From assembly GCA_041641295.1 (NCBI GenBank), contig JBEPYO010000001.1, forward strand, positions 1,088,001 through 1,152,000: a DNA stretch of 64,000 bases, in the 5' to 3' direction. Source of the stretch: Nitrososphaerota archaeon (lineage in GTDB: Archaea; Thermoproteota; Nitrososphaeria_A; Caldarchaeales; Calditenuaceae). Numbering within the stretch: position 1 is the stretch's first letter; every line of letters begins with the position of its first letter. Below, in pieces: positions 1 through 64,000 of this stretch. Below the pieces are notes generated by a model. It was given only the letters and a program-made list of their open reading frames with translations, had not been told where the DNA came from and did no database searches. Made by a program: the position numbers and the translations under genes.

Positions 1-279
1 CTCAGGCTTGGGGTAAACTTAGAAAAGGGTACATATATCCTTTTTCAGAGAAGAGATTTTTGTCTAAAGTTTAGAATCACAAAAGCTATATATAGATAGA
101 CGTAGGAGATCTATTAATCTCCCGTCGTTGGTTTTCATGACGCTAGGTCTTCCCCGTTTTTATGGAGGTTGGGAGTTAACGGATCAAAGTGTAACATTTT
201 CCTCGGTAATAGATGATGTGAGCTTGGCATAGCTTATGTGACCGTTATCCCATGATAGAACTACTAGATACGCTCAGCC

Positions 280-786
280 CTATAAGCCACTTCTTTTTCT
301 TGGGATGAATAGTGCTAGGGCTGTGAGTAGGGATGCTATTAGGAGGCCTTCCGCTGTGAATATTGGGGCATCTAGGCTTGCTATTACTCCATAGTTATAG
401 GGTTCCTCGAGGATTCTGAATGCCAGATATATTGCAGGCTGGCTCTCTACATGCAGCCTGGACTCAAATACCAGTCTGTAGGAGTTTTGTGAGAGGGGCC
501 AGAGTATGGGTGTGTATCCCTCCATGAAGTCTATGAATGTGTGGGAGGCCCATCCTAGGGCTGAGAGCCGGAGAATAGAGCCCAGCAGGACAGCCCTTGG
601 TAGGAGTGATATTAGGGCAAGTATTATGGAGGGGGTGATCGAGTGGGTTATAGATCTGTGCATGAGGAGTAGGACGTCTAGGTCTGGTAGGATGCCTATG
701 ACGCCGAGTAGGAGGCTCCGTCGTAGCCCCAGCCGGAGAATAGAGCCAATGGCGAAAGGAATTGCGAAGTGTAGCACGGGTTCCAT
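280..786 (-). CDS. Membrane-bound metal-dependent hydrolase (YdjM-like)
   Basis: Hydrophobic 168 aa with the LH...LPDLD...HRSITHS...SHTFID motif series typical of this family. Confidence 0.8.
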   Translation of the reverse strand: MEPVLHFAIPFAIGSILRLGLRRSLLLGVIGILPDLDVLLLMHRSITHSITPSIILALISLLPRAVLLGSILRLSALGWASHTFIDFMEGYTPILWPLSQNSYRLVFESRLHVESQPAIYLAFRILEEPYNYGVIASLDAPIFTAEGLLIASLLTALALFIPRKRSGL

Positions 787-1064
787 ACACTATCAGCCCC
801 TCGGTAAGCCGCTACCGCCGGGCCGAAGACTTGGTTCCCGCCTCTCCTTAAAGGTCATTTGCCCGCGCTTTATGAAGCCTATCACTACTATATACGATTG
901 AAGACGCGATCGCTTCTAGTGGCCTCTCTATGGCTGGTGTGGGTGGATTCATGCTTCTTCGAGAAAGGCTTTAGGCTATACCGATACACCCCCCGGGGTG
1001 AGCGTAAGTGCTTTCCCATTGTTCTTTAAACTTCACGGTCACGAGTTTTTATGAGACTATCCTA

Positions 1065-1820
1065 CTACTGGGGCAACATACCCTCAAAATACTTTTCAAT
1101 AGCTTCGCCGCGTAGTTTTTCATAGCTCTCTATGCTTCCCACATCGCACCAGAATGCGTCTGTTATGTAGGCGTGGACAGGCTCACCTTTCATGACAAGA
1201 TGTGGGAGCAAGTGGGACATTATGTCTAGCCTCCTAGTCTTCTCGCCGAGATGCCGGAGCTCCTCCAACGCCCTCTCTTCTAGTGCCAGTATACCGATGC
1301 CCACCAGCATATCTAGCTGGGGCTTCTCCCTAACCCCCACTATCCTCGTCCCCTGGACCTCAACCACGCCAACCGGGAGCTGGTATTTCGCGGACACCGC
1401 TAGCGTCGCGGTGGCCCGCGTCTCCCCGTGTTGCCGGAGCATATCAGTCAAGTCAATGTTTGAGAGTATGTCGCCGTAATAGATAAGGATGGTGTTTTGG
1501 CTCAACATTCCCTGTAGATATGCGTTGAGGAGTGCTCCACCAGTTCCCGCGAAATCGGGGCTATCGCGCACATAGCTGATCTTTACGCCGAAGCGACTTC
1601 CGTCATCGAAGTAGTTCTCGATCTGCTCATGCTTGTATCCTACAAGCAGAGTTATGTCTTTTACGCCATGGCGGTGTAGGAGCCGGATAATGTATTCGAG
1701 GAGAGGTTTCTGTCTTCTGCCGATCGGGATCATACCCTTCTGAAAATAGTATGTTAGGGGGCGTAGCCTAGTACCCTCTCCGCCGCAAAGAACCACACCT
1801 TGAACTCCACCAGCAGACAA
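1065..1820 (-). CDS. Sugar-phosphate nucleotidyltransferase (NTP_transferase family)
   Basis: LCGGEGTRLRPLT...PKG-like (QKG) signature, GTGGAL, YYGDIL, EKP, WCDVG. Confidence 0.9.
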   Translation of the reverse strand: MSAGGVQGVVLCGGEGTRLRPLTYYFQKGMIPIGRRQKPLLEYIIRLLHRHGVKDITLLVGYKHEQIENYFDDGSRFGVKISYVRDSPDFAGTGGALLNAYLQGMLSQNTILIYYGDILSNIDLTDMLRQHGETRATATLAVSAKYQLPVGVVEVQGTRIVGVREKPQLDMLVGIGILALEERALEELRHLGEKTRRLDIMSHLLPHLVMKGEPVHAYITDAFWCDVGSIESYEKLRGEAIEKYFEGMLPQ

Positions 1821-2293
1821 TCTTTATCCCCCCAAGACAGGAATGAGCCGTTATGAGTGTTTTATTTTTATTGTCCGTGTCATAAAAATATTGCTACCAT
1901 ATAGCTCTCCTGATGTTGGGGCTGGGTGAGACACTCCATCAGCGTGTCGCGCAACTGTTAATTTTTATAGACGCTATAACCGGGCTTTTATCTCAGCCCG
2001 GATGCGATGATTAGTGCAGCCGTGGAGAGCGTCGACGATATAATATGAGGTCGGCTTATGCTTAGGAAGATTCTTCAGCAGATCAACAACATAGGAGCGA
2101 AACATACCAAGGAAAAGGGCTCATAGACATAGATAGAATAACGAGAATATACCCAGCTCACCTCCCGCTAGACCGCATCAGCGACACACCCCTTTACTAA
2201 CGCTATGATGTTGGAGGACCAGATGCTGAATCTGCCCAAAAAATCTCTATGGGGTGACGATTTCGCGTGTGTCCTACCCAAGCCCACCGTCTA

Positions 2294-2356
2294 TTATCTC
2301 TTCCGAGATCTTCCAGCCCCTTTCTTTCTGGTTCTAACTTTCTTCCTCCTCGACAT
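2294..2356 (-). CDS. Putative 20-aa Arg/Lys-rich microprotein (MSRRKKVRTRKKGAGRSRKR)
   Basis: Read directly; GAGG a few nt before ATG, TTTATA-like box ~35 nt upstream, tandem TAA TAG stops; below the ORF-track length cutoff. Confidence 0.45.
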   Translation of the reverse strand: MSRRKKVRTRKKGAGRSRKR

Positions 2357-2565
2357 GTTTCCTCGTTAGATATAGAGTTTGGATGTATAAAATATTATTG
2401 ATTTAGAATCGTTGTGAGGGTTACATATATCAGACACTACGCCTCTACGCTGGTATGCAATCTTCTTCAGGTCTCAACTCCACAGGTAATTACTCGTGCA
2501 TGTTGGACTCTAGGTTATGCGGAGTCTGTGGAGTTATTCTGGAACATCTAATCGCTCTTGGTAGA

Positions 2566-3863
2566 CTACTCTCTGATCCCCAAGCTCCTGCGAAGTGAGA
2601 GTGACATAGTCTTCAATCTATCCTCATCTCCCGCCAGGTGCGCTGAGAGTGCTTCCACGATCATCTTGACATCCTTTTTGTCAAGCTCCTTCTTCTTTAG
2701 GAACTTGGAGACCCCCTTCCAACCTTTCTTTGCTATGGTTCGTGTGAGGCCTGGCATTAGGGCCTCGGACACAGCCAGTCTCAGGGCTTGGTCGCGGTGG
2801 ATGTGCTGTGAAGCCCTCTCGACAGCTGCTCTCAAGTCCAAGCGGACCTTGACCGGTTTGAACCTATTCTTAACAGACTCTGGGAGGGCATCGTATATCG
2901 ACCTATGTGTCAGAAGTGCTGTTTGATAGGGTAGCCCCGCGGCCTCGCTGAACTCGATGAACCCTTATGGTTCCTCTCCACGCCCACCCTCCGAATCCTA
3001 CTCGGACGGACAGCCCTAGTGAGGATTAGGAGCGGAACTCTGTCTAGTAGGCCCAGCTCAAGCCGTATCTCCTCGCAGCGTGTGGTCTCCATGTTATACA
3101 CCTTGCAGTTCCTCCAAGGTAGGCTGGCCGGGATTGCTGAGGGTAGGCCGGGGGCCGAGACCACCTCTTCGTCCAGCAGATAGGCGACTCCAGGCTCAGG
3201 CCCCCTCTCGACCAGCTCATCCAGGAAGATTTCCTCATATAGAGGAGTCTCGACCGCTTGGCCGACGCCATGCTGGTGCTGGCTCATTCTCAGGAAGTCC
3301 TCTAGCACAGTGGACATGTTGATTATGAAGGCTTCCCTCTCCGTCTCATTAGCGAAGCTGAACCTCTCCGAGAGTATTACTGAAGCCAAGTATGCTGTAA
3401 GCTCTGTACCGTTCTCCCTGACCACCCTGACAGCCGCTAGGACTTCTTCAACTGTTAGACCCATGCCCTTAACAATCCTGGAGAACCAGTCAGGAACTCT
3501 AGAAGTGGCAACATCTTCCCGCCCTGATGGTTCAGCCCCGCCAGCAGACCCGTGCCGGCTTTCCTCGATCTCGTTGAGAGCCCTCATCAAGCCGGAAGGG
3601 ACTATCCGCCCCGTCCGCGAGGTCGAGGCAGGCCGCCCTCTAGACCTCCACCAACCCCCAACAAAAATATGTGTAGTCGCGATGAACAGCACTATGGAAA
3701 CAGCTATGATCAGGAGGACAACTAGCCAGTCCCAGGAACTATCGGGAGGCTCCTCTCCCGACAATAGCCAGACAGGCTCGGAGCCTCCAACAGCGGCCAG
3801 TAGTATGGGGGTTTGAGCGAGCCCAGCAATTATGAGGGCGGCGAGTATTGAGACCCATGCCAT
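2566..3863 (-). pseudogene. Membrane-anchored hypothetical protein split by one frameshift (ORFs 2910-3863 and 2566-2841)
   Basis: Signal peptide and TM segment in the first ORF. The frame of the 91-aa ORF stays open upstream to ~2963 (GFIEFSEAAGLPYQTALLTHRSIYDALPESVKNRFKPVKVRLDL...), so one extra base at AAGGGTTC (2959-2966) would fuse them. Confidence 0.55.
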
Positions 3864-3991
3864 TAGCCTGTCCCCACCTCGTGCTATCTATTATCACACT
3901 ACAGAGTCGCTGAGGATGGATAAAAAAGGTTAGAGCCTATACGCGCTCAGCCATGTCAGGTCTTGAGGCTACCCCACCCCTACATACTCTT

Positions 3992-4033
3992 TGCACAACC
4001 CGTGTCACAATCCGCGTCACATTTTGTGTCACA
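3992..4033. repeat. 12-bp-period tandem repeat of (G/T)(T/G)CACA
   Basis: TGCACA 3992, GTCACA 4004, 4016 and 4028; on the minus strand it encodes CDTK-CDAD-CDTG-CAK. Confidence 0.6.
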
Positions 4034-4438
4034 ACTGCTTAAATCTGAGTCTCCGCGTGTCTCTCTCGGACAGTCCTCCAATGGGTCTCCGATGAGGAGG
4101 GCGTCCCCCCAGTCGGGCGATCGATCCAATGAGGCAGGGGATAGCCGAGGCGCCTCCTCCAGGGGCGGTGGAGGAGGCGTAAAGGAGCGGTCGCCCGATA
4201 GCAGAAGAGTCCGCGAAGGCATGGTGCAGTCCCACGCCTCTCGCGGGACGGGCCTCCGCCGCCGGGCTGAGGCCGCGCGCCCATAGAAGACGCGGCTATA
4301 GGTCTGGACAGAGAATATAGACGATGACCATAACCACATCCTTCTCCCCCGATTCTCACCCTAGTATGGGTGACCACCCCATACTCTCGTCATGGGTGGG
4401 GTGGCGGGGGGAGGGGTTTGGCTGGGCTCTGGGCCTTG

Positions 4439-4551
4439 GGACGGCCGCGTGGCTGACCACGCACCCGGACAGCCGCGTGGTTGACGGGTGTGACCCCGAA
4501 GCCATGCATGCCGGGACCGCCACTCCTGGGCAGGACAGCCGCGTGGCTGAC
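4439..4551. repeat. Three copies of a 19-bp quasi-palindromic repeat GGACRGCCGCGTGGYTGAC
   Basis: Copies at 4439-4457, 4467-4485 and 4533-4551, plus a partial GGACGCGTGG at 4552. Confidence 0.8.
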
Positions 4552-4692
4552 GGACGCGTGGAAGGGGACGAGGGATGCCAAATAATTGCCGAAGATATCG
4601 GATGAGCCTTGATGTTTCTGAATGACTGTTCCCTGTGCCACGCTAGCTCCGAGAACTCAGAAGAACTCAGGTTCTCAGGAGATTACTGACGA

Positions 4693-4916
4693 CCGGGGCG
4701 GCAACACCTGATCCGAGGGCGGGTCCGAGGGGGCGTGGAGGCTTCCCGGCTGTTGCCGGCCTCCCCAATATGTCTATGGGGAGGAGAAAATGGTCTCCCG
4801 TCCCTCATCGGACCCGCGCCCCGGGGTTGCAGGGGGGCCTGGTCCCGGGCCTAAGCACGACCCCCCTTCGGGGTCTCGACGCAGGGACCCGCGGACAATC
4901 CGCGGAGCCAGCCGCC
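4693..4916 (+). ncRNA. Candidate GC-rich multi-stem structured RNA upstream of the IS110-like ORF
   Basis: GCGGGTCCGA(4719-28)/TCGGACCCGC(4808-17); hairpins CCGGC/GCCGG, CCTCCCCA/TGGGGAGG, GACCCC/GGGGTC, CCGCGGA/TCCGCGG; G-U pairs fall on the + strand. Confidence 0.5.
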
Positions 4917-4963
4917 AAATCAAAGTGGAAGAACTCGAGGATTAATGGGAGGATGACGAATAG

Positions 4964-5857
4964 GTGATGGGGATGATGCAGACCTCCGTGAGAGCTGTTA
5001 GAAGATTCTACATCGACATACACAGACTAGCTAATAAGAATAGAAAGAATAAGACTGAGGAGAGCTATCACATATACACCATTGATGGTGAGATGTTCGG
5101 CAAGGCGAGGACCTTGATGGATATTACAGCCAAAGAGGGAGACGAGCTCTACGTAGATACAATCCCGATAGAGCTCACAGACGAGTTCATTGAGATGCTG
5201 AGGAGAGGTGTTAGGGTCTTCTATTTGAGAAGACCAACATTGATAGCGAGGAAGAGAAAGGAGTTGGGATTGTCTAAGACTAGTAGAAACGATCTCAGAG
5301 CTATGATGACGCTAGAGCCTAAATGGTTCATAGAAGTCGGTGAAGACTTTCTGGTGATTAGAAGGCTAGCTGCCACGTTCAGAAGTCTATTAAAGACTCA
5401 TGTGAGCCTTTTGAATAGGGCTAAGGCCCTACAGGAGGCTGAGAGGAAGATTCTGATAGATTCTGTCAAGTCCCTCGAGAAATCTATGAGTGATATGGCT
5501 ATGTTGATTGTCGCAGAGGCGGAGAAGAGGATGCCAGCCTACCGTAAAGTGGTCGAAGCTCTAGGAATCTCCGGCGACAACTATCTATTTGCTAAGGAGG
5601 CTCTAGCAGAAATCATGCCATACATTGACAGAAGCACATCGTGTAGAAGGATTATGAAGTTATTAGGCCTCTATAGAGGACATAGAGGTGTTGACAAGTT
5701 CTACAATAAACCGGCTAGGAGCGCTCTTTCCAGACTGACAGCAGCGTTACTGAACAATACATATCACAGAGCAAAGGACGAGGAGAAAATACTGCGAAGA
5801 ATATGGACAACAATAAAACAATCGGAGCCCCAGGAAAGGCTGGGGGCACCGGCCTAG
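4964..5857 (+). CDS. IS110/Nop-like RuvC-fold protein, copy 1 (truncated, no catalytic Ser loop)
   Basis: FYIDIH...LYVDT...GVRVFYL...KTSRNDLRAM mirrors the IS110 DEDD domain (GIDV...E...KTDxxDA); coiled-coil middle; C-terminal LLGLY...YNKPARSAL; AT-richer than its neighbours. Confidence 0.65.
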   Translation: MMGMMQTSVRAVRRFYIDIHRLANKNRKNKTEESYHIYTIDGEMFGKARTLMDITAKEGDELYVDTIPIELTDEFIEMLRRGVRVFYLRRPTLIARKRKELGLSKTSRNDLRAMMTLEPKWFIEVGEDFLVIRRLAATFRSLLKTHVSLLNRAKALQEAERKILIDSVKSLEKSMSDMAMLIVAEAEKRMPAYRKVVEALGISGDNYLFAKEALAEIMPYIDRSTSCRRIMKLLGLYRGHRGVDKFYNKPARSALSRLTAALLNNTYHRAKDEEKILRRIWTTIKQSEPQERLGAPA

Positions 5858-5997
5858 ACAGCAGGGAAAAACCCTAGACGGCCGGTGCCCGAAAAGATAT
5901 AGGTGGTAGAGAAACTCTCTACCGCCCCCTCAATTTATAGCCCGGTCGTCCTTTCCTAGGGGTTCCTAGGTGCTGTCTGGCAGGCCTGCCCCCAGCC
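5838..5997 (+). ncRNA. ~160-nt rod-like hairpin RNA overlapping the 3' end of IS110-like copy 1
   Basis: Nested stems GGCTGGGGGCA/TGCCCCCAGCC, AGACAGCA/TGCTGTCT, CCCTAG/CTAGGG, GACGGCCGG/CCGGTCGTC, GGTGGTAGAG/CTCTACCGCC; homologous to 48358-48516. Confidence 0.7.
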
Positions 5998-6670
5998 AAA
6001 CCCTCCCCTATCTCTCCCTCCCAATTCTTGCCTCACACCAGTATAGGATTCCTTCTCGAGCTTAGCTACTAAGAGAGTATAATCCTACCCACGAGACCCG
6101 GTTAGCTACCCTGCGAGTTTTAGTCTCGCTGAGAAGCCACTGAATTACGCCTAGTCTGTGTCACCTATCAACAACTATTACAGGCTTACCATCACAAATG
6201 TCTAGTACCCTTCTTAAGAATGTTAGGGCAGTGACGATGGGTCTACTCCTGGATGCGTATATGTGTATATAGCTGTTATCTCTCTAAATCCACACCTATT
6301 GCAGACCAACATGTATACTATGCTGCCGTAGACCTTCTCTACAGTCTCGTCTACGACACCCATCCTCCTAGGCCTCCTCTTCGGCCCTGAATAAAATCCT
6401 CAGTCTATGAACCATCTCTAATACTCTCTCTAGCAGCATAATTTCAGAAAATATCTCTCACATATATCCCCAAGGCTAAGATCAGCTATAACAGAACAAC
6501 AGCATACAACCTCTCAGAAGGACTATACCTATTGGTTCAGAACAGTTTGAGAAAGACTATACTACATGGTTCGTTCAAAGATATGCATAACAAAGTGAGA
6601 CAACTACAAGGCCTTGAACTGTCTCTAAAAATCTTAAATAAAAGTTGACAGCACCCTGCAAACCATCCGT

Positions 6671-6707
6671 TAAATATAAATTGAGCGGGCTTCCTTTTTC
6701 AGCCCGC
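6671..6707 (+). promoter_or_regulatory. TATA box and inverted repeat of the aromatic amino acid operon
   Basis: TAAATATAAA at 6671-6680; GCGGGCT-N9-AGCCCGC at 6685-6707 spans the expected transcription start. Confidence 0.6.
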
Positions 6708-6797
6708 ATGAGTAGGGGGAGGGGCGTAGGTCGTAGCTACTTAACACCTCTATGGGGTACTACGACCTATGCCTATTTCTTTGGACCGATTGACTAG
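6708..6797 (+). CDS. Putative aromatic-rich leader peptide MSRGRGVGRSYLTPLWGTTTYAYFFGPID (29 aa)
   Basis: ATG ~28 nt after the TATA box (near-leaderless); 3 Tyr, 1 Trp and 2 Phe codons; double TAG stop; lies inside a structured leader just before the shikimate operon. Confidence 0.65.
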   Translation: MSRGRGVGRSYLTPLWGTTTYAYFFGPID

Positions 6798-6851
6798 TAG
6801 GTCCTCTTCTCCCCCCTCCCCCCTGCTCTGCGGATGTGTGGTGTATGTACC

Positions 6852-7904
6852 ATGTCTAGGTTAGGTGTAGCTATACTCGGAGCGACGGGGATGGTTGGCC
6901 AAATATACGTGCAGATGCTGAGCAAGCATCCATGGTTTGAGATTAGGGCTGTGACGGGGAACTCGACGGTGGGCAAGACGCTCAGAGAGGCTTACCGAGG
7001 CAGGGGCCATGTGCCGGAGAAGTATGCCGACATGGAGGTTCTGCCCTCAGACCCATCTAAGATAGACGCCGACCTGGTCTTCAGCTGTCTTCCAACAAAA
7101 TCTGCCAGAGAGGTTGAGCCCAAGTTCGCAGCTGCCGGCTTCCCGGTTGTAAGCGACTCGTCAGCCCACAGATACCTGCCCGACGTTCCTCTAATCATAC
7201 CGGAGGTAAACCCAGAGCATCTTGACTTGATAGATGCCCAGAAGAGGAGGCGCGGCTGGGACGGCTTCATAGTAACAACTCCCAACTGCACTACCGTCGG
7301 ATTCGCGACCCCCCTCAAACCACTAGCCGATGACTTCGGCCTCAGATACGTCAACGTTGTGACGATGCAGGCGGTCTCGGGGGCGGGCTACAACGGCGTG
7401 CCGTCGATGGCTATCTTGGGAAACATTATCCCCTATATTGAGGGGGAGGAGGCGAAAGTCTCTGAAGAGCCTAGAAAGATTCTGGGCAGGCTGGTTGACG
7501 GTGAGGTTCAGCCCATGGATATTCCAATTGATGCGACCTGTATGAGGGTGCCGACGATTGTAGGCCACCTCGAATCAGTCCAGGTTGAGCTTGGCAGGGA
7601 CGCCTCCGTGGAGGAGGTTGTAGACTCGCTGGCGGGATTTATCGGGCTGCCTCAGAAGCTGGAGCTACCGACCGCGCCTAGACGCCCGATAAATGTTCTC
7701 ACTGATGAGGAGAGGCCTCAGCCTCGGCTGGACGCGGATGCAGGCGAGGTACCGGGGATGGTTATCTCTGTCGGCAGGGTTAGAAAGGGTAGAAAGCCGG
7801 GCACGGTGATGTTCGTCACGTTGAGCCATAACCTTATAAGAGGCGCTGCCGGCGGCGCTATATTGACCGCTGAGCTGCTCTACGCTTTGAGGAGGTTGGA
7901 TTAG
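6852..7904 (+). CDS. asd: Aspartate-semialdehyde dehydrogenase
   Basis: ILGATGMVGQ, PNCTT active-site Cys, QAVSGAG, RVP..GH, HNLIRGAAG; ATG 6852 chosen because it follows a GTGGTG RBS. Confidence 0.95.
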   Translation: MSRLGVAILGATGMVGQIYVQMLSKHPWFEIRAVTGNSTVGKTLREAYRGRGHVPEKYADMEVLPSDPSKIDADLVFSCLPTKSAREVEPKFAAAGFPVVSDSSAHRYLPDVPLIIPEVNPEHLDLIDAQKRRRGWDGFIVTTPNCTTVGFATPLKPLADDFGLRYVNVVTMQAVSGAGYNGVPSMAILGNIIPYIEGEEAKVSEEPRKILGRLVDGEVQPMDIPIDATCMRVPTIVGHLESVQVELGRDASVEEVVDSLAGFIGLPQKLELPTAPRRPINVLTDEERPQPRLDADAGEVPGMVISVGRVRKGRKPGTVMFVTLSHNLIRGAAGGAILTAELLYALRRLD

Positions 7905-8704
7905 TGATGGTGTCGGGTAAGAAGGTCAGGCTTTCGAGACTGACAGAGCGTGGGAGGATGCTCTGCATTCCCATGGACCACGGAATAACCGTCGGGCCAA
8001 TGAAAGGGCTTGACACAATATACAAGACGATCCGCGAGGTGGAGAAGGGTGGGGCTACAGCGTTCCTTGTCCAGAAGGGGATAGTGAAGCACATGCCTGA
8101 GCCTCCGCAGATCGGGTTCATAATCCATGTATCGGGAAGCACCTCGCTGGGCCCAGACCCCAACTGGAAGGTTCGCGTCGGAGGAGTGAAGACCGCACTC
8201 CTGCTGGGTGCCGATGGCCTCTCAGTTCACATAAACATAGGCAGCAAGGCTGAGCCCGAGATGCTGAAGAAGCTCGGAGAGGTGGCGGACGAGTGCGAGT
8301 CTTGGGGTGTCCCGCTGATAGCTATGATGTATCCGAGGGGTGAGGGAATCAAGGATCCGAACGACCCGAACGTGCTGATGCATGTCGCGAGGGTTGGTGC
8401 TGAGCTGGGGGCTGACATAGTTAAGGTGCCCTACAGCGGGAGCGTGGATACGTTTAGACGGGTTGTTGAGGCCTGTCCTGCGCCGGTCGTCATGGCAGGA
8501 GGTCCAAAGATGGATGACGACTTGGCGGTCTTGAGGATGGCTCGCGAGGCTATGGATGCTGGCGCGATGGGGGTAACCATAGGTAGGAACGTCTTCATGC
8601 ATGAGAGACCGGCGGCAATCGTCAGGGCGCTACGCGCAATAGTAATCGAGGACAGGAGCGTAGAGGATGCCCAGAGCCTGCTTGGGCGTGAGCTTAGGGC
8701 TTGA
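7904..8704 (+). CDS. aroA': 2-amino-3,7-dideoxy-D-threo-hept-6-ulosonate synthase (class I aldolase, AroA')
   Basis: [29 protein letters not shown] motifs; adjacent to DHQ synthase II. Confidence 0.85.
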
Positions 8705-9699
8705 ATTCAAGCGGGTCTAAAGAGATAGTCATAGAAGTCTCTGACGAAGAGGAGGCTGAGGAAGCTGTAGCGGCCGGTGCCCCCATACTACTCTATACGG
8801 AGGGCGAGACGCCGGCAAACCTGAAAGTCCGTGCAAAGATATACTCTCTCGGCAGGGAGATTGTTCCAGTCAAGGTATCCAAGCCCAGCGACATTGATGA
8901 GATTGTTAGGCTGGCTCGGACGGGGGTTGGGTCAATACTGGTGGAGACCGCTGACATTAAGATTATTCCGTTGGAGAACATATTGGCCAGTCTTCAAGGG
9001 TCTGGGACGAAGGTTTTCGTGAGGGTTGGGAGTGTCGAAGAGGCTGAAGCCATGCTAGGAGTGCTTGAGAGAGGCGTTGACGGGGTTGTCTACCGGCCAT
9101 CCAGCCCGAGCGAGATTGGTCTTCTCCTCGATATTGTGAGGCAGGTGAGGAGGGTCGAGCTGAGGGCTGCTAGGGTGTCCGACGTCTTCGACGTTGGTAT
9201 GGGTGAGAGGGCGTGCGTTGACACGACATCGATGCTCAGGTATGGTGAGGGGATGCTTGTTGGCAGTATGGCTAGGATGCTCTTCCTCATACACAACGAG
9301 TCAGTGGGCTCAAAGTTCACTCCACCTAGACCCTTCAGGGTAAACGCGGGCGCGGTCCACCTCTACACTCTAGGCCCGACCGGTAAGACACTATACCTCT
9401 CTGAGCTCAAGTCGGGTATGCGGATCCTAATGGTGTCCAAGGATGGGTCTGCGAGAGTTGTCACTGTGGGTAGGGTGAAGATTGAGAGGAGGCCGATGGT
9501 GCAGGTCAACGCTGAGATAGACGGGGTCTTCGGCTCAGTAACGCTTCAGAAGGCTGAGACGATAAGGCTTCTGACAGCTAAGGGCGAGATAGTAGATGTC
9601 ACCTCACTCGCTCGGGGAGAGGAGATATTGGTCTGGCTCTCAAGTAAGGCTGCACGACACATGGGAATGGAGGTAGACGAGTTCATAGATGAGGTCTAG
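8701..9699 (+). CDS. aroB': 3-dehydroquinate synthase II (AroB')
   Basis: IIPLENI, GERACVDT, GEGMLVG, RPFRVNAGAVH, GRVKIERRP, LQKAETIRL, ARHMG. Confidence 0.92.
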   Translation: MNSSGSKEIVIEVSDEEEAEEAVAAGAPILLYTEGETPANLKVRAKIYSLGREIVPVKVSKPSDIDEIVRLARTGVGSILVETADIKIIPLENILASLQGSGTKVFVRVGSVEEAEAMLGVLERGVDGVVYRPSSPSEIGLLLDIVRQVRRVELRAARVSDVFDVGMGERACVDTTSMLRYGEGMLVGSMARMLFLIHNESVGSKFTPPRPFRVNAGAVHLYTLGPTGKTLYLSELKSGMRILMVSKDGSARVVTVGRVKIERRPMVQVNAEIDGVFGSVTLQKAETIRLLTAKGEIVDVTSLARGEEILVWLSSKAARHMGMEVDEFIDEV

Positions 9700-10402
9700 C
9701 CTAGCCGAGAAGGTCTGCGTCTCGATAATGCCCAGGAATATCGGAGAATTCGGACAGCTGTGCGAGAGGGCCTTAGAGCTTGGAGCTAGGCTGGTCGAGC
9801 TACGCCTAGACGGTCTACAGGAGGGTGAGATCGGTGGGGCGGCAAGACTGGTCCAAGACATGAGCATTAAAAAGATCATCACACTTCGGCCAAGCTGGGA
9901 GGGTGGACTCTACGCTGGGGACGAGCAGAAGAGATTGGAGCTTTTGAGACGGGTATCAGTGGATGCAGAGTATGTTGATCTTGAGCGCAGGACTGTAGAT
10001 GCTAATCCTAGGCTTGTGGAGGAGCTGCGAAATGTGGGGGTCAAGGTAATCTCCTCCAAGCACTATTTCGGCGAGGCTCCGTCTAGCCTTGAGCTGCGGA
10101 GGGTTGTTGCGGAGGGGTTGGGGATGGCGGATATAGTCAAGGTGGTTAATAATCCGGGGAAAGTGTCGGAGGCTATGGATATTCTCGCGCTCTACTCTGA
10201 GGCCTCTTTCAGGGGTAGGGTTATCTCGTTCAGTATGGGTGAGAGATGGTGCCTCACGCGGGTGCTCAGCGTCCTGCTTGGGGCGCCCTTCACATACGCA
10301 TCTCTACCCGGCCAGCCCGTGGCTCCAGGCCAGCCCAGCTTCCCCGATACTCTAGAGGCCTTGGAGGTGTTCCTGAAGAGTTGGCCCTCTTGGCAGTTAT
10401 AG
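9689..10402 (+). CDS. aroD: Type I 3-dehydroquinate dehydratase
   Basis: VELRLD, TLRPSWEGG, SKHYF, SMG, APGQ. Confidence 0.9.
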   Translation: MRSSLAEKVCVSIMPRNIGEFGQLCERALELGARLVELRLDGLQEGEIGGAARLVQDMSIKKIITLRPSWEGGLYAGDEQKRLELLRRVSVDAEYVDLERRTVDANPRLVEELRNVGVKVISSKHYFGEAPSSLELRRVVAEGLGMADIVKVVNNPGKVSEAMDILALYSEASFRGRVISFSMGERWCLTRVLSVLLGAPFTYASLPGQPVAPGQPSFPDTLEALEVFLKSWPSWQL

Positions 10403-11220
10403 GCTACCCGATATCTCACTCGGCCTCGCCGGTCATGCATAATGCAGCCCTCCGAGCCCTTAACATGCCTAACCGCTACATCGCAATAGAAGCCCGCCCA
10501 GAGAAGCTGCACGAGACCTTGAAGACACTCCACAGACTCGGCTTCAAAGGACTTAACATAACCATCCCACACAAAGAAGCAGCGGCCCAGGTCGCTGTCG
10601 TGCTCTCGGAGGAGGCCGAGACGATAGGCGCCGTAAACACGCTCAAGAGAGTGGAGGATGGCTGGACCGGATACAATACCGACGTCGAAGGCGTCGTGAG
10701 GTGCCTATCCACCCATGTTGAGGGACGTCCCGACCATGTGCTGGTCCTAGGAGCCGGTGGTGCGGCGGCAGCCGCCCTCTATGCCCTGTGGAGAATGGGT
10801 GCTGAGAGGGTGGTTATAGCCAACAGGAGCCGGGGGCGGGCCGAGGTGTTGGCCGGGCGATTCAGGAATAGGTTGGGGCTTAACATCAAAGTAATAGCGC
10901 TAGAGGGTGCCGGACGCGAGGCACGCAGCGCAGAGGTCATAATAAACGCGACACCCCTCGGCCTCACCTACCACGAAAGCCCTATAAGTCCAGGCGACAT
11001 AACCGGGCGCCACATAGTCCTCGACATGGTTTACTCTCCTGTGCCGACGCCACTCCAGAGGGCTGCCGCCAGAGCAGGCGCCCAGTATATTGACGGTGTG
11101 AAGATGCTTGTTGAGCAGGGGGCCAGGGCGTTCGAGATTTTCCACGGTGTCGAGCCTGACAGGTCTTTGATGGAGAGGGCTGTGAGAGCTTGGCTTGAGC
11201 GGCGCGGTGGGCCGGGATGA
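10381..11220 (+). CDS. aroE: Shikimate dehydrogenase
   Basis: GYPISHSASP, NITIPHK, GAVNT, NTD, GAGGAA, NATPLG, DMVY; TTG start at 10381 preferred over the track start at 10246. Confidence 0.92.
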   Translation: MALLAVIGYPISHSASPVMHNAALRALNMPNRYIAIEARPEKLHETLKTLHRLGFKGLNITIPHKEAAAQVAVVLSEEAETIGAVNTLKRVEDGWTGYNTDVEGVVRCLSTHVEGRPDHVLVLGAGGAAAAALYALWRMGAERVVIANRSRGRAEVLAGRFRNRLGLNIKVIALEGAGREARSAEVIINATPLGLTYHESPISPGDITGRHIVLDMVYSPVPTPLQRAAARAGAQYIDGVKMLVEQGARAFEIFHGVEPDRSLMERAVRAWLERRGGPG

Positions 11221-12488
11221 TCGTGAGTGTCAGGGCTGAGAGGGTTTCCGGAGAGGTTAGGGCGCCGCCAAGCAAAAGCTACACTCACAGGGCAATCGCG
11301 GCGGCACTCCTAGCACCCGGAAAATCTCGCATATTCAACCCGCTATACTCTCGCGACACAGAAGCGACAATCAACGCCGCAAGACTCTTCGGCGCGATAC
11401 TCCAGCCCCAAAGGGATGGGATCGAGATAGAGGGTGTGGAGCGTCCCAAGACACCCGAGAACGTCATAGACGCGATGAACTCCGGCACTACGCTCAGAAT
11501 AATGACATGCATCGCAGGCCTTACCGAGAGGGGATACACCGTCCTGACCGGTGATGAGAGCCTCCGTAAAAGGCCGATGCAGCCTCTCCTAGACGCCCTC
11601 GGCCAACTGGGCATCAGGTCGTGGTCAGCGAAGCTCGACGGCACAGCACCAATAATCGTTGAGGGCGGAGAGATGGGGGGAGAGTGCAGTATCCGGGGGG
11701 ATATTAGCAGCCAGTTCGTCTCAGGCCTCCTCATAGCAGGACCAGCAGCCGAGAGGCCTATAGCCATCAACATTCAGGGAGACCTAGTCTCAAAACCCTA
11801 CGTCGACTCCACGATAGCGGTCCTCAGACTCTATGGCGCCAAGGTTGAGAGGGAGGGATACAGCCACTTCTACACAGAGCCCGGCGGCTACAGGCCAGCA
11901 GCCTTCACTGTTCCAGGCGACTATGGCCTGGCCGGCTTCATCTTGGCCGCTCCGCTGATGGTGGGTGGGCGGGTCAGGGTGGCTGGTCTTGACCCTGGTC
12001 TTCCGCAGGCCGACTACAGGCTGGTCGAGGTGCTGCGGGCTATGGGTGCAGATGTAAGGGAGGGGGATGGATTCGTCGAGGTGGGTGAGGCGTCTCTAAA
12101 GGGTGTAGACGTAGACCTGAAGGACTCCCCAGACCTCCTACCCATAGTCGCGGCCTTGGCGGCAGTTGCAGAAGGCGAGACAAGAATCCACGGCGTAAAG
12201 CATGCGAGGTTCAAGGAAAGCGATAGAATCCACGTAATAGCCACCGAGCTAGCCAAGACATCAATCCGCGTGGAAGAGGCACCAGACGGGATGGTCATAA
12301 GGGGTGGCAGGCTGAGAGGTGCCCGGCTGGACCCGCGCGGAGACCACAGACTCTTCATGGCATTCACCCTACTCTCACTGGCCACGCAGGGGCTCATCGA
12401 AGTCTTAGACCCAGAGTCAGCAGCAGTCTCCTACCCCAACTTCCTAGACGACCTCAAACTACTAGGGTGCGAGGTTGAGAAGTCATGA
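11217..12488 (+). CDS. aroA: 3-phosphoshikimate 1-carboxyvinyltransferase (EPSP synthase)
   Basis: PPSKSYTHR, NSGTTLR, RPM, SSQFVS, KESDRI, DHR. Confidence 0.95.
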   Translation: MIVSVRAERVSGEVRAPPSKSYTHRAIAAALLAPGKSRIFNPLYSRDTEATINAARLFGAILQPQRDGIEIEGVERPKTPENVIDAMNSGTTLRIMTCIAGLTERGYTVLTGDESLRKRPMQPLLDALGQLGIRSWSAKLDGTAPIIVEGGEMGGECSIRGDISSQFVSGLLIAGPAAERPIAINIQGDLVSKPYVDSTIAVLRLYGAKVEREGYSHFYTEPGGYRPAAFTVPGDYGLAGFILAAPLMVGGRVRVAGLDPGLPQADYRLVEVLRAMGADVREGDGFVEVGEASLKGVDVDLKDSPDLLPIVAALAAVAEGETRIHGVKHARFKESDRIHVIATELAKTSIRVEEAPDGMVIRGGRLRGARLDPRGDHRLFMAFTLLSLATQGLIEVLDPESAAVSYPNFLDDLKLLGCEVEKS

Positions 12489-13591
12489 GTGGAAACATTC
12501 TGGGTAAGAGGTTCGTGGTCGTGAGCTTCGGCGAAAGCCACGGCCGATGCGTCGGAGCGGTAGTGGACGGCTGCCCAGCGGGCCTAAGGCTCTCCGAACA
12601 GGACATACAGACCCTCTTAGACCTGAGGAGGCCTGGACAATCAATCGTCACCACGCAGAGAAGGGAGGAGGACAAGGTGGAGATTTTGAGCGGAGTCTTT
12701 AACGGCTACACCACCGGCGCACCTATCGCCATGCTAGTCTGGAACAAGGATGTGGTCTCCAGAGACTACGACAAGGTGTTGGAGACGCCGAGGCCGGGTC
12801 ACGCAGACTACTTTGCGAGGCTGAAGTACGGGGGCTTCAACGACCACCGGGGCGGCGGAAGGTTCTCGGGGAGGATAACTGCGGGCTTTGTTATGGCTGG
12901 AGCCATAGCCCTGAAGCTGCTGAAGCAGGCACTAGGGGTCGAAGTACTTGCTTACACTAAGCGTATAGCGGGCATCGAGGCTAAGCCCCTCCCCATAGAG
13001 ACTATCAGGGAGAAGAGGTGGCTTAACGAGGTAAGATGCCCAGACGAAAAGGCCGCAGAGGCCATGAAACGCGCAATCCTCGAGGCCAGGTCCTCAGGAG
13101 ACTCTGTGGGCGGAGTCATAGAGTGCGTAGCCCTAAACGTCCCGCCATGCCTCGGCGAGCCCGTCTTCGACTCACTGGACGCAGACCTCTCAAAGGCGCT
13201 GTTCAGCATACCCGCAGTGAAGGGTGTAGAGTTCGGAGCAGGGTTCAGGGCGGCGGATATGAAGGGGTCGGAGCACAACGACCCACTCGGAGTAATAGGC
13301 GGAGAGGTCAGGCCCTTGACCAACAACGCGGGCGGGATAGTCGGCGGCCTCTCAACAGGCAGGGAGATAGTCGTCAGAGTAGCGTTCAAGCCGGCAGCCT
13401 CTATATCTAAGCCCCAACACACACTCAACGTTAAGAAGAGGGAGGTGGAGGAGGTGGTCGTGACCGGGAGACACGATCCATGCGTCGTGCCGAGGGCAGT
13501 CCCAATCGTGGAATCGGTCGTCGGCATCGTCCTAGCTGACCACGCCCTCCGTGCAGGCCTCATACCACCAGTACTAAGAGGTGTAGAGTAG
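12485..13591 (+). CDS. aroC: Chorismate synthase
   Basis: FGESHG, RPGHAD, GGGRFSGR, SIPAVKG, NNAGGIVGG, GRHDPC. Confidence 0.96.
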   Translation: MSGNILGKRFVVVSFGESHGRCVGAVVDGCPAGLRLSEQDIQTLLDLRRPGQSIVTTQRREEDKVEILSGVFNGYTTGAPIAMLVWNKDVVSRDYDKVLETPRPGHADYFARLKYGGFNDHRGGGRFSGRITAGFVMAGAIALKLLKQALGVEVLAYTKRIAGIEAKPLPIETIREKRWLNEVRCPDEKAAEAMKRAILEARSSGDSVGGVIECVALNVPPCLGEPVFDSLDADLSKALFSIPAVKGVEFGAGFRAADMKGSEHNDPLGVIGGEVRPLTNNAGGIVGGLSTGREIVVRVAFKPAASISKPQHTLNVKKREVEEVVVTGRHDPCVVPRAVPIVESVVGIVLADHALRAGLIPPVLRGVE

Positions 13592-14986
13592 TTGGGTAGG
13601 GATGAGATCGAGCGCTTGAGAGAGGAGATAAGGGCGGTGACAGAGGAGATTATTCGAGCCATAGCCAAGAGGAGGCAGCTGGCGGAAAGGCTAGGCGAGA
13701 TAAAGAGAGAGCTGGGATTAGAGCCCGTCGACCTTGACGCGGAGTCGGAACTCAGAGCACAGGTAGCCAAGGCTGCAAAAGAGAGTGGCTTAGACTTGGA
13801 GACCGCCCAGAGGATGCTCAGCCTCCTCATACAAGACGCGATACTCGTCCAGCAGCCACAGAGCAAGCCCAAGATCACCCACATGGACGTCTTCAGGAGG
13901 GCCAAGCAGCTGGAAATGAGCGGCGAGAAAGTATACCACCTCGAAGTCGGTGAGCCGGACCTCGGGGCTCCAAGCCGTGTCGCGGAAGCCCTAAGCTGGG
14001 CGGCCATGAACGGCTTCGCAGCCTATGGTGAGGCTAAGGGTAGGCCGGAGCTGCGGAGGGCGATTAAAGACCTTCTCCGCGAGAGGCTTGGCGTAGACGT
14101 TTCGGAGGACCAGATAGTGGTCACGCCGGGAGGGAGATTCGCGGTATACTTGGCTGCCGCCTCCACGCTGAGGCCAGGCGACCAGGCTGTAATCATAGAC
14201 CCCTCATGGCCCCTTTACAAGCAAGTCGTCGAGATGATGCACTCTAGGAGCCTAGCAATACACACCACGCTGGAGGATGGCTGGCGCCCCAGGCAGGATG
14301 TGCTGGAGAAAATCCTTAGACAGAGGCCGCGGACGGTATTCCTAAACTACCCGAATAATCCCACAGGTGTAACGCTCAGACGCAACGAGTTAGAGGAGCT
14401 TGTCGACGAGGTAAGACGCGCAGGCGCATACCTAGTCAGCGACGAGGTCTACATGGACTACTGCTTCACAGACTTCACTTCAGCCCTCCAGACAGGGTAC
14501 GAGAAGACCATAATGATAAACTCGTTCTCGAAGAGCTGGGGGATGACAGGCTACAGGATAGGATACCTCGTGGCGAGCAGGGAGATAGCGGATAGGGCTG
14601 CCAGAATACTGTCCCAGCTAATAACCTGCGTCCCCGAGTTCATACAGATGGCCTCGATAAAGGCTATCGAGGATAGGGAGACACCTAGGAGATATGGCGA
14701 GATAATGAAGCGGCGGATAGAAATGGTGTGCAAGGAACTCGACAGAATCGGCGCAACATACGTAAAGCCTAACGGAGGCATGTACGTCTTCCCCAAGATC
14801 GGGGACGAAGGCTTCGACTCGGCAGAGTTCGCCCTAAACCTCCTAGAGACTGCCAAGGTCGCAGTTGCCCCAGGCACAGCATTCGGCGACTATCCAGAAT
14901 ACATCAGAATATCTGTGGGGCTAGGCGACGAAGACCTTAGGAAAGGATTACAAGTGCTAGCTGAAAACCTCCAGAAAACCCGATAA
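13592..14986 (+). CDS. Chorismate mutase (AroQ)-class I/II aminotransferase fusion
   Basis: N-terminal IERLREEI...RRQLAERLGEIKRELG AroQ helices; C-terminal GEPD, NYPNNPTG, DEVY, SFSKSWGMTGYRIG PLP site. Confidence 0.85.
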   Translation: MGRDEIERLREEIRAVTEEIIRAIAKRRQLAERLGEIKRELGLEPVDLDAESELRAQVAKAAKESGLDLETAQRMLSLLIQDAILVQQPQSKPKITHMDVFRRAKQLEMSGEKVYHLEVGEPDLGAPSRVAEALSWAAMNGFAAYGEAKGRPELRRAIKDLLRERLGVDVSEDQIVVTPGGRFAVYLAAASTLRPGDQAVIIDPSWPLYKQVVEMMHSRSLAIHTTLEDGWRPRQDVLEKILRQRPRTVFLNYPNNPTGVTLRRNELEELVDEVRRAGAYLVSDEVYMDYCFTDFTSALQTGYEKTIMINSFSKSWGMTGYRIGYLVASREIADRAARILSQLITCVPEFIQMASIKAIEDRETPRRYGEIMKRRIEMVCKELDRIGATYVKPNGGMYVFPKIGDEGFDSAEFALNLLETAKVAVAPGTAFGDYPEYIRISVGLGDEDLRKGLQVLAENLQKTR

Positions 14987-14997
14987 CAGAGCGGGAG

Positions 14998-16101
14998 CTA
15001 GACCAGCAGCTGCTCTGTCTTCCCATCGTATATGTGTATCTTACTCTCCTCAAACCCGACCCAGACTTTCTGACCAATCTGCAGCGGTAGAGGAGATGTA
15101 ACCGCCTTGATAATCTCCGAGTCAATCTTAAGGTCTACAACTAAGTTTGCACCCTGATGCTCGACCACGTAAACCTCGCTCTGGAAGACTGAAGAGCTGA
15201 CCCTCTCGAAAGTTATCCGTATATCCTCGGGCCTAACTCCTAAGAAAGCCTCACTAGACTGCGCCCCCCTCAATATGGCTTCGGAATATTCTGGAGAGAG
15301 TGTGTAGCTGAAAGAGCCCGCATCGAGAACTACACTACCTCCCACCTGCTTTATGACTGCCTTTATCATGTTCATCGGTGGGCTTCCGATGAATGTTGCG
15401 ACGAAGGCGTTCGCGGGCCTATTATAGATCGTGTTAGGGTCGTCGTACTGCTGCACCTTACCCCTGTTCATGACTGCAATCTTATCGGCCATAGCCATAG
15501 CCTCGGCCTGATCATGGGTCACGTATACAGTGGTAGTCTTCAACTCCCTCTGAAGCCTCTTAAGCTCGGCTCTCATGAAGAGCCTCAGCTTAGCATCTAG
15601 GTTACTGAGCGGCTCGTCCATGAGGAATACTCGAGGCCTCCTGATAATCGCCCTCCCGAGGGCGACACGCTGCTGCTCACCTCCGCTAAGCTGCCTAGGC
15701 TTCCTATCAAGGAGGTGCGAAATCCCTAGAAGATCCGCAACCTCTTTAACCCGCCGGTCGATCTCCGCCTTTTCAACCTTCCTCATCTTCAGCGGGAAGG
15801 CCAAGTTATCGTAGACCTTCATGTGAGGATAGAGCGCATAATTCTGGAAGACCATCGCTACGTCCCTGTCTTTTGGCGGGAGGTCATTCACTATGCTATC
15901 GCCTATCCATATCTCACCCGCGTCGGGGGTCTCTAAGCCGGCGATACAGCGGAGGGTAGTTGTCTTTCCACACCCTGAAGGCCCCAGCAAGACCACGAAG
16001 TCTCCGTCAGGAATTTCCAGTGTGACACCATCAACCGCCACCACCCTGTCAAACTTCTTGTAAAGGTTCACCAGTCTGACAGAGGCCATCCGAGAATCCA
16101 C
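14998..16101 (-). CDS. Sugar ABC transporter ATPase (MalK/MsmK family)
   Basis: GPSGCGKT, VFQNYALYPHM, LSGGEQQ, DEPLSNLDAKLR, FIGSPPMN. Confidence 0.93.
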   Translation of the reverse strand: MDSRMASVRLVNLYKKFDRVVAVDGVTLEIPDGDFVVLLGPSGCGKTTTLRCIAGLETPDAGEIWIGDSIVNDLPPKDRDVAMVFQNYALYPHMKVYDNLAFPLKMRKVEKAEIDRRVKEVADLLGISHLLDRKPRQLSGGEQQRVALGRAIIRRPRVFLMDEPLSNLDAKLRLFMRAELKRLQRELKTTTVYVTHDQAEAMAMADKIAVMNRGKVQQYDDPNTIYNRPANAFVATFIGSPPMNMIKAVIKQVGGSVVLDAGSFSYTLSPEYSEAILRGAQSSEAFLGVRPEDIRITFERVSSSVFQSEVYVVEHQGANLVVDLKIDSEIIKAVTSPLPLQIGQKVWVGFEESKIHIYDGKTEQLLV

Positions 16102-16138
16102 TCCTGAGACGCTTTAATAAGTTTTTTGAGCCTGAAAA

Positions 16139-16867
16139 TCAGGCTCGCAAAGTATTCAGGGATGTTAGAATGGATAGTGCGTCGCGGGTTGTTAGGTGAT
16201 ATATCCGCTTGTTCGCCAGCTCTTGTGGCGGCTCATACCCCATCCTCCTCAATACTTTCCCCACCACATGCCTTCTGTCTGTGAATATTTGTTTTAGGAG
16301 TCTGAGCTGGGTGGCTTCGAGTGGTGTTTGATCGTTTCTCAGCAGCCTTACTATGCTGGAAGCAACCCTTGGTCTTGGCCTAAAGGCGGATGGGGGTATC
16401 GTGTCTAGGACCTCAACCTTGTAGAAGAGCTGAGAGAGCAGGCTGATGTATAGATAATCTCTATAGCCGGGCGGGGAGGATAGTTTCCTAGCAAACTCTC
16501 TCTGAAGCGTCATGACCACCAAGCGTGGCGTTGGTCTCGAGGCTATCCATTCGATGAGTGGTCTGGATATGTGGTAGGGGGGATTGCCGACGATCATTGT
16601 GAAATTTTCGGGGTTGAGCTGTAGGACGTCACCCGTGACTACCTCGACGTTAGGCCAGCCCCTCAGCCTCTGCCGCGCCTCCGCCGCGAGCCTAGGGTCT
16701 ATCTCCACTGCTAGGACTCTGCATCCCCGCTCAGCTAGGAGCTCGGTAAGCCTTCCATCTCCACAGCCAGGCTCAAGTACTATGTCGTTTGCGGTAGGGT
16801 TGGCGAGTTCGACGAGCCTTTCGAGCACTCGTCTGCTTATGGTGAGGTGTTGGCTCAGTCTTGTCAT
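16139..16867 (-). CDS. rsmA: 16S rRNA dimethyladenosine transferase
   Basis: SQHL, LEPGCGDG, VEID, GNPPYHI, F.PRPRV; usual context rpl21e-rpo4-DUF655-ksgA. Confidence 0.9.
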   Translation of the reverse strand: MTRLSQHLTISRRVLERLVELANPTANDIVLEPGCGDGRLTELLAERGCRVLAVEIDPRLAAEARQRLRGWPNVEVVTGDVLQLNPENFTMIVGNPPYHISRPLIEWIASRPTPRLVVMTLQREFARKLSSPPGYRDYLYISLLSQLFYKVEVLDTIPPSAFRPRPRVASSIVRLLRNDQTPLEATQLRLLKQIFTDRRHVVGKVLRRMGYEPPQELANKRIYHLTTRDALSILTSLNTLRA

Positions 16868-17451
16868 ATGCTCTGATGCGCTGGGGGTCGGGTGAATAGC
16901 CAGTGCTTAGTGTTGGGGTCGGATAGTTCTTGAATTATTCTCCTAATTATTATCTTGTCTACGTTCTGTATTCCTACCCTCTTCTCTATGTCTTCGAAGC
17001 TTTTGAACGGCTCTTTGTTTCTCTCCTCGATAATGCGCATGGAGAGTTTTCTGCCTATTCCGGGGAGGGCCTCTAGTGCATGCAGCCTCGGGGTTAGTGG
17101 TCCACAGGTATTGATGAACTGGACGATCCTCTCTTCCCTCGACTTGACAAGCTCCTCGACTGCTCTCTCCAACTCGTATTTAGCGTTCTCTGTCAGCTCA
17201 TGGTAGCCTATCCGCCTAACTATCCTGATAAGGGGGCGAGGCACATCTTTCCCAATGTATATCCGCATTCCCGGCCTTGGGTTTAGACTCTGATTGATAG
17301 CCGCCTCTAAGAGTGTGAAGTGTTCCACACCCAGTACCTGCGCCAGAAGCATGCCCTTCTCTATGTGCGAAGCCCTCTCAAGCCTCGTCGGTGGAAGTAT
17401 ATCAAGGACAATTGCCTCATCCTCGTAAAGTTTTGGCTTGGCACTCCTCAT
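16864..17451 (-). CDS. DUF655 putative RNA-binding HhH protein
   Basis: FTLLE, RLHALEALPGIG, PFKSFEDI; conserved archaeal context. Confidence 0.85.
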   Translation of the reverse strand: MRSAKPKLYEDEAIVLDILPPTRLERASHIEKGMLLAQVLGVEHFTLLEAAINQSLNPRPGMRIYIGKDVPRPLIRIVRRIGYHELTENAKYELERAVEELVKSREERIVQFINTCGPLTPRLHALEALPGIGRKLSMRIIEERNKEPFKSFEDIEKRVGIQNVDKIIIRRIIQELSDPNTKHWLFTRPPAHQSI

Positions 17452-17459
17452 GACTCTTC

Positions 17460-17834
17460 CTATTCTTGGACTTGCTCTGCGTCAACACCCTCGCGGAGGT
17501 AAGACTCGATTGTCTGGACTATCTCGGAGAGTTTCTGGTCCGAAAAAAGGATGCTTGAGATGAGCCGCTTATAGCCTGAGAGGACAGCCCTAAGCTCGTT
17601 AACATCTCTAGGGCATATGTTCACTACTTGGCAGGCCTCCTCCGGCTCAAGCCCGAACTTCTCCTGAAGCTCCTGCACAAGCTTTTTAGCCCTCTCGGCG
17701 GGGAGCTTCGAAAACGTTGTGACATAGCTGTAGACCCTAAGCTGGAGGGGTGTGAGCTCATCTTTCTTGACGGAGAGTAGCTCCGCGACCTCTGGAATGG
17801 TTATGGGTGTGTAGGATAATATTTTCCTAGGCAC
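17460..17834 (-). CDS. rpo4: DNA-directed RNA polymerase subunit Rpo4 (F)
   Basis: ITIPEV...FSKL...VNICPRDVNELRAVL; located between rpl21e and DUF655. Confidence 0.85.
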   Translation of the reverse strand: MPRKILSYTPITIPEVAELLSVKKDELTPLQLRVYSYVTTFSKLPAERAKKLVQELQEKFGLEPEEACQVVNICPRDVNELRAVLSGYKRLISSILFSDQKLSEIVQTIESYLREGVDAEQVQE

Positions 17835-17841
17835 CTCGCGC

Positions 17842-18156
17842 TCACCCTGTGGATAAAGGTTTAATATGCTCAGGCAGAACGTGTAGCTTCTTCAACTTAC
17901 CTCCCAGCTCGACCTCTACCACATACCCTCTACCTCTCCGCTCCACGACACGACCTACCCTCCCTTGGTATCGCCTATGCGGCATCCCCTTATGAGTTGA
18001 CGGGTCAATATCTATGGCAACGGCCTGACCTATCTCGTACTCTTGGAGGTATACCTCTGGCCTCGGCCCACTTCTCGCACCTACCTCCCTAGTAAAGAGC
18101 CTCCTAGTCCTATGTCTATATCCGCTATGCCTAGTCAACCCTCCTCCTCTACCCAT
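17842..18156 (-). CDS. rpl21e: 50S ribosomal protein eL21
   Basis: GYRHRTR, IDPSTHKGMPHRRYQGRVG, PEHIKP. Confidence 0.95.
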   Translation of the reverse strand: MGRGGGLTRHSGYRHRTRRLFTREVGARSGPRPEVYLQEYEIGQAVAIDIDPSTHKGMPHRRYQGRVGRVVERRGRGYVVEVELGGKLKKLHVLPEHIKPLSTG

Positions 18157-18276
18157 GTAGCAGATGAAGCCCTATATAAACAAGGAGGACTTGTAATAGG
18201 GCCAAGGTGCAAAATCCTATTTTAGACCCAACTATGTTTGGGTTGTCTCAGCATTAGTAAGACCGATAGATGCTGG

Positions 18277-19641
18277 CTATTTTGAATGGTGTAGCGTCTT
18301 GAGTACGCCGAGGAATTTGAGCCTTATGCTGGTGGGTGGGTTATCTAGTATCTCTGCTATGCTGGGCCTGGTTCTGCCAGAGTCTCCGTGTATGAGTTCC
18401 TTAACGTATAGTCCGCCGTCAGCTTCAACGTAGAACTCGACCGTGTATGAGTCTATGAGCCTTGACTCTATGTTGAGGATCCTCTTTCTCCTTAACTTCT
18501 CTCCCCTTCTCTTCAGGACTCGGGTGGGTGTTTGCTGCTCTATAACAGCTCCTCTGAGGGAGGCTTCAAGCCTAGCTAGGTCCTCACGGCTCACCGGCTT
18601 AGAAAACTGGACGGTGGCCATGTAACGCTTGGTAGACCCCTCTATCGCCTCCTTAAGCATCTTTAGGTCGTTGTGTGTGGCGGGCTTAAGTCCCTCAACC
18701 TCCACCCGCCCCTCCGAGTAACTCTTTACCGCCTCTTTCAGGGCTTCGAGGGATACCTTCCTCCTCCGAGGCATTATCAACTCGACTATGAATGGGCGTC
18801 CCGTACCCTCTACTGTCACGTCAACATCCTCTCTCCCAGCGGCATGGAACTTGTATCCAATGGCGCCTGCCAGCCGCATGGCAGGCTCACCAACATACTC
18901 GGCCACCGAGTCCGGATACACTCTTCCGCGGCCTCCGCACCTATCACACCCAGCTCCCCAGCAGGCCGAGCAGTACCAAGGTGTCTGTGGGATGTCTGCC
19001 CTGCTCTTGAAGTAATGACCATAGATGTACAGTGGAGCGGGCTTGGCCTCGGCTGTCCCCGTAAATATGTCGACTAGTATGAGCATCTCAGGTGAGGTGA
19101 AGTTGGCCGGCTTCCCCAGCGCCACCTCCAGCTTCTTCCCCACCTCTCTCGCAACCTCTTTCCTCAGAGTCTCCGACTCGGTGAGACCGAACTCCGAGAA
19201 TATCCGCTCCTCGATCGCGGCTATGTATTTGGGTACATATGCGCCGACAAGGAAGTCCTCAAACTCATAGCCTGAGACCTTCCTGACCGCCTCTGCCACG
19301 ACTGTCTCGACCACCTCGTCTGTAAGCCTGTCTAAGCAGATTGGACATGTTTTCTTCTCGACCTCTAGTCCTCGGCCAAGCGCGACATCCAGCGCCGGCC
19401 CATACCCTGACTCTGATAGGGCTTTAACAAGAGTCTCGGCTTCTTCTGGGTTCTGGTCTAGCAGGGAGCGAGCCTCCTCCAAGAGCGCCGCCTTAATATC
19501 TTCACCTGTGTTGAGAAGTTCGGAGCTGGGCCGGTTTGAGGATAGGAGCCTACCTAGACATTTGCTGCAAAGCCGGTATTTTAGAAGGATCTGCTTAGCC
19601 TTTGAGAGCGTCTCGTTCAAATTCTTTACGCCCCAGCCCAA
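18277..19641 (-). CDS. pus10: tRNA pseudouridine(54/55) synthase Pus10
   Basis: LCxxCLGR, PQTPW, FHAAGREDVD, QQTPTRV, GGLYVKELIHGD.GRT.PS; start codon uncertain. Confidence 0.92.
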   Translation of the reverse strand: MGWGVKNLNETLSKAKQILLKYRLCSKCLGRLLSSNRPSSELLNTGEDIKAALLEEARSLLDQNPEEAETLVKALSESGYGPALDVALGRGLEVEKKTCPICLDRLTDEVVETVVAEAVRKVSGYEFEDFLVGAYVPKYIAAIEERIFSEFGLTESETLRKEVAREVGKKLEVALGKPANFTSPEMLILVDIFTGTAEAKPAPLYIYGHYFKSRADIPQTPWYCSACWGAGCDRCGGRGRVYPDSVAEYVGEPAMRLAGAIGYKFHAAGREDVDVTVEGTGRPFIVELIMPRRRKVSLEALKEAVKSYSEGRVEVEGLKPATHNDLKMLKEAIEGSTKRYMATVQFSKPVSREDLARLEASLRGAVIEQQTPTRVLKRRGEKLRRKRILNIESRLIDSYTVEFYVEADGGLYVKELIHGDSGRTRPSIAEILDNPPTSIRLKFLGVLKTLHHSK

Positions 19642-20944
19642 GGAGGAGGTCCCGCGGCATCCTGCCGGCGCTACGCTTCAGCGTCTTCATCAGCCGCCTA
19701 GTCTCGTTATACCTCTTGATTAGTTGTTTAACATCCCTTTCAGTCACGCCTGCGCCCCTCGCGATTCTTCTGGCCCTCGACGAGTCTATTATTGCAGGGT
19801 CTCGCCTCTCCTCGGGTGTCATAGAATTCACCACTGCCTCCCACTTCTTCACCTGCTCCTCAAGCCCCTCAATGTCTATCGACTTGGCCTTGGGGAGTGG
19901 GAGCATTGAGAGGAGTTTGTCGAGAGGCCCCATCTTGGCGACCTCTTTCAACTGGTTTATCATGTCGGTGAGCGTGAATCGCCCACTCATCATCTTCTCC
20001 GCCGCGTCCTCGGATATACTCACCTCTGCGAGCTTCACCCTCTCAACGAGGCCGGCTATGTCGGGCATGCCGAGGAGCCGCGCCAAATATCTGTCGGCTG
20101 AGAATGTCTCTATGTCTTCTAGGTGCTCTCCTGTCCCTATGAAGCGGATGGGTGCGCCTGTTGCAGCCACTGCCGAGAGCGCGCCGCCCGCCCTAGCTGA
20201 TGTGTCCATCTTCGTTAGCATAACCCAGCCAATCTTGGCTACGCGGTTGAACGCTTCGGCTTGGCTCCTCGCCCTCTGTCCGATGGTTGCGTCCAGTACG
20301 AGGACAACCTCATCCGGACTCAGTACCTTTAGTATCTCTTCCATCTCCTTCATCAGCGAGTCTTGGTCTTTATGCCTGCCCGCCGTGTCGACTATTATTA
20401 CGTCCAGACCCATTGACTTTAGTTTCTCTATGCCCCGCCTCGCTATCGCGGTGGGGTCTGAGGAGTCTGCCTCCCCATAAACGGGGATGCCCTTGTCTTG
20501 GAGGAGTTGTTGGAGCTGTATGAAGGCTGCGGGCCTATAGGTGTCTGCGCAGACAACCCCTACCTTATACCCGTGCTTTGCCAAGTAGTATGAGAGCTTG
20601 GCGACGCTGGTTGTCTTCCCAGAGCCCTGTATGCCGACCGTCACCAGTACGTGCGGCTTGCCCCTAGGCTTGTAGGGGGGCTGGACACCCCCTAGAAGCC
20701 TCACTAGCTCTTCATAGAGTATCTTGAAGATGTGGTCCCTTCTTGAGACTCCCGGTGGCGGCCTAGTCTCGGCTGCTTTTCTCCTAATATTCTCCGAGAG
20801 CTCCATGACCAGCTCAACACTCACGTCTGCGGAGAGCAGAGCCCTCTGAATATCCCTGATAAGCTCCTCGAGGGCCTCCTTATCATGTGAAGCCTGACCC
20901 ATGAAACGGGAGACCGCCTTTCTGAGAGCCTCACCTATATCCAT
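19595..20944 (-). CDS. srp54: Signal recognition particle protein SRP54
   Basis: ALLSADV, GIQGSGKTT, DTAGRH, TKMD, M domain with SMTPEER and SRARRIARGAG. Confidence 0.96.
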   Translation of the reverse strand: MDIGEALRKAVSRFMGQASHDKEALEELIRDIQRALLSADVSVELVMELSENIRRKAAETRPPPGVSRRDHIFKILYEELVRLLGGVQPPYKPRGKPHVLVTVGIQGSGKTTSVAKLSYYLAKHGYKVGVVCADTYRPAAFIQLQQLLQDKGIPVYGEADSSDPTAIARRGIEKLKSMGLDVIIVDTAGRHKDQDSLMKEMEEILKVLSPDEVVLVLDATIGQRARSQAEAFNRVAKIGWVMLTKMDTSARAGGALSAVAATGAPIRFIGTGEHLEDIETFSADRYLARLLGMPDIAGLVERVKLAEVSISEDAAEKMMSGRFTLTDMINQLKEVAKMGPLDKLLSMLPLPKAKSIDIEGLEEQVKKWEAVVNSMTPEERRDPAIIDSSRARRIARGAGVTERDVKQLIKRYNETRRLMKTLKRSAGRMPRDLLLGLGRKEFERDALKG

Positions 20945-21073
20945 CCCGCAGCCCCCACCCTACAAACTCAAGCCCCCACCCAGATTATAAAGCCAAACAA
21001 CCCACACAGCGCGCCACCACCAGCCAATAAACACGATGAGCTTTATCTCGGAGCACGTTAACTCATAAGACTA

Positions 21074-21134
21074 GGCGATGATGTGGGACTCAGGAAGGAT
21101 AATACCTGATGAATTCTCCTGGGGTATCTGAGCC
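21074..21134 (+). ncRNA. Putative box C/D sRNA
   Basis: C box ATGATGT (21078-84), C' TGATGA (21107-12), D box CTGA (21128-31), GGC/GCC terminal stem, ~60 nt, intergenic. Confidence 0.6.
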
Positions 21135-21203
21135 CTTTTGGGATTAGTTCTCTTTTTCTCCATTATTATGAAGACATAAATAATATGGGACTGGGTTATT
21201 GGT

Positions 21204-21836
21204 ATGCGGCCCCAGTTATTGCTGGTTGTTGGCTTGGTTGTCGGATTGCTTATTGGAGGGGCGGCGGGTGTAGGTGCGGGCGCTTCTAGGGCGACCACTG
21301 TTTTGAGCACAGTCGAGGTTGTTAAGACCCAGCCAATCACATTGACGACTGAGGTTGTCCGCATCTCTACGGTTTCTACAGAGGTTTTGAGGCCGACAAC
21401 CATTCTAAGCACAGTAGTCCAGCAGACAACGGTTGTAAAGACTACCACTATCGGGGTAGTGGTCATAGGTGGGAAACCCGTGGACTTGGTGGCGAGGGCC
21501 TATCATGTGGTTGATGGGGATACTTTTGACACATTTCCATCCGGCCGGGTTAGGCTGGCTGATATAAACACTCCTGAACGGGGTCAGCCAGGATACTCGG
21601 AGGCCACCAATGCCCTGCGCATACTTGTCTTAGATAAGACCGTCTACCTCGACGTAGATAATGTAGAAGTTATGGACAGCTACAATAGGCTCGTGGCCCT
21701 CGTATATGTTGACTACAACTCAACACACGTCTTAAACGTAAACCTTTGGCTGGTTGTCAATGGGTATGCCGTATTCGCCGATTTCGCGAATGAGTTTAAT
21801 CCGCAGGAGTGGAGCCTCTACGTGAGAAAAGACTAG
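21204..21836 (+). CDS. Secreted or membrane-anchored thermonuclease (SNase-like) with a Thr/Val-rich stalk
   Basis: N-terminal hydrophobic segment; VVDGDTF, RVRLADINTPE, DSYNRLVA, VNLWLVVNGYA. Confidence 0.85.
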   Translation: MRPQLLLVVGLVVGLLIGGAAGVGAGASRATTVLSTVEVVKTQPITLTTEVVRISTVSTEVLRPTTILSTVVQQTTVVKTTTIGVVVIGGKPVDLVARAYHVVDGDTFDTFPSGRVRLADINTPERGQPGYSEATNALRILVLDKTVYLDVDNVEVMDSYNRLVALVYVDYNSTHVLNVNLWLVVNGYAVFADFANEFNPQEWSLYVRKD

Positions 21837-21899
21837 CCCTATTTCTTTAACAACTTCTGCAATAGCTCTGCAAGTCTCTCTCAGCCTTTATTTCGCTTG

Positions 21900-22396
21900 A
21901 TAGCTCGCTTACCTGGGTTAAGGTTTCCCTTATGTCGACCAATATGTTGCGCCTCTCAGCTCCTCGTAGAGCTTATTCAATTCGTCCTCGTTCACTATTA
22001 GGCTGGCTTGAATCAATATTCTCCCGCTTAAGACTGAGGGCCTCTCCCACCCTCAGCCCCGTCACAGCAAAAAAAACAGACCAAGATCTTCATCCTACCC
22101 TTAGCCGCTATAACCATTCTCTTAAGCTCTTGGACTGACAGGGCCCTGTCAACTTTCGTCGCACGCCGACGAGGAATATCGACTTTAAGCTTGATACGCC
22201 TCCAATCAAAAGCCACGCCATAAAATAGTAGCAGATGCTTCAGGGTTGAGAGATAGGTGTTACTAGTCGCCGAAGAGCGGCCCCCACCCCTCTTAACCCG
22301 ACCGACAACCACCTCAACGTCATCAACCTCCAACAACCAAAGCAACTTCCTGAGGGTTGGTCTCCTAGTCGCGTGTAGTCTCTCATCAAATTCCAC
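21900..22396 (-). pseudogene. Tyrosine recombinase/integrase remnant
   Basis: After a frameshift at the 8-nt homopolymer (22069-22076) the frame reads AVTGLRVGEALSLKRENID (box I Arg), then a stop; no HxxR/Tyr box found; 3' boundary approximate. Confidence 0.8.
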
Positions 22397-22475
22397 ACAC
22401 CTACCACTGCGAAATCTTGGGCAAATCTCTGGGTAGGCCTGGGGTATCTGAGTCCTTCTCTAGGGGACCCTCTGC

Positions 22476-23708
22476 CTATCTCGCTTTTACTGGGATCTTC
22501 CTCTCAGGCATCGCTGGCGGTTTGAGCAAGAGGTTTGAGACGGCTAGACCGAGGACGCTGAGAGCAGCTACTGTCATGAAGACTGGTGAATAGTGTCCAA
22601 GTAGTTCCCATAGGGATGCCGACAGTGTTGGGCCGGCTAGTGCTGAGGCGCCATAGGCTGTGAAGACGATCCCATAGTTTACCGACAGGTTTTGTATGCC
22701 GAAGAAGAGTGATGTGGCTTTGGGTGCTAGGGCGAGCCATCCGCCGAAGACGAGCCAGAGAATCGAGTAGGAGATGAGATAGATGGGGAGAGTGCTTGCC
22801 TGTGTCGCCAGCAGAGCCGCCACTATGGACAGTAGGAAGGATATGCTTGAGACGATGTTTATCTTCATCCTGTCGGCGAGGTATCCGAACAAGGGCCTCC
22901 CAAGCCCGTTGAATACCGCAAAGACTCCTGTGGCCGCAGCTGCCAGCTCAGGGCTTAGCCTAACAACCTCCTGCCCAAACTTGGCCGCTTGGCTTATCGC
23001 AATAAATCCTCCCAGAGTTCCTAGCGCGTATGCGAGCCAGAGTCCCACAAAACTGCTCGTCCTCACCATTATGCCCGGTGTGAACTCTCTCGGCCCTACC
23101 GGCTGCTGTGTGCTGCCTCTCATCTGACCCCCACCCGTCTCGACCCTCGGAAGCATCATCAGTGGCGAGAGTGCTAGAAGTATGAGCCCATAGACTCCTC
23201 CAAGTATGATGAATGAGTTCTTCACACCTTGGCTGGCTATCAGATAATTCGCGAGTGGGGCTGTTACGAGGGGTGAGATGCCGAAGCCCAAGACAGTCAA
23301 GCCTACCGCCAACCCTCTTCTCTCAGGGATCCAGTGGCTCGATACAGTGATCGTCGAGTTATAAATCAGCGCAACCCCAGACCCCGCCATGACACCATAG
23401 AAGAGAATGACGTACAGCAACGGTGATTGCGTCTCCAGAGCAAAACCGGATAAAATCCAACCTCCACCCACTAGCAGTGCACCCAACAACGCGACACGCC
23501 TCGAACTATAGGCCCTCAAAACCCTTCCACCAAGCGGCATGCAGGCCGCAAAGAAAAGGAGAAAGATAGAGAATGGTATGCCTGACTCGAAACTACCCCA
23601 TCCGAGAAGAACCTCGAGTGGCTTCCTAAAGACACTCCAGCTATATATCGTCCCCAAAAGCAGATTGGCAACAAGACCCGCAAAGACGTAGACCCACCTA
23701 TTCACCAT
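22476..23708 (-). CDS. MFS transporter, oxalate/formate antiporter (OFA) family
   Basis: ~12 TM segments; GTIYSWSVF, WIPERRGLAVG, NGLGRPLFGYLADR, NYGIVFTAYG. Confidence 0.88.
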   Translation of the reverse strand: MVNRWVYVFAGLVANLLLGTIYSWSVFRKPLEVLLGWGSFESGIPFSIFLLFFAACMPLGGRVLRAYSSRRVALLGALLVGGGWILSGFALETQSPLLYVILFYGVMAGSGVALIYNSTITVSSHWIPERRGLAVGLTVLGFGISPLVTAPLANYLIASQGVKNSFIILGGVYGLILLALSPLMMLPRVETGGGQMRGSTQQPVGPREFTPGIMVRTSSFVGLWLAYALGTLGGFIAISQAAKFGQEVVRLSPELAAAATGVFAVFNGLGRPLFGYLADRMKINIVSSISFLLSIVAALLATQASTLPIYLISYSILWLVFGGWLALAPKATSLFFGIQNLSVNYGIVFTAYGASALAGPTLSASLWELLGHYSPVFMTVAALSVLGLAVSNLLLKPPAMPERKIPVKAR

Positions 23709-24170
23709 TCGAGAACACCAGAACTTGTTGGCTGTAGTTTATATTTTAACTGTCTTTAAAAAATGCATACTATACTATAACCATGAATAATAAATAATGA
23801 AGATGAATACGATGCATCTCTTCCCAAAGATATGTTCTCAATCAGCAAAATGGTCAGCTTGAGATGACTTTTAAACAGTGTTAAGGAGTGGCTAACGGGG
23901 AAACCATCTGAATGTCCGCTTCAAATTGTGTGTGAGGCAGTGGTTAGACGCGGAGAGGGTTCTGTGAGCGGTTCCCCGCTCCTCCGGCCCAGAATCCCAC
24001 TCAATTTGGATAATAACGGCGATAATAGGCCCTCTCACTTTCACCTAAGTCTACCAAAAGAAATATAAACCATTCATATACGAACACGGCAATAGGTGTG
24101 ATTAATTGAGTAGCAGCAACCACATATTATTGGTCCACACAGGATATCTTACTTACGCCGGAAAGTTGAA

Positions 24171-24400
24171 GGCTCTCCGGCAGGGGGAATCATTACACCT
24201 GCCGGGGAGTTGCGCCACCTTTAGAGAAACCGGGAGCCTCCCGGAAAGGCCATGTCACGGGATGTGGCATCTAGGGTTCCCCAGCAGATTGCTGAGGCGG
24301 CTTGCTCCTTGGTCGCTACACCTATAGTTGGGCAGGGGGCGGGCGGAGGTCTGCAGCTGTCTCCATCCGATAAGGCCACTTGGCTGCAGGGGGAAGGTGG
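24171..24400 (+). ncRNA. Candidate structured leader RNA upstream of the LAGLIDADG gene
   Basis: Stems GGCTCTCCGGCAGG/CCTGCCGGGGAGTT, CCGGGAG/CTCCCGG, GCCATGTC/GATGTGGC, GCTTGCTCCTT/AGGGGGCGGGC, CTGCAGC/GCTGCAG, long-range CCACCTT/AAGGTGG; TATA-like AAATATAAA at ~24061. Confidence 0.55.
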
Positions 24401-25490
24401 GGTAAAGAAAACTCAGCGAAGACTAACACTAGAGGAGAAGGCTAAAGTCTTAGAAGCCATTAAAATTGGAGTTGAGAGGGGCTATGGGTACGGACGGATT
24501 TGGAAGACGTTGAAGGCGAGTGGGATGGATGTATCGAAGAGGACTGTCGAGTACTGGTATTACAAGAAATATCGGGGAAAGGTTGGAAGAAGAGGAGAAT
24601 ATCTCCCAAGAGAGCTGAGAATCAGGTTATATGAAGAAGCCCTGAAGATGAGAAAGGCAGGTCTTGGATACAAGAGGATTAGGAAGAGGATTGAAGAGCT
24701 GCATGGAGTCAAGCTTAGTCCTGCCGTGATTGCTGACTGGTGCAGTGGAGCACACAGCCCATACAACGGTGCAAGGATCCCCACGATAGACCATCTAAAA
24801 CCATCCCCGGAGCTCGCCTACGTAATAGGCGTGGTCGCCGGTGATGGGTGGGCGGTCAAAACCAACGCAAGGAGTGGAGAGTATAGGGTCGGAGCTAGGG
24901 CAAAGGACATTGAATTCATAGAGGAGTTCGCGAGATGCTTGGGAAAAGTTCTCGGCAGAGAGCCGCCGAGGCCGGTACCAGTGGAAGATGGGTTGCTTTT
25001 AGTATATGTTAGATCGAGGGCGCTGTACCAACTTTTACAGAAACCCATAGACATAGACAGGATAAGACGCTTCATAGAGCACTGCGAAGACTGCAAAAGA
25101 AGTTTTCTTAGAGGATTCTATGATAGCGAGGGATCTGTAGATAATGAGGGGAAGATTCGCTGCTTAAATACAGATACTAGACTTCTCAGATATGTACAGA
25201 AACTTCTGAAGCTTCTAGGCATAGAGACAACAGGGCCAAAAATCAGTGCGAGGAAGGGAACCCTCCTATTCGACAAAAAGTTGGGGGAGGCATACAAAAA
25301 GAGAAAGAATGTATACTACATCTATGTCAAAGCGCGGGATAAATTGAAATTCTACAAACTAGTAGGGTTCACCATAAGGCGAAAGCAACAACGCCTCGAA
25401 GAATATGTAAGATGTCACGGACTTCTAGAGGACGAGCCACCCAACCAACTCTTCCCCAATTCTCTCTTCCATTCAATTCGCTCACATTAA
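24252..25490 (+). CDS. Free-standing two-motif LAGLIDADG (DOD-type) homing endonuclease with N-terminal HTH repeats
   Basis: ELAYVIGVVAGDGW and SFLRGFYDSEGSV motifs; two G(Y/L)GYxRI HTH-like repeats; no intein Hint termini; start uncertain. Confidence 0.85.
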   Translation: MSRDVASRVPQQIAEAACSLVATPIVGQGAGGGLQLSPSDKATWLQGEGGVKKTQRRLTLEEKAKVLEAIKIGVERGYGYGRIWKTLKASGMDVSKRTVEYWYYKKYRGKVGRRGEYLPRELRIRLYEEALKMRKAGLGYKRIRKRIEELHGVKLSPAVIADWCSGAHSPYNGARIPTIDHLKPSPELAYVIGVVAGDGWAVKTNARSGEYRVGARAKDIEFIEEFARCLGKVLGREPPRPVPVEDGLLLVYVRSRALYQLLQKPIDIDRIRRFIEHCEDCKRSFLRGFYDSEGSVDNEGKIRCLNTDTRLLRYVQKLLKLLGIETTGPKISARKGTLLFDKKLGEAYKKRKNVYYIYVKARDKLKFYKLVGFTIRRKQQRLEEYVRCHGLLEDEPPNQLFPNSLFHSIRSH

Positions 25491-25493
25491 CAG

Positions 25494-25586
25494 TGGGCCC
25501 GGAGGGATTCGAACCCTCGACCTTCCGGTCTCTCCCGCCATACCTGTTATCAGCCGGACGCTCCAGCCAGGCTGAGCTACGGGCCC
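25494..25586 (-). tRNA. tRNA-Ile(GAT) with an 18-nt intron at 37/38 (25530-25547)
   Basis: Cloverleaf: GGGCCCG/CGGGCCC-A, GCTC/GAGC, TCCGG/CCGGA, GAGGG-TTCGAAT-CCCTC; CCA not encoded. Confidence 0.92.
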
Positions 25587-25874
25587 CTACGATATCCCAC
25601 GTAATATGGGCGCTATTTAGTATTTAATTTCTTTGTCCTTGAAGTAGATCTGCCCTAGATTGCGGCCTTCTTGGGTTCTCTGCTGGAAATTTACTGTTAT
25701 GGGATGACTTGGGGGGAGGCTGGTTATTTGATTTGATGCGAGATGAATAGGTGGGTTCTGAAGGAAAGTGGAGGATTGGCAAACCAATGTTTTTTACAAT
25801 GGCATTTGCCTTATCTCTGGGTGCCGGTCTTCAGGCTGGCGACGAGGTTAATACATATAGGATAAAGAGTAGGC

Positions 25875-26840
25875 ATGTTTTTGCGGGAAATGTCTGATGT
25901 TGACCGTCTTGTCGGCGATGTTATAGCTGGAGATACCAGATCGCTTGCAAAGGCTATCAGTATTGTAGAGGCGGGTAGTAGTGAAGCAGGACATATACTG
26001 TCAAGGCTCGCGAAACATGTTAGGGGCAGGCCCGTCATAGGATTCTCCGGGCCACCGGGGTCGGGTAAAAGCACTCTCATAGGCAAATTTGGCGAGTATC
26101 TGAAAGGTAATGGTTTGAAGGTCGCTGTCTTGGCGATAGACCCTTCAAGCCCCTTCACAGGTGGAGCGGTTTTAGGCGATAGGGTTAGGATGGTGTCTAT
26201 CGCGTCAGCGCCGGGTGTGTTCATCAGGAGTATGGCTACTCGCGGTGCGAGGGGTGGGGTTGTAGCCTATGTGAGGTCTGTTCTTCGCGTCCTCGATGCA
26301 GCTGGTTTTGACTTTATATTGGTGGAGACCGCAGGTGCTGGACAGACTGATGTATCCATCAACGATGTCGCAGATGTGGTGGCTATAGTTGTTACGCCCG
26401 ACATGGGTGATAGCATCCAGGCCATAAAAGCAGGTCTTCTCGAGATAGGAGACGTCTATGTCGTTAACAAGGCGGACGACTCTAGAAGCTCGTATATTGC
26501 CTCGATGCTCGAGGCCATGCTTAGTAGGGGAGGGGCCAAGCCTGTTGTCTTGAAGACGGTTGCAACGAGGGGGGAGGGCGTGGTCGAACTGGCTGAAACA
26601 TTGTTGAGGAAATGGGAGCAGCTTAAAACCGACGGCGAACTTCAAGCCAGGAGGAGGCGGCAGACCATCGCAGAGGTTGTGGCCCTAATCATGGAAGACT
26701 TTAGAACAGCGATAGAGAGATTCTCCTCAGATAAGGAGTTTATAGCGGAGGTTGAGAGGCTGACAGCAGAGGGCCTCGACCCCAAGTCTGTCGCCCGGGA
26801 AATGAGGAGCAGGGTGCTGGAATGGGTGAATAGGCTATAG
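25875..26840 (+). CDS. meaB: Acyl-CoA mutase-associated GTPase MeaB
   Basis: GPPGSGKST, AIDPSSPFTGGAVLGDRVRM, FIRSMATRG, ETAGAGQ, NKAD. Confidence 0.93.
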   Translation: MFLREMSDVDRLVGDVIAGDTRSLAKAISIVEAGSSEAGHILSRLAKHVRGRPVIGFSGPPGSGKSTLIGKFGEYLKGNGLKVAVLAIDPSSPFTGGAVLGDRVRMVSIASAPGVFIRSMATRGARGGVVAYVRSVLRVLDAAGFDFILVETAGAGQTDVSINDVADVVAIVVTPDMGDSIQAIKAGLLEIGDVYVVNKADDSRSSYIASMLEAMLSRGGAKPVVLKTVATRGEGVVELAETLLRKWEQLKTDGELQARRRRQTIAEVVALIMEDFRTAIERFSSDKEFIAEVERLTAEGLDPKSVAREMRSRVLEWVNRL

Positions 26841-26872
26841 TGTTTATATGCGTCTGAGCAGTATATGGATTC

Positions 26873-28651
26873 GTGGTAGGAATATCTGAGCGCCTCAGCG
26901 AGTTTAGCGCGAGGCGCCTCCCCTACTGGAGGGATAAGCTTGAAGCCCTCAGCAAGAGGCGCCAGGCCTCTCCGATGTATAGGGCTGACTTTTTGGAGAG
27001 GCTTGAACAGAGTTTTAAGGATTGGAGTAGGCGGTATGCTGAGGCAGCGGCAACCGGTGAGCGGAAGGCATTCTTTAAGACGACCTCAGGGTTTGAGGTC
27101 AAGCCCCTATACACCCCACTCGACGTTAAATGGCTCGACTATGAAAGTGACTTAGGATTTTCTGGCCAGTATCCATTCACACGCGGCGTCTACACCACAA
27201 TGTATAGGGGCAAGCTATGGACTATGAGGCAGTTCGCAGGCTTTGGAACACCAGAGGACACTAACAGGCGTTTCCGCTTCCTCTTAGAGCATGGTGAGAC
27301 CGGGCTAAGCATCGCCTTCGACACACCCACCCTCTATGGCTACGACCCCGACAACCCGAGATGTGAAGGAGAGGTTGGGAAGTGCGGAGTCTCTGTCGCC
27401 ACTGTCAGGGACATGGAGATAATTTTCGATGGGATTCCGCTGGACAAGGTGAGTGTATCGATGACGATAAACGCGCCCGCTGCTGTGCTTTTGGCCATGC
27501 TGATAGTTGTCGCCGAGAAGCAGGGGGTTCCCATGAGGCTGCTCAGGGGGACAACCCAGACAGACATCCTAAAGGAGTTCATAGCACAGAAGGAGTGGGC
27601 CTTTACACCTGAGGCACATCTCCGCATAATAAGAGACATGATGGAGTTTTGCACCCAGAACATGCCATACTGGCACTACATCAGCATCAGCGGCTACCAC
27701 ATCCGCGAGGCAGGGGCGACTGCATTGCAGGAACTCGCATTCACACTCATGGATGGATTCACCTACGTCGACCTAGGAGTCAGCTCTGGAATGAGTGTCG
27801 ACCAGTTTGCCCCGCGATTCTCATTCTTCTTCAACTCGACGATCAACTTCTTCGAGGAGATAGCGAAGTTCAGGGCGGCGAGGAAGATATGGGCGACGGT
27901 TTTGAAGGAGTTTTACGGCGCGAAAGACCCTAGGTCTATGACGCTCAGGTTCCACACACAGACCTCTGGAGCATCGCTAACATGGCAGCAGCCACTCAAC
28001 AACATAGTCAGGACAACTATAGAGGCGCTTGCGGCAGTGCTTGGGGGGACACAGTCGCTACACACAAACTCTTACGATGAGGCTTGGGCCCTTCCCACAG
28101 AGGAGGCGGTCCTCGTGGCTCTCAGAACACAGCAGATAATCGCTGAAGAGACTGGTGTTGCTGACACGATAGACCCGCTCGCTGGATCATACTATGTTGA
28201 GTGGCTGACTGAGCAGTTGGTGGAGGGCGCGCTGAAGTATTTCGAGAGGATTGACGAGCTTGGGGGAATGCTTGAGGCCATAAAGGCCGGTTACCCCCAG
28301 AGGGAGATACATGAGTCGGCCTACAGGACCCAGCTGGCCTTCGAGAGGGGAGAGGAGGTGCTGGTTGGCGTCAACAAATACACCATCCCCGACGAAAAGC
28401 CGATAAGGTATCTGGTAGTGGATGAAAAAGTTGTTAAACAGCAGGTTGAGAGGCTTCAGCAAGTGAAGAGGGAGAGAGACAATGAGAAGGTTCGAAAGGC
28501 TCTCGAAAACCTTCGGAGAGCATTTGAGGACGAAAGCGTCAACGTCATGCCCTACATAATAGAAGCAGTCAAGAGCTACGCAACGCTAGAGGAGATAATG
28601 AACGTTGGACGAGAAGTATTCGGGACCTGGAGCGAGCCCGTGATAATCTAG
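26873..28651 (+). CDS. B12-dependent acyl-CoA mutase large subunit with isobutyryl-CoA mutase-type residues
   Basis: [63 protein letters not shown]. Confidence 0.9.
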
Positions 28652-28658
28652 CCGCCCC

Positions 28659-29093
28659 TCACACCGCCTCCTTCCACCTCTCCTTCCTCACCCTCTCGAC
28701 GATATGGTCTATTATTGTTTGGAGAGGTGTGCCTGGTCCAAAGTTTCCCGTAATGCCCTCCTTCTCCAAGATTGGTTTATGCTCCGGCGGTATAATGCCT
28801 CCTCCCACGACCAGTATGTCACCGGCATTCCTCTCCCTCAGGAGCCTAGCCACCTTAATGAAGTTCGGAATATGGTCTGCATTGTGAAGGCTAAGAGCCA
28901 CCACATCAACATCCTCTTGGATTGCTGTCTCAACTACCTCTTCAGGACTCCTCAAAATCCCGCCATAAACCACCTCAAACCCCGCATCCCTGAACGCCCT
29001 AGCAAGAATTAAGAGGCCCCGGTCATGCCCGTCCAGCCCGGGCTTAGCAAGCAAAATACGAATCTTCCTGTGACGCGTGGTCTGGCCCGCCAC
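28659..29093 (-). CDS. Cobalamin-binding small subunit of the acyl-CoA mutase
   Basis: KPGLDGHDRG (DxHxxG), AIQEDVDV, VGGGIIP, FGPGT. Confidence 0.92.
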   Translation of the reverse strand: MAGQTTRHRKIRILLAKPGLDGHDRGLLILARAFRDAGFEVVYGGILRSPEEVVETAIQEDVDVVALSLHNADHIPNFIKVARLLRERNAGDILVVGGGIIPPEHKPILEKEGITGNFGPGTPLQTIIDHIVERVRKERWKEAV

Positions 29094-29354
29094 ATATTAT
29101 AAAATGCCTGCAGATGTAATTAAATTTTGGCTCTCACAATATTGTCGAAGATTGGCTCACCCTTTCTGCGTGTATCACCGAAATTAACGATGATGTTCGG
29201 ACAGGAGGCATATTTAAAGGCTGGGGGCTTTAGCAATCCACTTGGATAAGCTCATGAAATTATAATCCGGACAACTGGCGAAATAAGATAAATCATCCAT
29301 ATCCATCATTCTCCAACAACAGCTGTCTTTATTTCCAACTAGACTGGCTGGATT

Positions 29355-30341
29355 TTACTCATCATTCTCCTTCTTGACTTCTCCCCTTATCATTGAAAGT
29401 ACAATAGCAGCAAACAGGATTGAGAATATAATTGATATTGACAACCATACTGGTATTTGGATGAACCGTGCTATGAGTATTTTTATTCCCAAGAAGAATA
29501 ATATGCCAGCTAGGGCGGGCTCAACATACTTGAATCTAAACATTGTAATAGCTATTAGAGAGTAAAGGGCTCTCAGCCCCAGTATTGCGGAGATATTTGA
29601 AGTGTATGCGAGGAAGAAGTTCGATGTAATAGCTATAACGGCGGGGATAGAATCGAACGCGAATATTATGTCTGATGTTTCAATTGCAAGTAGGGCTAGG
29701 AGGAGTGGAGTAAACATTAACCTATTATCCCCTTTTGAACGAACTATAAACTTGGCACCCTCATAATAGTCAGCTATTGGAAGAACCCTCTGAGCCATTT
29801 TTACTACAGGGTTTCTTGAGGGATCTACTTTTACCTCTCCCACCCTCAGTAACTTATATCCCGCATACATCAATACAGCACCGAAGATGTATACGGTCCA
29901 GTGGAATTGCTCTATCAGCCAAAGTCCTCCGGCTATGAATCCGGCTCTTAAGACGATTGCCGTAACTATTCCCGCATACAATACGATCGGCTGTACGCGT
30001 GGGAGGACTGAGAAATAGCTGAAGATTAGTGCGAAGACAAACAGGTTATCCATGCTTAAACTCTTCTCTACTACGAATGCCGCATAGTACAATCCTAGAG
30101 AATGCAGCTTATCTTCTGGGGCTGCAAACCAGTATACAAACACGCCCCACATCAGGCCTACCGCTATCCATAAAGCAGACCAAGCTCCAGCCTCCTTATA
30201 CGTCATCGCATGCTTTCTTCTAACACCTATAATCAGATCTATTGCTATGAAGACTAGTATGACTATGTGATATAGTTCCCAGAACCACGTGGGAACTTCT
30301 ATCTGCACCTGGGTTTGAAGCTCAGCGGGATCTAAGCCCAT
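29355..30341 (-). CDS. TerC/Alx family metal homeostasis membrane protein
   Basis: EKSLSMDNLFVF, IETSDIIFAFDSIPA, SNISAILGLRALY. Confidence 0.92.
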   Translation of the reverse strand: MGLDPAELQTQVQIEVPTWFWELYHIVILVFIAIDLIIGVRRKHAMTYKEAGAWSALWIAVGLMWGVFVYWFAAPEDKLHSLGLYYAAFVVEKSLSMDNLFVFALIFSYFSVLPRVQPIVLYAGIVTAIVLRAGFIAGGLWLIEQFHWTVYIFGAVLMYAGYKLLRVGEVKVDPSRNPVVKMAQRVLPIADYYEGAKFIVRSKGDNRLMFTPLLLALLAIETSDIIFAFDSIPAVIAITSNFFLAYTSNISAILGLRALYSLIAITMFRFKYVEPALAGILFFLGIKILIARFIQIPVWLSISIIFSILFAAIVLSMIRGEVKKENDE

Positions 30342-30399
30342 ATATTGTCAGCGGGGATGGTATGCTTTTAATTAATTTAAAAACCATTCTTAATGGGCC

Positions 30400-31425
30400 C
30401 TAAAGTATTCTGATATATTCCCTGCCAGCCCCCTCATATGAGCCTATAAGTATCTGTCTCCAAGCCTCCTCACCATTCCTCCGCGCCACCTCCAGCTTCC
30501 CATAAGCCTCGACAAGGTCACCCTCCCTCAAAACACCTGCCAACATCATGTCATAACACACAATCCTATCAATACTCCCACCCTCATCCTCCACGAAATA
30601 CACCGCCGGCGTAAAGAGCGACTCCCGCACATCAACCACTCTGCCCCTCACCTTGGCCATCCCTAGAGTGGAGTAGACCACCTCGCCATACTTGTACACT
30701 GGAGCCTCGCGTACACCATGTACTGAGAAGGGCACTCCACTGAATACTCCCTTGTTTATGACGTTGGATGCGAGTCTGCGCAGGTCATGCGTTGATACCG
30801 GGTATCTTGACGAGGCCCGGATAACCCATCCCTCAGGATCGCTACCACCCAGTAAAGCCACCTCGCCCTCACGGTGCAGCTCCTTAAGCGCTTCAAGAAC
30901 CCGCCACAAATTATCCGTGCCATAGACCACCAAATCTATATCTGAATCCTGATGATGGATTGCGGGAAGGATCGACCCAGTAACGCCGAAGTGGTCTATA
31001 GGGACGCCGGAAACCTCTGTAAGCCTCTCAACGAGTGAGACTAGAAGTCTTTCAAGTCGATTGTTGGTGGGTCTGCTCAATAGCTCTTTGAGCCGCCTCT
31101 TAGAGCTGTATACTCTGGTAATGCTGCTGATGGGTGGTGCTATGACCTTAGCGCCGACGGTAGGATCGTGGAACACGTAGCCGGGCTGCCTCTCTTCTAC
31201 GAAGTTGATTATTTTTAGAAGCTCTGAAACCGTGTACTGTCGTATTACCCTGATGAATTTTTTCTCACCATTCCCCCAGATGCCATTACCTGGTACGTAT
31301 TTGAGCAGGCTCCAAACCCGTCCCGCTGGATGAACGTCGCCTAAAACTAGGAAAATCCAGCCGTCAGTCGTCTCGAAATAGTCGTGGTCCCTTACTGACC
31401 CGTCGTGGCCTTCACTCTCCTGCAT
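30400..31425 (-). CDS. Predicted archaeal nucleotidyltransferase-domain protein
   Basis: GVTGSIL...SDIDLVVYG polymerase-beta-like motif; HP.GRV..LLKYVP; C-terminal OB-like region. Confidence 0.75.
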   Translation of the reverse strand: MQESEGHDGSVRDHDYFETTDGWIFLVLGDVHPAGRVWSLLKYVPGNGIWGNGEKKFIRVIRQYTVSELLKIINFVEERQPGYVFHDPTVGAKVIAPPISSITRVYSSKRRLKELLSRPTNNRLERLLVSLVERLTEVSGVPIDHFGVTGSILPAIHHQDSDIDLVVYGTDNLWRVLEALKELHREGEVALLGGSDPEGWVIRASSRYPVSTHDLRRLASNVINKGVFSGVPFSVHGVREAPVYKYGEVVYSTLGMAKVRGRVVDVRESLFTPAVYFVEDEGGSIDRIVCYDMMLAGVLREGDLVEAYGKLEVARRNGEEAWRQILIGSYEGAGREYIRIL

Positions 31426-31454
31426 TCCTCCTTAAAACAGCTATCTTGGCGGAG

Positions 31455-32417
31455 TTATAACTGTATTTTACGCATAGCGTTTTCGGAGACGATATAATCG
31501 TCGGGTGTATTTCCGATGAATATTCTGAGCCTTCTCGTGACTAGGTCTATCTCTAGCCTTCCCCTCGCGGTGAAGCGTTCTCCAGCAAAAACCTGTTCTG
31601 CAAACCTCGACCGGTAGGACACCGCTTCTCCACACTTGTAGGCCTCTTCACCACCCTCAAGCACCTCTTCGACAGTGACCCGCAGCTTCATAGGCGTATA
31701 ACAGCCGAGTGAGTCTTCCTCCACCACACCCCTCACCTTGACATATCCCAGCTCCCTCCACTTAGCCGTCCCCCATGGTTCCCAGAAATCCTCGGGCCGC
31801 TTCACAATCTTGGCCGAATAGACCACTCCCCTGAAAAGACCGTACGTGGACTTCCTACCCTCGTGCACTAGCCAGACGTCGAGGCCAAGCTTAGAGTCTC
31901 TACGCTTTAAGGCCAGGTCTTGAGTGTGTTCCCGCGTCACGGCCCCTGTAACGCCACGGTCCCTGAGCTCTCTCAAGGCCTCTATGGCCCGAAGCCCCCT
32001 CGGCTCCACCACGACTATGTCAATATCAGACCACCTCTTATGCGCCTTCAAGAGAATGGAGCCAGAGATTCCTATCGACTCGAGGGGAAGGCCACCTTCC
32101 TCCGAGAGGAGCCTCCCAAACTCCAAGGCCATGCTGGTCAACCGGTCAATTGGCTGAAGGTTTCTGAACCCCTCAAGCGAGGAGAGATACCTCTCCACAC
32201 TCTCAACAGGGATCTGGGGCAAAACCTGCCCCGAGTGGTCGTCGAAGATTAGCCAGCCCCGAACCCTGTCCTCTATGTAGGCATACACCTCCTCCAGAGT
32301 GGCCGCCCGTCCTAGACGGGGAAAAGCAACAACCTTTCCTGGAGGGTGTGAAACACCTTTAACAGCCATAAACCCCAGCTCGCCGACATAGATGTAGTCG
32401 CCTTCAATCAAGCCCAA
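31455..32417 (-). CDS. Predicted archaeal nucleotidyltransferase-domain protein (paralogue of 30400-31425)
   Basis: GISGSIL...SDIDIVV; HPPGKVVAFP. Confidence 0.72.
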   Translation of the reverse strand: MGLIEGDYIYVGELGFMAVKGVSHPPGKVVAFPRLGRAATLEEVYAYIEDRVRGWLIFDDHSGQVLPQIPVESVERYLSSLEGFRNLQPIDRLTSMALEFGRLLSEEGGLPLESIGISGSILLKAHKRWSDIDIVVVEPRGLRAIEALRELRDRGVTGAVTREHTQDLALKRRDSKLGLDVWLVHEGRKSTYGLFRGVVYSAKIVKRPEDFWEPWGTAKWRELGYVKVRGVVEEDSLGCYTPMKLRVTVEEVLEGGEEAYKCGEAVSYRSRFAEQVFAGERFTARGRLEIDLVTRRLRIFIGNTPDDYIVSENAMRKIQL

Positions 32418-32479
32418 ATCCCATGATAGTGATGGGTTTTAAAAGAGATAGTGTCGGAGCAATCACTCTATCCGCCCTC

Positions 32480-34090
32480 CTATCTTCTCAGCTCCCTCTC
32501 CACTGACCTAAACATCCAGACCTGTGTCCAGATGGGTGTCCAAGGAAGCATGGTGAGCTGGTACTTGCTATCCAGGGCTCCCTCAACGACCTCGGGCCTG
32601 CCCTTCGACAGATAACCCTTAGCAATTAGTGATGCATACCTCTCGGCATCTTCGGGGTCGAGATAGTGCCCCATATAGAGTATCAGTTCGGAGAGGTCCC
32701 AAGACTTGTTGCCCTTAAGAGAGGCCTGTTCTAAATCCACCAGCCACGTCTCGGATAAGGGCTGCGCAATCATGAAATTGTCGGGTTTACAGTCTCCAAC
32801 CACTACATCTCGCTCATGCACCTCAGCCAGCATTCTACCGACACCTATCGTTATCTCTTCTAGCCGTCTGTCTCCAATCCTTCCACGCTCACGAGTCCAC
32901 GCCTCCGTCAAATTATATCCTCTGATTGCATTCTCAACTAGCACTTTATCACCCCAAGAGAGGTAAACAACACGTGGAACACGAAGCCCCTTCTCAGCCA
33001 AGTAGCTCAGGAAGAAGACCTCGTTACTCATCCTAGTCCCCGGTGAGAAGTAGAAGTTTCTCAGAGGCATGGCCCAAAGCTTGGCGGCGACCCATTTAAT
33101 ATCAGTCCAAGAGAAGTATCTCTTAACGAATAGAGCCTCTTTCGGGCTGCCGTCCACATATATTCGGAGGAGATAAGTCGAGTTTAGTATGGAGCCTTTC
33201 CTATCCAGCTTGACTTCGGCGTCCTCCAGTGAGAGGTGCTTTTTAATTGCCTCGATAAGCGGCTCGTCGCTTGAGATTGGTTGGAGGCCGTGGAAGGTCT
33301 TGATAAAGGCCCACTCCTCAGGCTCCATCTCAGCCAAGCTTGCAGGCGACTTTGGATAGGCCTCTGCGAGTAATAGCCTGAGCGCCCCGATCGCCACAGC
33401 AGGCTCCCTCACAACTCTTGTGACCTGGGGGTTGAATGGGAGCTTGAGTCTAGGCCTACTCCCGCCTAGGTGTCCCCGCATGACCTTTGAAGGGTTTAGG
33501 GCGTATAATTCGCCGTCTTTCTGTAAGACCCCATCCTCCTCTCGGGATGACTCATCTAGGGCTGTCCTCAGCCGAGATATGACCGTGGATAGGTGTTTTT
33601 CGCGGAGGCCATTCTCGGCGTTTAGCCACCAGAAGAGCCGGGTCAGGCTCGGCATGAGCGCTAGTTTGGGTTTGATCCACCTCAACAGGAAGTAGAGGGG
33701 GTGTAGCCTCACGTGGATGGCGGCGAGCTCGTAGCTCTCGATGACTGTTTCTGTTACGCGCTTGATTACTCGCTTCAAGTAGTGGGACTGTAACTGGCTA
33801 ATGACCTCTCCTCCTTGGACTACCTCGAAGGGTGTTAGGAGCCGTATCGCTAGGCTGTCGCCCAAGATGGAGGAGGAGACGTCTCTCTTCACAAACCCGA
33901 GTGGCGCTACTATCTCTCTGCGGCCGTCATCTACTGAGACTTCCAGTCCACGTCTCTCATCGCCGCTCATCGCCAACCGCTCAGCGATCACCGAGCCGTC
34001 GCTCTTGACAGGATATTCAAGCACCGCGACTATTTTTTCTCCGGCAGAGCCTTCCCTTCTCCGCCGCGCCTCGCCATCCCGTTCCAGCAT
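32480..34090 (-). CDS. Protein kinase-like fold protein (Bud32/RIO/Kdo-like C-terminal domain)
   Basis: LFVKRY, VHERDVVVGDCKPDNF catalytic loop, LVDLEQA. Confidence 0.75.
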   Translation of the reverse strand: MLERDGEARRRREGSAGEKIVAVLEYPVKSDGSVIAERLAMSGDERRGLEVSVDDGRREIVAPLGFVKRDVSSSILGDSLAIRLLTPFEVVQGGEVISQLQSHYLKRVIKRVTETVIESYELAAIHVRLHPLYFLLRWIKPKLALMPSLTRLFWWLNAENGLREKHLSTVISRLRTALDESSREEDGVLQKDGELYALNPSKVMRGHLGGSRPRLKLPFNPQVTRVVREPAVAIGALRLLLAEAYPKSPASLAEMEPEEWAFIKTFHGLQPISSDEPLIEAIKKHLSLEDAEVKLDRKGSILNSTYLLRIYVDGSPKEALFVKRYFSWTDIKWVAAKLWAMPLRNFYFSPGTRMSNEVFFLSYLAEKGLRVPRVVYLSWGDKVLVENAIRGYNLTEAWTRERGRIGDRRLEEITIGVGRMLAEVHERDVVVGDCKPDNFMIAQPLSETWLVDLEQASLKGNKSWDLSELILYMGHYLDPEDAERYASLIAKGYLSKGRPEVVEGALDSKYQLTMLPWTPIWTQVWMFRSVERELRR

Positions 34091-34201
34091 CTTGCTATAT
34101 CCATCAATAGGGCTGCCGCATTACTAAATAAAGAGTCGCCGGCTCGTTAGCCTCTGTGGGGAGCGATTCTTTTTAATCTGGGCTGCTGGGATTTAGGGTG
34201 T

Positions 34202-35536
34202 ATGGTGGGGGCGCGGCGAGTGGCTTTAGAGGCTTTGAGAACGGCGAAGAGGCTGGGGGCTACTGACGCGGCGGTTGACTTGGCGGACGTGACCATCTAC
34301 ATGATACGCTTCTCAAATAATGAGATAACGGTCTCGAAGGTGTTTGACGAGTATGAGGTCTCGGTTTATCTGGCTATAGGTGAGAGGCGGGGGGTGGCCT
34401 CAACCTCTGTCCGCAGCCTCTCTGAGATAAAGAGGTTGATTGCGGGTTTGGCGGAGACTACTCGGCTGGCGGGGCCGAGTGATGTCTATGCGCCGCTTCC
34501 AAGGGGGCCGTTCAAGTATGATAGGGGGCTTCTCTCGCGGGGGAGGAGGGCTCCTCCACCGGAAGACGTTGTTGGGTGGGTTGAGGAGGCTGTTTCGGGG
34601 GCTAGGAATAGTGGTGCTGTTCGGGTTGCAGGGTCCCTCATAGTGAGTGAGGTTCGTAGGACTCTCTACACCTCTGGTGGGGTTAGGGTAGAGTCTAGCA
34701 GTGAGAGGATTGAGCTGTCGGTTAGGGCTTTTCTAAATGGGGCGTCGAGTGGGCAGTTCTCTACTGCCACGGCTAGTAGGGAGGAGTTTAACCCCTATAA
34801 GACTGGGGAGATGGCGGGTGAGGTTGCGCGTCTGGCGAAGAACCCGGTGAGCGGTGAGCCGGGCGTGTATGACGCTATACTAGGCCCCATGACCTTCGCC
34901 AACATTTTAGAGGAGGTGGGGAGGGCGGCTTCAGCCTACAGCGTTCTCACGGGGCTCTCATTCCTAGAGGGCAAGATTGGTGAGTTGGTTGCGTCTAAAA
35001 TCCTCACGCTCATAGACGACCCTACACTACCCACCGCGTATGGCTCAGAGGCCTTTGATGATGAGGGGCTTCCGACCAAGCGTAAGGCGATAATAGAGTC
35101 TGGGGAGCTTAAGACCTATCTACACAATAGTGCGACGGCGAAGAAGTTTGAGACTGAGAGCACGGCTAATGCTGGATGGATATCCCCCGAGCCTTTCAAC
35201 CTAGTCGTGGAGGGTGGAAGCGCCACGCTTAACCAGCTGTTATCAAAGGTTGATAGGGGGATCTTCGTTACCAATGACTGGTACCTTAGGTATAGGAACT
35301 TCAGGACTGGAGACTTCTCGACTATTCCGCGCGACGGTCTCTTCCTAGTTAAGAATGGGAGTATTGAGGCTGCGTTGAAGGATCTGAGGCTGAGTGATAA
35401 TATTTTGAGGATTATGAGGAATTTGGAGGAGATGACGGCGGATAAATACTGGATAAAGTGGTGGGAGGTGGAGGTCCCGGTGAGGGCGCCTTATGCTCTT
35501 GTGAGGAATGTGAACTTCACGAAGTCCACTATTTAG
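34202..35536 (+). CDS. TldD/PmbA family protein
   Basis: IRFSNNEIT, LTLIDDPT, FDDEGLPT, YLHN, STANAG, TGDFSTIPRDG. Confidence 0.88.
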   Translation: MVGARRVALEALRTAKRLGATDAAVDLADVTIYMIRFSNNEITVSKVFDEYEVSVYLAIGERRGVASTSVRSLSEIKRLIAGLAETTRLAGPSDVYAPLPRGPFKYDRGLLSRGRRAPPPEDVVGWVEEAVSGARNSGAVRVAGSLIVSEVRRTLYTSGGVRVESSSERIELSVRAFLNGASSGQFSTATASREEFNPYKTGEMAGEVARLAKNPVSGEPGVYDAILGPMTFANILEEVGRAASAYSVLTGLSFLEGKIGELVASKILTLIDDPTLPTAYGSEAFDDEGLPTKRKAIIESGELKTYLHNSATAKKFETESTANAGWISPEPFNLVVEGGSATLNQLLSKVDRGIFVTNDWYLRYRNFRTGDFSTIPRDGLFLVKNGSIEAALKDLRLSDNILRIMRNLEEMTADKYWIKWWEVEVPVRAPYALVRNVNFTKSTI

Positions 35537-35560
35537 CTGGGGTGCTTTTTCTCAGTTGGT

Positions 35561-36052
35561 TTAGAATTTGTAGCCTATTTTTCGGAGGAACTCTCTCCGC
35601 TCGCGTATGTTTTGCTCGTTCTCGATTCCTTTGGGCTTGTAGCCGTCAACGACGCCTATTATTCCGCGGCCTTGGTCGGTCTCCGCTACTATTACTTGGA
35701 GTGGGTTTGCGGTTGCGCATAAGATGGTGCATACTTCGGGGACTTCTTTGAGTCTTCCAAGTATGTTGATTGGGTAGAGGTTGCGTGTGAATATTAGGAA
35801 TGTGTGGCCGCATCCTATTTTGAGGAGGGTTTCGGCTGCGAGTTTTCTTAGTTCTTCGTCGGTTCCTTCGTGTCTGATGAGGCATGGGCCGCTGGCTTCG
35901 CTGAAGGCGAGGCCGAATTTTGCGCCGGGGACTGTGTTGACTATTGCTTCGTAGATGTCTTCGACGCTTTTTATGAAGTGGGTGATTCCGAGTATTGCGT
36001 TGCACCCCTCGGGAGTCTCGACTTTTATGACCTCGAGTTTGACGGTGCTCAC
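35561..36052 (-). CDS. Adenosine-specific kinase family protein (DUF355)
   Basis: [46 protein letters not shown]. Confidence 0.88.
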
Positions 36053-36117
36053 GGGGCTAGTAGTGTTGGGGGATTCTAAATAATCATTTGCGCCGGGGAG
36101 GGGCGGGGGTAGGGGTG

Positions 36118-36549
36118 TTAGCGGGATAGTAGGATGACTGCGCCTATGGCCATTGCTATTCCGAGGATTTTTGTCCAGGTGATTGATTCGCCTAGGAAGA
36201 GGAGGCTGAGGAAGGCGGCTAGTGCTAGGCCGAGTCTTGAGATGGGGATGATGGTGCTGCCTTCGCCTATTCGGAGGGCTGTCATGAGGGCTATTAGTGC
36301 TATGGAGATGGTTACTCCTGAGATGAGGGCGTAGGGGATTAGTCTGGGGCCCATTTCTGGCATGTGGCCTTCGATTAGTAGGGCTGCTACTGGGAGGATT
36401 GCCAGCAGGGTGAGGGTTTCTAGGAGGAGGTATCCTGTTGGTGAGCCGCCCTCAATCATTCCTTTCCGTCTGATGAAGTCTGTTAGTCCTAGGCAGAGGA
36501 AGGCGACGAGTGCTAGGGCTATGTCTAGTCTTGCTGCTTCTGCTGTCAT
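36118..36549 (-). CDS. Single-domain EamA/DMT family membrane protein
   Basis: 5 TM segments; [28 protein letters not shown]. Confidence 0.8.
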
Positions 36550-36760
36550 GGGGTTTATTGTAGCTGTTCGGTGTCTTAAAGGCTTGTGCTGGGGGTGTCT
36601 TGGCCTTTGGGGTGTTTTGCTGGGTGGTTTGGGGGTTTATATAGTGTTGTTTTTCGGGGTTTTGGCGGGTTTCTGCGGGTTGTTCTAGGGTTTGGAGTTG
36701 TCCTAGAATGGATGGGTCTTTATGGTTGGGTTTGGGTTGTTTGGGCTGCGTGATTGGGAA

Positions 36761-39700
36761 ATGCCCGATAATAGTGGGCATAGTAAGTTAGGTGCGTTGA
36801 ATGCGGCGAAGGTTGCTCTGCTGGTAGCGATGCTGATAGTGCCTGCTGTGCTGGTTGCAGTGCCAGTGATTCAGGCACAGACAACATACTCGGCCTGGCT
36901 GAAGCTGGTGACGACAAGCTGGAACGGACAGCCCTGTATAGCTGGCGGTACTCCTGCATGTGTTGGTGCGACTACTGGTTTTGCCGACAGGTATAATCTG
37001 ACGGCGAATTGGTATTGGGTTGAGGTGTATCATGAGAAGAGGGGAGCGCCGTTTAACGATGTTGTCTTTGCTGGGAAGTTCTATCCGAACGGTACAGGCT
37101 TTGTGCTGATTAGCTGGCCTGTGGATTGGCCTAACGTTACTGTTGTTGTGAAGGCTAAGAGCTATGATGGGACAGAGATCGGTGCAGGGACACTCTACGA
37201 TGGAATAATCGTGTACATGCTAGTGATCAACCCGACAGATGTCTATCTGAATGCGAAAACAGGATCAGGCTGGGGTGGCTTCTATTCGAGAATCATTGAC
37301 ATGACAGGTACTATCACTTCCTACCCCTTCTATAGGCCGACTGCTGCTGGCCCGGTTAACTTTGTGAGGATCTGGCCAAAAAGCTTCGCAGGGAATCATA
37401 GCCACCCTACCGCTGCCGATGCTTGGGTCGCTAACTCTTCAGTCATCTTCAAGCCCTTCCACGTTCACACATGGTACAGCGTCCTTGACAACCTGAGCTA
37501 CGCCCAGGTAAAGATCTATGATATTAACCACACGGCCGCCGATAGTAGCGCCTCACTGCTCAGGGCGTTCGTTACTAAGGGTGATGGTAGCGGAAATAGC
37601 TTATACGACCCGAGGACTACTGGCGAGATGTTCCCGGTCTACGGGACTAGGTGGAGGGATAACGAGCTCGTACCAATACCACTCCAAGCAATAAACCTCA
37701 ACGCCAAGAGACCCTACAGTCAGAATTTACCAAGAGGTGGTGTAACTACTTATGCCCACCTTAACGCCACTGTAAGAGTGTGGTGGGAATCAGTACTGGT
37801 AAACACGACATTCTACGTAGGGCCAGACCTAGCACAACCCAACCAGCTGGTAACTGTCAACTCAGGGCCGCCTCCAGTGGTCTATCCAGGTAACGACTTC
37901 CAATCAGCACAATTACCAACTATGCAGTCCCTCAGCATATATTACAACCACACTACACCAGTAAATCCTGCGGCTAGGCTGTATGACTATCTTAACGCCA
38001 CCGTCTTCTACTGGAGGTGCGGCGCACGGGACGACGACCTACTCGTAAACGGCACCGACACATCCATTGGATGGGTCGGTTCCGCCCTATTCGACGCCCA
38101 GTGCATCGTCAACCTCAGAGACAAGAACTCGAATGTCTATCACACGCTACATGAGAGGGGTTCAACAGGACAAAGATGGGAAGTATCATCCACGCAGCTC
38201 ACAGACTACTATGCCTTATCTGATGATCCGCACGATTGGTCCGGATATCTCTCAGCATTTAGAGGATATCTTAGGGCTCCAAACGCTACTATGTGGACAG
38301 GCCTTTACACCAAGTTCGCTGGAGTTACGATTGATGGGACAAGCGCGGCGGGCCTCATCTATGTCTCCAAATACTACAGCGGTACAGCCGACCTCACCCA
38401 AGACCCATCACTAGTAGCCGTCAACGACTACCTCAAGACTAGGAGTATTGCAGACGACCCAGGCCCCTACAGGGGCATAAGACTCGAAGTCCAGTACGCA
38501 GGAGGCTACAAGAACCTTTACGGAGGCCTCAAACAAACAGTAGGAGTCTACACACTACAAAACATATACCTAATTGCACTAAAGGATACTACACCTGCAC
38601 CCGGTTGGGTAGACCCATTCGCCACAGCCATATCAGGCAACTACCCAGAAATACTCACGCCCTCTCCACTACGACAGATTAGGCTGGGTACCTCCGAGAA
38701 CGGTGGGCCAATAGCCGGAATAGTCGATAGCAATACAGTAGAAAATGTTCCTAACCCCCCCGGTTCAGATAGGACCTTCGAGCGGGATGGTAAGCTGCTT
38801 GTCGTTGCTAATGCGAGTGATATCGTCTTCGCGGTATATGATAACCAGGGCTCACTACTCACACCGCCACAAACAGACATATGGCTACTCAGAGAGAACG
38901 GAGTACCAGTACAACTAGCATGGTATAGATTTTATGATACACCATCTGCAGGTATTGCACGATATGTTCGCGAGAGCGAATTCGTCCCATTCCTCCAGTT
39001 CATAAACGTGTCCACCAGCCTATTCTCAGGGCCTCCGCCCTCCCACATCGCGGTCGCATACCAAGTACCAGAGAACCTCATGTACGGTGTTATAGTCAAG
39101 TTTGAAGGCGTATCAGTCTACCAGAACGAGGGAGAAATACCCAAGCTCATCAAGACGGTCTACAAGCAGCTCACAGTAAGTGTCTTCAAGCTTAAGGTAG
39201 TCTTCGTGGACTGCCAGGACAGGCCGCTAACCAACACACCCGCTTGGGTGATTGACCCAATACTCGGTACAGAGGTCAGGTTCAACACAGGCCCAGACGG
39301 TGCAAGAGACTTCATCGTCCCAGCAGACAGCATAACATTCACCAGACTCTACTGGAAAGGAGTAGACGTACCGCTACTAGAGGCAATACTACCCAACGGC
39401 ACAAAGATACAAGCAGAAGGCGGCAAGGTAACAATACCCGCAACCGCTGACATCTACGCCCCAATCAAGATCAAGGTCTTAGTCGACGACTTCGTCTTCA
39501 AGACATGGGACTTCCAAGGCACAACAGCCATACCCAGACTAAACATAACAATATGGTGGACAGGCTACAACATAAGCGACCCCACCAAGTCCCCATGGAC
39601 ATTCCTAGAAACCATGGATCCGAGGGGCTACGGCGTATCCGATGACACACTAGCCCAGAGGCTCGGAGACCCAAGAATCGAGCTACCATTTGACGCCGAC

Positions 39701-42700
39701 AGGTGGAACACAAGCGTCAGGGTAGCACAGTTCTTCGCCTACGTAATCTTCTACGACAACAGGACCAACGAATACACATTCTACCAGATGCCACCAGCAA
39801 TATACAACATAATCGTAACAACAGTAGTCCCGATACCTGGCTTCAGCGCTTCAGCATCACCAGGTGTAGGATTCTGGCCAGGAGAGACACAGGACAGAGC
39901 ATACGAGTCAGTCATAGTCTGGAAACCAGGCGCCGAGTCCGTCACACCCGAAGAAGTACACGAGGGAGCCAAGACTAGAGTCGTCCTAAGAGAGTTCAAC
40001 AAAGACCTGAGATACACTTCCTGCGGCGTACAGAACGTAGACCTGAAGACGTGGGCACTCCACTGGTTCCTCGAGATGATTGACAGCGACCTGCCGATAG
40101 GCGATGTAAGATTCGACATAGTCAACGACAACTTCCTGTCAATGACACTCGACCTAGGCAACTCCACCAAGTGGGACAAGCTCACACTCGAATACAAGAC
40201 AATCATATACGGAACGAACAAGCGCGGTCCACAGGACTACTCGTACATCTGGTGGAACGGAAGCTACAGGCTAGAGGACGTCAGACTCGTCACCAACATG
40301 AGCTTCACAGTCGACAAGTTCTACAACGCCACTGCACCCAACAAGGTCTGGCCGACGCTAAACTTCACGCTACAGCCCAACGCAGAACTACACGCCCAGC
40401 AGGCACTATACAGTGACTGGCTAGACCTTCAAGAGGACTTCGGCTACAAGATAATAATCTATGACAAGGAGACACTAAGAGCACCACTACCAGTAACACT
40501 CATCAAGCCCAGAGCAATAGACAAGGGAGGAGCACCACTAGAAAACGCACTAATCGAACTATGGATACTTGACGTAAACAAAGCATCAAAGATAGATATA
40601 ACAGACCCTGATGGAGACGATACCATCACTGTATGGGACACCACATATACAGAGGGTCAGTGCCGAGTATCCCCCCACACAGTGTCTATATCGTGGGTGT
40701 GGGAGACAAAGAGAGTAGCAGACAGAGACACACCACAACACTTCGAAGAGGTAACATGGGACAGGCTGAATCTAACAATAGATGGCGATAAGATGTTCTT
40801 ACAGGTCCCGCCATACCCGGCTAAGCTCTACTTAAGAGATATAGGTGTTGGTGATGATGATAACTTTGTTGTGACTGCCAAGGAGATCTACTGGTTAGTC
40901 GACAACGAGGGTTGCCCGATCGACAACAACGACGAGGATGAGGGTGGAGCCGATACGCCTATGACATACGATGACGGACTGCTCAAGTATGCTAGGTGGA
41001 AGACGCAGGCAGACGGCACAATCAAGAGCTTCACAATACCCGGCTACGAGGGACTACTACTAGTCCCAACCAGCGGCTGGCTGAACGAGACATTCAGCGC
41101 AGAGGGAGCGACTGGCGTGGACCTTGAGGAGGAGTTCCACTACCAGTTCAACGTCGTATGGAAGAGCGCAGTCGTCTACAGCGACAACTTCGTCCTAGAC
41201 AAGGGACCAGTAATAGAGTTCGGAGCCTCAGAAGTCTACGACGTCAGATTCATGTTCACACTCAGCAACTCCACCAACCCAGCTGACGCAGTAAGAAACC
41301 TCAACCTATGGATCTACTACCCCAACGTAACAACATGGCATGAAGCGAAACTATGGAGCAAGCCGATACCTCCGCCGCAGGACTACGCGGCCTGTGAGGA
41401 GAGCTATTTCACATGCGATCTGAGGGTCACCTTGATCAGCAGCGCTGACGCTGACGGCGTAGTAGAGTTCAGCAAGATACCCGGACCAAGATTCATGAAC
41501 ACCACTTGGAAATACGTCTTCAGCGCCAACCACTCAGCAATAACATGGCTAACAGACCTGGTCGCAACACAGTTCGTACTCAACAACGAGACCTTCGGAG
41601 ATGGCCCACTCAAGAAAGTAACTAAGAGCGGGATAGATGTCCCAATAATGCTCAACGCAGCCCACCAGCTACAATTCCTAGTACTAGGTTGGAGAGACGA
41701 ACAAGGCATACCCACAGCCTACCCACTCGAAGGCTTCAACGTCAAATACGAAATACGCAACCTAGAAGCCAAGATAACGGCTGCATCCGGAACAGCTGTC
41801 TCAGACACCAACGGCCTAGCAACAGTCGCAAGTGACCCAAGAGACCCAACCAAAGTCCTATGGGCAGGACTAACAGTCAGATACAGGGTCGAACCACCAT
41901 CATGGCTCATCAACGTCAACGATGCCAGGTGGAGTCAGCTGCTCGGAGCCAGAGGCGTAGAAGTCGTATCATACACAGGCTACACACCAGACCCGAGACC
42001 CAGCGTAGGCGCTTACTTCCCAGACGAAGTCCCAACACACTGGGCAATAACAACGATCTCAACGTGGTTCAGTGAGGATGGCTACTGCTTCGGCCTATGC
42101 ACCGCCTACTTCCCAGAAGAGGGCAGGACTAGAAGCAAGCCATACATAATCAACGTCGACTACACAATCGTCACTGTCAGGGCGCTAGACTTCAACGGCA
42201 GACCACTGAGAGGAGCATTCGTAGAGATTGTCGAGAGGGCCAGCGGCAGAGTAGCCGGCTGGAGCTACACCTTCGGCTCAACATGGACAAGACAGCCCAT
42301 CGACCTACAACAGCTATACGACTACCACAGAGTATCACTACTACCAGCTAGGATAGTGGGAGGCGACGGATACACAGAATTCATACCAGTAGCCGTAGGC
42401 CCATGGAACTATGACGCAAACAACGACGACAAGATAGACGTACGCGGCGAATGGAAGGAGGGTGCAAGAGGAGACGACCCCAGAACATCGGACCGTGAAG
42501 GAACTGCACTCGCATACATAGTCAGAGTCTACTGGGCTGCAACTGACCCAAGCCCAGACAACGCTAACGGAGACCTAAGGGCAATCTGGCCGTTCATCGA
42601 TCCGCAGAAGCCATTCACAACAACAGAGGCCGGCCAGTCAGTCAGGAAGTACCACGTCAAGGTCTATGACAGCGACTTCGACGAGACTGACGAGGCGGCA

Positions 42701-44032
42701 AAGACACTCATAGTACCCATCGACACCTCAGTCGAGGTCAGGAAGCCGAGTGACGAGATATTCAAGTATGACGGTAAGCACAGAGACGTAACAACAGCAG
42801 TCTTTGACCTCAAACTACTCCTCAACTACGAGGGCAAGACACTGCCAGACAGCATTAAGAACAGCATCGAGGTGTGGGTATTCAGGAAGACAGGCGCAGT
42901 AACTGAGCTAGCCCTCAGGTTCAGAGGCGGACCCACAATAGACACGGTCACTGTCAACCGGCTGCCCAGAGGAGTCTACGAGGCGCGTGTTGTCTTCGTA
43001 CCGACAGGCGCAACAATCTTCACTAGGACCTTCGACATCAGCGTAGTCAACGTCGGCACAGTGCAGGCCGAGGCCTCGCTACCATTCACAGACCTGTCAT
43101 TCGAGGTGACAGACCTTCGCGGAAGACCGCTACCGATCAGTGAAGGCGGAGTCACGGTAGAGCCAACACAGCTCTACAGCAGAGTATCAGTAGCAGGCAA
43201 CGTTGTGACGATAACAGCACTATACACAGGCGCCCCAGTCACTGTGACGGTCAAGTACTCGAGCCCAGTCTACGGTACCACTGCAGACACTAGGATAACT
43301 GACTCAGCCGAGGGCTTCAGAACCAGGCTACTGGGCGGCAGGACACTACAGCTACCAGTGGACGACGTGACAGTAACGGTGGTTGACAGGCAGGGAAGAC
43401 CGATGGGTGGCGCGGTGGTCAAGCTAGGCCAGGCGCCAGCCAAGTCCACCGGCGGTGACGGCAAGGCAGTCTTCGAGAGCGTCCCGCTAGAGTCAGCAGG
43501 CAGAGGAATAACATACTCACTATCAGTCACGGTCGGCGGCGTAGAGGTCACACCGGCAGACGCTAGGAGCGTAGAGCTCTCAACCGCTAGGACATCGATA
43601 ACGGTGATCGGTGAGCTGTTCTCGCTGCCGGTCAGGGTGATCGGGCAGCTAGGACAGGGACTAGAAGGCGCTAACGTCAGGGTGGTCAAGGGCGCTGTAA
43701 CAGTTGCTTCGTCCTCGACAGACCAAGGCGGGTTCGCCCAGTTCGACAGACTAGTGCTAGACACCTACACGGTCGTCGCCAACTACAAGGGCTACAGCCA
43801 GGAGGTAACCGTTTCGAGCGCTGACCTCCAGGCTGGCAGGGTGGTCGAGATAACGCTGCCAATCTACACCGAGCTACTAGGCATACCGATGCCGCTCTCG
43901 ACACTCCTAGCTCTGATAATCGGTCTGATACTTCTGGTCGTGGTCCTCGCGATAATCGTCAGCGAGTACAGATGGTGGAGAGGCAGAAGGCTGGGCGTCT
44001 ACCCACCAGCACCACCGAAGGCACCGAAATAA
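36761..44032 (+). CDS. Giant (~2,420 aa) cell-surface protein with repeated carboxypeptidase-regulatory/Cna-like beta domains and a C-terminal membrane anchor
   Basis: Signal peptide ending VIQAQ; repeated D..GRPL.GA.V...TD..G.A.F units; many NxT/S sequons; C-terminal TM followed by RWWRGRR; ATG 36761 preferred. Confidence 0.8.
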   Translation: MPDNSGHSKLGALNAAKVALLVAMLIVPAVLVAVPVIQAQTTYSAWLKLVTTSWNGQPCIAGGTPACVGATTGFADRYNLTANWYWVEVYHEKRGAPFNDVVFAGKFYPNGTGFVLISWPVDWPNVTVVVKAKSYDGTEIGAGTLYDGIIVYMLVINPTDVYLNAKTGSGWGGFYSRIIDMTGTITSYPFYRPTAAGPVNFVRIWPKSFAGNHSHPTAADAWVANSSVIFKPFHVHTWYSVLDNLSYAQVKIYDINHTAADSSASLLRAFVTKGDGSGNSLYDPRTTGEMFPVYGTRWRDNELVPIPLQAINLNAKRPYSQNLPRGGVTTYAHLNATVRVWWESVLVNTTFYVGPDLAQPNQLVTVNSGPPPVVYPGNDFQSAQLPTMQSLSIYYNHTTPVNPAARLYDYLNATVFYWRCGARDDDLLVNGTDTSIGWVGSALFDAQCIVNLRDKNSNVYHTLHERGSTGQRWEVSSTQLTDYYALSDDPHDWSGYLSAFRGYLRAPNATMWTGLYTKFAGVTIDGTSAAGLIYVSKYYSGTADLTQDPSLVAVNDYLKTRSIADDPGPYRGIRLEVQYAGGYKNLYGGLKQTVGVYTLQNIYLIALKDTTPAPGWVDPFATAISGNYPEILTPSPLRQIRLGTSENGGPIAGIVDSNTVENVPNPPGSDRTFERDGKLLVVANASDIVFAVYDNQGSLLTPPQTDIWLLRENGVPVQLAWYRFYDTPSAGIARYVRESEFVPFLQFINVSTSLFSGPPPSHIAVAYQVPENLMYGVIVKFEGVSVYQNEGEIPKLIKTVYKQLTVSVFKLKVVFVDCQDRPLTNTPAWVIDPILGTEVRFNTGPDGARDFIVPADSITFTRLYWKGVDVPLLEAILPNGTKIQAEGGKVTIPATADIYAPIKIKVLVDDFVFKTWDFQGTTAIPRLNITIWWTGYNISDPTKSPWTFLETMDPRGYGVSDDTLAQRLGDPRIELPFDADRWNTSVRVAQFFAYVIFYDNRTNEYTFYQMPPAIYNIIVTTVVPIPGFSASASPGVGFWPGETQDRAYESVIVWKPGAESVTPEEVHEGAKTRVVLREFNKDLRYTSCGVQNVDLKTWALHWFLEMIDSDLPIGDVRFDIVNDNFLSMTLDLGNSTKWDKLTLEYKTIIYGTNKRGPQDYSYIWWNGSYRLEDVRLVTNMSFTVDKFYNATAPNKVWPTLNFTLQPNAELHAQQALYSDWLDLQEDFGYKIIIYDKETLRAPLPVTLIKPRAIDKGGAPLENALIELWILDVNKASKIDITDPDGDDTITVWDTTYTEGQCRVSPHTVSISWVWETKRVADRDTPQHFEEVTWDRLNLTIDGDKMFLQVPPYPAKLYLRDIGVGDDDNFVVTAKEIYWLVDNEGCPIDNNDEDEGGADTPMTYDDGLLKYARWKTQADGTIKSFTIPGYEGLLLVPTSGWLNETFSAEGATGVDLEEEFHYQFNVVWKSAVVYSDNFVLDKGPVIEFGASEVYDVRFMFTLSNSTNPADAVRNLNLWIYYPNVTTWHEAKLWSKPIPPPQDYAACEESYFTCDLRVTLISSADADGVVEFSKIPGPRFMNTTWKYVFSANHSAITWLTDLVATQFVLNNETFGDGPLKKVTKSGIDVPIMLNAAHQLQFLVLGWRDEQGIPTAYPLEGFNVKYEIRNLEAKITAASGTAVSDTNGLATVASDPRDPTKVLWAGLTVRYRVEPPSWLINVNDARWSQLLGARGVEVVSYTGYTPDPRPSVGAYFPDEVPTHWAITTISTWFSEDGYCFGLCTAYFPEEGRTRSKPYIINVDYTIVTVRALDFNGRPLRGAFVEIVERASGRVAGWSYTFGSTWTRQPIDLQQLYDYHRVSLLPARIVGGDGYTEFIPVAVGPWNYDANNDDKIDVRGEWKEGARGDDPRTSDREGTALAYIVRVYWAATDPSPDNANGDLRAIWPFIDPQKPFTTTEAGQSVRKYHVKVYDSDFDETDEAAKTLIVPIDTSVEVRKPSDEIFKYDGKHRDVTTAVFDLKLLLNYEGKTLPDSIKNSIEVWVFRKTGAVTELALRFRGGPTIDTVTVNRLPRGVYEARVVFVPTGATIFTRTFDISVVNVGTVQAEASLPFTDLSFEVTDLRGRPLPISEGGVTVEPTQLYSRVSVAGNVVTITALYTGAPVTVTVKYSSPVYGTTADTRITDSAEGFRTRLLGGRTLQLPVDDVTVTVVDRQGRPMGGAVVKLGQAPAKSTGGDGKAVFESVPLESAGRGITYSLSVTVGGVEVTPADARSVELSTARTSITVIGELFSLPVRVIGQLGQGLEGANVRVVKGAVTVASSSTDQGGFAQFDRLVLDTYTVVANYKGYSQEVTVSSADLQAGRVVEITLPIYTELLGIPMPLSTLLALIIGLILLVVVLAIIVSEYRWWRGRRLGVYPPAPPKAPK

Positions 44033-44230
44033 ACCAGTAAAAACCCTCCAAATTTATTTCCCCATTTTTTATATCATCAATCACCTATTCTCAGGCTAAT
44101 CTATATCAGGCTCACCGTCATTAGGTCCTCTGGCAGCTGTCAAAACCCGGCCTATGTATTACAACTCTACATCGTGTAGCGGCTACGCGGGGAAATATTT
44201 TTCACCTAGGCTTTGGCTTCTTAAGCCAGG

Positions 44231-45328
44231 TTGAGGAGGCTATTAATCGCCACAATACTAGTTGCAGCCATCCTAGCGTCAATCCATGTCCCGGCTATTG
44301 GGCAGGAGTGTATCCGAGACCTCACACCGGGTGAGGGGGTTGAGGGCGAGCTCCGTGGGCCCGAGAACAGCGGAGAGACTCACACCTACTGTGTAAGGGT
44401 GGAGGAGGGGTCATGGGTATCGGTCTCGGTCGAGATGTATCATAAGGAGCTGCTCACCTCTAGGATAATAACGGGTATAGCCCAGGAGGGTGGTGGCTTC
44501 CTACTTTATAGGGACGAGGTCCTTCCAACGGGCGGATCCAAGGCCTACAGCTACAACTGGTATGTATCGGGCTCCGACACAAATCTTAGGGTTATCCTCA
44601 CCAGCGTTGCAAACCGCTTGGCGCCGTCAGTAGTGGGGTATAGAGTCTCAGTAAGCGTAAGTAAAGCAGTGGACGCGGGCAGAGTCGTCGTTAAGTCAGG
44701 TCCAGGCATGGAAGAGTCCTTCACTCTCAACATCGGAGACGCGCCGGGCGACGTCTACTCGGCTGAAGCACTGCCTGAGCTCCCAAAGATAAGTCAGGGG
44801 CAGTCTCTCGGTTTTGCCGGACACCTCTCGGCCAACATCGTCAAGGAGACTGAGAAGGGGGCTGAGCTCTATGGTGGAAGGGACACGTCAGACATCTACG
44901 CCCTCCCGGTCGAGGCTCCGGCGAACAGCCGCATAAACATAACCGTAACACCGCCCAAGGGCGCCACACTGCTGGTCGTCCTGAGGTCTGAGGACGGCGC
45001 AGCCCTCGTCTCAGCAGCATCGAGAAAGGCCGGTGAGCCAGCCACAATCTCGACCAGCTTCAGCAAAGCAGTCAAGGATGGGAGACTGCTGATCGACGTA
45101 CAGCTCTTGAGATCCGATGTGCCAGACGTATCATATACTGTGGATGTTGTTTTGAGCGAGCCGCCCAAGCCCGAGACGCAGGTTGAGTTTAAGCCCCCGT
45201 TCCCAGAGTCTCAGGCGAGGACGATAGTGATAGGCTTCTCTGCCACCGTTATCGCCGTGACTATCGCCTCGGTCGTTATCGGCTGGTTCAGGAGGAGGCC
45301 GGAGAGGCAGCCAGCCTACTACTGGTAG
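44231..45328 (+). CDS. Secreted, C-terminally anchored hypothetical protein (PPC-like beta domains)
   Basis: Signal peptide, D..DIYAL motif, C-terminal TM plus basic tail. Confidence 0.6.
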   Translation: MRRLLIATILVAAILASIHVPAIGQECIRDLTPGEGVEGELRGPENSGETHTYCVRVEEGSWVSVSVEMYHKELLTSRIITGIAQEGGGFLLYRDEVLPTGGSKAYSYNWYVSGSDTNLRVILTSVANRLAPSVVGYRVSVSVSKAVDAGRVVVKSGPGMEESFTLNIGDAPGDVYSAEALPELPKISQGQSLGFAGHLSANIVKETEKGAELYGGRDTSDIYALPVEAPANSRINITVTPPKGATLLVVLRSEDGAALVSAASRKAGEPATISTSFSKAVKDGRLLIDVQLLRSDVPDVSYTVDVVLSEPPKPETQVEFKPPFPESQARTIVIGFSATVIAVTIASVVIGWFRRRPERQPAYYW

Positions 45329-45332
45329 AGGG

Positions 45333-46706
45333 ATGCAGCCTATACAGACCCTCAGGGAGCTCTCACTAGCCCTAGGTACGGGCAGGCTCACCTGCGAGGA
45401 AATAGTCACGCACATGCTCAAGCGCATCGGCGAGCTTAACCCAACACTAAGGGCGTACATAACAGTCTCAGATGAGGCGGCCCTAGCCTCGGCGAGGGAG
45501 GCGGACGCAGAGCTCAAGAGGCGAGGCCCCAGGTCCACCCTACACGGAGCACCACTGGCGGTCAAGGACATGATCGCTGTCGAGGGCCTACCCATGACAG
45601 CCGGCTCCAAGGTCCTCGGCGCCAAGAAGGCGAAGCGTGACGCAGAGTGTGTCCACAGGGCCCGCACGGCCGGAATGATAGTCCTAGGCACAACAAACCT
45701 ACACGAGTTCGCCGCAGGCACCACAAATCTAAACATCCACTATGGCCACGTGAGGAATCCCTGGAACACCGAGCTTATATCCGGGGGCTCAAGCGGAGGT
45801 TCGGCCGCGGCAGTCGCAGCCGGGCTCGCAGGAATAGCACTGGGCACCGATACGGGCGGCTCTGTAAGGATACCCGCAGCCCTCTGCGGGGTCCTAGGCC
45901 TCAAGCCCAGCAGAGGTCTCATAAGCACTACGGGCGTCTTCCCCCTCTCATGGAGCCTAGACGAGGTCGGAATCCTCGCTAGAAGCGCCTGGGACGCCTC
46001 AGCAGCCCTCCTAGCCCTAGCCAAGCCCCAGGCACCAGCCCCACCCCGAATCCCCCCACCAGCACCCACCAGGCCCAGGATAGGCGTCCCCTGGAACCTC
46101 TTCGAAGAAAACCTCGAACCCCCGGTCTCCCAGGCCTTCAACTCCTTCCTCCAGACCCTCGAAAACCTCGACGCAGAGATCCTAGACTTGGAGCTTCCGT
46201 GGGTGCAGCCATCCCTCCGCCACTGGAGAACTATACGAGGCGCCGAGGCTGCCGCCGTCCATAAGAACTGGCTGGAGACGAGGCCCCATCTCTACTCCGA
46301 GGAGGTTAGGGAGAACCTGGCATCCGGCCTAGGAGTCACGGCCGTCGAATATATAACCGCCCTCCGGGAGAGGGACAAGATATCAGCCAAGGCCGCAGCC
46401 CTCTTCACAAGCCTAGACGCTATAGCCACCCCCACCCTACCCATAGCCGCACCCAAGATCTCGCTGGTCGAGGGGATGTCCCTCCAGGAGCGGGCAGAGC
46501 TCAGGGCAAAAATGATCTCCCTAACATTCCTGGCAAACCTAGCCGGTCTCCCAGCCATCTCAATACCCGTCAAGCCAGCCGGAGGGGGGCCTGTCCACGG
46601 CGCCCAGCTCATCGGACCGCCTGGGAGCGACTATACGCTCCTCGGGATAGCCTGGGAGTACGAGTTCACCGTTAACGGGTTCAGCTTCCCAGCCCCATTA
46701 TATTGA
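45333..46706 (+). CDS. Amidase signature family enzyme (GatA-like)
   Basis: HGAPLAVKD, GGSSGGSAAAVAAG, LGTDTGGSVRIPA. Confidence 0.92.
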   Translation: MQPIQTLRELSLALGTGRLTCEEIVTHMLKRIGELNPTLRAYITVSDEAALASAREADAELKRRGPRSTLHGAPLAVKDMIAVEGLPMTAGSKVLGAKKAKRDAECVHRARTAGMIVLGTTNLHEFAAGTTNLNIHYGHVRNPWNTELISGGSSGGSAAAVAAGLAGIALGTDTGGSVRIPAALCGVLGLKPSRGLISTTGVFPLSWSLDEVGILARSAWDASAALLALAKPQAPAPPRIPPPAPTRPRIGVPWNLFEENLEPPVSQAFNSFLQTLENLDAEILDLELPWVQPSLRHWRTIRGAEAAAVHKNWLETRPHLYSEEVRENLASGLGVTAVEYITALRERDKISAKAAALFTSLDAIATPTLPIAAPKISLVEGMSLQERAELRAKMISLTFLANLAGLPAISIPVKPAGGGPVHGAQLIGPPGSDYTLLGIAWEYEFTVNGFSFPAPLY

Positions 46707-46787
46707 TACCAGGGGCTCCTCCGCGGAGACGATACGTGCTTATAGTTTAATTATGAGTATGGTTGATTGGTTTTCAACGGTGAGGGG

Positions 46788-47213
46788 ATGGAGAGGAGTT
46801 ATCAGGTGGCTGAGGACTGCCTCTACACGAAGGATCACAGCTGGGTGAGGCTTGAGGGGAAGAAATACGCCGTGATAGGAATAACCGACTACGCCCAGAG
46901 GAAGCTGAGGGAGATAATCTACGTCGAGCTCCCCAACATTAACACAAGGGTCCAGAAGAGGCAGCCCCTAGCCACGCTGGAATCCGTAAAGGCCAGCACA
47001 AGCCTATACTCGCCCATTTCAGGCCGCGTAGTGGAAGTAAACACGGAGCTCCTAGACAATCCGGAGGTCATAAACGAGTCGCCCTACAGGGAGGGATGGA
47101 TCGTAAAGCTCGAGTTCCAGAACAAGGAAGAGCTGGAGAGCCTCCTAACACCCGACGAGTATCAGAGATACGTAGAGGAGCTCGAGGAGATTGGTGAGGA
47201 GGCGGAGGAATGA
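46788..47213 (+). CDS. gcvH: Glycine cleavage system H protein (lipoyl carrier)
   Basis: YTKDHSW, GITDYAQ, ESVKA lipoyl Lys, SPISG, INESPY.EGW. Confidence 0.9.
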   Translation: MERSYQVAEDCLYTKDHSWVRLEGKKYAVIGITDYAQRKLREIIYVELPNINTRVQKRQPLATLESVKASTSLYSPISGRVVEVNTELLDNPEVINESPYREGWIVKLEFQNKEELESLLTPDEYQRYVEELEEIGEEAEE

Positions 47214-47223
47214 GGGTAAGAGC

Positions 47224-47290
47224 CAAATGATGTTTCCTACCTCGGCTCGGCCGCAATATCACTACCTCAAACTATCGGCCGGTCTGATCT
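47224..47290 (+). ncRNA. Possible box C/D sRNA
   Basis: ATGATGT (47227-33) and CTGA (47284-87) with ~60-nt spacing; C'/D' boxes not clear. Confidence 0.35.
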
Positions 47291-47562
47291 TAACCCACTT
47301 AGATTCTTCCACCGGGAGTATTACAGCCTGAGGTTTTCAACCACACCCCCTCATATCCCTCCCTCCACAATCAGTCTCAGAAACTCCAGCACAGCTTCTT
47401 CTATTTCAATCCCCAAATAAATCAGGCTCGCTTGGTCATGCCACACGACTTTTTGCGAGGGAATTTGACCAATGCAGGCCAATCTATACCGTGCAGGTTC
47501 TTTGATACTTTCGGCGAGGTCTCTTAAAAATTATAAACCGCTCGGCAGTGGGTTCGCTAGTC

Positions 47563-48378
47563 ATGCAAGAGGCTTTATATGCGTCCGGGATAGCAGTCAG
47601 AAGATATTTTGTGGACGTCCACATAGACACAAAGAGGAGACACCACGTAGTATACGACGGCCAAGGAATTAGGAGGCTCGGTAGTTTAACGGATATTCCG
47701 GCTGAGAAAGGAGATGAGGTCTACGTAGACACTCTATTTGGAGCAATCTACGACGAAGTTCAAGAACTTTTGAAGAGAGGGGTAAGGGTGTTCGTCTTAA
47801 AGAGGACAGATATCCTTCCTCGGCTGAGAAGAGCAAACAACATTGAAAAGAGTCATGAAAATGATGCGAAGATTTTGTCAATGATAGACAGCACCTATTA
47901 CCATGAGATATGCGAAGATGAAATAAAACTAAGGGAACTAATAGTTGAATATAACAAATGTTTGAAGCTTCTGAAAATGATGCAGCAATTAAATGGAAAG
48001 TCTAAAGCCTTCAAGGAAGCTCAACTTATTATACGGAGAGAGAAAGCACGGCTCGCCAGAAGAATAAATAAGGTAGCTGAGAAAGCAATATCAAGCTATA
48101 ATAAAGTTTGCGACGCCCTCAAACTCTCCTACGGTAGTTTTTATGGGAGGGCAGCTCTCGCAGATATTCTGTTACACATTGACTTCGGTAGAGGTCTTCG
48201 TAAGATCTTAAGCTATTTGGGTCGTCATCAGCACAATCGAGGCCACTATAATGGGAGGCTGAAAAAAGTGTTGGAAAGCTTATCGATAAGCGTCTACAAA
48301 AAACAGAAGATTAGAGCACGAGAACAGGTCGAGATTCTAAAGACTATCAGGAGGATCTTGGCTGGCGGTCCGGCTTGA
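47563..48378 (+). CDS. IS110/Nop-like RuvC-fold protein, copy 2
   Basis: YFVDVH...VYVDT...GVRVFVL...KSHENDAKIL; aligns by eye to 4964-5857; TTATAAA at 47531 suggests a leaderless ATG 47563. Confidence 0.65.
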   Translation: MQEALYASGIAVRRYFVDVHIDTKRRHHVVYDGQGIRRLGSLTDIPAEKGDEVYVDTLFGAIYDEVQELLKRGVRVFVLKRTDILPRLRRANNIEKSHENDAKILSMIDSTYYHEICEDEIKLRELIVEYNKCLKLLKMMQQLNGKSKAFKEAQLIIRREKARLARRINKVAEKAISSYNKVCDALKLSYGSFYGRAALADILLHIDFGRGLRKILSYLGRHQHNRGHYNGRLKKVLESLSISVYKKQKIRAREQVEILKTIRRILAGGPA

Positions 48379-48516
48379 TGGAGGGAAAAGAGCCGTATGA
48401 ATGCCGGCACCGAGACCCTTATCGCTGAGAGCCATAGGCTCAAGGCGCCTACGGGTCTATTGCTAAGGCTTCATATGGCTCTCCCAGATATTGTCAGGCT
48501 GGTAACCGCCAGTCAA
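48358..48516 (+). ncRNA. ~160-nt rod-like hairpin RNA overlapping the 3' end of IS110-like copy 2
   Basis: TTGGCTGGCGGT/ACCGCCAGTCAA, CCGGCTTGATG/TGTCAGGCTGG, GAGCCGTATGAA/TTCATATGGCTC, AGACCC/GGGTCT, GAGCC/GGCTC; homologous to 5838-5997. Confidence 0.7.
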
Positions 48517-48670
48517 CTCTCGAGATCCCTCAATTATTTCTAATTAATTCTATCTGGCAGGGTTAAAGTTAGTGTAAAGGTTTATACGTATCAGATCAGA
48601 GTACGTAGTGGTGACCGGACTGCGACCTTCCGCGACCAGTTATGGGGGAAATAGGGGTGAGAATAGCTAG

Positions 48671-49006
48671 TTGAAAGTGCGAGTATACAGGGTCTCCTCC
48701 TACACCGACCCCGAGACCGGGAGGCCCGGCAAGATAATAGAGCTGGTGGAGGTCAGGAGGATCCAGCAGGCCAGCGCCCTAGGCACCGGTCCGGAGGAAT
48801 ATATAATGGCTCAGAGGCTACTCCAGAGCCTCATGGCGCAGCTCCAGAGCATGGGCTTAGTGCCACCTCAAAGGGACATAATCCTCCCAAAGCTAACCCT
48901 GATTCTGACCGAGGAGGAGTACGACCTGCTAGGTGTCAAGCTCGAGGTGAATGAGGAGTTCGACCTAGAGTTCAGGGACGGGAAGATAACGTTCAAGCCA
49001 GTGTAA
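48671..49006 (+). CDS. Arcadin-1 homologue
   Basis: DP.TG....IELVE...PKLTLILTEEEY...G..LEV.....LEF.DG.ITFKP resembles crenarchaeal arcadin-1 (recalled, not searched). Confidence 0.7.
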   Translation: MKVRVYRVSSYTDPETGRPGKIIELVEVRRIQQASALGTGPEEYIMAQRLLQSLMAQLQSMGLVPPQRDIILPKLTLILTEEEYDLLGVKLEVNEEFDLEFRDGKITFKPV

Positions 49007-49022
49007 CCTACCGCGGGTGCCT

Positions 49023-49172
49023 ATGCCTAGGATATTTTTCAAGTGTATAATCTGCCGCGAGGAGAGGGAGGCGGTGATCGTCTTCGAGAAGGGCGAGTAT
49101 CTACAGGTCACGTGTGAGAGGGGGCATACACAGTTCATAAACAAGAAGGAGGCGCGCATCACCGGTGGGTGA
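49023..49172 (+). CDS. Small zinc-ribbon protein (49 aa)
   Basis: MPRIFFKCIICREEREAVIVFEKGEYLQVTCERGHTQFINKKEARITGG; CxxC...CxxGH; missed by the ORF track. Confidence 0.65.
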   Translation: MPRIFFKCIICREEREAVIVFEKGEYLQVTCERGHTQFINKKEARITGG

Positions 49173-50886
49173 AGATGTATAGGCCTGGTCCATCCTTCAC
49201 ACAGTAGCCGAAGCGCTCAAACTGGACGACAGTTCCCAAGGCTATCTTGGTCTCGTATGGCTCGACGAGTCCTTCAACGGTCTTCAGGCTCTCGGTGTTC
49301 AGCTCCTCTCCGCGGAAGAGCTGGTCCGGAATAAGCACCCTCAGCTTTGACGCGCCCTCGGGAACCCACTGGATCACTTGAAGCCCAGGCTCGGGGCCTC
49401 CCTCCTCGGCCTCGCAGATAAGGGCATCACCGTCCAAGCCTAGGACCTTGAGGTTTACAAAGTATTTGAGCCTGAACCTGTCGCCGGGTTTGAGGTTCTC
49501 GGCGTCGCTGCCCGGAATGTACACGGTCTCGCCAACCTCGATGGTCCTGCTCCCCATATCCGTGGACGGGTGGAGCGGTGCTGTAACGAGTCTCCTATGA
49601 GCCTCCCTGATGATTACCTTACGCGGGCTCGGTGTGAAGAAGAGCCTAGGTGTTTTCGGGTCCAGTATCTTCCTGTTGATTGCGTAGAGTAGCTCCCATG
49701 AGTAGAGCTTCCTGCTGGGAGTGAGGGCGACGTAGGACTTGACGAACTCCTTTAATGCCTCTGGCGATATGCCCCTCCTCCTGGCCGAAGTTACTGTGCC
49801 TAGCCTCGGGTCATCCCAGCCCTCCACGACCCCGCGCTCAATCAGCTCCCTAATCTTCCTCCTAGAGAGTGGTGTGCCCTCGAACTCGAACCTAGAGTAC
49901 TCTACGTAGACAGGGTTCTTCAGCCCCAATCTCTCGCGTATGGCGTCTTGGAGGGCGTCCCGGAACATGAACTCTGACGTCCTTAAGACGTGTGTGACTC
50001 CGCAGACAGCGTCTTGGATTGCGACGGCGAAGTCGTAGGTGGGCCAGACGATGTATCTATCACCCTTAAGGGGGTGTGGGTGGTCGACTATTCTGAATAG
50101 GACTGGATCTCTGAGGGCGGTGTTCTGGCTCTGAGGGTCTCCCGCGAACCTCACAACTGCCTCGCCCTCTGACATTGCGCCTGAGAGCATCTCATCCCAC
50201 TTATCTAGGTGCCATGAAGTGTCCATTGAGCGGTGGCTACAGGCCACTCCCTTAGACCTCTGCTTCGCCATCTCCTCCTTGCTGCAGCTGCAGACGTAGA
50301 GGTGTCCACCCTCAAACAGCCGCCTAGCGTACTCGTAGTAGAGCTCCATGTCGTCGCTGTTGTTTTTCTCCGCATCCCACTTGACGCCACACCACCTATA
50401 CCCTTCCCTGTAGGAGTCGTAGTATTCGGCCCTCACCTTCCTAGGGTTGGTGTCCTCAAACCTGAGCCAGAGGAATCCGCGATATCTCTCCCTGTAGAGG
50501 TAGTTTATGATTCCGTGGAATGCGTGTCCCAGGTGCATGTAGCCGCTCGGCTCAGGCGGTAGGCGTAGAACCACTGCACCCTCAATAGCGGCTGGAAGGT
50601 CAGGTAGCTGTCTCTCCACTTCCCTCCTAGGCTTCTCTGCTAGGAGGTGTGGAGCTATCTCGGACAGCGAGACCTCGATGGTCTGTAAATCCAGCGAGTT
50701 TACCCATGCAACAGCCTCCTTAACGGCCTCGACTACTTGGCTCACGACGCTCTTGGCGGCCGGTATTTCTGCAATAACCTTAGACACGACAGGTCCGACT
50801 TGTGCCTTCCCATCGTGATCGAAGGCGTTTTTAAGAGCCCATTTTAGAGCTGCCCGCTTGACCTCTTCGAGGCTAACCGTGCCCAT
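49159..50886 (-). CDS. gltX: Glutamyl-tRNA synthetase (archaeal type)
   Basis: PPEPSGYMHLGH (HIGH), RFEDTNP, WPTYDF, GVTHVLR, GWDDPRL, QFERFGY. Confidence 0.95.
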   Translation of the reverse strand: MGTVSLEEVKRAALKWALKNAFDHDGKAQVGPVVSKVIAEIPAAKSVVSQVVEAVKEAVAWVNSLDLQTIEVSLSEIAPHLLAEKPRREVERQLPDLPAAIEGAVVLRLPPEPSGYMHLGHAFHGIINYLYRERYRGFLWLRFEDTNPRKVRAEYYDSYREGYRWCGVKWDAEKNNSDDMELYYEYARRLFEGGHLYVCSCSKEEMAKQRSKGVACSHRSMDTSWHLDKWDEMLSGAMSEGEAVVRFAGDPQSQNTALRDPVLFRIVDHPHPLKGDRYIVWPTYDFAVAIQDAVCGVTHVLRTSEFMFRDALQDAIRERLGLKNPVYVEYSRFEFEGTPLSRRKIRELIERGVVEGWDDPRLGTVTSARRRGISPEALKEFVKSYVALTPSRKLYSWELLYAINRKILDPKTPRLFFTPSPRKVIIREAHRRLVTAPLHPSTDMGSRTIEVGETVYIPGSDAENLKPGDRFRLKYFVNLKVLGLDGDALICEAEEGGPEPGLQVIQWVPEGASKLRVLIPDQLFRGEELNTESLKTVEGLVEPYETKIALGTVVQFERFGYCVKDGPGLYIFTHR

Positions 50887-52108
50887 GAGCCATCGCGGAC
50901 TGTATCTTCACCACGTCCCTATCCTTCAGCCTATAGTCTGCGGGGAGTCTGAGACCTGTCCTCGCGTCTATGGCGTAGAGGAGGCCCTTGGCCAGGTCCT
51001 TGTGAATCCTCTCGGCTAGGTCCCTGACAGTCGAGTTGGGTGGCATGAGTATAGCATCTGGCAGAACGTTCCCCCGCGTATCGGCATACTTCGTGATGTC
51101 CGCGACTGGGTAAACCACATTCATCCCCAAGAGCTTGAATACCGCGGTGTTGATGGCGAACTGTACGCCAGTCCTCATATACCTCCCCAGTATCCGCTCG
51201 TTAATCATCTCCAAGGCCCAGAGCTGCTGCTGTGTCAGCATAGACCTGTTTACTATCTGGAACTTCTCCTCGCCGGGGAGGTACTTGATCAACCCCTTCT
51301 GCTCAGCCCGCCTCAGTATGAGCTCCGCCTCCGCGCTGCACGGCACGACTATCTTGTCAGGAAACCTCTCCTGAAGCTCTCTGTAAAACTTCTCCGACCC
51401 CTCAATATCCATCTTGTTGGCAATGATTATTGTGGGCTTGGACACCTCCCTAAGCGTCTCGCTGAACTTCCTATCATCCATCATGCTCCAGTTGTCAAAC
51501 TCCTTTTCCTTGAGCCCGCTCCTCGCAAGGGCCTCCTCGACGTGCTGCTGTGTAATCTTCATACCTTTGAGCGGCTCAGAGAGGGCCTCAGCCAGGCTCT
51601 TCCCAGTCTTAATTGTCTTTGAGATCCTATCCTGATTCCGCTCTATAATCTTCATCAGCCAAATCACTATTTCCTCCTCTATGTCGAAAACATCGGCCAC
51701 CGGGTTACCTTTACCCGGCTCTGTGAGCCTTCCCTCCTCGTCAACACTTCCAGACGCGTCCACTACGTGGAGGAGGGCGTCGGCCTGTGCGGCGACTGAG
51801 AGGAACTGGTTCCCAAGCCCCTTCCCAGCCCACGCACCCTTAATCAGGCCCGGAAGGTCAACTATCTCGATAGGAATATGCCTCCACCCCTCTCTACAAT
51901 ACGAGTTCCTAGGATTACACTTCACCCCCAACTCAACATCCACGCAAGGAGTAACAGCGTAGCACGAGCCTACGTTAGGAGCCTTAGTGGTAAATGGATA
52001 TGTTGAGATCTCTGCGGAGAGCAGGGTGGCCGCGTTGAAGAACGTCGTCTTACCAGTGTTTGTCTTACCTATCAGCCCAATCTTAATCAACCGAATACCC
52101 CTTACCAC
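50873..52108 (-). CDS. ychF: YchF/Obg-family translation-associated NTPase with TGS domain
   Basis: GKTNTGKTT, YPFTT, DLPGL, GLGNQFL, NKMD, C-terminal TGS domain. Confidence 0.88.
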   Translation of the reverse strand: MVRGIRLIKIGLIGKTNTGKTTFFNAATLLSAEISTYPFTTKAPNVGSCYAVTPCVDVELGVKCNPRNSYCREGWRHIPIEIVDLPGLIKGAWAGKGLGNQFLSVAAQADALLHVVDASGSVDEEGRLTEPGKGNPVADVFDIEEEIVIWLMKIIERNQDRISKTIKTGKSLAEALSEPLKGMKITQQHVEEALARSGLKEKEFDNWSMMDDRKFSETLREVSKPTIIIANKMDIEGSEKFYRELQERFPDKIVVPCSAEAELILRRAEQKGLIKYLPGEEKFQIVNRSMLTQQQLWALEMINERILGRYMRTGVQFAINTAVFKLLGMNVVYPVADITKYADTRGNVLPDAILMPPNSTVRDLAERIHKDLAKGLLYAIDARTGLRLPADYRLKDRDVVKIQSAMAHGHG

Positions 52109-52261
52109 CAGATTGTCGCCGCTGAGAGAAAAACCTTCCCCGCCACTTCACCGCTTCAAGCCCCTTAGATGAGCTGGTTGGACCAGGCCTCGGCGTGTGT
52201 GGATTCAAGTCCTCCAAAATAATCTCTTTGAAAACCCATAAATACGGCTACAAATATAAAG

Positions 52262-53293
52262 TTGTTGAGAATGCCCACTATCAGCCCATTCATCATCTAC
52301 ATACTCAGAAAGGGCTTATTCATCATAGCCACCTTCTTCGCCTTCCTCTTGGTGATATTTGCGCTGCCGAGGGCTATTCCTGGCAACCCAGTCGCAGCAC
52401 TACTCACGCAGATATTCCAGCAGGCTCAAGCGAACCCCGATACGGTCAAGGCAGTCTACCGGAAATTCATGGAGGAGTTTGGACTGTATAAACCGCTGCA
52501 TGAGCAGCTCTTCGACTTCCTCTCCCGCTTGATGGTGGGAGATCTGGGAACTTCAATCGCGTTCTATCCGAGAAAGGTTGCTGATCTTGTAGCGTCTTAT
52601 CTTCCTTGGACGCTTGGTCTTTTAATCCCTGCTATTCTTGTTGCTTGGGTTCTTGGGAACCTGTTGGGCGCGTGGGCCGCATACCGGAGGAGGACGAGGG
52701 TTGATAATGCCCTCCTCCCGGTCTTTCTCGTGCTTTCACAGGTCCCATACTACTGGCTCGCCATGATTCTACTGTATACATTCGCGGTAACGGCGCGCAT
52801 ATTCCCTGTAGCGGGGGCATATCCGCCGGCAATGCAACCATCTCTCACACCAGCCTTCATACTTGCAATGCTACACCACTATACGCTGCCGTTCCTATCA
52901 ATCGTTGTCGTGGCTATCGGTGGCTGGGCGATAGGGATGAGGGTCTTGGTAATATATGAGCTCAGGTCAGACTATGTTGAGTACAGCGAGCTTCTCGGCC
53001 TCAGCGACAAGAAAATACTGGGTTACGTGTTTAGGAACTCCATCCTCCCGCAGATTACTGGTCTCGCCCTCTCGATGGGTACGGTTATGGGTGGGGCGCT
53101 GATAACTGAGCTCGTCTTCTCATACCCGGGCACCGGTTACCTATTGTTTAGGGCCCTCTCCACACTGGACTATCCCCTGATTCAGGGAACTTTCATAATC
53201 CTTGTCTCAACACTGCTCGCGGCCAACCTGATAGTGGACATCCTCTACGCATACATTGACCCGAGAATCAGGGTCAGCTACGTGGGTGACTGA
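52262..53293 (+). CDS. Peptide/oligosaccharide ABC transporter permease (DppB-like)
   Basis: PGNPV, GDLGTSI, ITELVFSYPGTG, DYPLIQG, IDPRIR. Confidence 0.9.
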   Translation: MLRMPTISPFIIYILRKGLFIIATFFAFLLVIFALPRAIPGNPVAALLTQIFQQAQANPDTVKAVYRKFMEEFGLYKPLHEQLFDFLSRLMVGDLGTSIAFYPRKVADLVASYLPWTLGLLIPAILVAWVLGNLLGAWAAYRRRTRVDNALLPVFLVLSQVPYYWLAMILLYTFAVTARIFPVAGAYPPAMQPSLTPAFILAMLHHYTLPFLSIVVVAIGGWAIGMRVLVIYELRSDYVEYSELLGLSDKKILGYVFRNSILPQITGLALSMGTVMGGALITELVFSYPGTGYLLFRALSTLDYPLIQGTFIILVSTLLAANLIVDILYAYIDPRIRVSYVGD

Positions 53294-53298
53294 GAAGG

Positions 53299-54153
53299 AT
53301 GCTCCGAAGCGTATCCAAGATTATCACACCCGAGCTCTTCACCATAAAGAAACTCGACGCCAGCCTCGCAGTCCTCTTGACAGTCTTTGCCCTAGGCTTT
53401 GTAGGTCCGACAGTTTATACGGTCCAGCCCACTGCGGTGGTTGGGCCTCTAGAATCACCGCCCTCAAGTCTATATCCACTCGGGACCGATGCATACGGCA
53501 AGGATGTCCTCGCCCAGCTCATGGCAGGTATTAGGGGCTCTCTCCAGATAGGTGCTACCGCTGCGGCGATAGCGCTCCTCATAGGCGTTCTGATCGGATT
53601 GATGGCGGGCTATAAGGGTAAGATTATCGATAACCTCTTGATGATGCTGACCGATATAGTGCTCCTTCTCCCCTCGATATTGTTGATGATCTTGGTTGCT
53701 GCGTACTTCAAGTGGAGAGATCCTCTGCTTGTCTCCATTATTATCGGGGTTACTTCTTGGCCTTGGGTTGCTAGGGCGGTTAGGTCTCAGACACTCAGCC
53801 TCAAGAATAGAGAGTTTGTCAACCTCTCGAAGATGGCGGGTCTAAGCGACTTCCAGATAGTCATCAGGGACATACTCCCAAACATCGCGTCCTACATCTT
53901 CATGGCCTATGTACTCTTGATGTCGGGCGCCATGATAGCTGAGACTGGCTTAAGCATGATAGGTCTCGGAACCACCCAGGGCGTTACGCTTGGAAACATA
54001 CTTTTCTGGGCCCAGGTCTTGGAGGCTGTGAGGAGGGGGCTCTGGTGGTGGTTCATCCCGCCTGGAGCAACGTTGGTGGCCTTGGCTGCTTCCCTCCTGA
54101 TGATAGCTACTGCGTTGGACGAGTACTTCAACCCGAGACTGCGAGGGAGCTAG
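53299..54153 (+). CDS. ABC transporter permease (DppC-like)
   Basis: LGTDAYGKD, ARAVRSQTLSLKNREFV, WWWFIPPG, NPRLR. Confidence 0.9.
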   Translation: MLRSVSKIITPELFTIKKLDASLAVLLTVFALGFVGPTVYTVQPTAVVGPLESPPSSLYPLGTDAYGKDVLAQLMAGIRGSLQIGATAAAIALLIGVLIGLMAGYKGKIIDNLLMMLTDIVLLLPSILLMILVAAYFKWRDPLLVSIIIGVTSWPWVARAVRSQTLSLKNREFVNLSKMAGLSDFQIVIRDILPNIASYIFMAYVLLMSGAMIAETGLSMIGLGTTQGVTLGNILFWAQVLEAVRRGLWWWFIPPGATLVALAASLLMIATALDEYFNPRLRGS

Positions 54154-55140
54154 ATGTCGGAGCCCTTGCTCCTAGGCCTCGGTCTCCGAGCGTCGTATTT
54201 TCTGCGGCTAGGGGAGGTTAGGGCGGTAGATGGCGTCGACATAGAAGTTCCCCGGGACGCCGTGGTGGGTCTGGCGGGAGAGTCGGGGTGCGGTAAGTCC
54301 ACGCTCGTCAATGTACTGCTAGCCAATATTAGGCCGCCGCTGCGGGTGAAGTCAGGCAAAGTACTACTAGATGGTGTCGACCTCCTATCGGTAAGTAGGG
54401 AGGAGGTTAGAAAGAAGATTTGGGGGGTGAAAGTCTCCTACGTCCCACAATCTGCTCTAAACGCCCTCAACCCCACCAAGCGCATAATCGAGCTGGTCAA
54501 GGACGCCATAACACAGCATACACCCGCGACCGATCAAGAGGTTGTCTCCCTATGCAAGAGGAGGCTTGAAGAACTGAACCTCCCAACCGACAGCATCCAC
54601 AAGTATCCACACGAGCTTTCAGGGGGCATGAGGCAGAGGGTCATAATAGCTATATCGACGCTCCTAAACCCAAGGCTGCTTATCGTCGATGAGCCTACCT
54701 CGGCGCTTGACGTCTCGACCCAGAAGCAGGTATTGAAAATGATGCTGGATATGAAGAGGAACAGGATAATCGATAGTATATTGTTTGTTACGCATGAGCT
54801 TCCAGTCTTAAGGCAGGTGGCCTCCCACGTCTACATAATGTATGCTGGCAAGATAGTAGAATATGGGCCCGCCGACTCCGTCTTCTTCAATCCTCTCCAC
54901 CCATACACCAAGGCCCTGATGTACTCTGTGATGACTCCTGAGCCAGAGAGCCGCGAGAGGGGGCTTGTAACAATTCCGGGCGAACCTCCCAGCCTGATAA
55001 TGCCACCTCAGGGCTGCAGATTCCATCCCCGCTGCCCATACGTAATGGATATTTGCAGGAGGAGTGAGCCGAGGCTTGTACCTCTTGGTGAGGGGCGGGG
55101 AGTTGCGTGCTTCCTACACCACTCGGAGGTGGCTGGCTGA
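54154..55140 (+). CDS. ABC transporter ATPase (DppD-like)
   Basis: GESGCGKST, YPHELSGGMRQR, HPYT, GCRFHPRCP. Confidence 0.92.
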   Translation: MSEPLLLGLGLRASYFLRLGEVRAVDGVDIEVPRDAVVGLAGESGCGKSTLVNVLLANIRPPLRVKSGKVLLDGVDLLSVSREEVRKKIWGVKVSYVPQSALNALNPTKRIIELVKDAITQHTPATDQEVVSLCKRRLEELNLPTDSIHKYPHELSGGMRQRVIIAISTLLNPRLLIVDEPTSALDVSTQKQVLKMMLDMKRNRIIDSILFVTHELPVLRQVASHVYIMYAGKIVEYGPADSVFFNPLHPYTKALMYSVMTPEPESRERGLVTIPGEPPSLIMPPQGCRFHPRCPYVMDICRRSEPRLVPLGEGRGVACFLHHSEVAG

Positions 55141-55143
55141 GAG

Positions 55144-55932
55144 ATGCTAGAGGTCAAGAATCTGAGTAAGGTCTTCACAGTAGGGCTCTTCAGCAGACAC
55201 AGGATAGAGGCTGTGAAGAATGTTTCAATGAGGGTTGACAGGGGTGAGATAGTCTCGCTTGTCGGCGAGAGCGGCTCAGGGAAGACGACGCTCTGCCGAA
55301 TGATTCTCAGACTCCTAGAACCAACATCCGGCTCCATCATATACGACGGCGTTGACGTCACTAGGCTGAAGGGGAAGAAGCTGAAATGGTATTGGAGGAA
55401 GGTTCACGGAGTATTTCAAGACCCCTACGCCGCATTCCATCCATTCTACCGCGTGGAACGCATACTCTACCAAGCCTTCAACCTACTACCAGACGTCAGC
55501 GAGGAGGAGAAGAAGACCCGCGTACACGAGGCTCTAAAGATGGTTGGACTCAACCCCAGCGAGGTTCTCGGCAAATATCCGCACGAGCTTTCGGGAGGAA
55601 TGCGGCAGAGAATAGCCATCGCGAGGTGCTTCATCCTCAACCCCGAGCTAATAGTGGCTGACGAGCCAGTATCGATGCTGGATGCCTCCACGCGTATAGG
55701 CATAGTCAAGCTCTTCAGCGACATGAGAGATAGGCTCAACTCATCCGTGATATTTGTGACCCATGATATAGGGCTCGCATACGTGGTTAGCGATAGGGTG
55801 TTGATAATGTATAAGGGGGTGATCGTGGAGGAGGGCGACCCTATCACTGTGATGGAGAACCCGAGCCACCCGTATACGAGGCGCCTAAGGGAGGATGTCC
55901 CCCTACTATACCGGAAGTGGGAGGGATTCTAG
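55144..55932 (+). CDS. ABC transporter ATPase (DppF-like)
   Basis: GESGSGKTT, FQDPY, LSGGMRQR, DEPVSMLDAS. Confidence 0.92.
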   Translation: MLEVKNLSKVFTVGLFSRHRIEAVKNVSMRVDRGEIVSLVGESGSGKTTLCRMILRLLEPTSGSIIYDGVDVTRLKGKKLKWYWRKVHGVFQDPYAAFHPFYRVERILYQAFNLLPDVSEEEKKTRVHEALKMVGLNPSEVLGKYPHELSGGMRQRIAIARCFILNPELIVADEPVSMLDASTRIGIVKLFSDMRDRLNSSVIFVTHDIGLAYVVSDRVLIMYKGVIVEEGDPITVMENPSHPYTRRLREDVPLLYRKWEGF

Positions 55933-56147
55933 ACGTTTTGTCCTCTCCATTTATCGAGAGAGCCCTGCTCACGATCCTAGTATGGGGCCTACTCTTAGAG
56001 GTCTTTGGTGTTATAGTTCTGAGTAGCCAGCCTTGGAGGTTCGAGTTCTCATATCTTGTCATATTATTGGTAATAACGCTGGCATCAATAGTGCTGATAG
56101 TTTCAAGACTAAGGAAAAAATATAGTGTAGGCTTGCAGGCTAGCTAG
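55917..56147 (+). CDS. Small two-TM membrane protein
   Basis: 76 aa, two hydrophobic helices, basic tail; overlaps the end of the ATPase gene. Confidence 0.55.
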   Translation: MGGILDVLSSPFIERALLTILVWGLLLEVFGVIVLSSQPWRFEFSYLVILLVITLASIVLIVSRLRKKYSVGLQAS

Positions 56148-58149
56148 CTTTTCTCCTTCTACCCACGAGTAGTCCTGCAACAGCACCGACTATAAGAGCC
56201 ACGATAGCAGCTACAGCGACCATAGAAACGTCCGTTACCGTCTCAGTCCTAGTCACTACCTGTGTCTGTACCTGCGTTACCGCCAATGTCTGAGTGGCTA
56301 AAACCGTCCTAGTCTGAACTAGAGTCACTGTCACCGTAGTAGCCCCAGTAACAGTTGTTGGCGGCGGTGGTGGAGGAGGAGCAATGACTTTAGCTAGGTC
56401 GTCGAAGAACTTCGTCGTCGGGAACTTCAACCTATTAATCCATGCGGGATAGGCTGGGTCTTGGCCCTTCCTAGCTATATAGAACCAGTATACGATGGAG
56501 CTTATTCTGTCTCCGTAAAGGCCGTCAAACCATCTCTGATTCTCCTCGGCAGGCCAGCCAACCCAGTATTGGCTTGAGAACTCGTACCAGGTCGCACCAT
56601 AGAATAGGGGGACGCCGGGCAGGTCGCGTAGGAAGATCTCCTGCAGCTTACTGTAATACTCTTGGAGCTTAGCCGGGTCTGTCTCCTTAGGTATAGCGTC
56701 GATGAGGGCAATCACTTCTTGGTTCTTGTAGTTCGCCCAGTTGCCGGCCGGCATTGAGAGTCTGGGATCCATTACAAACCTAAAGACGTTCCATGGATGG
56801 GCGAATCCAACACCTGCCGACCATCCAAGGTTTAGGTCTAGCTGCTTGTCTATGGAGCGCTGCCACCAGACACTAAAGTCTGGGAACTCTGTGTTAACCT
56901 CTATGCCGATCGACCTGAGGTTCTGTGCTATTATCTCGCACATTGCCATCCAGTCAGTCCACCCATATGGCACCTGAATAGTGAGGCCCTTCAGCGGGGT
57001 GCCGTCAGGGAGTTCCCTCCACCCATCCCCATCCCTGTCGATGATTCCAGCATCGTCGAGAATCTTCTTGGCCTTATTTAGGTCATAGACTGGATACATG
57101 GGCTCCAGTCTCTTATCAATGTATTTGGCTGCTGGGCTTGTATGGACTATGAGGGATGGTGACGCGCGTATGCTGTAGTTGTAGTAGGGCTTGGCTATCA
57201 GCTCGTCGAAAGGTATTGCGTGGGCGATGGCCCTCCTAACGTTTGGGTCTGCCAACGCCTTCTTCTCATAGTTCATGTATAGGAGGATTGGGCTGTCACC
57301 TAGATAGTATGGCTGCTTGGCGAAGTATGTCCTCCTCTCAAGGCCCTTAACCTCCCATAGCTCCCATATCTTAGGTGTGAAGTGCGTCATCGAGTCTATC
57401 TCTCCCGCCTCGAAGGCTAGTGCTGCGGCTGGATTATCCTTGAATGTTCTATGACAGAGGTATTTGGGGCGCGGAAGACCGAAGAGGTCGCGACCCCACC
57501 AGTCGTCAACCCGTGTATAGCAGAATGTGTCCTCAGTAAATCTTAGCAGCCTGTAGGGTCCGGATCCAACAATCTCTTCGGGCTTCTGCTCCATATACTC
57601 GCTCGCAATCTTCTCTCCTCTAGCCTCGAGGGCTGACCACCTGTGCTGGGGGAGAATGAAAATAGTTAACACTCCAAGTAGCTGGAAGTAGTTTAGCTTT
57701 GCCTCACTCGTAACGAGCTGTACCGTCTTCTGGTCTACGACTCGAACCTCATCTATATAGTCCCAGATCGGAGTTAGTGCTCCTACAGTATACTTCTTTC
57801 CAAGCTCAAATGTGTACTTTACGTCGTTGGCAGTAACTGGTCTACCATCCCACCACCTAGCCTCGGGCCTGATCTTAACCTCAAGCGTGTATTTGTCAAC
57901 CCATCTATAACTCTCAGCAATGAAGGGAATCCACTCGTCGCTGAACCTACTATATAAGAAGAGTGGAGGATACATGTATAGTGTTCCCCAGTCATATGAT
58001 GGTAGCAGTGGGTTGAAGCCCTTTGGTGGCCCCCAGTCAGATGAGTGGTAGACTGTTTCTTCCCGCGGAATCTCCTGTGCCTGCGCCGTCGTCAATAATA
58101 GGGGTAGCAAGAACGCGGCAGCCAAAAGTATAGCCGCTTCCCTTTTCAT
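56140..58149 (-). CDS. ABC transporter family-5 substrate-binding protein (probably oligosaccharide-binding)
   Basis: Signal peptide, WWDGRPVTANDV, GSGPY, VRRAIAHAI, VPYGWTDW, Pro/Thr linker, C-terminal TM anchor. Confidence 0.9.
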   Translation of the reverse strand: MKREAAILLAAAFLLPLLLTTAQAQEIPREETVYHSSDWGPPKGFNPLLPSYDWGTLYMYPPLFLYSRFSDEWIPFIAESYRWVDKYTLEVKIRPEARWWDGRPVTANDVKYTFELGKKYTVGALTPIWDYIDEVRVVDQKTVQLVTSEAKLNYFQLLGVLTIFILPQHRWSALEARGEKIASEYMEQKPEEIVGSGPYRLLRFTEDTFCYTRVDDWWGRDLFGLPRPKYLCHRTFKDNPAAALAFEAGEIDSMTHFTPKIWELWEVKGLERRTYFAKQPYYLGDSPILLYMNYEKKALADPNVRRAIAHAIPFDELIAKPYYNYSIRASPSLIVHTSPAAKYIDKRLEPMYPVYDLNKAKKILDDAGIIDRDGDGWRELPDGTPLKGLTIQVPYGWTDWMAMCEIIAQNLRSIGIEVNTEFPDFSVWWQRSIDKQLDLNLGWSAGVGFAHPWNVFRFVMDPRLSMPAGNWANYKNQEVIALIDAIPKETDPAKLQEYYSKLQEIFLRDLPGVPLFYGATWYEFSSQYWVGWPAEENQRWFDGLYGDRISSIVYWFYIARKGQDPAYPAWINRLKFPTTKFFDDLAKVIAPPPPPPPTTVTGATTVTVTLVQTRTVLATQTLAVTQVQTQVVTRTETVTDVSMVAVAAIVALIVGAVAGLLVGRRRKAS

Positions 58150-58255
58150 AGCGAGTCCTAGAGACTTATCATTACAATATAAAGGTTTGTGAGTAAGGCA
58201 ATATTATTTTTCACAGATCCATGTATGCATTATATATAGTTGGTCAACTGCAGCG

Positions 58256-59041
58256 CTATCCGGCGGTGCTGTAGCTTTTGAGGTATTTTCCACGGAGTAG
58301 TAGCCTTACCGTTACGAACCTGTCCAGCCCTGAGGTGGCTATCTTTTTGCCGTAAACCTCCTCCACCTGGAAGACTCCTGCTTCGTTAACCATGTCCACC
58401 TCGACTACGAGTGGGACGTCGTCGCCCTCCTTCAACTCGACCGACCTTATTGCGAGGGCTGAGAACGCATGTATGTCCGACTTCCCATACATGTATGGGT
58501 ATCTGGCCCTTCCCTCAGCCATGTCTGTTCCGTCAGCGAGCTTGACTATCCCTGCCTCGAGGCTTAGTGCCTGCACGTTATCATCGTGTGCAAGTATTGA
58601 GTGTAGTATCTCTTGCCTAATCCTCATCTGTGTCTTAAGGTCTGGATAGTATTTTGGCAGTATCCTAGATAAGATTCCGGAGGCGATGTATGTTCCGGTT
58701 ATGTGGTGCATCTCTCTGTGGATCATGTTGCCTATATCGTGAAGATACGAGCCCAGCAGCACAACGATAGCGGCGTCGCGGTGGCTGAGGCCATGCTGGA
58801 CCGTGATCGGTCTCAACCCCCTCCTAGTCAGTATGTCTAGAATCTCTAGTGCTGAGCCTGCTACTATCTTGGCATGCATTGGGCCGTGATCGTTGTAGTA
58901 GAGCCGCTTGACCACCATGTCGTTACAGAGCCTGAGGGCGGTCTGAAGCTCCTCATCACCCTCCAGTTCGCGGTATAGTGTGGATAGAACCTCGTCGCCC
59001 TTCACCTTCTCCTCGACCAGCCTCTCCGAGACCCGCACCAT
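58256..59041 (-). CDS. HD-domain phosphohydrolase
   Basis: NDHGPMH, YLHDIG, HD, ADGTD. Confidence 0.85.
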   Translation of the reverse strand: MVRVSERLVEEKVKGDEVLSTLYRELEGDEELQTALRLCNDMVVKRLYYNDHGPMHAKIVAGSALEILDILTRRGLRPITVQHGLSHRDAAIVVLLGSYLHDIGNMIHREMHHITGTYIASGILSRILPKYYPDLKTQMRIRQEILHSILAHDDNVQALSLEAGIVKLADGTDMAEGRARYPYMYGKSDIHAFSALAIRSVELKEGDDVPLVVEVDMVNEAGVFQVEEVYGKKIATSGLDRFVTVRLLLRGKYLKSYSTAG

Positions 59042-59158
59042 GGCTATGCATACGCTTCTGGGCCCAATAAATCCGCGCCCGCTCCTCCAGCTGGGGCTGG
59101 TGCATCGTTAATTACGTGGGTGGAAAATGGGTTATACAGAGTGGGGGGTGCTGGGGAG

Positions 59159-60940
59159 ATGGGCTGGATAAGGGAGCCGATTGTCGTGGTCTTGGGGCAT
59201 GTGGACCATGGTAAAACCTCCCTCCTTGACAAGATGAGGGGTACGGTGGTCGCTAGGCGGGAGGCGGGCGGCATAACCCAGCACATAGGTGCGAGCCACT
59301 TCCCGCTGGACGCTGTGCTGGAGACTTGTAGGAGGCTGCTTGGGGAGGTAAAGGTCCAGCTAAAGGTTCCCGGCCTCCTATTCATAGACACTCCCGGGCA
59401 CCAAGTCTTCGCAAACCTGAGGAAGAGGGGAGGCTCGATAGCGGACATGGCCATCCTCGTGGTGGATGTAATGCAAGGTATCCAGGAGCAAACGGTTGAG
59501 AGCATCCAGCTCCTCAGGGCTAGGAAGACACCCTTCGTGGTCGCGCTCAACAAGATAGACATGATAACTGGGTGGAAGCCTGTCGAGGGCGCACCCTTCA
59601 AAGACGCCTTCAACAACCAGTCTCCGAGGGTCAGGGAGGCCCTAGAGACCCGCATATACAGTGTTGTGGGACAGCTCTCAAACCTCGGGTTCCAGTCAGA
59701 CCTCTACACGCGGATAACAAACTTTGCTAGGACCGTGGCTATTGTGCCTGTTAGCGCGAAGACCGGCGAGGGTGTGGCCGACCTACTGCTGGTGATTCTG
59801 GGGCTGGCCCAGGCCTACATGTCGAGGCAGCTAGAGGCAGAGGAAAAGGGTGCTGAGGGTGCCATCCTAGAGGTGGTAGAGGAGGTGGGGCTTGGAGCCA
59901 CAGCCAACGCCGTGATAAGCGACGGCATACTACGCGTGGAGGATAGGATAGCCGTGCTTGGTAGGGATGGGCCGATGGTAGTGAGGGTCAGAGCCCTTCT
60001 AATGCCTAAGCCGCTGGACGAGATGAGAGACCCGCGGGACAGGTTCAAGCATGTGGAGGAGGTCAGGGCCTCGGCAGGCGTGAAGATTGTCGGCGAGGGA
60101 CTAGACGCAGCCGTCCCCGGCTCACCACTCTACGTCGTCTCAAGCGAGGAGATGCTTGAACAGGTCTTCGCTAGGCTGCAGAGCGAGGTTGGGGAGTTCG
60201 TAGTCAGGACGGACAAGATAGGGGTGGTTGTGAAGGCAGACACCTTGGGGACGCTGGAGGCGATGGTGAACTATCTTAGGGAGAAGGGTGTCCCGATAAG
60301 GTCTGCCGACATCGGCGATGTCTCGAAGAGGGATGTGATGGAGTCCGCCGCGGTTAAGCTGAAGGACGAGTTCCTGGGCGTGATACTGGCATTCAACGTC
60401 GATGTTCCTAAGGAGCTGGAGGCGGAAGCCGCAAGCCGGGGAGTCAGGATATTCAGGGGCGAGGTCCTCTTCAGACTGGTCGACGAGTATCTACAGTGGG
60501 TTACCACGACTCGCGAGGAGAGAGCGAGGGCCAGCTTCGAGAGGCTTGTCAAGCCGGCTAAGATCAGGGTCTTGGAAGGTCTCGTGTTCAGGAGGAGTAA
60601 TCCGGCGATATTCGGCGTCGAGGTTCTCTCGGGCCAGCTCACACCCCACGTCAGCCTTATGAACTCGTCGGGCCGGGTTGTTGGAGTTGTCACACAGCTT
60701 CAGAACATGGGGCGGCCGGTGGCCGTCGCCTCTGCCGGGGAGAAGGTGGCCATCTCGATGAGGGAGCCGGTTGTTGGGAGGCACATAAAGGAGGGCGAGA
60801 CACTATACGTCGCAATCCCCGAGAGTGATGCCCGCCTCCTCTTAACCACCTTCCAAGACAGACTCAGTGAGGATGCAAAATCCGCGCTGAATGAGATAGT
60901 GGAGATTAAGAGGAAGACCAACCCCCTCTGGGCGATGTAG
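59159..60940 (+). CDS. infB: Translation initiation factor aIF5B (IF-2)
   Basis: GHVDHGKT, GGITQHIGA, DTPGH, NKID, SAKTGEG; no intein seen. Confidence 0.96.
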   Translation: MGWIREPIVVVLGHVDHGKTSLLDKMRGTVVARREAGGITQHIGASHFPLDAVLETCRRLLGEVKVQLKVPGLLFIDTPGHQVFANLRKRGGSIADMAILVVDVMQGIQEQTVESIQLLRARKTPFVVALNKIDMITGWKPVEGAPFKDAFNNQSPRVREALETRIYSVVGQLSNLGFQSDLYTRITNFARTVAIVPVSAKTGEGVADLLLVILGLAQAYMSRQLEAEEKGAEGAILEVVEEVGLGATANAVISDGILRVEDRIAVLGRDGPMVVRVRALLMPKPLDEMRDPRDRFKHVEEVRASAGVKIVGEGLDAAVPGSPLYVVSSEEMLEQVFARLQSEVGEFVVRTDKIGVVVKADTLGTLEAMVNYLREKGVPIRSADIGDVSKRDVMESAAVKLKDEFLGVILAFNVDVPKELEAEAASRGVRIFRGEVLFRLVDEYLQWVTTTREERARASFERLVKPAKIRVLEGLVFRRSNPAIFGVEVLSGQLTPHVSLMNSSGRVVGVVTQLQNMGRPVAVASAGEKVAISMREPVVGRHIKEGETLYVAIPESDARLLLTTFQDRLSEDAKSALNEIVEIKRKTNPLWAM

Positions 60941-60977
60941 TAAGACCCGCGGCCAAAATGTAAATAGTGGGGAAGGT

Positions 60978-61892
60978 GTGATTGGTGTTGTGGCTCGTCC
61001 ACTTCTCGGAATAGCTATACCTCACTTCGGACGCAACCTGTCTCCAGACTCCGTCTACAGCGTTGCGAGGGCAGCGGAGGAGATTGGATACGACTCGATC
61101 TGGACAACAGACCACGTAGTCATCGACACGTCCAACTACTATCCCTATGGGCGAATATACGAGAGCATTGCCGTCCTCGCGGCGATAGGCTCAGTCACCG
61201 AGCAGATAAAGATAGGGACCTCCATCATAGTCATCCCCATGAGAAATACTGTCCTAACGGCTAAGCAGCTCGCAACCATCGACTCCCTCACCGGAGGCAG
61301 GCTGATAGTGGGTCTGGGTGTAGGCTGGAACCGGCAGGAGTTCAGAAACCTCGGAGCAGATTTCAAGAGGCGCGGCAGGATTGAGGAGGAGTCGATTAAG
61401 CTGATGAGGACTCTGTGGAGCAGTGAGAGGCCTGTCTTCGTGGGAGAGTTTTATAGAGTTGAGGATGCGGTCTTTGAGCCTCTGCCGGCGCAACGAGGCG
61501 GACCACCCATCTGGCTTGGAGGCAACAGTAGGGCCGCGCTGGAGAGGGCCTTGAGGCTTGCCGATGGATGGCATGTCACAGGTATGCATCCGAGCGATTT
61601 TGGGGAGATGGTGAGGGGCGCTGCGGGTAGGGCGAAGCAAGGCTTCGTATTCTCTGCTAGGCTGACGGTCGAGCTCGGCGGTAGAGGGCCTAGGGAATAT
61701 ACCTCGCCGTTGGGGGATAGGCGTTTCATATTGGGTGGCGGCGCAGGTGAGGTTGCAGAGCAGCTATCTGAATATGTGCGGCTTGGTGCAAGTCATCTCG
61801 TCCTATATCTAGGAGACTTGCCCGCAAAAGCCTACATCGAGAATATGAGGAGGTTCATGGGCGAGGTGGCACCCTCCATCTCGGGCGGCTGA
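60978..61892 (+). CDS. LLM-class (probably F420-dependent) oxidoreductase
   Basis: AEEIGYDSIWTTDH, AKQLATIDSLTGGRL, GVGWN..EF, PIWLGGNS, ADGW. Confidence 0.88.
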   Translation: MIGVVARPLLGIAIPHFGRNLSPDSVYSVARAAEEIGYDSIWTTDHVVIDTSNYYPYGRIYESIAVLAAIGSVTEQIKIGTSIIVIPMRNTVLTAKQLATIDSLTGGRLIVGLGVGWNRQEFRNLGADFKRRGRIEEESIKLMRTLWSSERPVFVGEFYRVEDAVFEPLPAQRGGPPIWLGGNSRAALERALRLADGWHVTGMHPSDFGEMVRGAAGRAKQGFVFSARLTVELGGRGPREYTSPLGDRRFILGGGAGEVAEQLSEYVRLGASHLVLYLGDLPAKAYIENMRRFMGEVAPSISGG

Positions 61893-61901
61893 GAGAAACA
61901 C

Positions 61902-62354
61902 CTATTCGAGGATGTAGGTTGGCTGCGACTTTATCACCCGAGTAGTAACCAGAACGTTTACCTCTCTCACACCTCCAACCCGCTTAACTCTGTCGATCAA
62001 GTTCTGGAGACTGGCCAAGTCCCGGGCAAAGGCCACTGCTATCAAGTCATACTCCCCGCTGAACTGGTAGATGTTTAGTATCTCGTCCCAATTCTTCAGC
62101 TCGCCTATAGCCTCCTCCCTGTGGGATGGGTCCAGCTTTATCATGAAGGCGGCCGAGACGTTAAGCCCAATCCTCCTAGGGTCAACTATCGCGACGAACC
62201 CTCTGATAACTCCTCTCTCCACTAGTCGTTTGATTCTAAACCGGACCGTATTTTCAGGCATCCCAATCTTCTCCGCTATTTCAGAGGCCGGCATCCGCGC
62301 ATCAGTCTGTAGGAGCCGTATTATTGCGCGATCCTTCTCATCCAGCTCGCTCAT
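61902..62354 (-). CDS. Lrp/AsnC family transcriptional regulator
   Basis: LDEKDRAIIRLLQTDAR HTH, RIKRLVERGVI, SGEYD. Confidence 0.92.
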   Translation of the reverse strand: MSELDEKDRAIIRLLQTDARMPASEIAEKIGMPENTVRFRIKRLVERGVIRGFVAIVDPRRIGLNVSAAFMIKLDPSHREEAIGELKNWDEILNIYQFSGEYDLIAVAFARDLASLQNLIDRVKRVGGVREVNVLVTTRVIKSQPTYILE

Positions 62355-63195
62355 GGCCTACCTGCGACTCCCATAGTCCAAGCCTCCGCTTAAGCATTTT
62401 AATGACTAGGACGCCGAAGAATATTGCTGTTGCCACGCCTGCTATTGCTCCGCCGGAGCTTATGGAGAGGTAGTATGAGAGGTAGAGGCCTATTATGGCC
62501 GAGGATACGCCGACGAGGATGGATGTACCTATCATCTGGGCCATGTTTCGGGAGATTATTTGGGCCGTGGCGCCGGGCGTTACGAGGAGGGTTATGACTA
62601 GGACTATCCCTACTGTGTTGAGGGCGCTGACGATTGCGAGCGAGAGCAGGACCATGAGGAGGTAGTGGAGGAGGGTTGTCGGTATCCCGATTACTTTGCT
62701 GAATATGGGGTCGAAGGTGTAGGCAACTATCTCCTTCAGCAGCATTCCGACGGCTATGACGACTAGGCCTCCAATTCCCGCTGATAAGAGCATGTCGTTT
62801 AGTGAGACTCCAATAGGGTTCCCGAATAGGACGTGGAAGACATCTACGGTGGGGCGCATCCAGCTCAGCAGGATTAATCCGGTGGCGAAGGCACCCGTCA
62901 TCACCACGCCTATTGCAGTGTCATTCCTGATGCGTGCCCTAGACTCTACGAGGCCTATCAGGGCCGATGAACCTACCCCGGCTATAAGCGCGCCAACGAC
63001 ATACGGTATATCGAGGGCTAGTGCTATGGCGATTCCCGGTAGGACGGAGTGTGAGATCGCGTCTCCGAGGAGCGCCCACCCCCGCAGGACTACGAAGCTG
63101 CTGAGGATGGAGCAGGTGACAGCCACGGTTATTGATGTCGCTAGGGCAACCCTCATGAACTCATACCTCATAGGCTCCGCCAGTAGCTCTAGCAT
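62338..63195 (-). CDS. Zn/Mn ABC transporter permease
   Basis: LLGDAISHSVLPG, LFGN, TFDP, VGIVLV. Confidence 0.9.
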   Translation of the reverse strand: MLELLAEPMRYEFMRVALATSITVAVTCSILSSFVVLRGWALLGDAISHSVLPGIAIALALDIPYVVGALIAGVGSSALIGLVESRARIRNDTAIGVVMTGAFATGLILLSWMRPTVDVFHVLFGNPIGVSLNDMLLSAGIGGLVVIAVGMLLKEIVAYTFDPIFSKVIGIPTTLLHYLLMVLLSLAIVSALNTVGIVLVITLLVTPGATAQIISRNMAQMIGTSILVGVSSAIIGLYLSYYLSISSGGAIAGVATAIFFGVLVIKMLKRRLGLWESQVGHERAG

Positions 63196-63197
63196 GC

Positions 63198-63959
63198 CTA
63201 CTTCCAGCCCGCCACCTTCTCCAAGTCATCCAAGTGTAGTGCTATTGTTGAGCCGCCGTAAGTGTTTGCAAGGTTCTCAGACGTGAGCACCTCTTTGGGC
63301 GGTCCGAAGGCGATTAGCTCGTTTCTAATAAGGGCAACATAATCGAATATCTCTAGTGTCGCGCTGATGTCGTGTGTAGCCATGACTATCGTCTTTCCCT
63401 GATCCCTGAGACTCTTCAGGATCTCTAGGAGGACGGTCTCGGATGGCGCGTCTAGGCCTGCTATCGGCTCGTCAAGCAGGTAGACCTCGCCTCCTTGACA
63501 GATTGCCCGGGCTAGGAAGGCTCTCTGCTGCTGGCCGCCTGAGAGCTCGGAGATCTTCCGGGATGCGAGGTCTTCAAGCATTACCAGCTTCAGAGCTGTC
63601 TCGACGCGGCTGTCATGGCTGTCGAGCCATCTGAATAGGCCCCGCCTCTTCATGTTCCCCATGGCCACAAGCTCCCTCACAGTTAGCGGGTAGTCCCAAT
63701 AGACCTCTTCTCTCTGCGGTGTGTATGCGACTAAGCCGCGGGTCTTAGAAGGGTCTTTCCCGAGTACCCTCACCTGGCCTGATGTAGGTCTGACTAGGCC
63801 AGCAAGCATCTTGAGGATGCTTGTCTTACCAGCACCGTTCGGTCCGATCAGTGCAACCATCTTCCCAGCCTCAGACCGGAATGTAACATCGCGCAGCGCT
63901 ACAACCTCGTCATATCTCAGCGAGGCCGACTCAAGCTCTATCGAATACATCAGCACCAC
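63198..63959 (-). CDS. Zn/Mn ABC transporter ATPase
   Basis: GPNGAGKT, LSGGQQQR, LLDEP, THD. Confidence 0.92.
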   Translation of the reverse strand: MVLMYSIELESASLRYDEVVALRDVTFRSEAGKMVALIGPNGAGKTSILKMLAGLVRPTSGQVRVLGKDPSKTRGLVAYTPQREEVYWDYPLTVRELVAMGNMKRRGLFRWLDSHDSRVETALKLVMLEDLASRKISELSGGQQQRAFLARAICQGGEVYLLDEPIAGLDAPSETVLLEILKSLRDQGKTIVMATHDISATLEIFDYVALIRNELIAFGPPKEVLTSENLANTYGGSTIALHLDDLEKVAGWK

Positions 63960-64000
63960 CTTGACAGCTCCCTAACAATCGTCTCGACATTATACCTCAT

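Follow-up and report, generated by a model that had tools for sequence, protein, structure and literature searches.

The shikimate operon in the 64,000-nt stretch of DNA analyzed here (the window) is preceded by a compact leader of ~125 nt that probably acts in cis as a sensor of tyrosine and phenylalanine supply, read by the ribosome through a short upstream open reading frame (uORF). Both the codons and the fold of this leader appear to be under selection, as in a leader-peptide sensor, because the codons at an RNA junction encode Tyr or Phe only and the surrounding helices covary across relatives. The step of sensing agrees with a leader peptide, as every unpaired nucleotide that is conserved in the leader belongs to a codon for a pathway product. 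Although the leader resembles a classical attenuator at this step, we do not file it as one, because it has neither a terminator nor alternative helices; where the word "attenuator" is applied to it, the word expresses what we infer about function.

Leader anatomy and the downstream operon

The elements that a preliminary description had assigned to the leader are present in the sequence (Table 1). The TATA box claimed at 6671-6680 corresponds to a TATA-like box at ~6671-6681, and the near-leaderless uORF contains Tyr, Trp and Phe together with the YAYFF cluster ascribed to it. The extensive fold that had been proposed consists of three helices, P1, P2 and P3, all of which occur in the minimum-free-energy fold of 6681-6860; P1 is the claimed pairing between a 5′ purine tract and a pyrimidine tract, and P3 is the hairpin said to enclose the stop codon, which lies in its loop.

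Table 1. Coordinates of the leader features and of the operon, numbered from the first letter of the window.
Feature	Position	Strand	Basis or remark
TATA-like promoter box	6671-6681	+	Sequence; box common to 8/8 same-genus leaders
uORF, 29 codons plus stop, near-leaderless	6708-6797	+	Stop codon 6795-6797; uORF of 21-29 codons in 23/23 distinct leaders
P1, 5′ strand (purine tract), uORF codons 2-5	6710-6722	+	Pairs with ~6813-6828
P2 hairpin, 14-bp stem, variable 23-nt loop	6723-6773	+	6723-6736 pairs with 6760-6773
Aromatic codon block Tyr-Ala-Tyr-Phe-Phe, residues 21-25	6768-6782	+	Tyr/Phe in 54/54 junction-codon cells
P3 hairpin, uORF stop (6795-6797) in loop	6783-6804	+	6783-6787 pairs with 6800-6804
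Polypyrimidine tract	6805-6828	+	3′ part (~6813-6828) is the 3′ strand of P1
asd ribosome-binding site and start codon	6840-6854	+	GGTG 6840-6843; ATG 6852-6854, conserved
Operon, eight genes from asd on	6852-14986	+	Pfam matches, ORF coordinates

The usual archaeal spacing between TATA box and transcription start is ~26 nt. From this spacing, transcription is predicted to start at ~6701-6706, and in three genera the predicted start falls 0-7 nt 5′ of helix P1. The three-helix fold reaches from the predicted mRNA 5′ end to ~20 nt before asd. Helix P1 is extended by pairing of 6703-6707 with 6829-6833, the 3′ strand of P2 encodes Thr-Thr-Thr-Tyr-Ala, and the last three aromatic codons (6774-6782) form an unpaired junction between P2 and P3. 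An extra hairpin at 6684-6707, between the TATA box and the uORF ATG, is not conserved and is probably promoter spacer DNA. In addition to the aromatic block, the uORF has Tyr and Trp codons at residues 11 and 16; given the composition of its own genome (aromatic fraction 0.087), four or more aromatics in a given five-residue window have a probability of 2.6e-4. A longer asd ORF, beginning at ATG 6834, was rejected as the start, that ATG being absent in two congeners.

According to Pfam, the operon encodes, in order, aspartate-semialdehyde dehydrogenase (asd), a DeoC-family aldolase of the aroA′ type, 3-dehydroquinate synthase II, dehydroquinase, shikimate dehydrogenase, EPSP synthase, chorismate synthase and a chorismate mutase-aminotransferase fusion. 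The aldolase and the type II dehydroquinate synthase together make up what we take to be the archaeal aspartate-semialdehyde/DKFP entry into the shikimate pathway, which would explain the presence of asd as the first gene. In the last gene (13592-14986), a chorismate mutase type II domain is fused to a class I/II aminotransferase (Pfam), and the first and last steps of the Phe/Tyr branch are thus combined in one protein. An operon that carries chorismate synthesis along with both ends of the Phe/Tyr branch fits Tyr and Phe as the signal. Within the operon, the ORFs given for shikimate dehydrogenase (10246-11220) and dehydroquinase (9689-10402) share ~157 nt; the true start of the former is probably later than listed, because its Pfam match begins only at residue 51.

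On its upstream side, the TATA box adjoins ~0.75 kb without ORFs (5924-6690). Two nested inverted repeats (5924-5939/6675-6690 and 5960-5977/6647-6664) bound this segment, the outer one being an inverted copy of the TATA box and the start of the spacer. The segment is single copy in the genome, and because the sequence of the congeners differs up to the TATA box, it looks like an insertion that has replaced the BRE-side flank of the promoter. Inside it, ~28 nt at ~6624-6651 have many matches of 86-96% identity in other genera of the order, several of them located ~95-123 nt from contig ends, as would be expected for a dispersed repeat, e.g., a mobile-element end or a CRISPR-like repeat.

Conservation of the fold and of the reading frame

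A DNA search of 40 relatives returned the leader at 78-94% identity in all seven other genomes of the genus (g1), along with weak partial matches in a second genus. The operon aldolase is present in 70 of the 76 genomes of the order, and the gene immediately upstream of it is asd at 25 of the 30 loci returned. Wherever the region is present in family f1, at 18 loci in all (8 in g1, 6 in g2, 1 in g3 and 3 in g4), a structured leader with a uORF precedes asd. The check suggested in the preliminary description, namely whether orthologous leaders keep uORFs with aromatic codons, therefore came out in its favor at 18/18 syntenic loci from four genera. At the other seven asd-aldolase loci (six in g6, one in g9), sequence that appears coding by eye runs up to the asd ribosome-binding site, and inspection by eye found no leader-like intergenic stretch before asd; of five further loci, from other families, three (genus g7) have a plain short promoter region, and at the others the sequence up to the ribosome-binding site again looks coding by eye.

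A covariance model built from 11 leaders found one site per genome, always before asd, in 17 of the 76 genomes (the leader's own genome and 16 of 18 in f1), and had no match in the 57 genomes of families f2, f3 and f4; extra matches were the antisense strand of the same site. The first of the two misses in f1 is a genome that is 73% complete and whose aldolase match is only at paralog level (1.1e-40), and the second is a divergent g3 leader that scored 16.1 bits. Pattern scans widened the set: 16 of the 21 matches in public genomes are archaeal leaders (Calditenuaceae, Calditenuis, Caldarchaeales) and 5 are unrelated bacterial sequences, and the 35 matches in metagenomes comprise 21 leaders (one truncated) and 14 unrelated sequences. 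In total, 23 distinct leader sequences were obtained. As the genomes are kin, these counts overstate independence, and the four genera represent perhaps 8-10 independent lineages. A repeat or mobile element was considered for the leader and rejected, the leader being single copy in its own 1.56-Mb genome and the covariance model finding one site per genome.

The minimum-free-energy fold, a three-way junction of P1, P2 and P3, has an energy of -80.4 kcal/mol (z = -4.5), and none of 200 shuffles was equally stable. Covariation was assessed in a model-based alignment of 19 leaders, from which three g2 leaders with another P2 register and the g3 leader were left out. In this alignment, which is fitted to a hand-given structure and leans towards it, 92.6% of 517 cells are standard pairs, compared with 43-50% when the partners are slid by 1-3 columns; changes on both sides occur in 13 of 28 pairs, a number reached by 0/500 shuffles, and the covariation score is 0.308 versus 0.165 ± 0.014. 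By helix, the share of paired cells and the pairs with both-side changes are 99.5% and 3/10 for P1, 91.5% and 6/13 for P2, and 80% and 4/5 for P3. Independent duplex folding gave P1 and P2 in 23/23 leaders, and single-sequence folds gave P1 in 18/18 and the complete junction in at least 14 of the 18. RNAalifold, applied to a plain MAFFT alignment of 18 leaders, recovered P2 alone, because the 3′ strands of P1 are out of register in that alignment.

Individual changes between lineages illustrate how the helices are kept. In a metagenome variant with two changes in the 5′ strand of P1, one G-C pair has become A-U and one U-G wobble has become C-G; in g2, P1 has two extra pairs. Depending on the lineage, Ala, Pro or Thr is encoded between the two Tyr codons, and the first base of that codon covaries with its partner in the 5′ strand of P2. 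Judged by eye, a small hairpin holds the stop codon in its loop in g1, g2 and g4 leaders. Folds modeled at 65, 75 and 85°C keep the junction and lose small local hairpins near the asd start. The loops vary freely, and conserved unpaired nucleotides are confined to the codons of the P2-P3 junction. Rfam covers bacterial leader families; a scan of the window at gathering thresholds gave no family match except a tRNA elsewhere, a permissive E-value scan of 6400-7000 gave a single chance-level microRNA match (E = 8.5), and ARAGORN found no tRNA in the leader.

The reading frame is kept along with the fold. In 23/23 distinct leaders the aromatic block is enclosed by an in-frame start, ATG or GTG, and an in-frame stop that together delimit 21-29 codons, and stops occur in frame +1 in 22/23 leaders and in frame +2 in 16/23. 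The position of the start differs by genus: in g1 it is an ATG at the 5′ end, and in g2, g3 and g4 it is an ATG or GTG inside the 5′ strand of P2, a few to ~9 nt after a G-rich tract that is the 5′ strand of P1 (by eye). This purine tract is the Shine-Dalgarno-like sequence of the uORF in g2 and g4. The purine tract, the 5′ strand of P2 and the aromatic block share one frame in g1, g2 and g4, and the length differences between genera are multiples of three, which keeps the frame.

At the level of codons, all 54 cells that the three junction codons make up in the 18 leaders derived from synteny encode Tyr or Phe. All four Tyr/Phe codons are used, with T or C at the third base, A or T at the second and an invariant first base, and the Tyr two codons upstream of the junction codons is kept in 17 of the 18. 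Five metagenome variants were found by a pattern that requires Tyr/Phe codons and are not counted in this test. One congener has Tyr-Phe swapped to Phe-Tyr; another has a one-base insertion just past the block that changes the C-terminus and moves the stop, with the block intact. Residues 11-17 of the uORF diverge widely within g1. Overall, aromatics make up 115 of the 465 residues in the 18 uORFs (24.7% by hand count) versus 8.7% genome-wide. Tyr and Phe codons are inherently U-rich, so that part of this codon signal could instead stem from selection for a U-rich strand at the RNA level.

Possible ribosome-dependent output and competing explanations

Stalling of a ribosome at the aromatic codons had been proposed, in the preliminary description, to expose or hide either the pyrimidine tract, in a terminator-like role, or the asd start. 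Constrained folds were computed for five leaders from three genera, with a ribosome footprint covering the first aromatic codon, the last one or the stop codon, and they support neither proposal. In 5/5 leaders with a ribosome on the aromatic or stop codons, P1 stayed intact, the pyrimidine tract stayed paired and no alternative helix appeared, and a stalled ribosome made no difference to the unpaired probability of the asd ribosome-binding site. Among the placements modeled, P1 opened only with the ribosome at the uORF start. When the uORF start was masked, the freed pyrimidine tract paired weakly with the asd site in 2/5 leaders at 37°C; such a sequestration of the asd site is implausible at growth temperature, the pairing being too weak for 65-85°C in the model, and the local pairing of the asd ribosome-binding site itself melts by 65-75°C (model). 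The terminator-like role of the pyrimidine tract likewise found no support, since no terminator-like hairpin followed by a T-run occurs on the + strand of the window leader or of a g4 leader, and T-runs in the g1 and g2 leaders do not exceed 3-4 nt. An extra segment of ~35 nt, absent from the other genera, lies between P1 and asd in the g4 leaders (loci L030, L031 and L033), with T4-T5 runs that follow a small hairpin in one case; this segment could be a lineage-specific terminator-like addition.

The earlier proposal of an archaeal attenuator can thus be kept in part: a putative sensor of the aromatic leader-peptide type is in place at 18/18 loci, whereas the terminator hairpin with T-run, or an alternative helix, is absent. 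In terms of known classes of regulatory leader, it has the short co-directional leader ORF with a usable start and the conserved cluster of end-product codons that are expected of an attenuator, but neither an intrinsic terminator, be it a hairpin with T-run or the oligo-T run of archaea, nor mutually exclusive terminator and antiterminator helices. The unchanged predicted accessibility of the asd site sets it apart from translational attenuation of the erm/cat or mycobacterial Cys type. Of the features of a riboswitch, it has a conserved covarying fold, and it matches no described aptamer family.

That the constrained folds produced no ribosome-dependent alternative structure would also be expected if the leader were a structured cis-regulatory RNA that binds a metabolite (as a riboswitch for Phe, Tyr or an intermediate) or a protein at the junction, with the ORF as a by-product. 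Such an RNA would account for a fold that is conserved, covarying and heat-stable and for conserved unpaired nucleotides in one junction only, and riboswitches have precedent in archaea, whereas full-text literature searches returned no archaeal leader peptides. However, the junction varies with a period of three and solely by changes that keep Tyr or Phe, and an in-frame start and stop are kept in 23/23 leaders despite the moved start positions. The free loops and the few conserved unpaired bases are also unlike typical aptamers, and no Rfam family matches. Considering these points, we regard a metabolite- or protein-binding leader as unlikely.

A constitutive stabilizer, in which the junction would pair the 5′ end against 5′-3′ decay of a long mRNA when hot and would sense nothing, is more improbable still. 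Such a role would be in keeping with the pairing of the predicted 5′ terminus by P1, with the stability of the modeled fold up to 85°C and with the presence in the genome of a 420-aa beta-CASP gene, the size of the archaeal 5′-3′ exonuclease; it leaves unexplained, however, both the kept frame with its Tyr/Phe codons and the restriction of the leader to one operon in every genome searched. Finally, it is highly improbable that the uORF product is a small functional protein, e.g., an aromatic-rich membrane or enzyme-associated peptide, as the frame in 23/23 leaders and the aromatic, hydrophobic C-terminal half might suggest, given that the peptide is not conserved outside the aromatic block, that residues 11-17 are free in g1, that the N-terminus shifts with the start position and that the C-terminus is frameshifted in one congener.

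A sensor of Tyr/Phe supply that is read by the ribosome could work as follows. Transcription and translation are coupled in archaea. The mRNA would start a few nt before 6708, and a ribosome would initiate on the uORF before transcription of the leader is complete, in leaderless fashion in g1 and via the Shine-Dalgarno-like purine tract in g2 and g4. Once the pyrimidine tract has been made, P1 would pair the 5′ end with it and close the uORF start, and sensing would therefore be largely confined to the first ribosomes. A shortage of charged tRNA-Tyr or tRNA-Phe would make these ribosomes stall at the Tyr/Phe codons of the P2-P3 junction; otherwise they would run on to the stop codon, in the loop of P3. 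With a stable P1 over its start, the uORF would be open to translation mainly until the pyrimidine tract has been transcribed, which points to a co-transcriptional decision. The same property is a point against the sensor: judging from the modeled folds, P1 should close the uORF after folding, and regulation would then need a co-transcriptional step. We infer that the uORF is translated and that stalling alters the expression of the operon.

How stalling would be converted into an output is a matter for more tentative suggestion. A ribosome-free folded leader would show its U-rich junction and C/U-rich single strands to the beta-CASP cleavage and termination machinery, i.e., FttA/aCPSF1 and the 5′-3′ exonuclease. 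With a stalled ribosome over this junction and its neighboring strands, the transcript would be spared during starvation. Masking of U/C-rich single strands from FttA/aCPSF1-type machinery by the stalled ribosome is our preferred guess at the output, offered as a possibility with limited confidence. We favor it because FttA is reported to bind and cleave U-rich nascent RNA at a distance of 30-36 nt behind the polymerase (PMC11616081), and because two beta-CASP genes, with open frames of 643 and 420 aa, are present in the genome. Taken together, the heat-stable three-way junction would close the uORF after the first ribosomes and show the Tyr/Phe tract single-stranded. It is a rather doubtful, though conceivable, extension of this scheme that the leader represents the first archaeal ribosome-mediated amino acid sensor with a non-hairpin output, in which one junction serves both as sensor codons and as the entry site of the factor.

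Caldarchaeales (Aigarchaeota) are uncultured hot-spring archaea, and if the sensor is real, the leader explains how their DKFP-type shikimate operon is controlled. The leader is compact, and clear predictions can be made for mutations of its start codon, Tyr/Phe codons and P1. Moved into tractable thermophiles or in vitro systems, it could also be used to ask whether archaeal ribosomes report amino acid supply and via which output.

Known leader peptides and other operons of the genome

To our knowledge, amino acid sensing that is read by the ribosome has so far been established only in bacteria. The leader is like the bacterial trp, phe, his and leu attenuators in having a run of end-product codons in a short leader ORF, a conserved RNA structure and an adjoining biosynthetic operon, and like them it conserves the regulatory codons and not the remainder of the peptide. 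It differs from them in its archaeal host, in having neither a terminator hairpin with U-run nor an antiterminator alternative, in a uORF start that is locked by a long-range helix at the 5′ end and is leaderless in g1, and in giving no match in the Rfam scan.

The tna operon is controlled by a ribosome at the end of the leader ORF that blocks the access of a termination factor. Here, similarly, a G-poor, pyrimidine-rich tract lies just past the leader stop, and ribosome occupancy could gate the access of a factor, although the signal would be starvation rather than an inducer. Archaea, as far as we know, have no Rho. A further difference from tna-type control is that FttA is reported to prefer U-rich over C-rich RNA (PMC11616081).

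Two sets of leaderless bacterial ORFs come close in other respects. In mycobacteria, ribosome stalling on leaderless polycysteine short ORFs is reported to exert control without a classical terminator (bioRxiv 10.1101/834739). There too, a short ORF that begins leaderless carries a run of codons for the amino acid made by the operon that follows; the difference is that here the asd ribosome-binding site lies outside the fold and is unchanged in predicted accessibility. In Deinococcus deserti, leaderless leader peptides have been predicted to precede amino acid or tRNA synthetase genes (PMC4007540). They resemble the present leader in a transcription start at or beside the start codon of a residue-rich short peptide. 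They differ in being bacterial predictions that assume terminator-based attenuation and in their presence before several operons of one genome, as opposed to one operon here. A full-text literature search returned no archaeal leader-peptide attenuator, and in a term search of a review of archaeal coupling (PMC8116511), the words attenuation and leader peptide did not occur.

The remainder of the genome was also scanned for uORFs with residue runs. Among the 12 top-scoring matches (at least five of one kind in six residues), 9 were checked downstream with Pfam and none of these stands before an amino acid operon, one class-V aminotransferase downstream being a possible exception. No conserved uORF precedes trpE, the prephenate dehydratase gene or a weak prephenate dehydrogenase match. 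The Trp-rich frame that precedes trpE was considered and rejected: it lacks a start codon, relatives do not share it, and the conserved TATA box is downstream of it.

In trpE itself (G000:C1 ~440440-440860, locus L120, minus strand), the conserved N-terminal frame lacks any ATG, GTG or TTG between the preceding stop and a point well past a conserved motif, and a conserved TATA box and a purine-rich tract lie upstream; as read from the sequence, the start of trpE may be non-canonical or coupled to a tiny upstream frame. Elsewhere in the window, a tRNA-Ile (anticodon GAT) on the minus strand at 25493-25586 spans 93-94 nt, which is long enough for an intron.

Follow-up and report, generated by a model that had tools for sequence, protein, structure and literature searches.

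A candidate mobile TasR-type protein-RNA unit in a Caldarchaeales archaeon with guide strands that match its own insertion site

Two diverged copies of a unit, formed by a small protein gene and a long hairpin at its 3′ end, are located in the 64,000-nt stretch of archaeal DNA that was analyzed as a whole (the window). The locus of the second copy raises the question of what this unit is and how it came to lie between gcvH and arcadin-1. The reading preferred here, with a probability of about 0.6, is that copy 2 is a self-contained, single-unit mobile RNA-guided system of the TasR type. The kinship of the two ORFs, originally proposed from a few short motifs, was recovered by alignment of the proteins (283 columns, 87 identities or 31%, E 8e-38) and every quoted motif is present.

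Insertion of copy 2 and surroundings of copy 1

The neighbors of copy 2 had been named as gcvH and arcadin-1, and both matched the respective families (GcvH, PF01597, E 5.2e-43; Arcadin_1, PF18653, E 7.1e-27). Comparison with the relatives shows an insertion, which is missing from all seven congeneric genomes, while the flanks are contiguous in G243, G166, and G130 (query 818-821 joins 2278-2284). Because the relatives carry the empty site, copy 2 is an insertion of ~1.46 kb between the two genes. The synteny check suggested in the original prediction bounds it to 47221-48682 of the window, with a right edge that may lie anywhere from 48670 to 48688. In detail, its parts are the following:

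47210..47220 (+), left flank ATGAGGGTAAG, a remnant of the target in which the stop of gcvH overlaps the old start of arcadin-1
47221..48682 (+), complete insertion of copy 2 (~1.46 kb), lying between the stop of gcvH and the start of arcadin-1
47221..47562 (+), left arm, noncoding, with a putative A+T-rich TATA-like stretch ~25-35 nt before the ATG
47563..48378 (+), gene for the 271-aa protein of predicted TasR/IS110 fold
48358..48516 (+), rod-shaped RNA of ~160 nt, starting in the last codons of the gene
48383..48389 (+), scaffold motif GGGAAAA, 5′ side of the lower internal loop
48408..48422 (+), 5′ guide strand (L5) CACCGAGACCCTTAT
48423..48447 (+), apical hairpin between the two guides, with covariation in helices 9 and 10
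48448..48463 (+), 3′ guide strand (L3) CCTACGGGTCTATTGC
48483..48495 (+), scaffold motif CCCAGATATTGTC, 3′ side of the lower internal loop
48517..48682 (+), right arm, a pyrimidine/T-rich tail after the RNA followed by copy-specific sequence

The left flank was recognized by comparison with the empty sites of the relatives (...GAATGAGGGTAAGGGTCTATAGGGTCTCC...), and GGGTCTATAGGGTCTC is the predicted target sequence of the copy-2 RNA. The left arm has no nucleotide similarity to the other copies of this genome. The motif GGGAAAA is found in all five copies of the genome and in most of the 24 aligned RNAs; at the position of CCCAGATATTGTC, the other copies carry CCTAGATGCTGTC. The junctions of copy 2 itself do not fit a simple insertion picture. 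On the left, the retained flank ends with GGGTAAG; on the right, the junction bears a diverged 18-nt copy of the arcadin-1 start, TTGAAAGTGCGAGTATAC (48671-48688), with which the right arm ends and which re-encodes the N-terminus of arcadin-1. Contigs of three DNA runs, possibly the source of the assembly, contain the filled site and no alternative joint, and they are uninformative on excision.

Copy 1 is located at the tip of a strain-specific island of 42.9 kb, of which the window holds the right-hand part:

1..6671 (no strand), right-hand 6.7 kb of the island, which in total comprises 42,921 bp (G000:C1:1051751-1094671)
4964..5857 (+), copy-1 gene, 297 aa
5838..5997 (+), copy-1 RNA, with guides GAAAAGATATA (5891-5901) and CTCAATTTATA (5929-5939)
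6672..6685 (+), right junction of the island with copy 1, AAATATAAATTGAG

At AAATATAAATTGAG, the synteny with the relatives starts and the 3′ guide of copy 1 matches. The 42,921-bp island is bounded by the direct repeat AAATATAAA. Its empty site was located through the guide prediction and the other flank in the relatives, and GAAAAGATATAAATTGAG is the predicted target sequence of copy 1. A tyrosine integrase as the mover of the island was rejected, since PF00589 has no match in the genome and 14 of 14 controls respond.

The rod-shaped RNA and the predicted protein fold

The near-equal length of the two hairpins (159 and 160 nt) was accompanied by folds far below those of shuffled sequences. 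Positions 48358-48516 fold at -92.4 kcal/mol (z -9.02) and positions 5838-5997 at -94.9 kcal/mol (z -8.69), with none of 200 shuffles as good in either case. The covariation claimed for the outer stem is also present, as two compensated pairs separate copy 2 (GGCTGGCGGT/ACCGCCAGTC) from copy 1 (GGCTGGGGGC/GCCCCCAGCC).

Comparison among the copies shows an RNA structure under selection. When 24 sense-strand RNAs were aligned to a covariance model (Infernal), a fitting which somewhat favors the structure, 89.6% of 935 pair cells were able to pair, as against a mean of 70.9% for shuffles and 37.0-49.7% for slid partners. Double changes that keep the pairing occur in 38 of the 44 pairs, and none of 500 shuffles matches any of the five measures used. 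The pairs of the structure include 114 G.U cells versus 23 A.C cells, and because of this excess it is the RNA on the gene strand that appears to be selected. For instance, the sense fold of copy 2 (-93.0 kcal/mol in this comparison) has nine G.U pairs and its antisense fold (-72.2 kcal/mol) has none, in agreement with the G-U pairs first noticed on the sense strand; the sense strand is the more stable one in 25 of 34 RNAs. The covariation over 24 RNAs and the G.U excess argue for the functional RNA, kept in structure under divergence, that had been proposed from two copies.

There is one RNA match per gene copy. Rfam gave no match at gathering scores, with only chance-level rows of E > 4. Both guides are flanked by repeated motifs, which are GGCA/GGCG ... 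AATGC-like in the copy-2 group and ATGAC ... GACG in the group of genome G026; they may or may not correspond to box C (CCA) and box D (UG), which border each spacer of the TIGR-Tas guide RNAs, where processing yields a short RNA. Tandem Repeats Finder (44000-52000 and 1-10000) reported only two-copy repeats with a period of 7-13 and no tandem guide array.

Neither the copy-1 nor the copy-2 protein has a match in Pfam or NCBIfam, and for PF01548 and PF02371 this holds up to E 10. The search with PF01548 was also negative genome-wide, while 7 of 14 control genomes respond. The AlphaFold model of the copy-2 protein (pLDDT 88.2, pTM 0.82) predicts a RuvC-like domain (approximately residues 1-116), a coiled coil (118-175), and a helical Nop-like C-terminal domain (179-267). 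When this model was searched against the PDB with Foldseek, the best 10 matches were all TIGR-TasR, ISCro4, or IS621. The top match was 9mty_B (TIGR-TasR; E 5.2e-7, TM 0.56), those to IS621 and ISCro4 (PDB 8wt6, 8wt9, and 9t56) had E 4e-6 to 8e-5, and the next kind of protein, Cas1, followed from E 6e-3 with TM < 0.2. Thus, structural comparison shows that the fold predicted for the copy-2 protein is the one of TIGR-TasR and IS110 recombinases.

A family profile of 40 sequences found TaTasR with E 4.6e-9 (profile positions 78-239) and IS621 with E 0.011, and KsdenDakvL was placed opposite KNDENDSKVI; the alignment to IS621 ends just short of the catalytic-serine region. A smaller profile of seven sequences gave nothing relevant among the PDB sequences. 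After residue 116, no invariant or near-invariant Ser or Tyr is found across the 40 members, and the predicted model has no beta strand.

Regarding the active site, D18, D56, and D101 are conserved, with D101 and K96 invariant across the 40 sequences. The aspartate at +2 of K-x-D-x-x-D is replaced by H in copy 2 (KSHEND) and by S in copy 1 (KTSRND). This carboxylate is present in most family members, in TaTasR, and in IS621; it is missing in all five copies of this genome. The nuclease of the copies found here could therefore be weak or dead, as judged by sequence; however, the copies of G026, which multiplied recently, lack this carboxylate as well.

Guides, empty sites, and the route of insertion

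The genome holds five diverged copies of the family, and many copies, fragments, and copies at contig ends were found in 30 genomes of one order. The family amounts to 189 representatives. Sister-genome empty sites were found for the five copies (c1, c2, cB, cC, and cE) and for four near-identical copies of G026, so that nine RNAs were compared with nine sites. Comparison shows a guide-site match in all nine cases: the empty site has two adjacent halves, each of which is matched by one strand of the internal loop beneath the apical hairpin. The matches are to opposite DNA strands, with one loop strand agreeing in the same sense and its partner as reverse complement, and they are adjacent or overlap by 2-4 nt. 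In copy 2, the reverse complement of L5 equals the empty site (TAAGGGTCT, 9 nt, or AGGGTCTC, 8 nt) and L3 equals it in the same sense (GGGTCTAT, 8 nt). The variable apex had been put forward as a candidate guide region; a variable guide region does exist, but the guides are the internal-loop strands below the hairpin tip and not the tip itself.

The longest matches of each RNA with its own site lie in the two loop strands in nine of nine copies, with a summed length of 16-22 nt, compared with a mean of 12.8 and a maximum of 17 for the 72 non-self pairs of RNA and site. The own site is the strict row maximum in eight of nine rows. Shuffled sites reach the observed match in 5, 1, 28, and 0 of 1000 trials, the 28 referring to cC, whose match (8+8 nt) is weak. 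When the five targets were searched in this genome, none was present at up to one mismatch. At L037, a flank (AAGCT+CTAACC) at first seemed to hold both guides on one side; this candidate was rejected, as the empty site showed that AAGCT is a chance match and that the 5′ guide fits the other flank.

The four copies of G026 share 87-96% identity over 1.3-1.6 kb, and only the two strands of one loop vary among them. Their guides differ at every variable position and each pair spells its own 16-nt site; for instance, TCACGATTT and the reverse complement of ACGGTATAA compose the site TCACGATTTATACCGT. The orthologue of cB in G243, at the same site, has kept its guides with one change, which is predicted alike whether guides choose the site or record it.

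The inserts range from 1.46 to 42.9 kb and their ends are not conserved. Near-identical copies are placed in either orientation with respect to the asymmetric target N5-ATTTA-N6. The duplications are 0 (cB), 2 (cE, the same AA on each side), and up to 9 nt (c1). In the G026 copies, as read from the comparison, the duplicated bases are target positions 6-11, 9-12, 8-10, and 8-11, all within positions 5-12, the 8-nt overhang expected from the TasR cutting rule in the available part of its source (PMC12045711). Within the 1.46-kb insert, no further transposase or integrase can be seen. A 134-aa ORF upstream of the G026 copies has no Pfam or NCBIfam match, and a PCNA-like name for it was withdrawn for this reason. 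A donor-binding role for the GGGAAAA/CCTAGATGCTGTC loop was also rejected, because the loop is conserved while the ends of c2, cB, cC, and cE differ, as was an att-like model with joined ends that resemble the target, since those of cE and cB are, by eye, unlike their targets.

In the mechanism proposed for copy 2, the gene would produce a small TasR-type protein with a RuvC-like domain as nuclease and, after a coiled coil, a Nop-like domain that binds RNA, and the 3′ end of the gene together with the downstream sequence would give the rod-shaped RNA of ~160 nt. Each strand of the loop under the apical hairpin would hold a guide of ~9-11 nt. One guide would pair with one DNA strand over the left half of a site of ~16 nt and the other with the opposite strand over the right half, overlapping by 2-4 nt in the A/T-rich center, a geometry shared by the tandem spacers of tigRNAs and by one of the loops of an IS110 bridge RNA. 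The complex of protein and RNA would pick the site and the DNA bearing the unit would end up inserted inside it; since insertion destroys the site, the host genome would hold no cleavable copy. The RuvC domain would probably make a staggered cut, as TasR does, after which host repair or joining may insert the element in either orientation with short variable duplications. It is tentatively suggested, at somewhat less than even odds, that a serine-less TasR-type enzyme of ~270 aa and a single dual-guide RNA of ~160 nt suffice to aim the insertion of their carrier DNA, from the 1.5-kb unit to the 43-kb island, at a programmable site of ~16 nt by a staggered RNA-guided break and joining, and not by bridge-RNA recombination.

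Other origins of the same pattern were weighed against this reading. The unit could be a true IS110/IS1111 element, in which a 3′ bridge or seek RNA guides a serine-dependent recombinase that joins a circular donor junction to the target. Such an element would account for the structural and profile matches to IS621 and ISCro4, for the site-specific insertion matching RNA loop strands, and for the AA on both sides of cE, which is core-like; in the IS1111 group, the RNA is positioned 3′ of the gene, as here. What renders it quite unlikely is the silence of both IS110 Pfam domains, a C-terminal domain without an invariant serine or tyrosine, and a model without a beta strand after residue 116, whereas the catalytic serine of IS110 is located on a beta sheet according to the accessible part of Vaysset et al. 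(10.1101/2024.06.21.599552). There is, moreover, a single variable dual-guide loop, and the second internal loop is conserved even in copies with different ends; the insert ends are not conserved and, in our own reading, the joined ends are unlike the targets; and both orientations on the asymmetric target and a variable duplication length are found. The protein might also be of the TasR type but dead as a nuclease, and bind DNA under RNA guidance, as a repressor would, on DNA moved by something else. The carboxylate missing from all five copies agrees with this, and catalytically dead TasR proteins act as repressors (10.64898/2026.09.09.750476). A repressor, however, needs an intact site, and each site is split by the element and present nowhere else in the genome; no other mover is visible in the insert and PF00589 and PF01548 have no match genome-wide, so this reading is very unlikely.

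The least improbable of the alternatives, although still unlikely, is that the guides record the site: insertion would occur by another route, the flank would be copied into the RNA gene, and the complex would then be able to cut empty alleles in other cells or genome copies and to spread through homologous repair, as in homing. In favor of recording are guides that always fit the site of their own copy, the absence of the target from the host genome, and 96%-identical copies which differ at 11 of 11 variable guide positions, which is fast for point mutation. On the other hand, the 1.46-kb unit has no visible gene or mechanism for writing two separate stretches of 5-6 nt into a loop, and guide mutants that open new sites would yield the same pattern, because a copy needs changed guides before it can insert once more. 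Finally, the hairpin may work as DNA, either as a palindrome bound by a protein, as an end structure, or as a cruciform. The pairing statistics of a long inverted repeat do not differ between the two strands, and the covariance model scores the antisense strand too (6 of 24 matches). This is scarcely credible given the G.U excess over A.C, the weaker antisense fold of copy 2 with its lack of G.U pairs, the higher sense score at every locus where both strands score, and the RNA-binding Nop-type domain predicted in the protein.

Relation to known systems

The guided-insertion reading of copy 2 is pointing to an undescribed compact way of RNA-aimed DNA insertion. A description of a single-unit mobile TasR-like element was not found in the literature searched, although the supplementary tables on TIGR-Tas and IS110/Nop5 may list members, which would lower the novelty. 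If true, it would connect TIGR-Tas nucleases with IS110 transposons in a natural way and define a mobile element of a new kind. It would assign TasR-like systems a concrete and testable role, namely to spread selfishly to specific sites and to carry large islands along. The protein-RNA pair, thermophilic and very compact, would also come with a targeting code that can be read as N5-core-N6 over the two strands. It would also account for the recurring unannotated repeat that breaks assemblies in Caldarchaeales genomes.

TIGR-TasR is the best structural and sequence match of the family and shares with it the plan of RuvC-like domain, coiled coil, and Nop-like domain in a protein of ~270-330 aa. 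Each RNA unit has two short guides, flanked by a stem and a hairpin, for opposite strands of adjacent half-sites, and the duplications of the G026 copies fall inside the overhang of the TasR cutting rule, as far as given in PMC12045711. In the available part of the same source, Faure et al. (2025) describe TaTasR as a protein of a Thermoproteota archaeon (PDB 9mty) with stem-loop TIGR arrays, and TIGR-Tas systems as RNA-guided DNA cutters with no natural targets, role, or mobility reported in that part. In contrast with what is given there, the unit of this family is itself mobile and its guides are aimed at its own insertion site. The family further differs by a single RNA unit fused to the 3′ end of the gene, without a tandem array, by a long rod scaffold of ~160 nt with conserved loop motifs of its own, by the active-site aspartate missing from the copies found here, and by its hosts, which are free-living hot-spring archaea.

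IS110 elements are RNA-guided recombinases, as Durrant et al. reportedly described in 2024. With IS110/IS1111 elements (bridge RNA or seekRNA), the family shares a related fold, a multicopy mobile habit, and a structured RNA, encoded in cis, with loop strands that specify a site of ~14-16 nt; in both, changed guides would re-aim the element. On the contrary, it has no Pfam IS110 domains, catalytic serine, or beta sheet, and its RNA has a single loop for guiding, where IS110 elements have separate loops for target and donor. Its ends are not conserved, both orientations and variable duplications occur, and the cargo reaches 43 kb.

TnpB/IscB (OMEGA) of IS200/IS605 are transposon-borne RuvC nucleases with an RNA at the 3′ end of their own gene that aims at the empty site, a likeness to the present family. 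Their single guide is read from the flank, and a separate TnpA transposase is encoded. The RNA and protein architectures of the two are unrelated, and the family has its guides inside the RNA and carries no gene for a second enzyme.

Archaeal box C/D sRNPs (Nop5) resemble the family in a Nop-type domain that follows a RuvC-like fold and a coiled coil, and in an RNA with two guides around a central loop, whereas the target of the family is DNA at the element's own site and not rRNA. Typical of box C/D sRNPs are a K-turn to which L7Ae binds, fibrillarin as a partner, and targets in rRNA or tRNA. In the accessible part of Vaysset et al. (2024), no families with this protein architecture are reported other than IS110, Nop5/56/58, and Prp31 (10.1101/2024.06.21.599552). 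In sum, the family would stand between TIGR-Tas and IS110, combining the TasR protein plan and the logic of tandem guides in a mobile single unit.

The gene, its predicted RNA and the strand under selection

The second copy of the protein and RNA unit (c2) has an ORF at window 47563-48378 (271 aa from its ATG) and is flanked, as the original prediction held, by GcvH (E 5.2e-43) and Arcadin_1 (E 7.1e-27). Its proposed homology to the first copy (c1; ORF 4964-5857, 297 aa) is confirmed by 87 identical positions out of 283 aligned (E 8e-38), and each ORF indeed enters a long hairpin which begins within its last codons. The proposed comparison with shuffled controls favored both hairpins: the folding energy is -92.4 kcal/mol for window 48358-48516 (z -9.02, equaled by none of 200 shuffles) and -94.9 kcal/mol for window 5838-5997 (z -8.69). 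Wherever details could be checked, the original observation was right.

The genome (G000; 1.56 Mb, 5 contigs) contains five copies, namely c1, c2 and three others (cB, cC, and cE), with protein identities to c2 of 30-54%. At the 3′ end all five have a rod-shaped structure of one kind, marked by the motifs GGGAAAA and CCTAGATGCTGTC. A covariance model built on c2 and cB matched directly 3′ of the gene and on its strand at 18 places in the 33 sources searched, and again at 18 places among 31 further loci; six weaker antisense matches in the former search are expected of hairpins. No Rfam family matches the c2 RNA.

In the 24 sense matches, standard pairs fill 89.6% of 935 pair cells; shuffling lowers this share to 70.9%, and sliding the partners by 1-3 columns lowers it to 37.0-49.7%. 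The alignment was fitted to the covariance model and thus somewhat favors structure, and the margin is large. The claim of a functional RNA is borne out by 38 of 44 pairs which survive changes on both sides (0/500 shuffles attain any of these measures), and by 114 G.U cells versus 23 A.C cells. Since a DNA palindrome would score alike on both strands, the G.U excess indicates that selection acts on RNA from the gene's strand. Of 34 RNAs, 25 fold better as the sense strand; the c2 sense strand reaches -93.0 kcal/mol with nine G.U pairs, versus -72.2 kcal/mol with none for the antisense.

Protein fold and spread of the family

Pfam and NCBIfam searches with the proteins of c1 and c2 gave no match. 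The AlphaFold model of c2 is confident (pLDDT 88.2, pTM 0.82). Its residues up to 116 form a mixed alpha/beta domain, a pair of long helices spans 118-175, and the C-terminal domain is helical; there is no strand beyond residue 116. When the PDB was searched with Foldseek, the top ten matches were exclusively TIGR-TasR (9mty, E 5.2e-7, TM 0.56) and the IS110 members ISCro4 or IS621 (E 4e-6 to 8e-5), followed by another kind of protein, Cas1, with TM below 0.2. By sequence, a 40-member family profile reached TaTasR with an E value of 4.6e-9 and IS621 with one of 0.011, with the family's KsdenDakvL placed against KNDENDSKVI and KTDTVDARML. K96 and D101 are invariant in the 40-sequence alignment, D18, D56, and R89 almost so, and no Ser or Tyr is conserved in the C-terminal half. 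KSDEND occurs in most members, and its first Asp is replaced in all five G000 copies (H in c2, S in c1). According to Vaysset et al. (10.1101/2024.06.21.599552), the Ser that IS110 recombinases require sits on a beta sheet of the C-terminal domain and is missing from Nop5. The c2 protein lacks it as well and is therefore TasR-like (RuvC, coiled coil, and Nop), not an IS110 recombinase, with the replaced Asp as a reservation.

The protein family is small, with 189 members at E 0.001 or better among 1.84 billion cluster representatives. A word-index protein search returned four proteins including the query, of which just one has a name, a Candidatus Caldarchaeum hypothetical protein. Among 401 genomes sampled from the phylum, 32 have a match and 30 of these, G000 included, belong to one order; the two outside it are weak (E 6.6e-4 and 8.6e-4). 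Genomes with six or more matches are common, and numerous matches lie at contig ends or contain stop codons, which is the pattern of repeated mobile DNA.

Insertion sites and guides

The suggested synteny comparison of gcvH and arcadin-1 defined the insert. In three congeners (G243, G166, and G130) gcvH and arcadin-1 overlap, stop on start (...GAATGAGGGTAAGGGTCTATAGGGTCTCC...), and the 1.46 kb of window 47221-48682 are missing. In G114, G273, G152, and G213 the flanks are 20-35 bp apart, so the c2 site is empty there too. By this comparison of genomes, c2 is an insertion. Empty sites were also found for cB (1,560-bp insert), cC (2,018 bp), and cE (2,024 bp). The conserved core of gene and RNA is ~1.05 kb; the inserts are larger and their arms are mutually unlike. 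A ~245-bp repeat in the left arm of cE (L076 reverse 2363-2607; G000:C1:358202-358446) recurs elsewhere in G000 and in the congeners G130, G243, G166, G114, and G273 (70-86% identity). At the same chromosomal site as cB, G243 has an ortholog (G243:C26, L078 1039-2816; 84-89% identical) with its gene broken by a stop codon, its RNA 93% identical and its guides kept with one change.

The variable apex had been proposed as the guide region. Matches to the empty sites favor a guide role and relocate it to the two strands of the internal loop just below the hairpin at the apex, which in c2 are:

48408-48422, 5′ strand of the loop, CACCGAGACCCTTAT
48448-48463, 3′ strand of the loop, CCTACGGGTCTATTGC

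The empty site of c2 includes GGGTCTAT, identical to the 3′ strand, and also the 5′ strand in reverse complement, as TAAGGGTCT or AGGGTCTC. For cB, the 3′ strand matches in the same sense (CAACCTTTTA) and the 5′ strand in reverse complement (TTTAACCATT); the two matches overlap within CAACCTTTTAACCATT, and the junction lies at TTTAA^CC. For cE, CCGACTAATTA (5′ strand) overlaps ATTAATCCTC (3′ strand, reverse complement), and the matches of cC are ACATGTTT and AAGTCTTT. The c1 guides predict CGAAAAGATATAAATTGAGGG, whose 3′ half sits exactly where synteny with the relatives starts (window 6672-6685); the intact site is found in G273 as 18 contiguous bases, GAAAAGATATAAATTGAG, while G243 and G166 each differ from it at a single base. 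G000 itself contains no occurrence of any of the five targets at ≤1 mismatch.

As a control, whole RNAs were compared with 51-nt empty sites, the score being the longest same-sense plus the longest reverse-complement match. Self pairs gave sums of 16-22 (n=9) and non-self pairs a mean of 12.8 and a maximum of 17 (n=72). Self was the strict maximum in 8/9 rows and 7/9 columns, and self matches recur at the same two RNA positions. Per 1,000 shuffled sites, the observed sum was attained by 5 for c2, 1 for cB, 28 for cC, and 0 for cE, cC being the weak case.

In another genome, G026, four copies are 87-96% identical across 1.3-1.6 kb, and their RNA differences are almost confined to GAC-[5 nt]-ATTTGACG and GAC-[6 nt]-TAAGACG. 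Sister genomes retain the four empty sites, and in every copy the two 9-nt guides, overlapping by 2 nt, together give the 16-nt sequence of that copy's site.

Table. Sister-genome sites of the four G026 copies
L038, TCACGATTTATACCGT, both guides exact
L040, GCGTGATTTATGGGTT, 5′ guide GCTTGATTT with one mismatch there but a perfect match in the flank within G026
L037, CTAACCTAAATAAGCT, both guides exact
L039, CAGGGTTAAATAATGC, both guides exact

When the strand that has the sequence of the 5′ guide is read, the four sites share the form N5-ATTTA-N6, and this core is asymmetric. L038 and L040 are oriented one way and L037 and L039 the opposite; the G000 copies are likewise split (c2 and cB versus c1, cC, and cE). 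Together, the guide-site matches make RNA-guided site choice a well-supported reading.

The shared left arm of the G026 copies contains a divergently oriented 134-aa ORF (L039 2536-2940, + strand; also L038, L040, and part of L016) with no Pfam or NCBIfam match; close to it is another, partial copy. The right arm of L038 (reverse, 2865-3280) includes a ~415-nt repeat, which directly follows another copy's RNA in G066:C2 and G010:C2, and may be a further module of the element.

Junctions and relation to known systems

The G026 copies duplicated ATTTAT, TATG, TAA, and TTAA, that is, positions 6-11, 9-12, 8-10, and 8-11 of the 16-nt site, as interpreted here. Elsewhere, AA is duplicated in cE, nothing in cB and AAATATAAA in c1, beginning at position 5 of its longer target. 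TasR is described (PMC12045711) as cutting both strands, in each case just past guide position five, which leaves 8-nt 3′ overhangs; on the G026 sites this rule gives positions 5-12, and all four duplications fall inside. Insertion by a precise recombinase fits less well than an RNA-guided staggered break followed by imprecise joining, because duplication length varies, both orientations occur, the insert ends are unrelated and the Ser is missing; a staggered break would be the likelier route. The c2 junctions do not fit neatly. The left flank stops at GGGTAAG, and the right junction (window 48671-48688) is TTGAAAGTGCGAGTATAC, an 18-nt diverged copy of ATGAGGGTAAGGGTCTAT in which 8/18 bases differ and the guide match is lost. 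It still encodes the arcadin-1 N-terminus (MKVRVY versus MRVRVY), whose start now lies inside the insertion.

The stretch that precedes the c1 target on its left in the relatives corresponds to G000:C1:1050252-1051750, so 42,921 bp separate the two halves of the site. This island (G000:C1:1051751-1094671, its right end being window 1-6671) has the direct repeat AAATATAAA on both sides, and c1 lies 680 bp from its right end. Its first 19 kb are missing from all seven congeners, save ~1 kb of fragments. Seven of its ten largest ORFs have matches: cell-surface polysaccharide genes (polysaccharide flippase, family-2 glycosyltransferase GT2, DUF1616), an FtsX-like permease, a MoxR ATPase with DUF58, and a metallophosphoesterase; no integrase was found among the ten. 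Phage_integrase (PF00589) has no match in G000 at E 0.01 or better and responds in 14/14 control genomes; a G000 that encodes a XerA-type recombinase would not be expected to give this blank. G000 is 93.8% complete. Upstream of c1, window ~4100-4550 is a G+C-rich, ORF-less separate repeat outside the conserved unit; further copies of this repeat lie at G000:C1:886262-886499 (81%), in G243 and in G130.

Among described systems, IS110/IS1111 and TIGR-Tas come closest. IS110/IS1111 elements combine a two-loop bridge RNA with a serine recombinase. The c2 family shares their mobility and site choice but lacks their domains, their serine and their two-loop RNA. TIGR-Tas systems are tandem arrays of dual-spacer units, some of stem-loop form (PMC12045711); the c2 family follows TasR in the layout of its protein and the logic of its tandem guides but has no array. 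Vaysset et al. state that no further family of such architecture emerged from their searches (10.1101/2024.06.21.599552), and the TIGRFinder preprint names CPR bacteria as the sole known non-viral hosts with arrays (10.64898/2026.09.09.750476). A literature search of main texts gave no description of a single-unit mobile TasR-like element. The original interpretation is supported by RNA covariation and guide-site matches, and c2 is best described from its sequence as a single-unit element of the TasR/IS110 kind, putatively self-inserting and RNA-guided.
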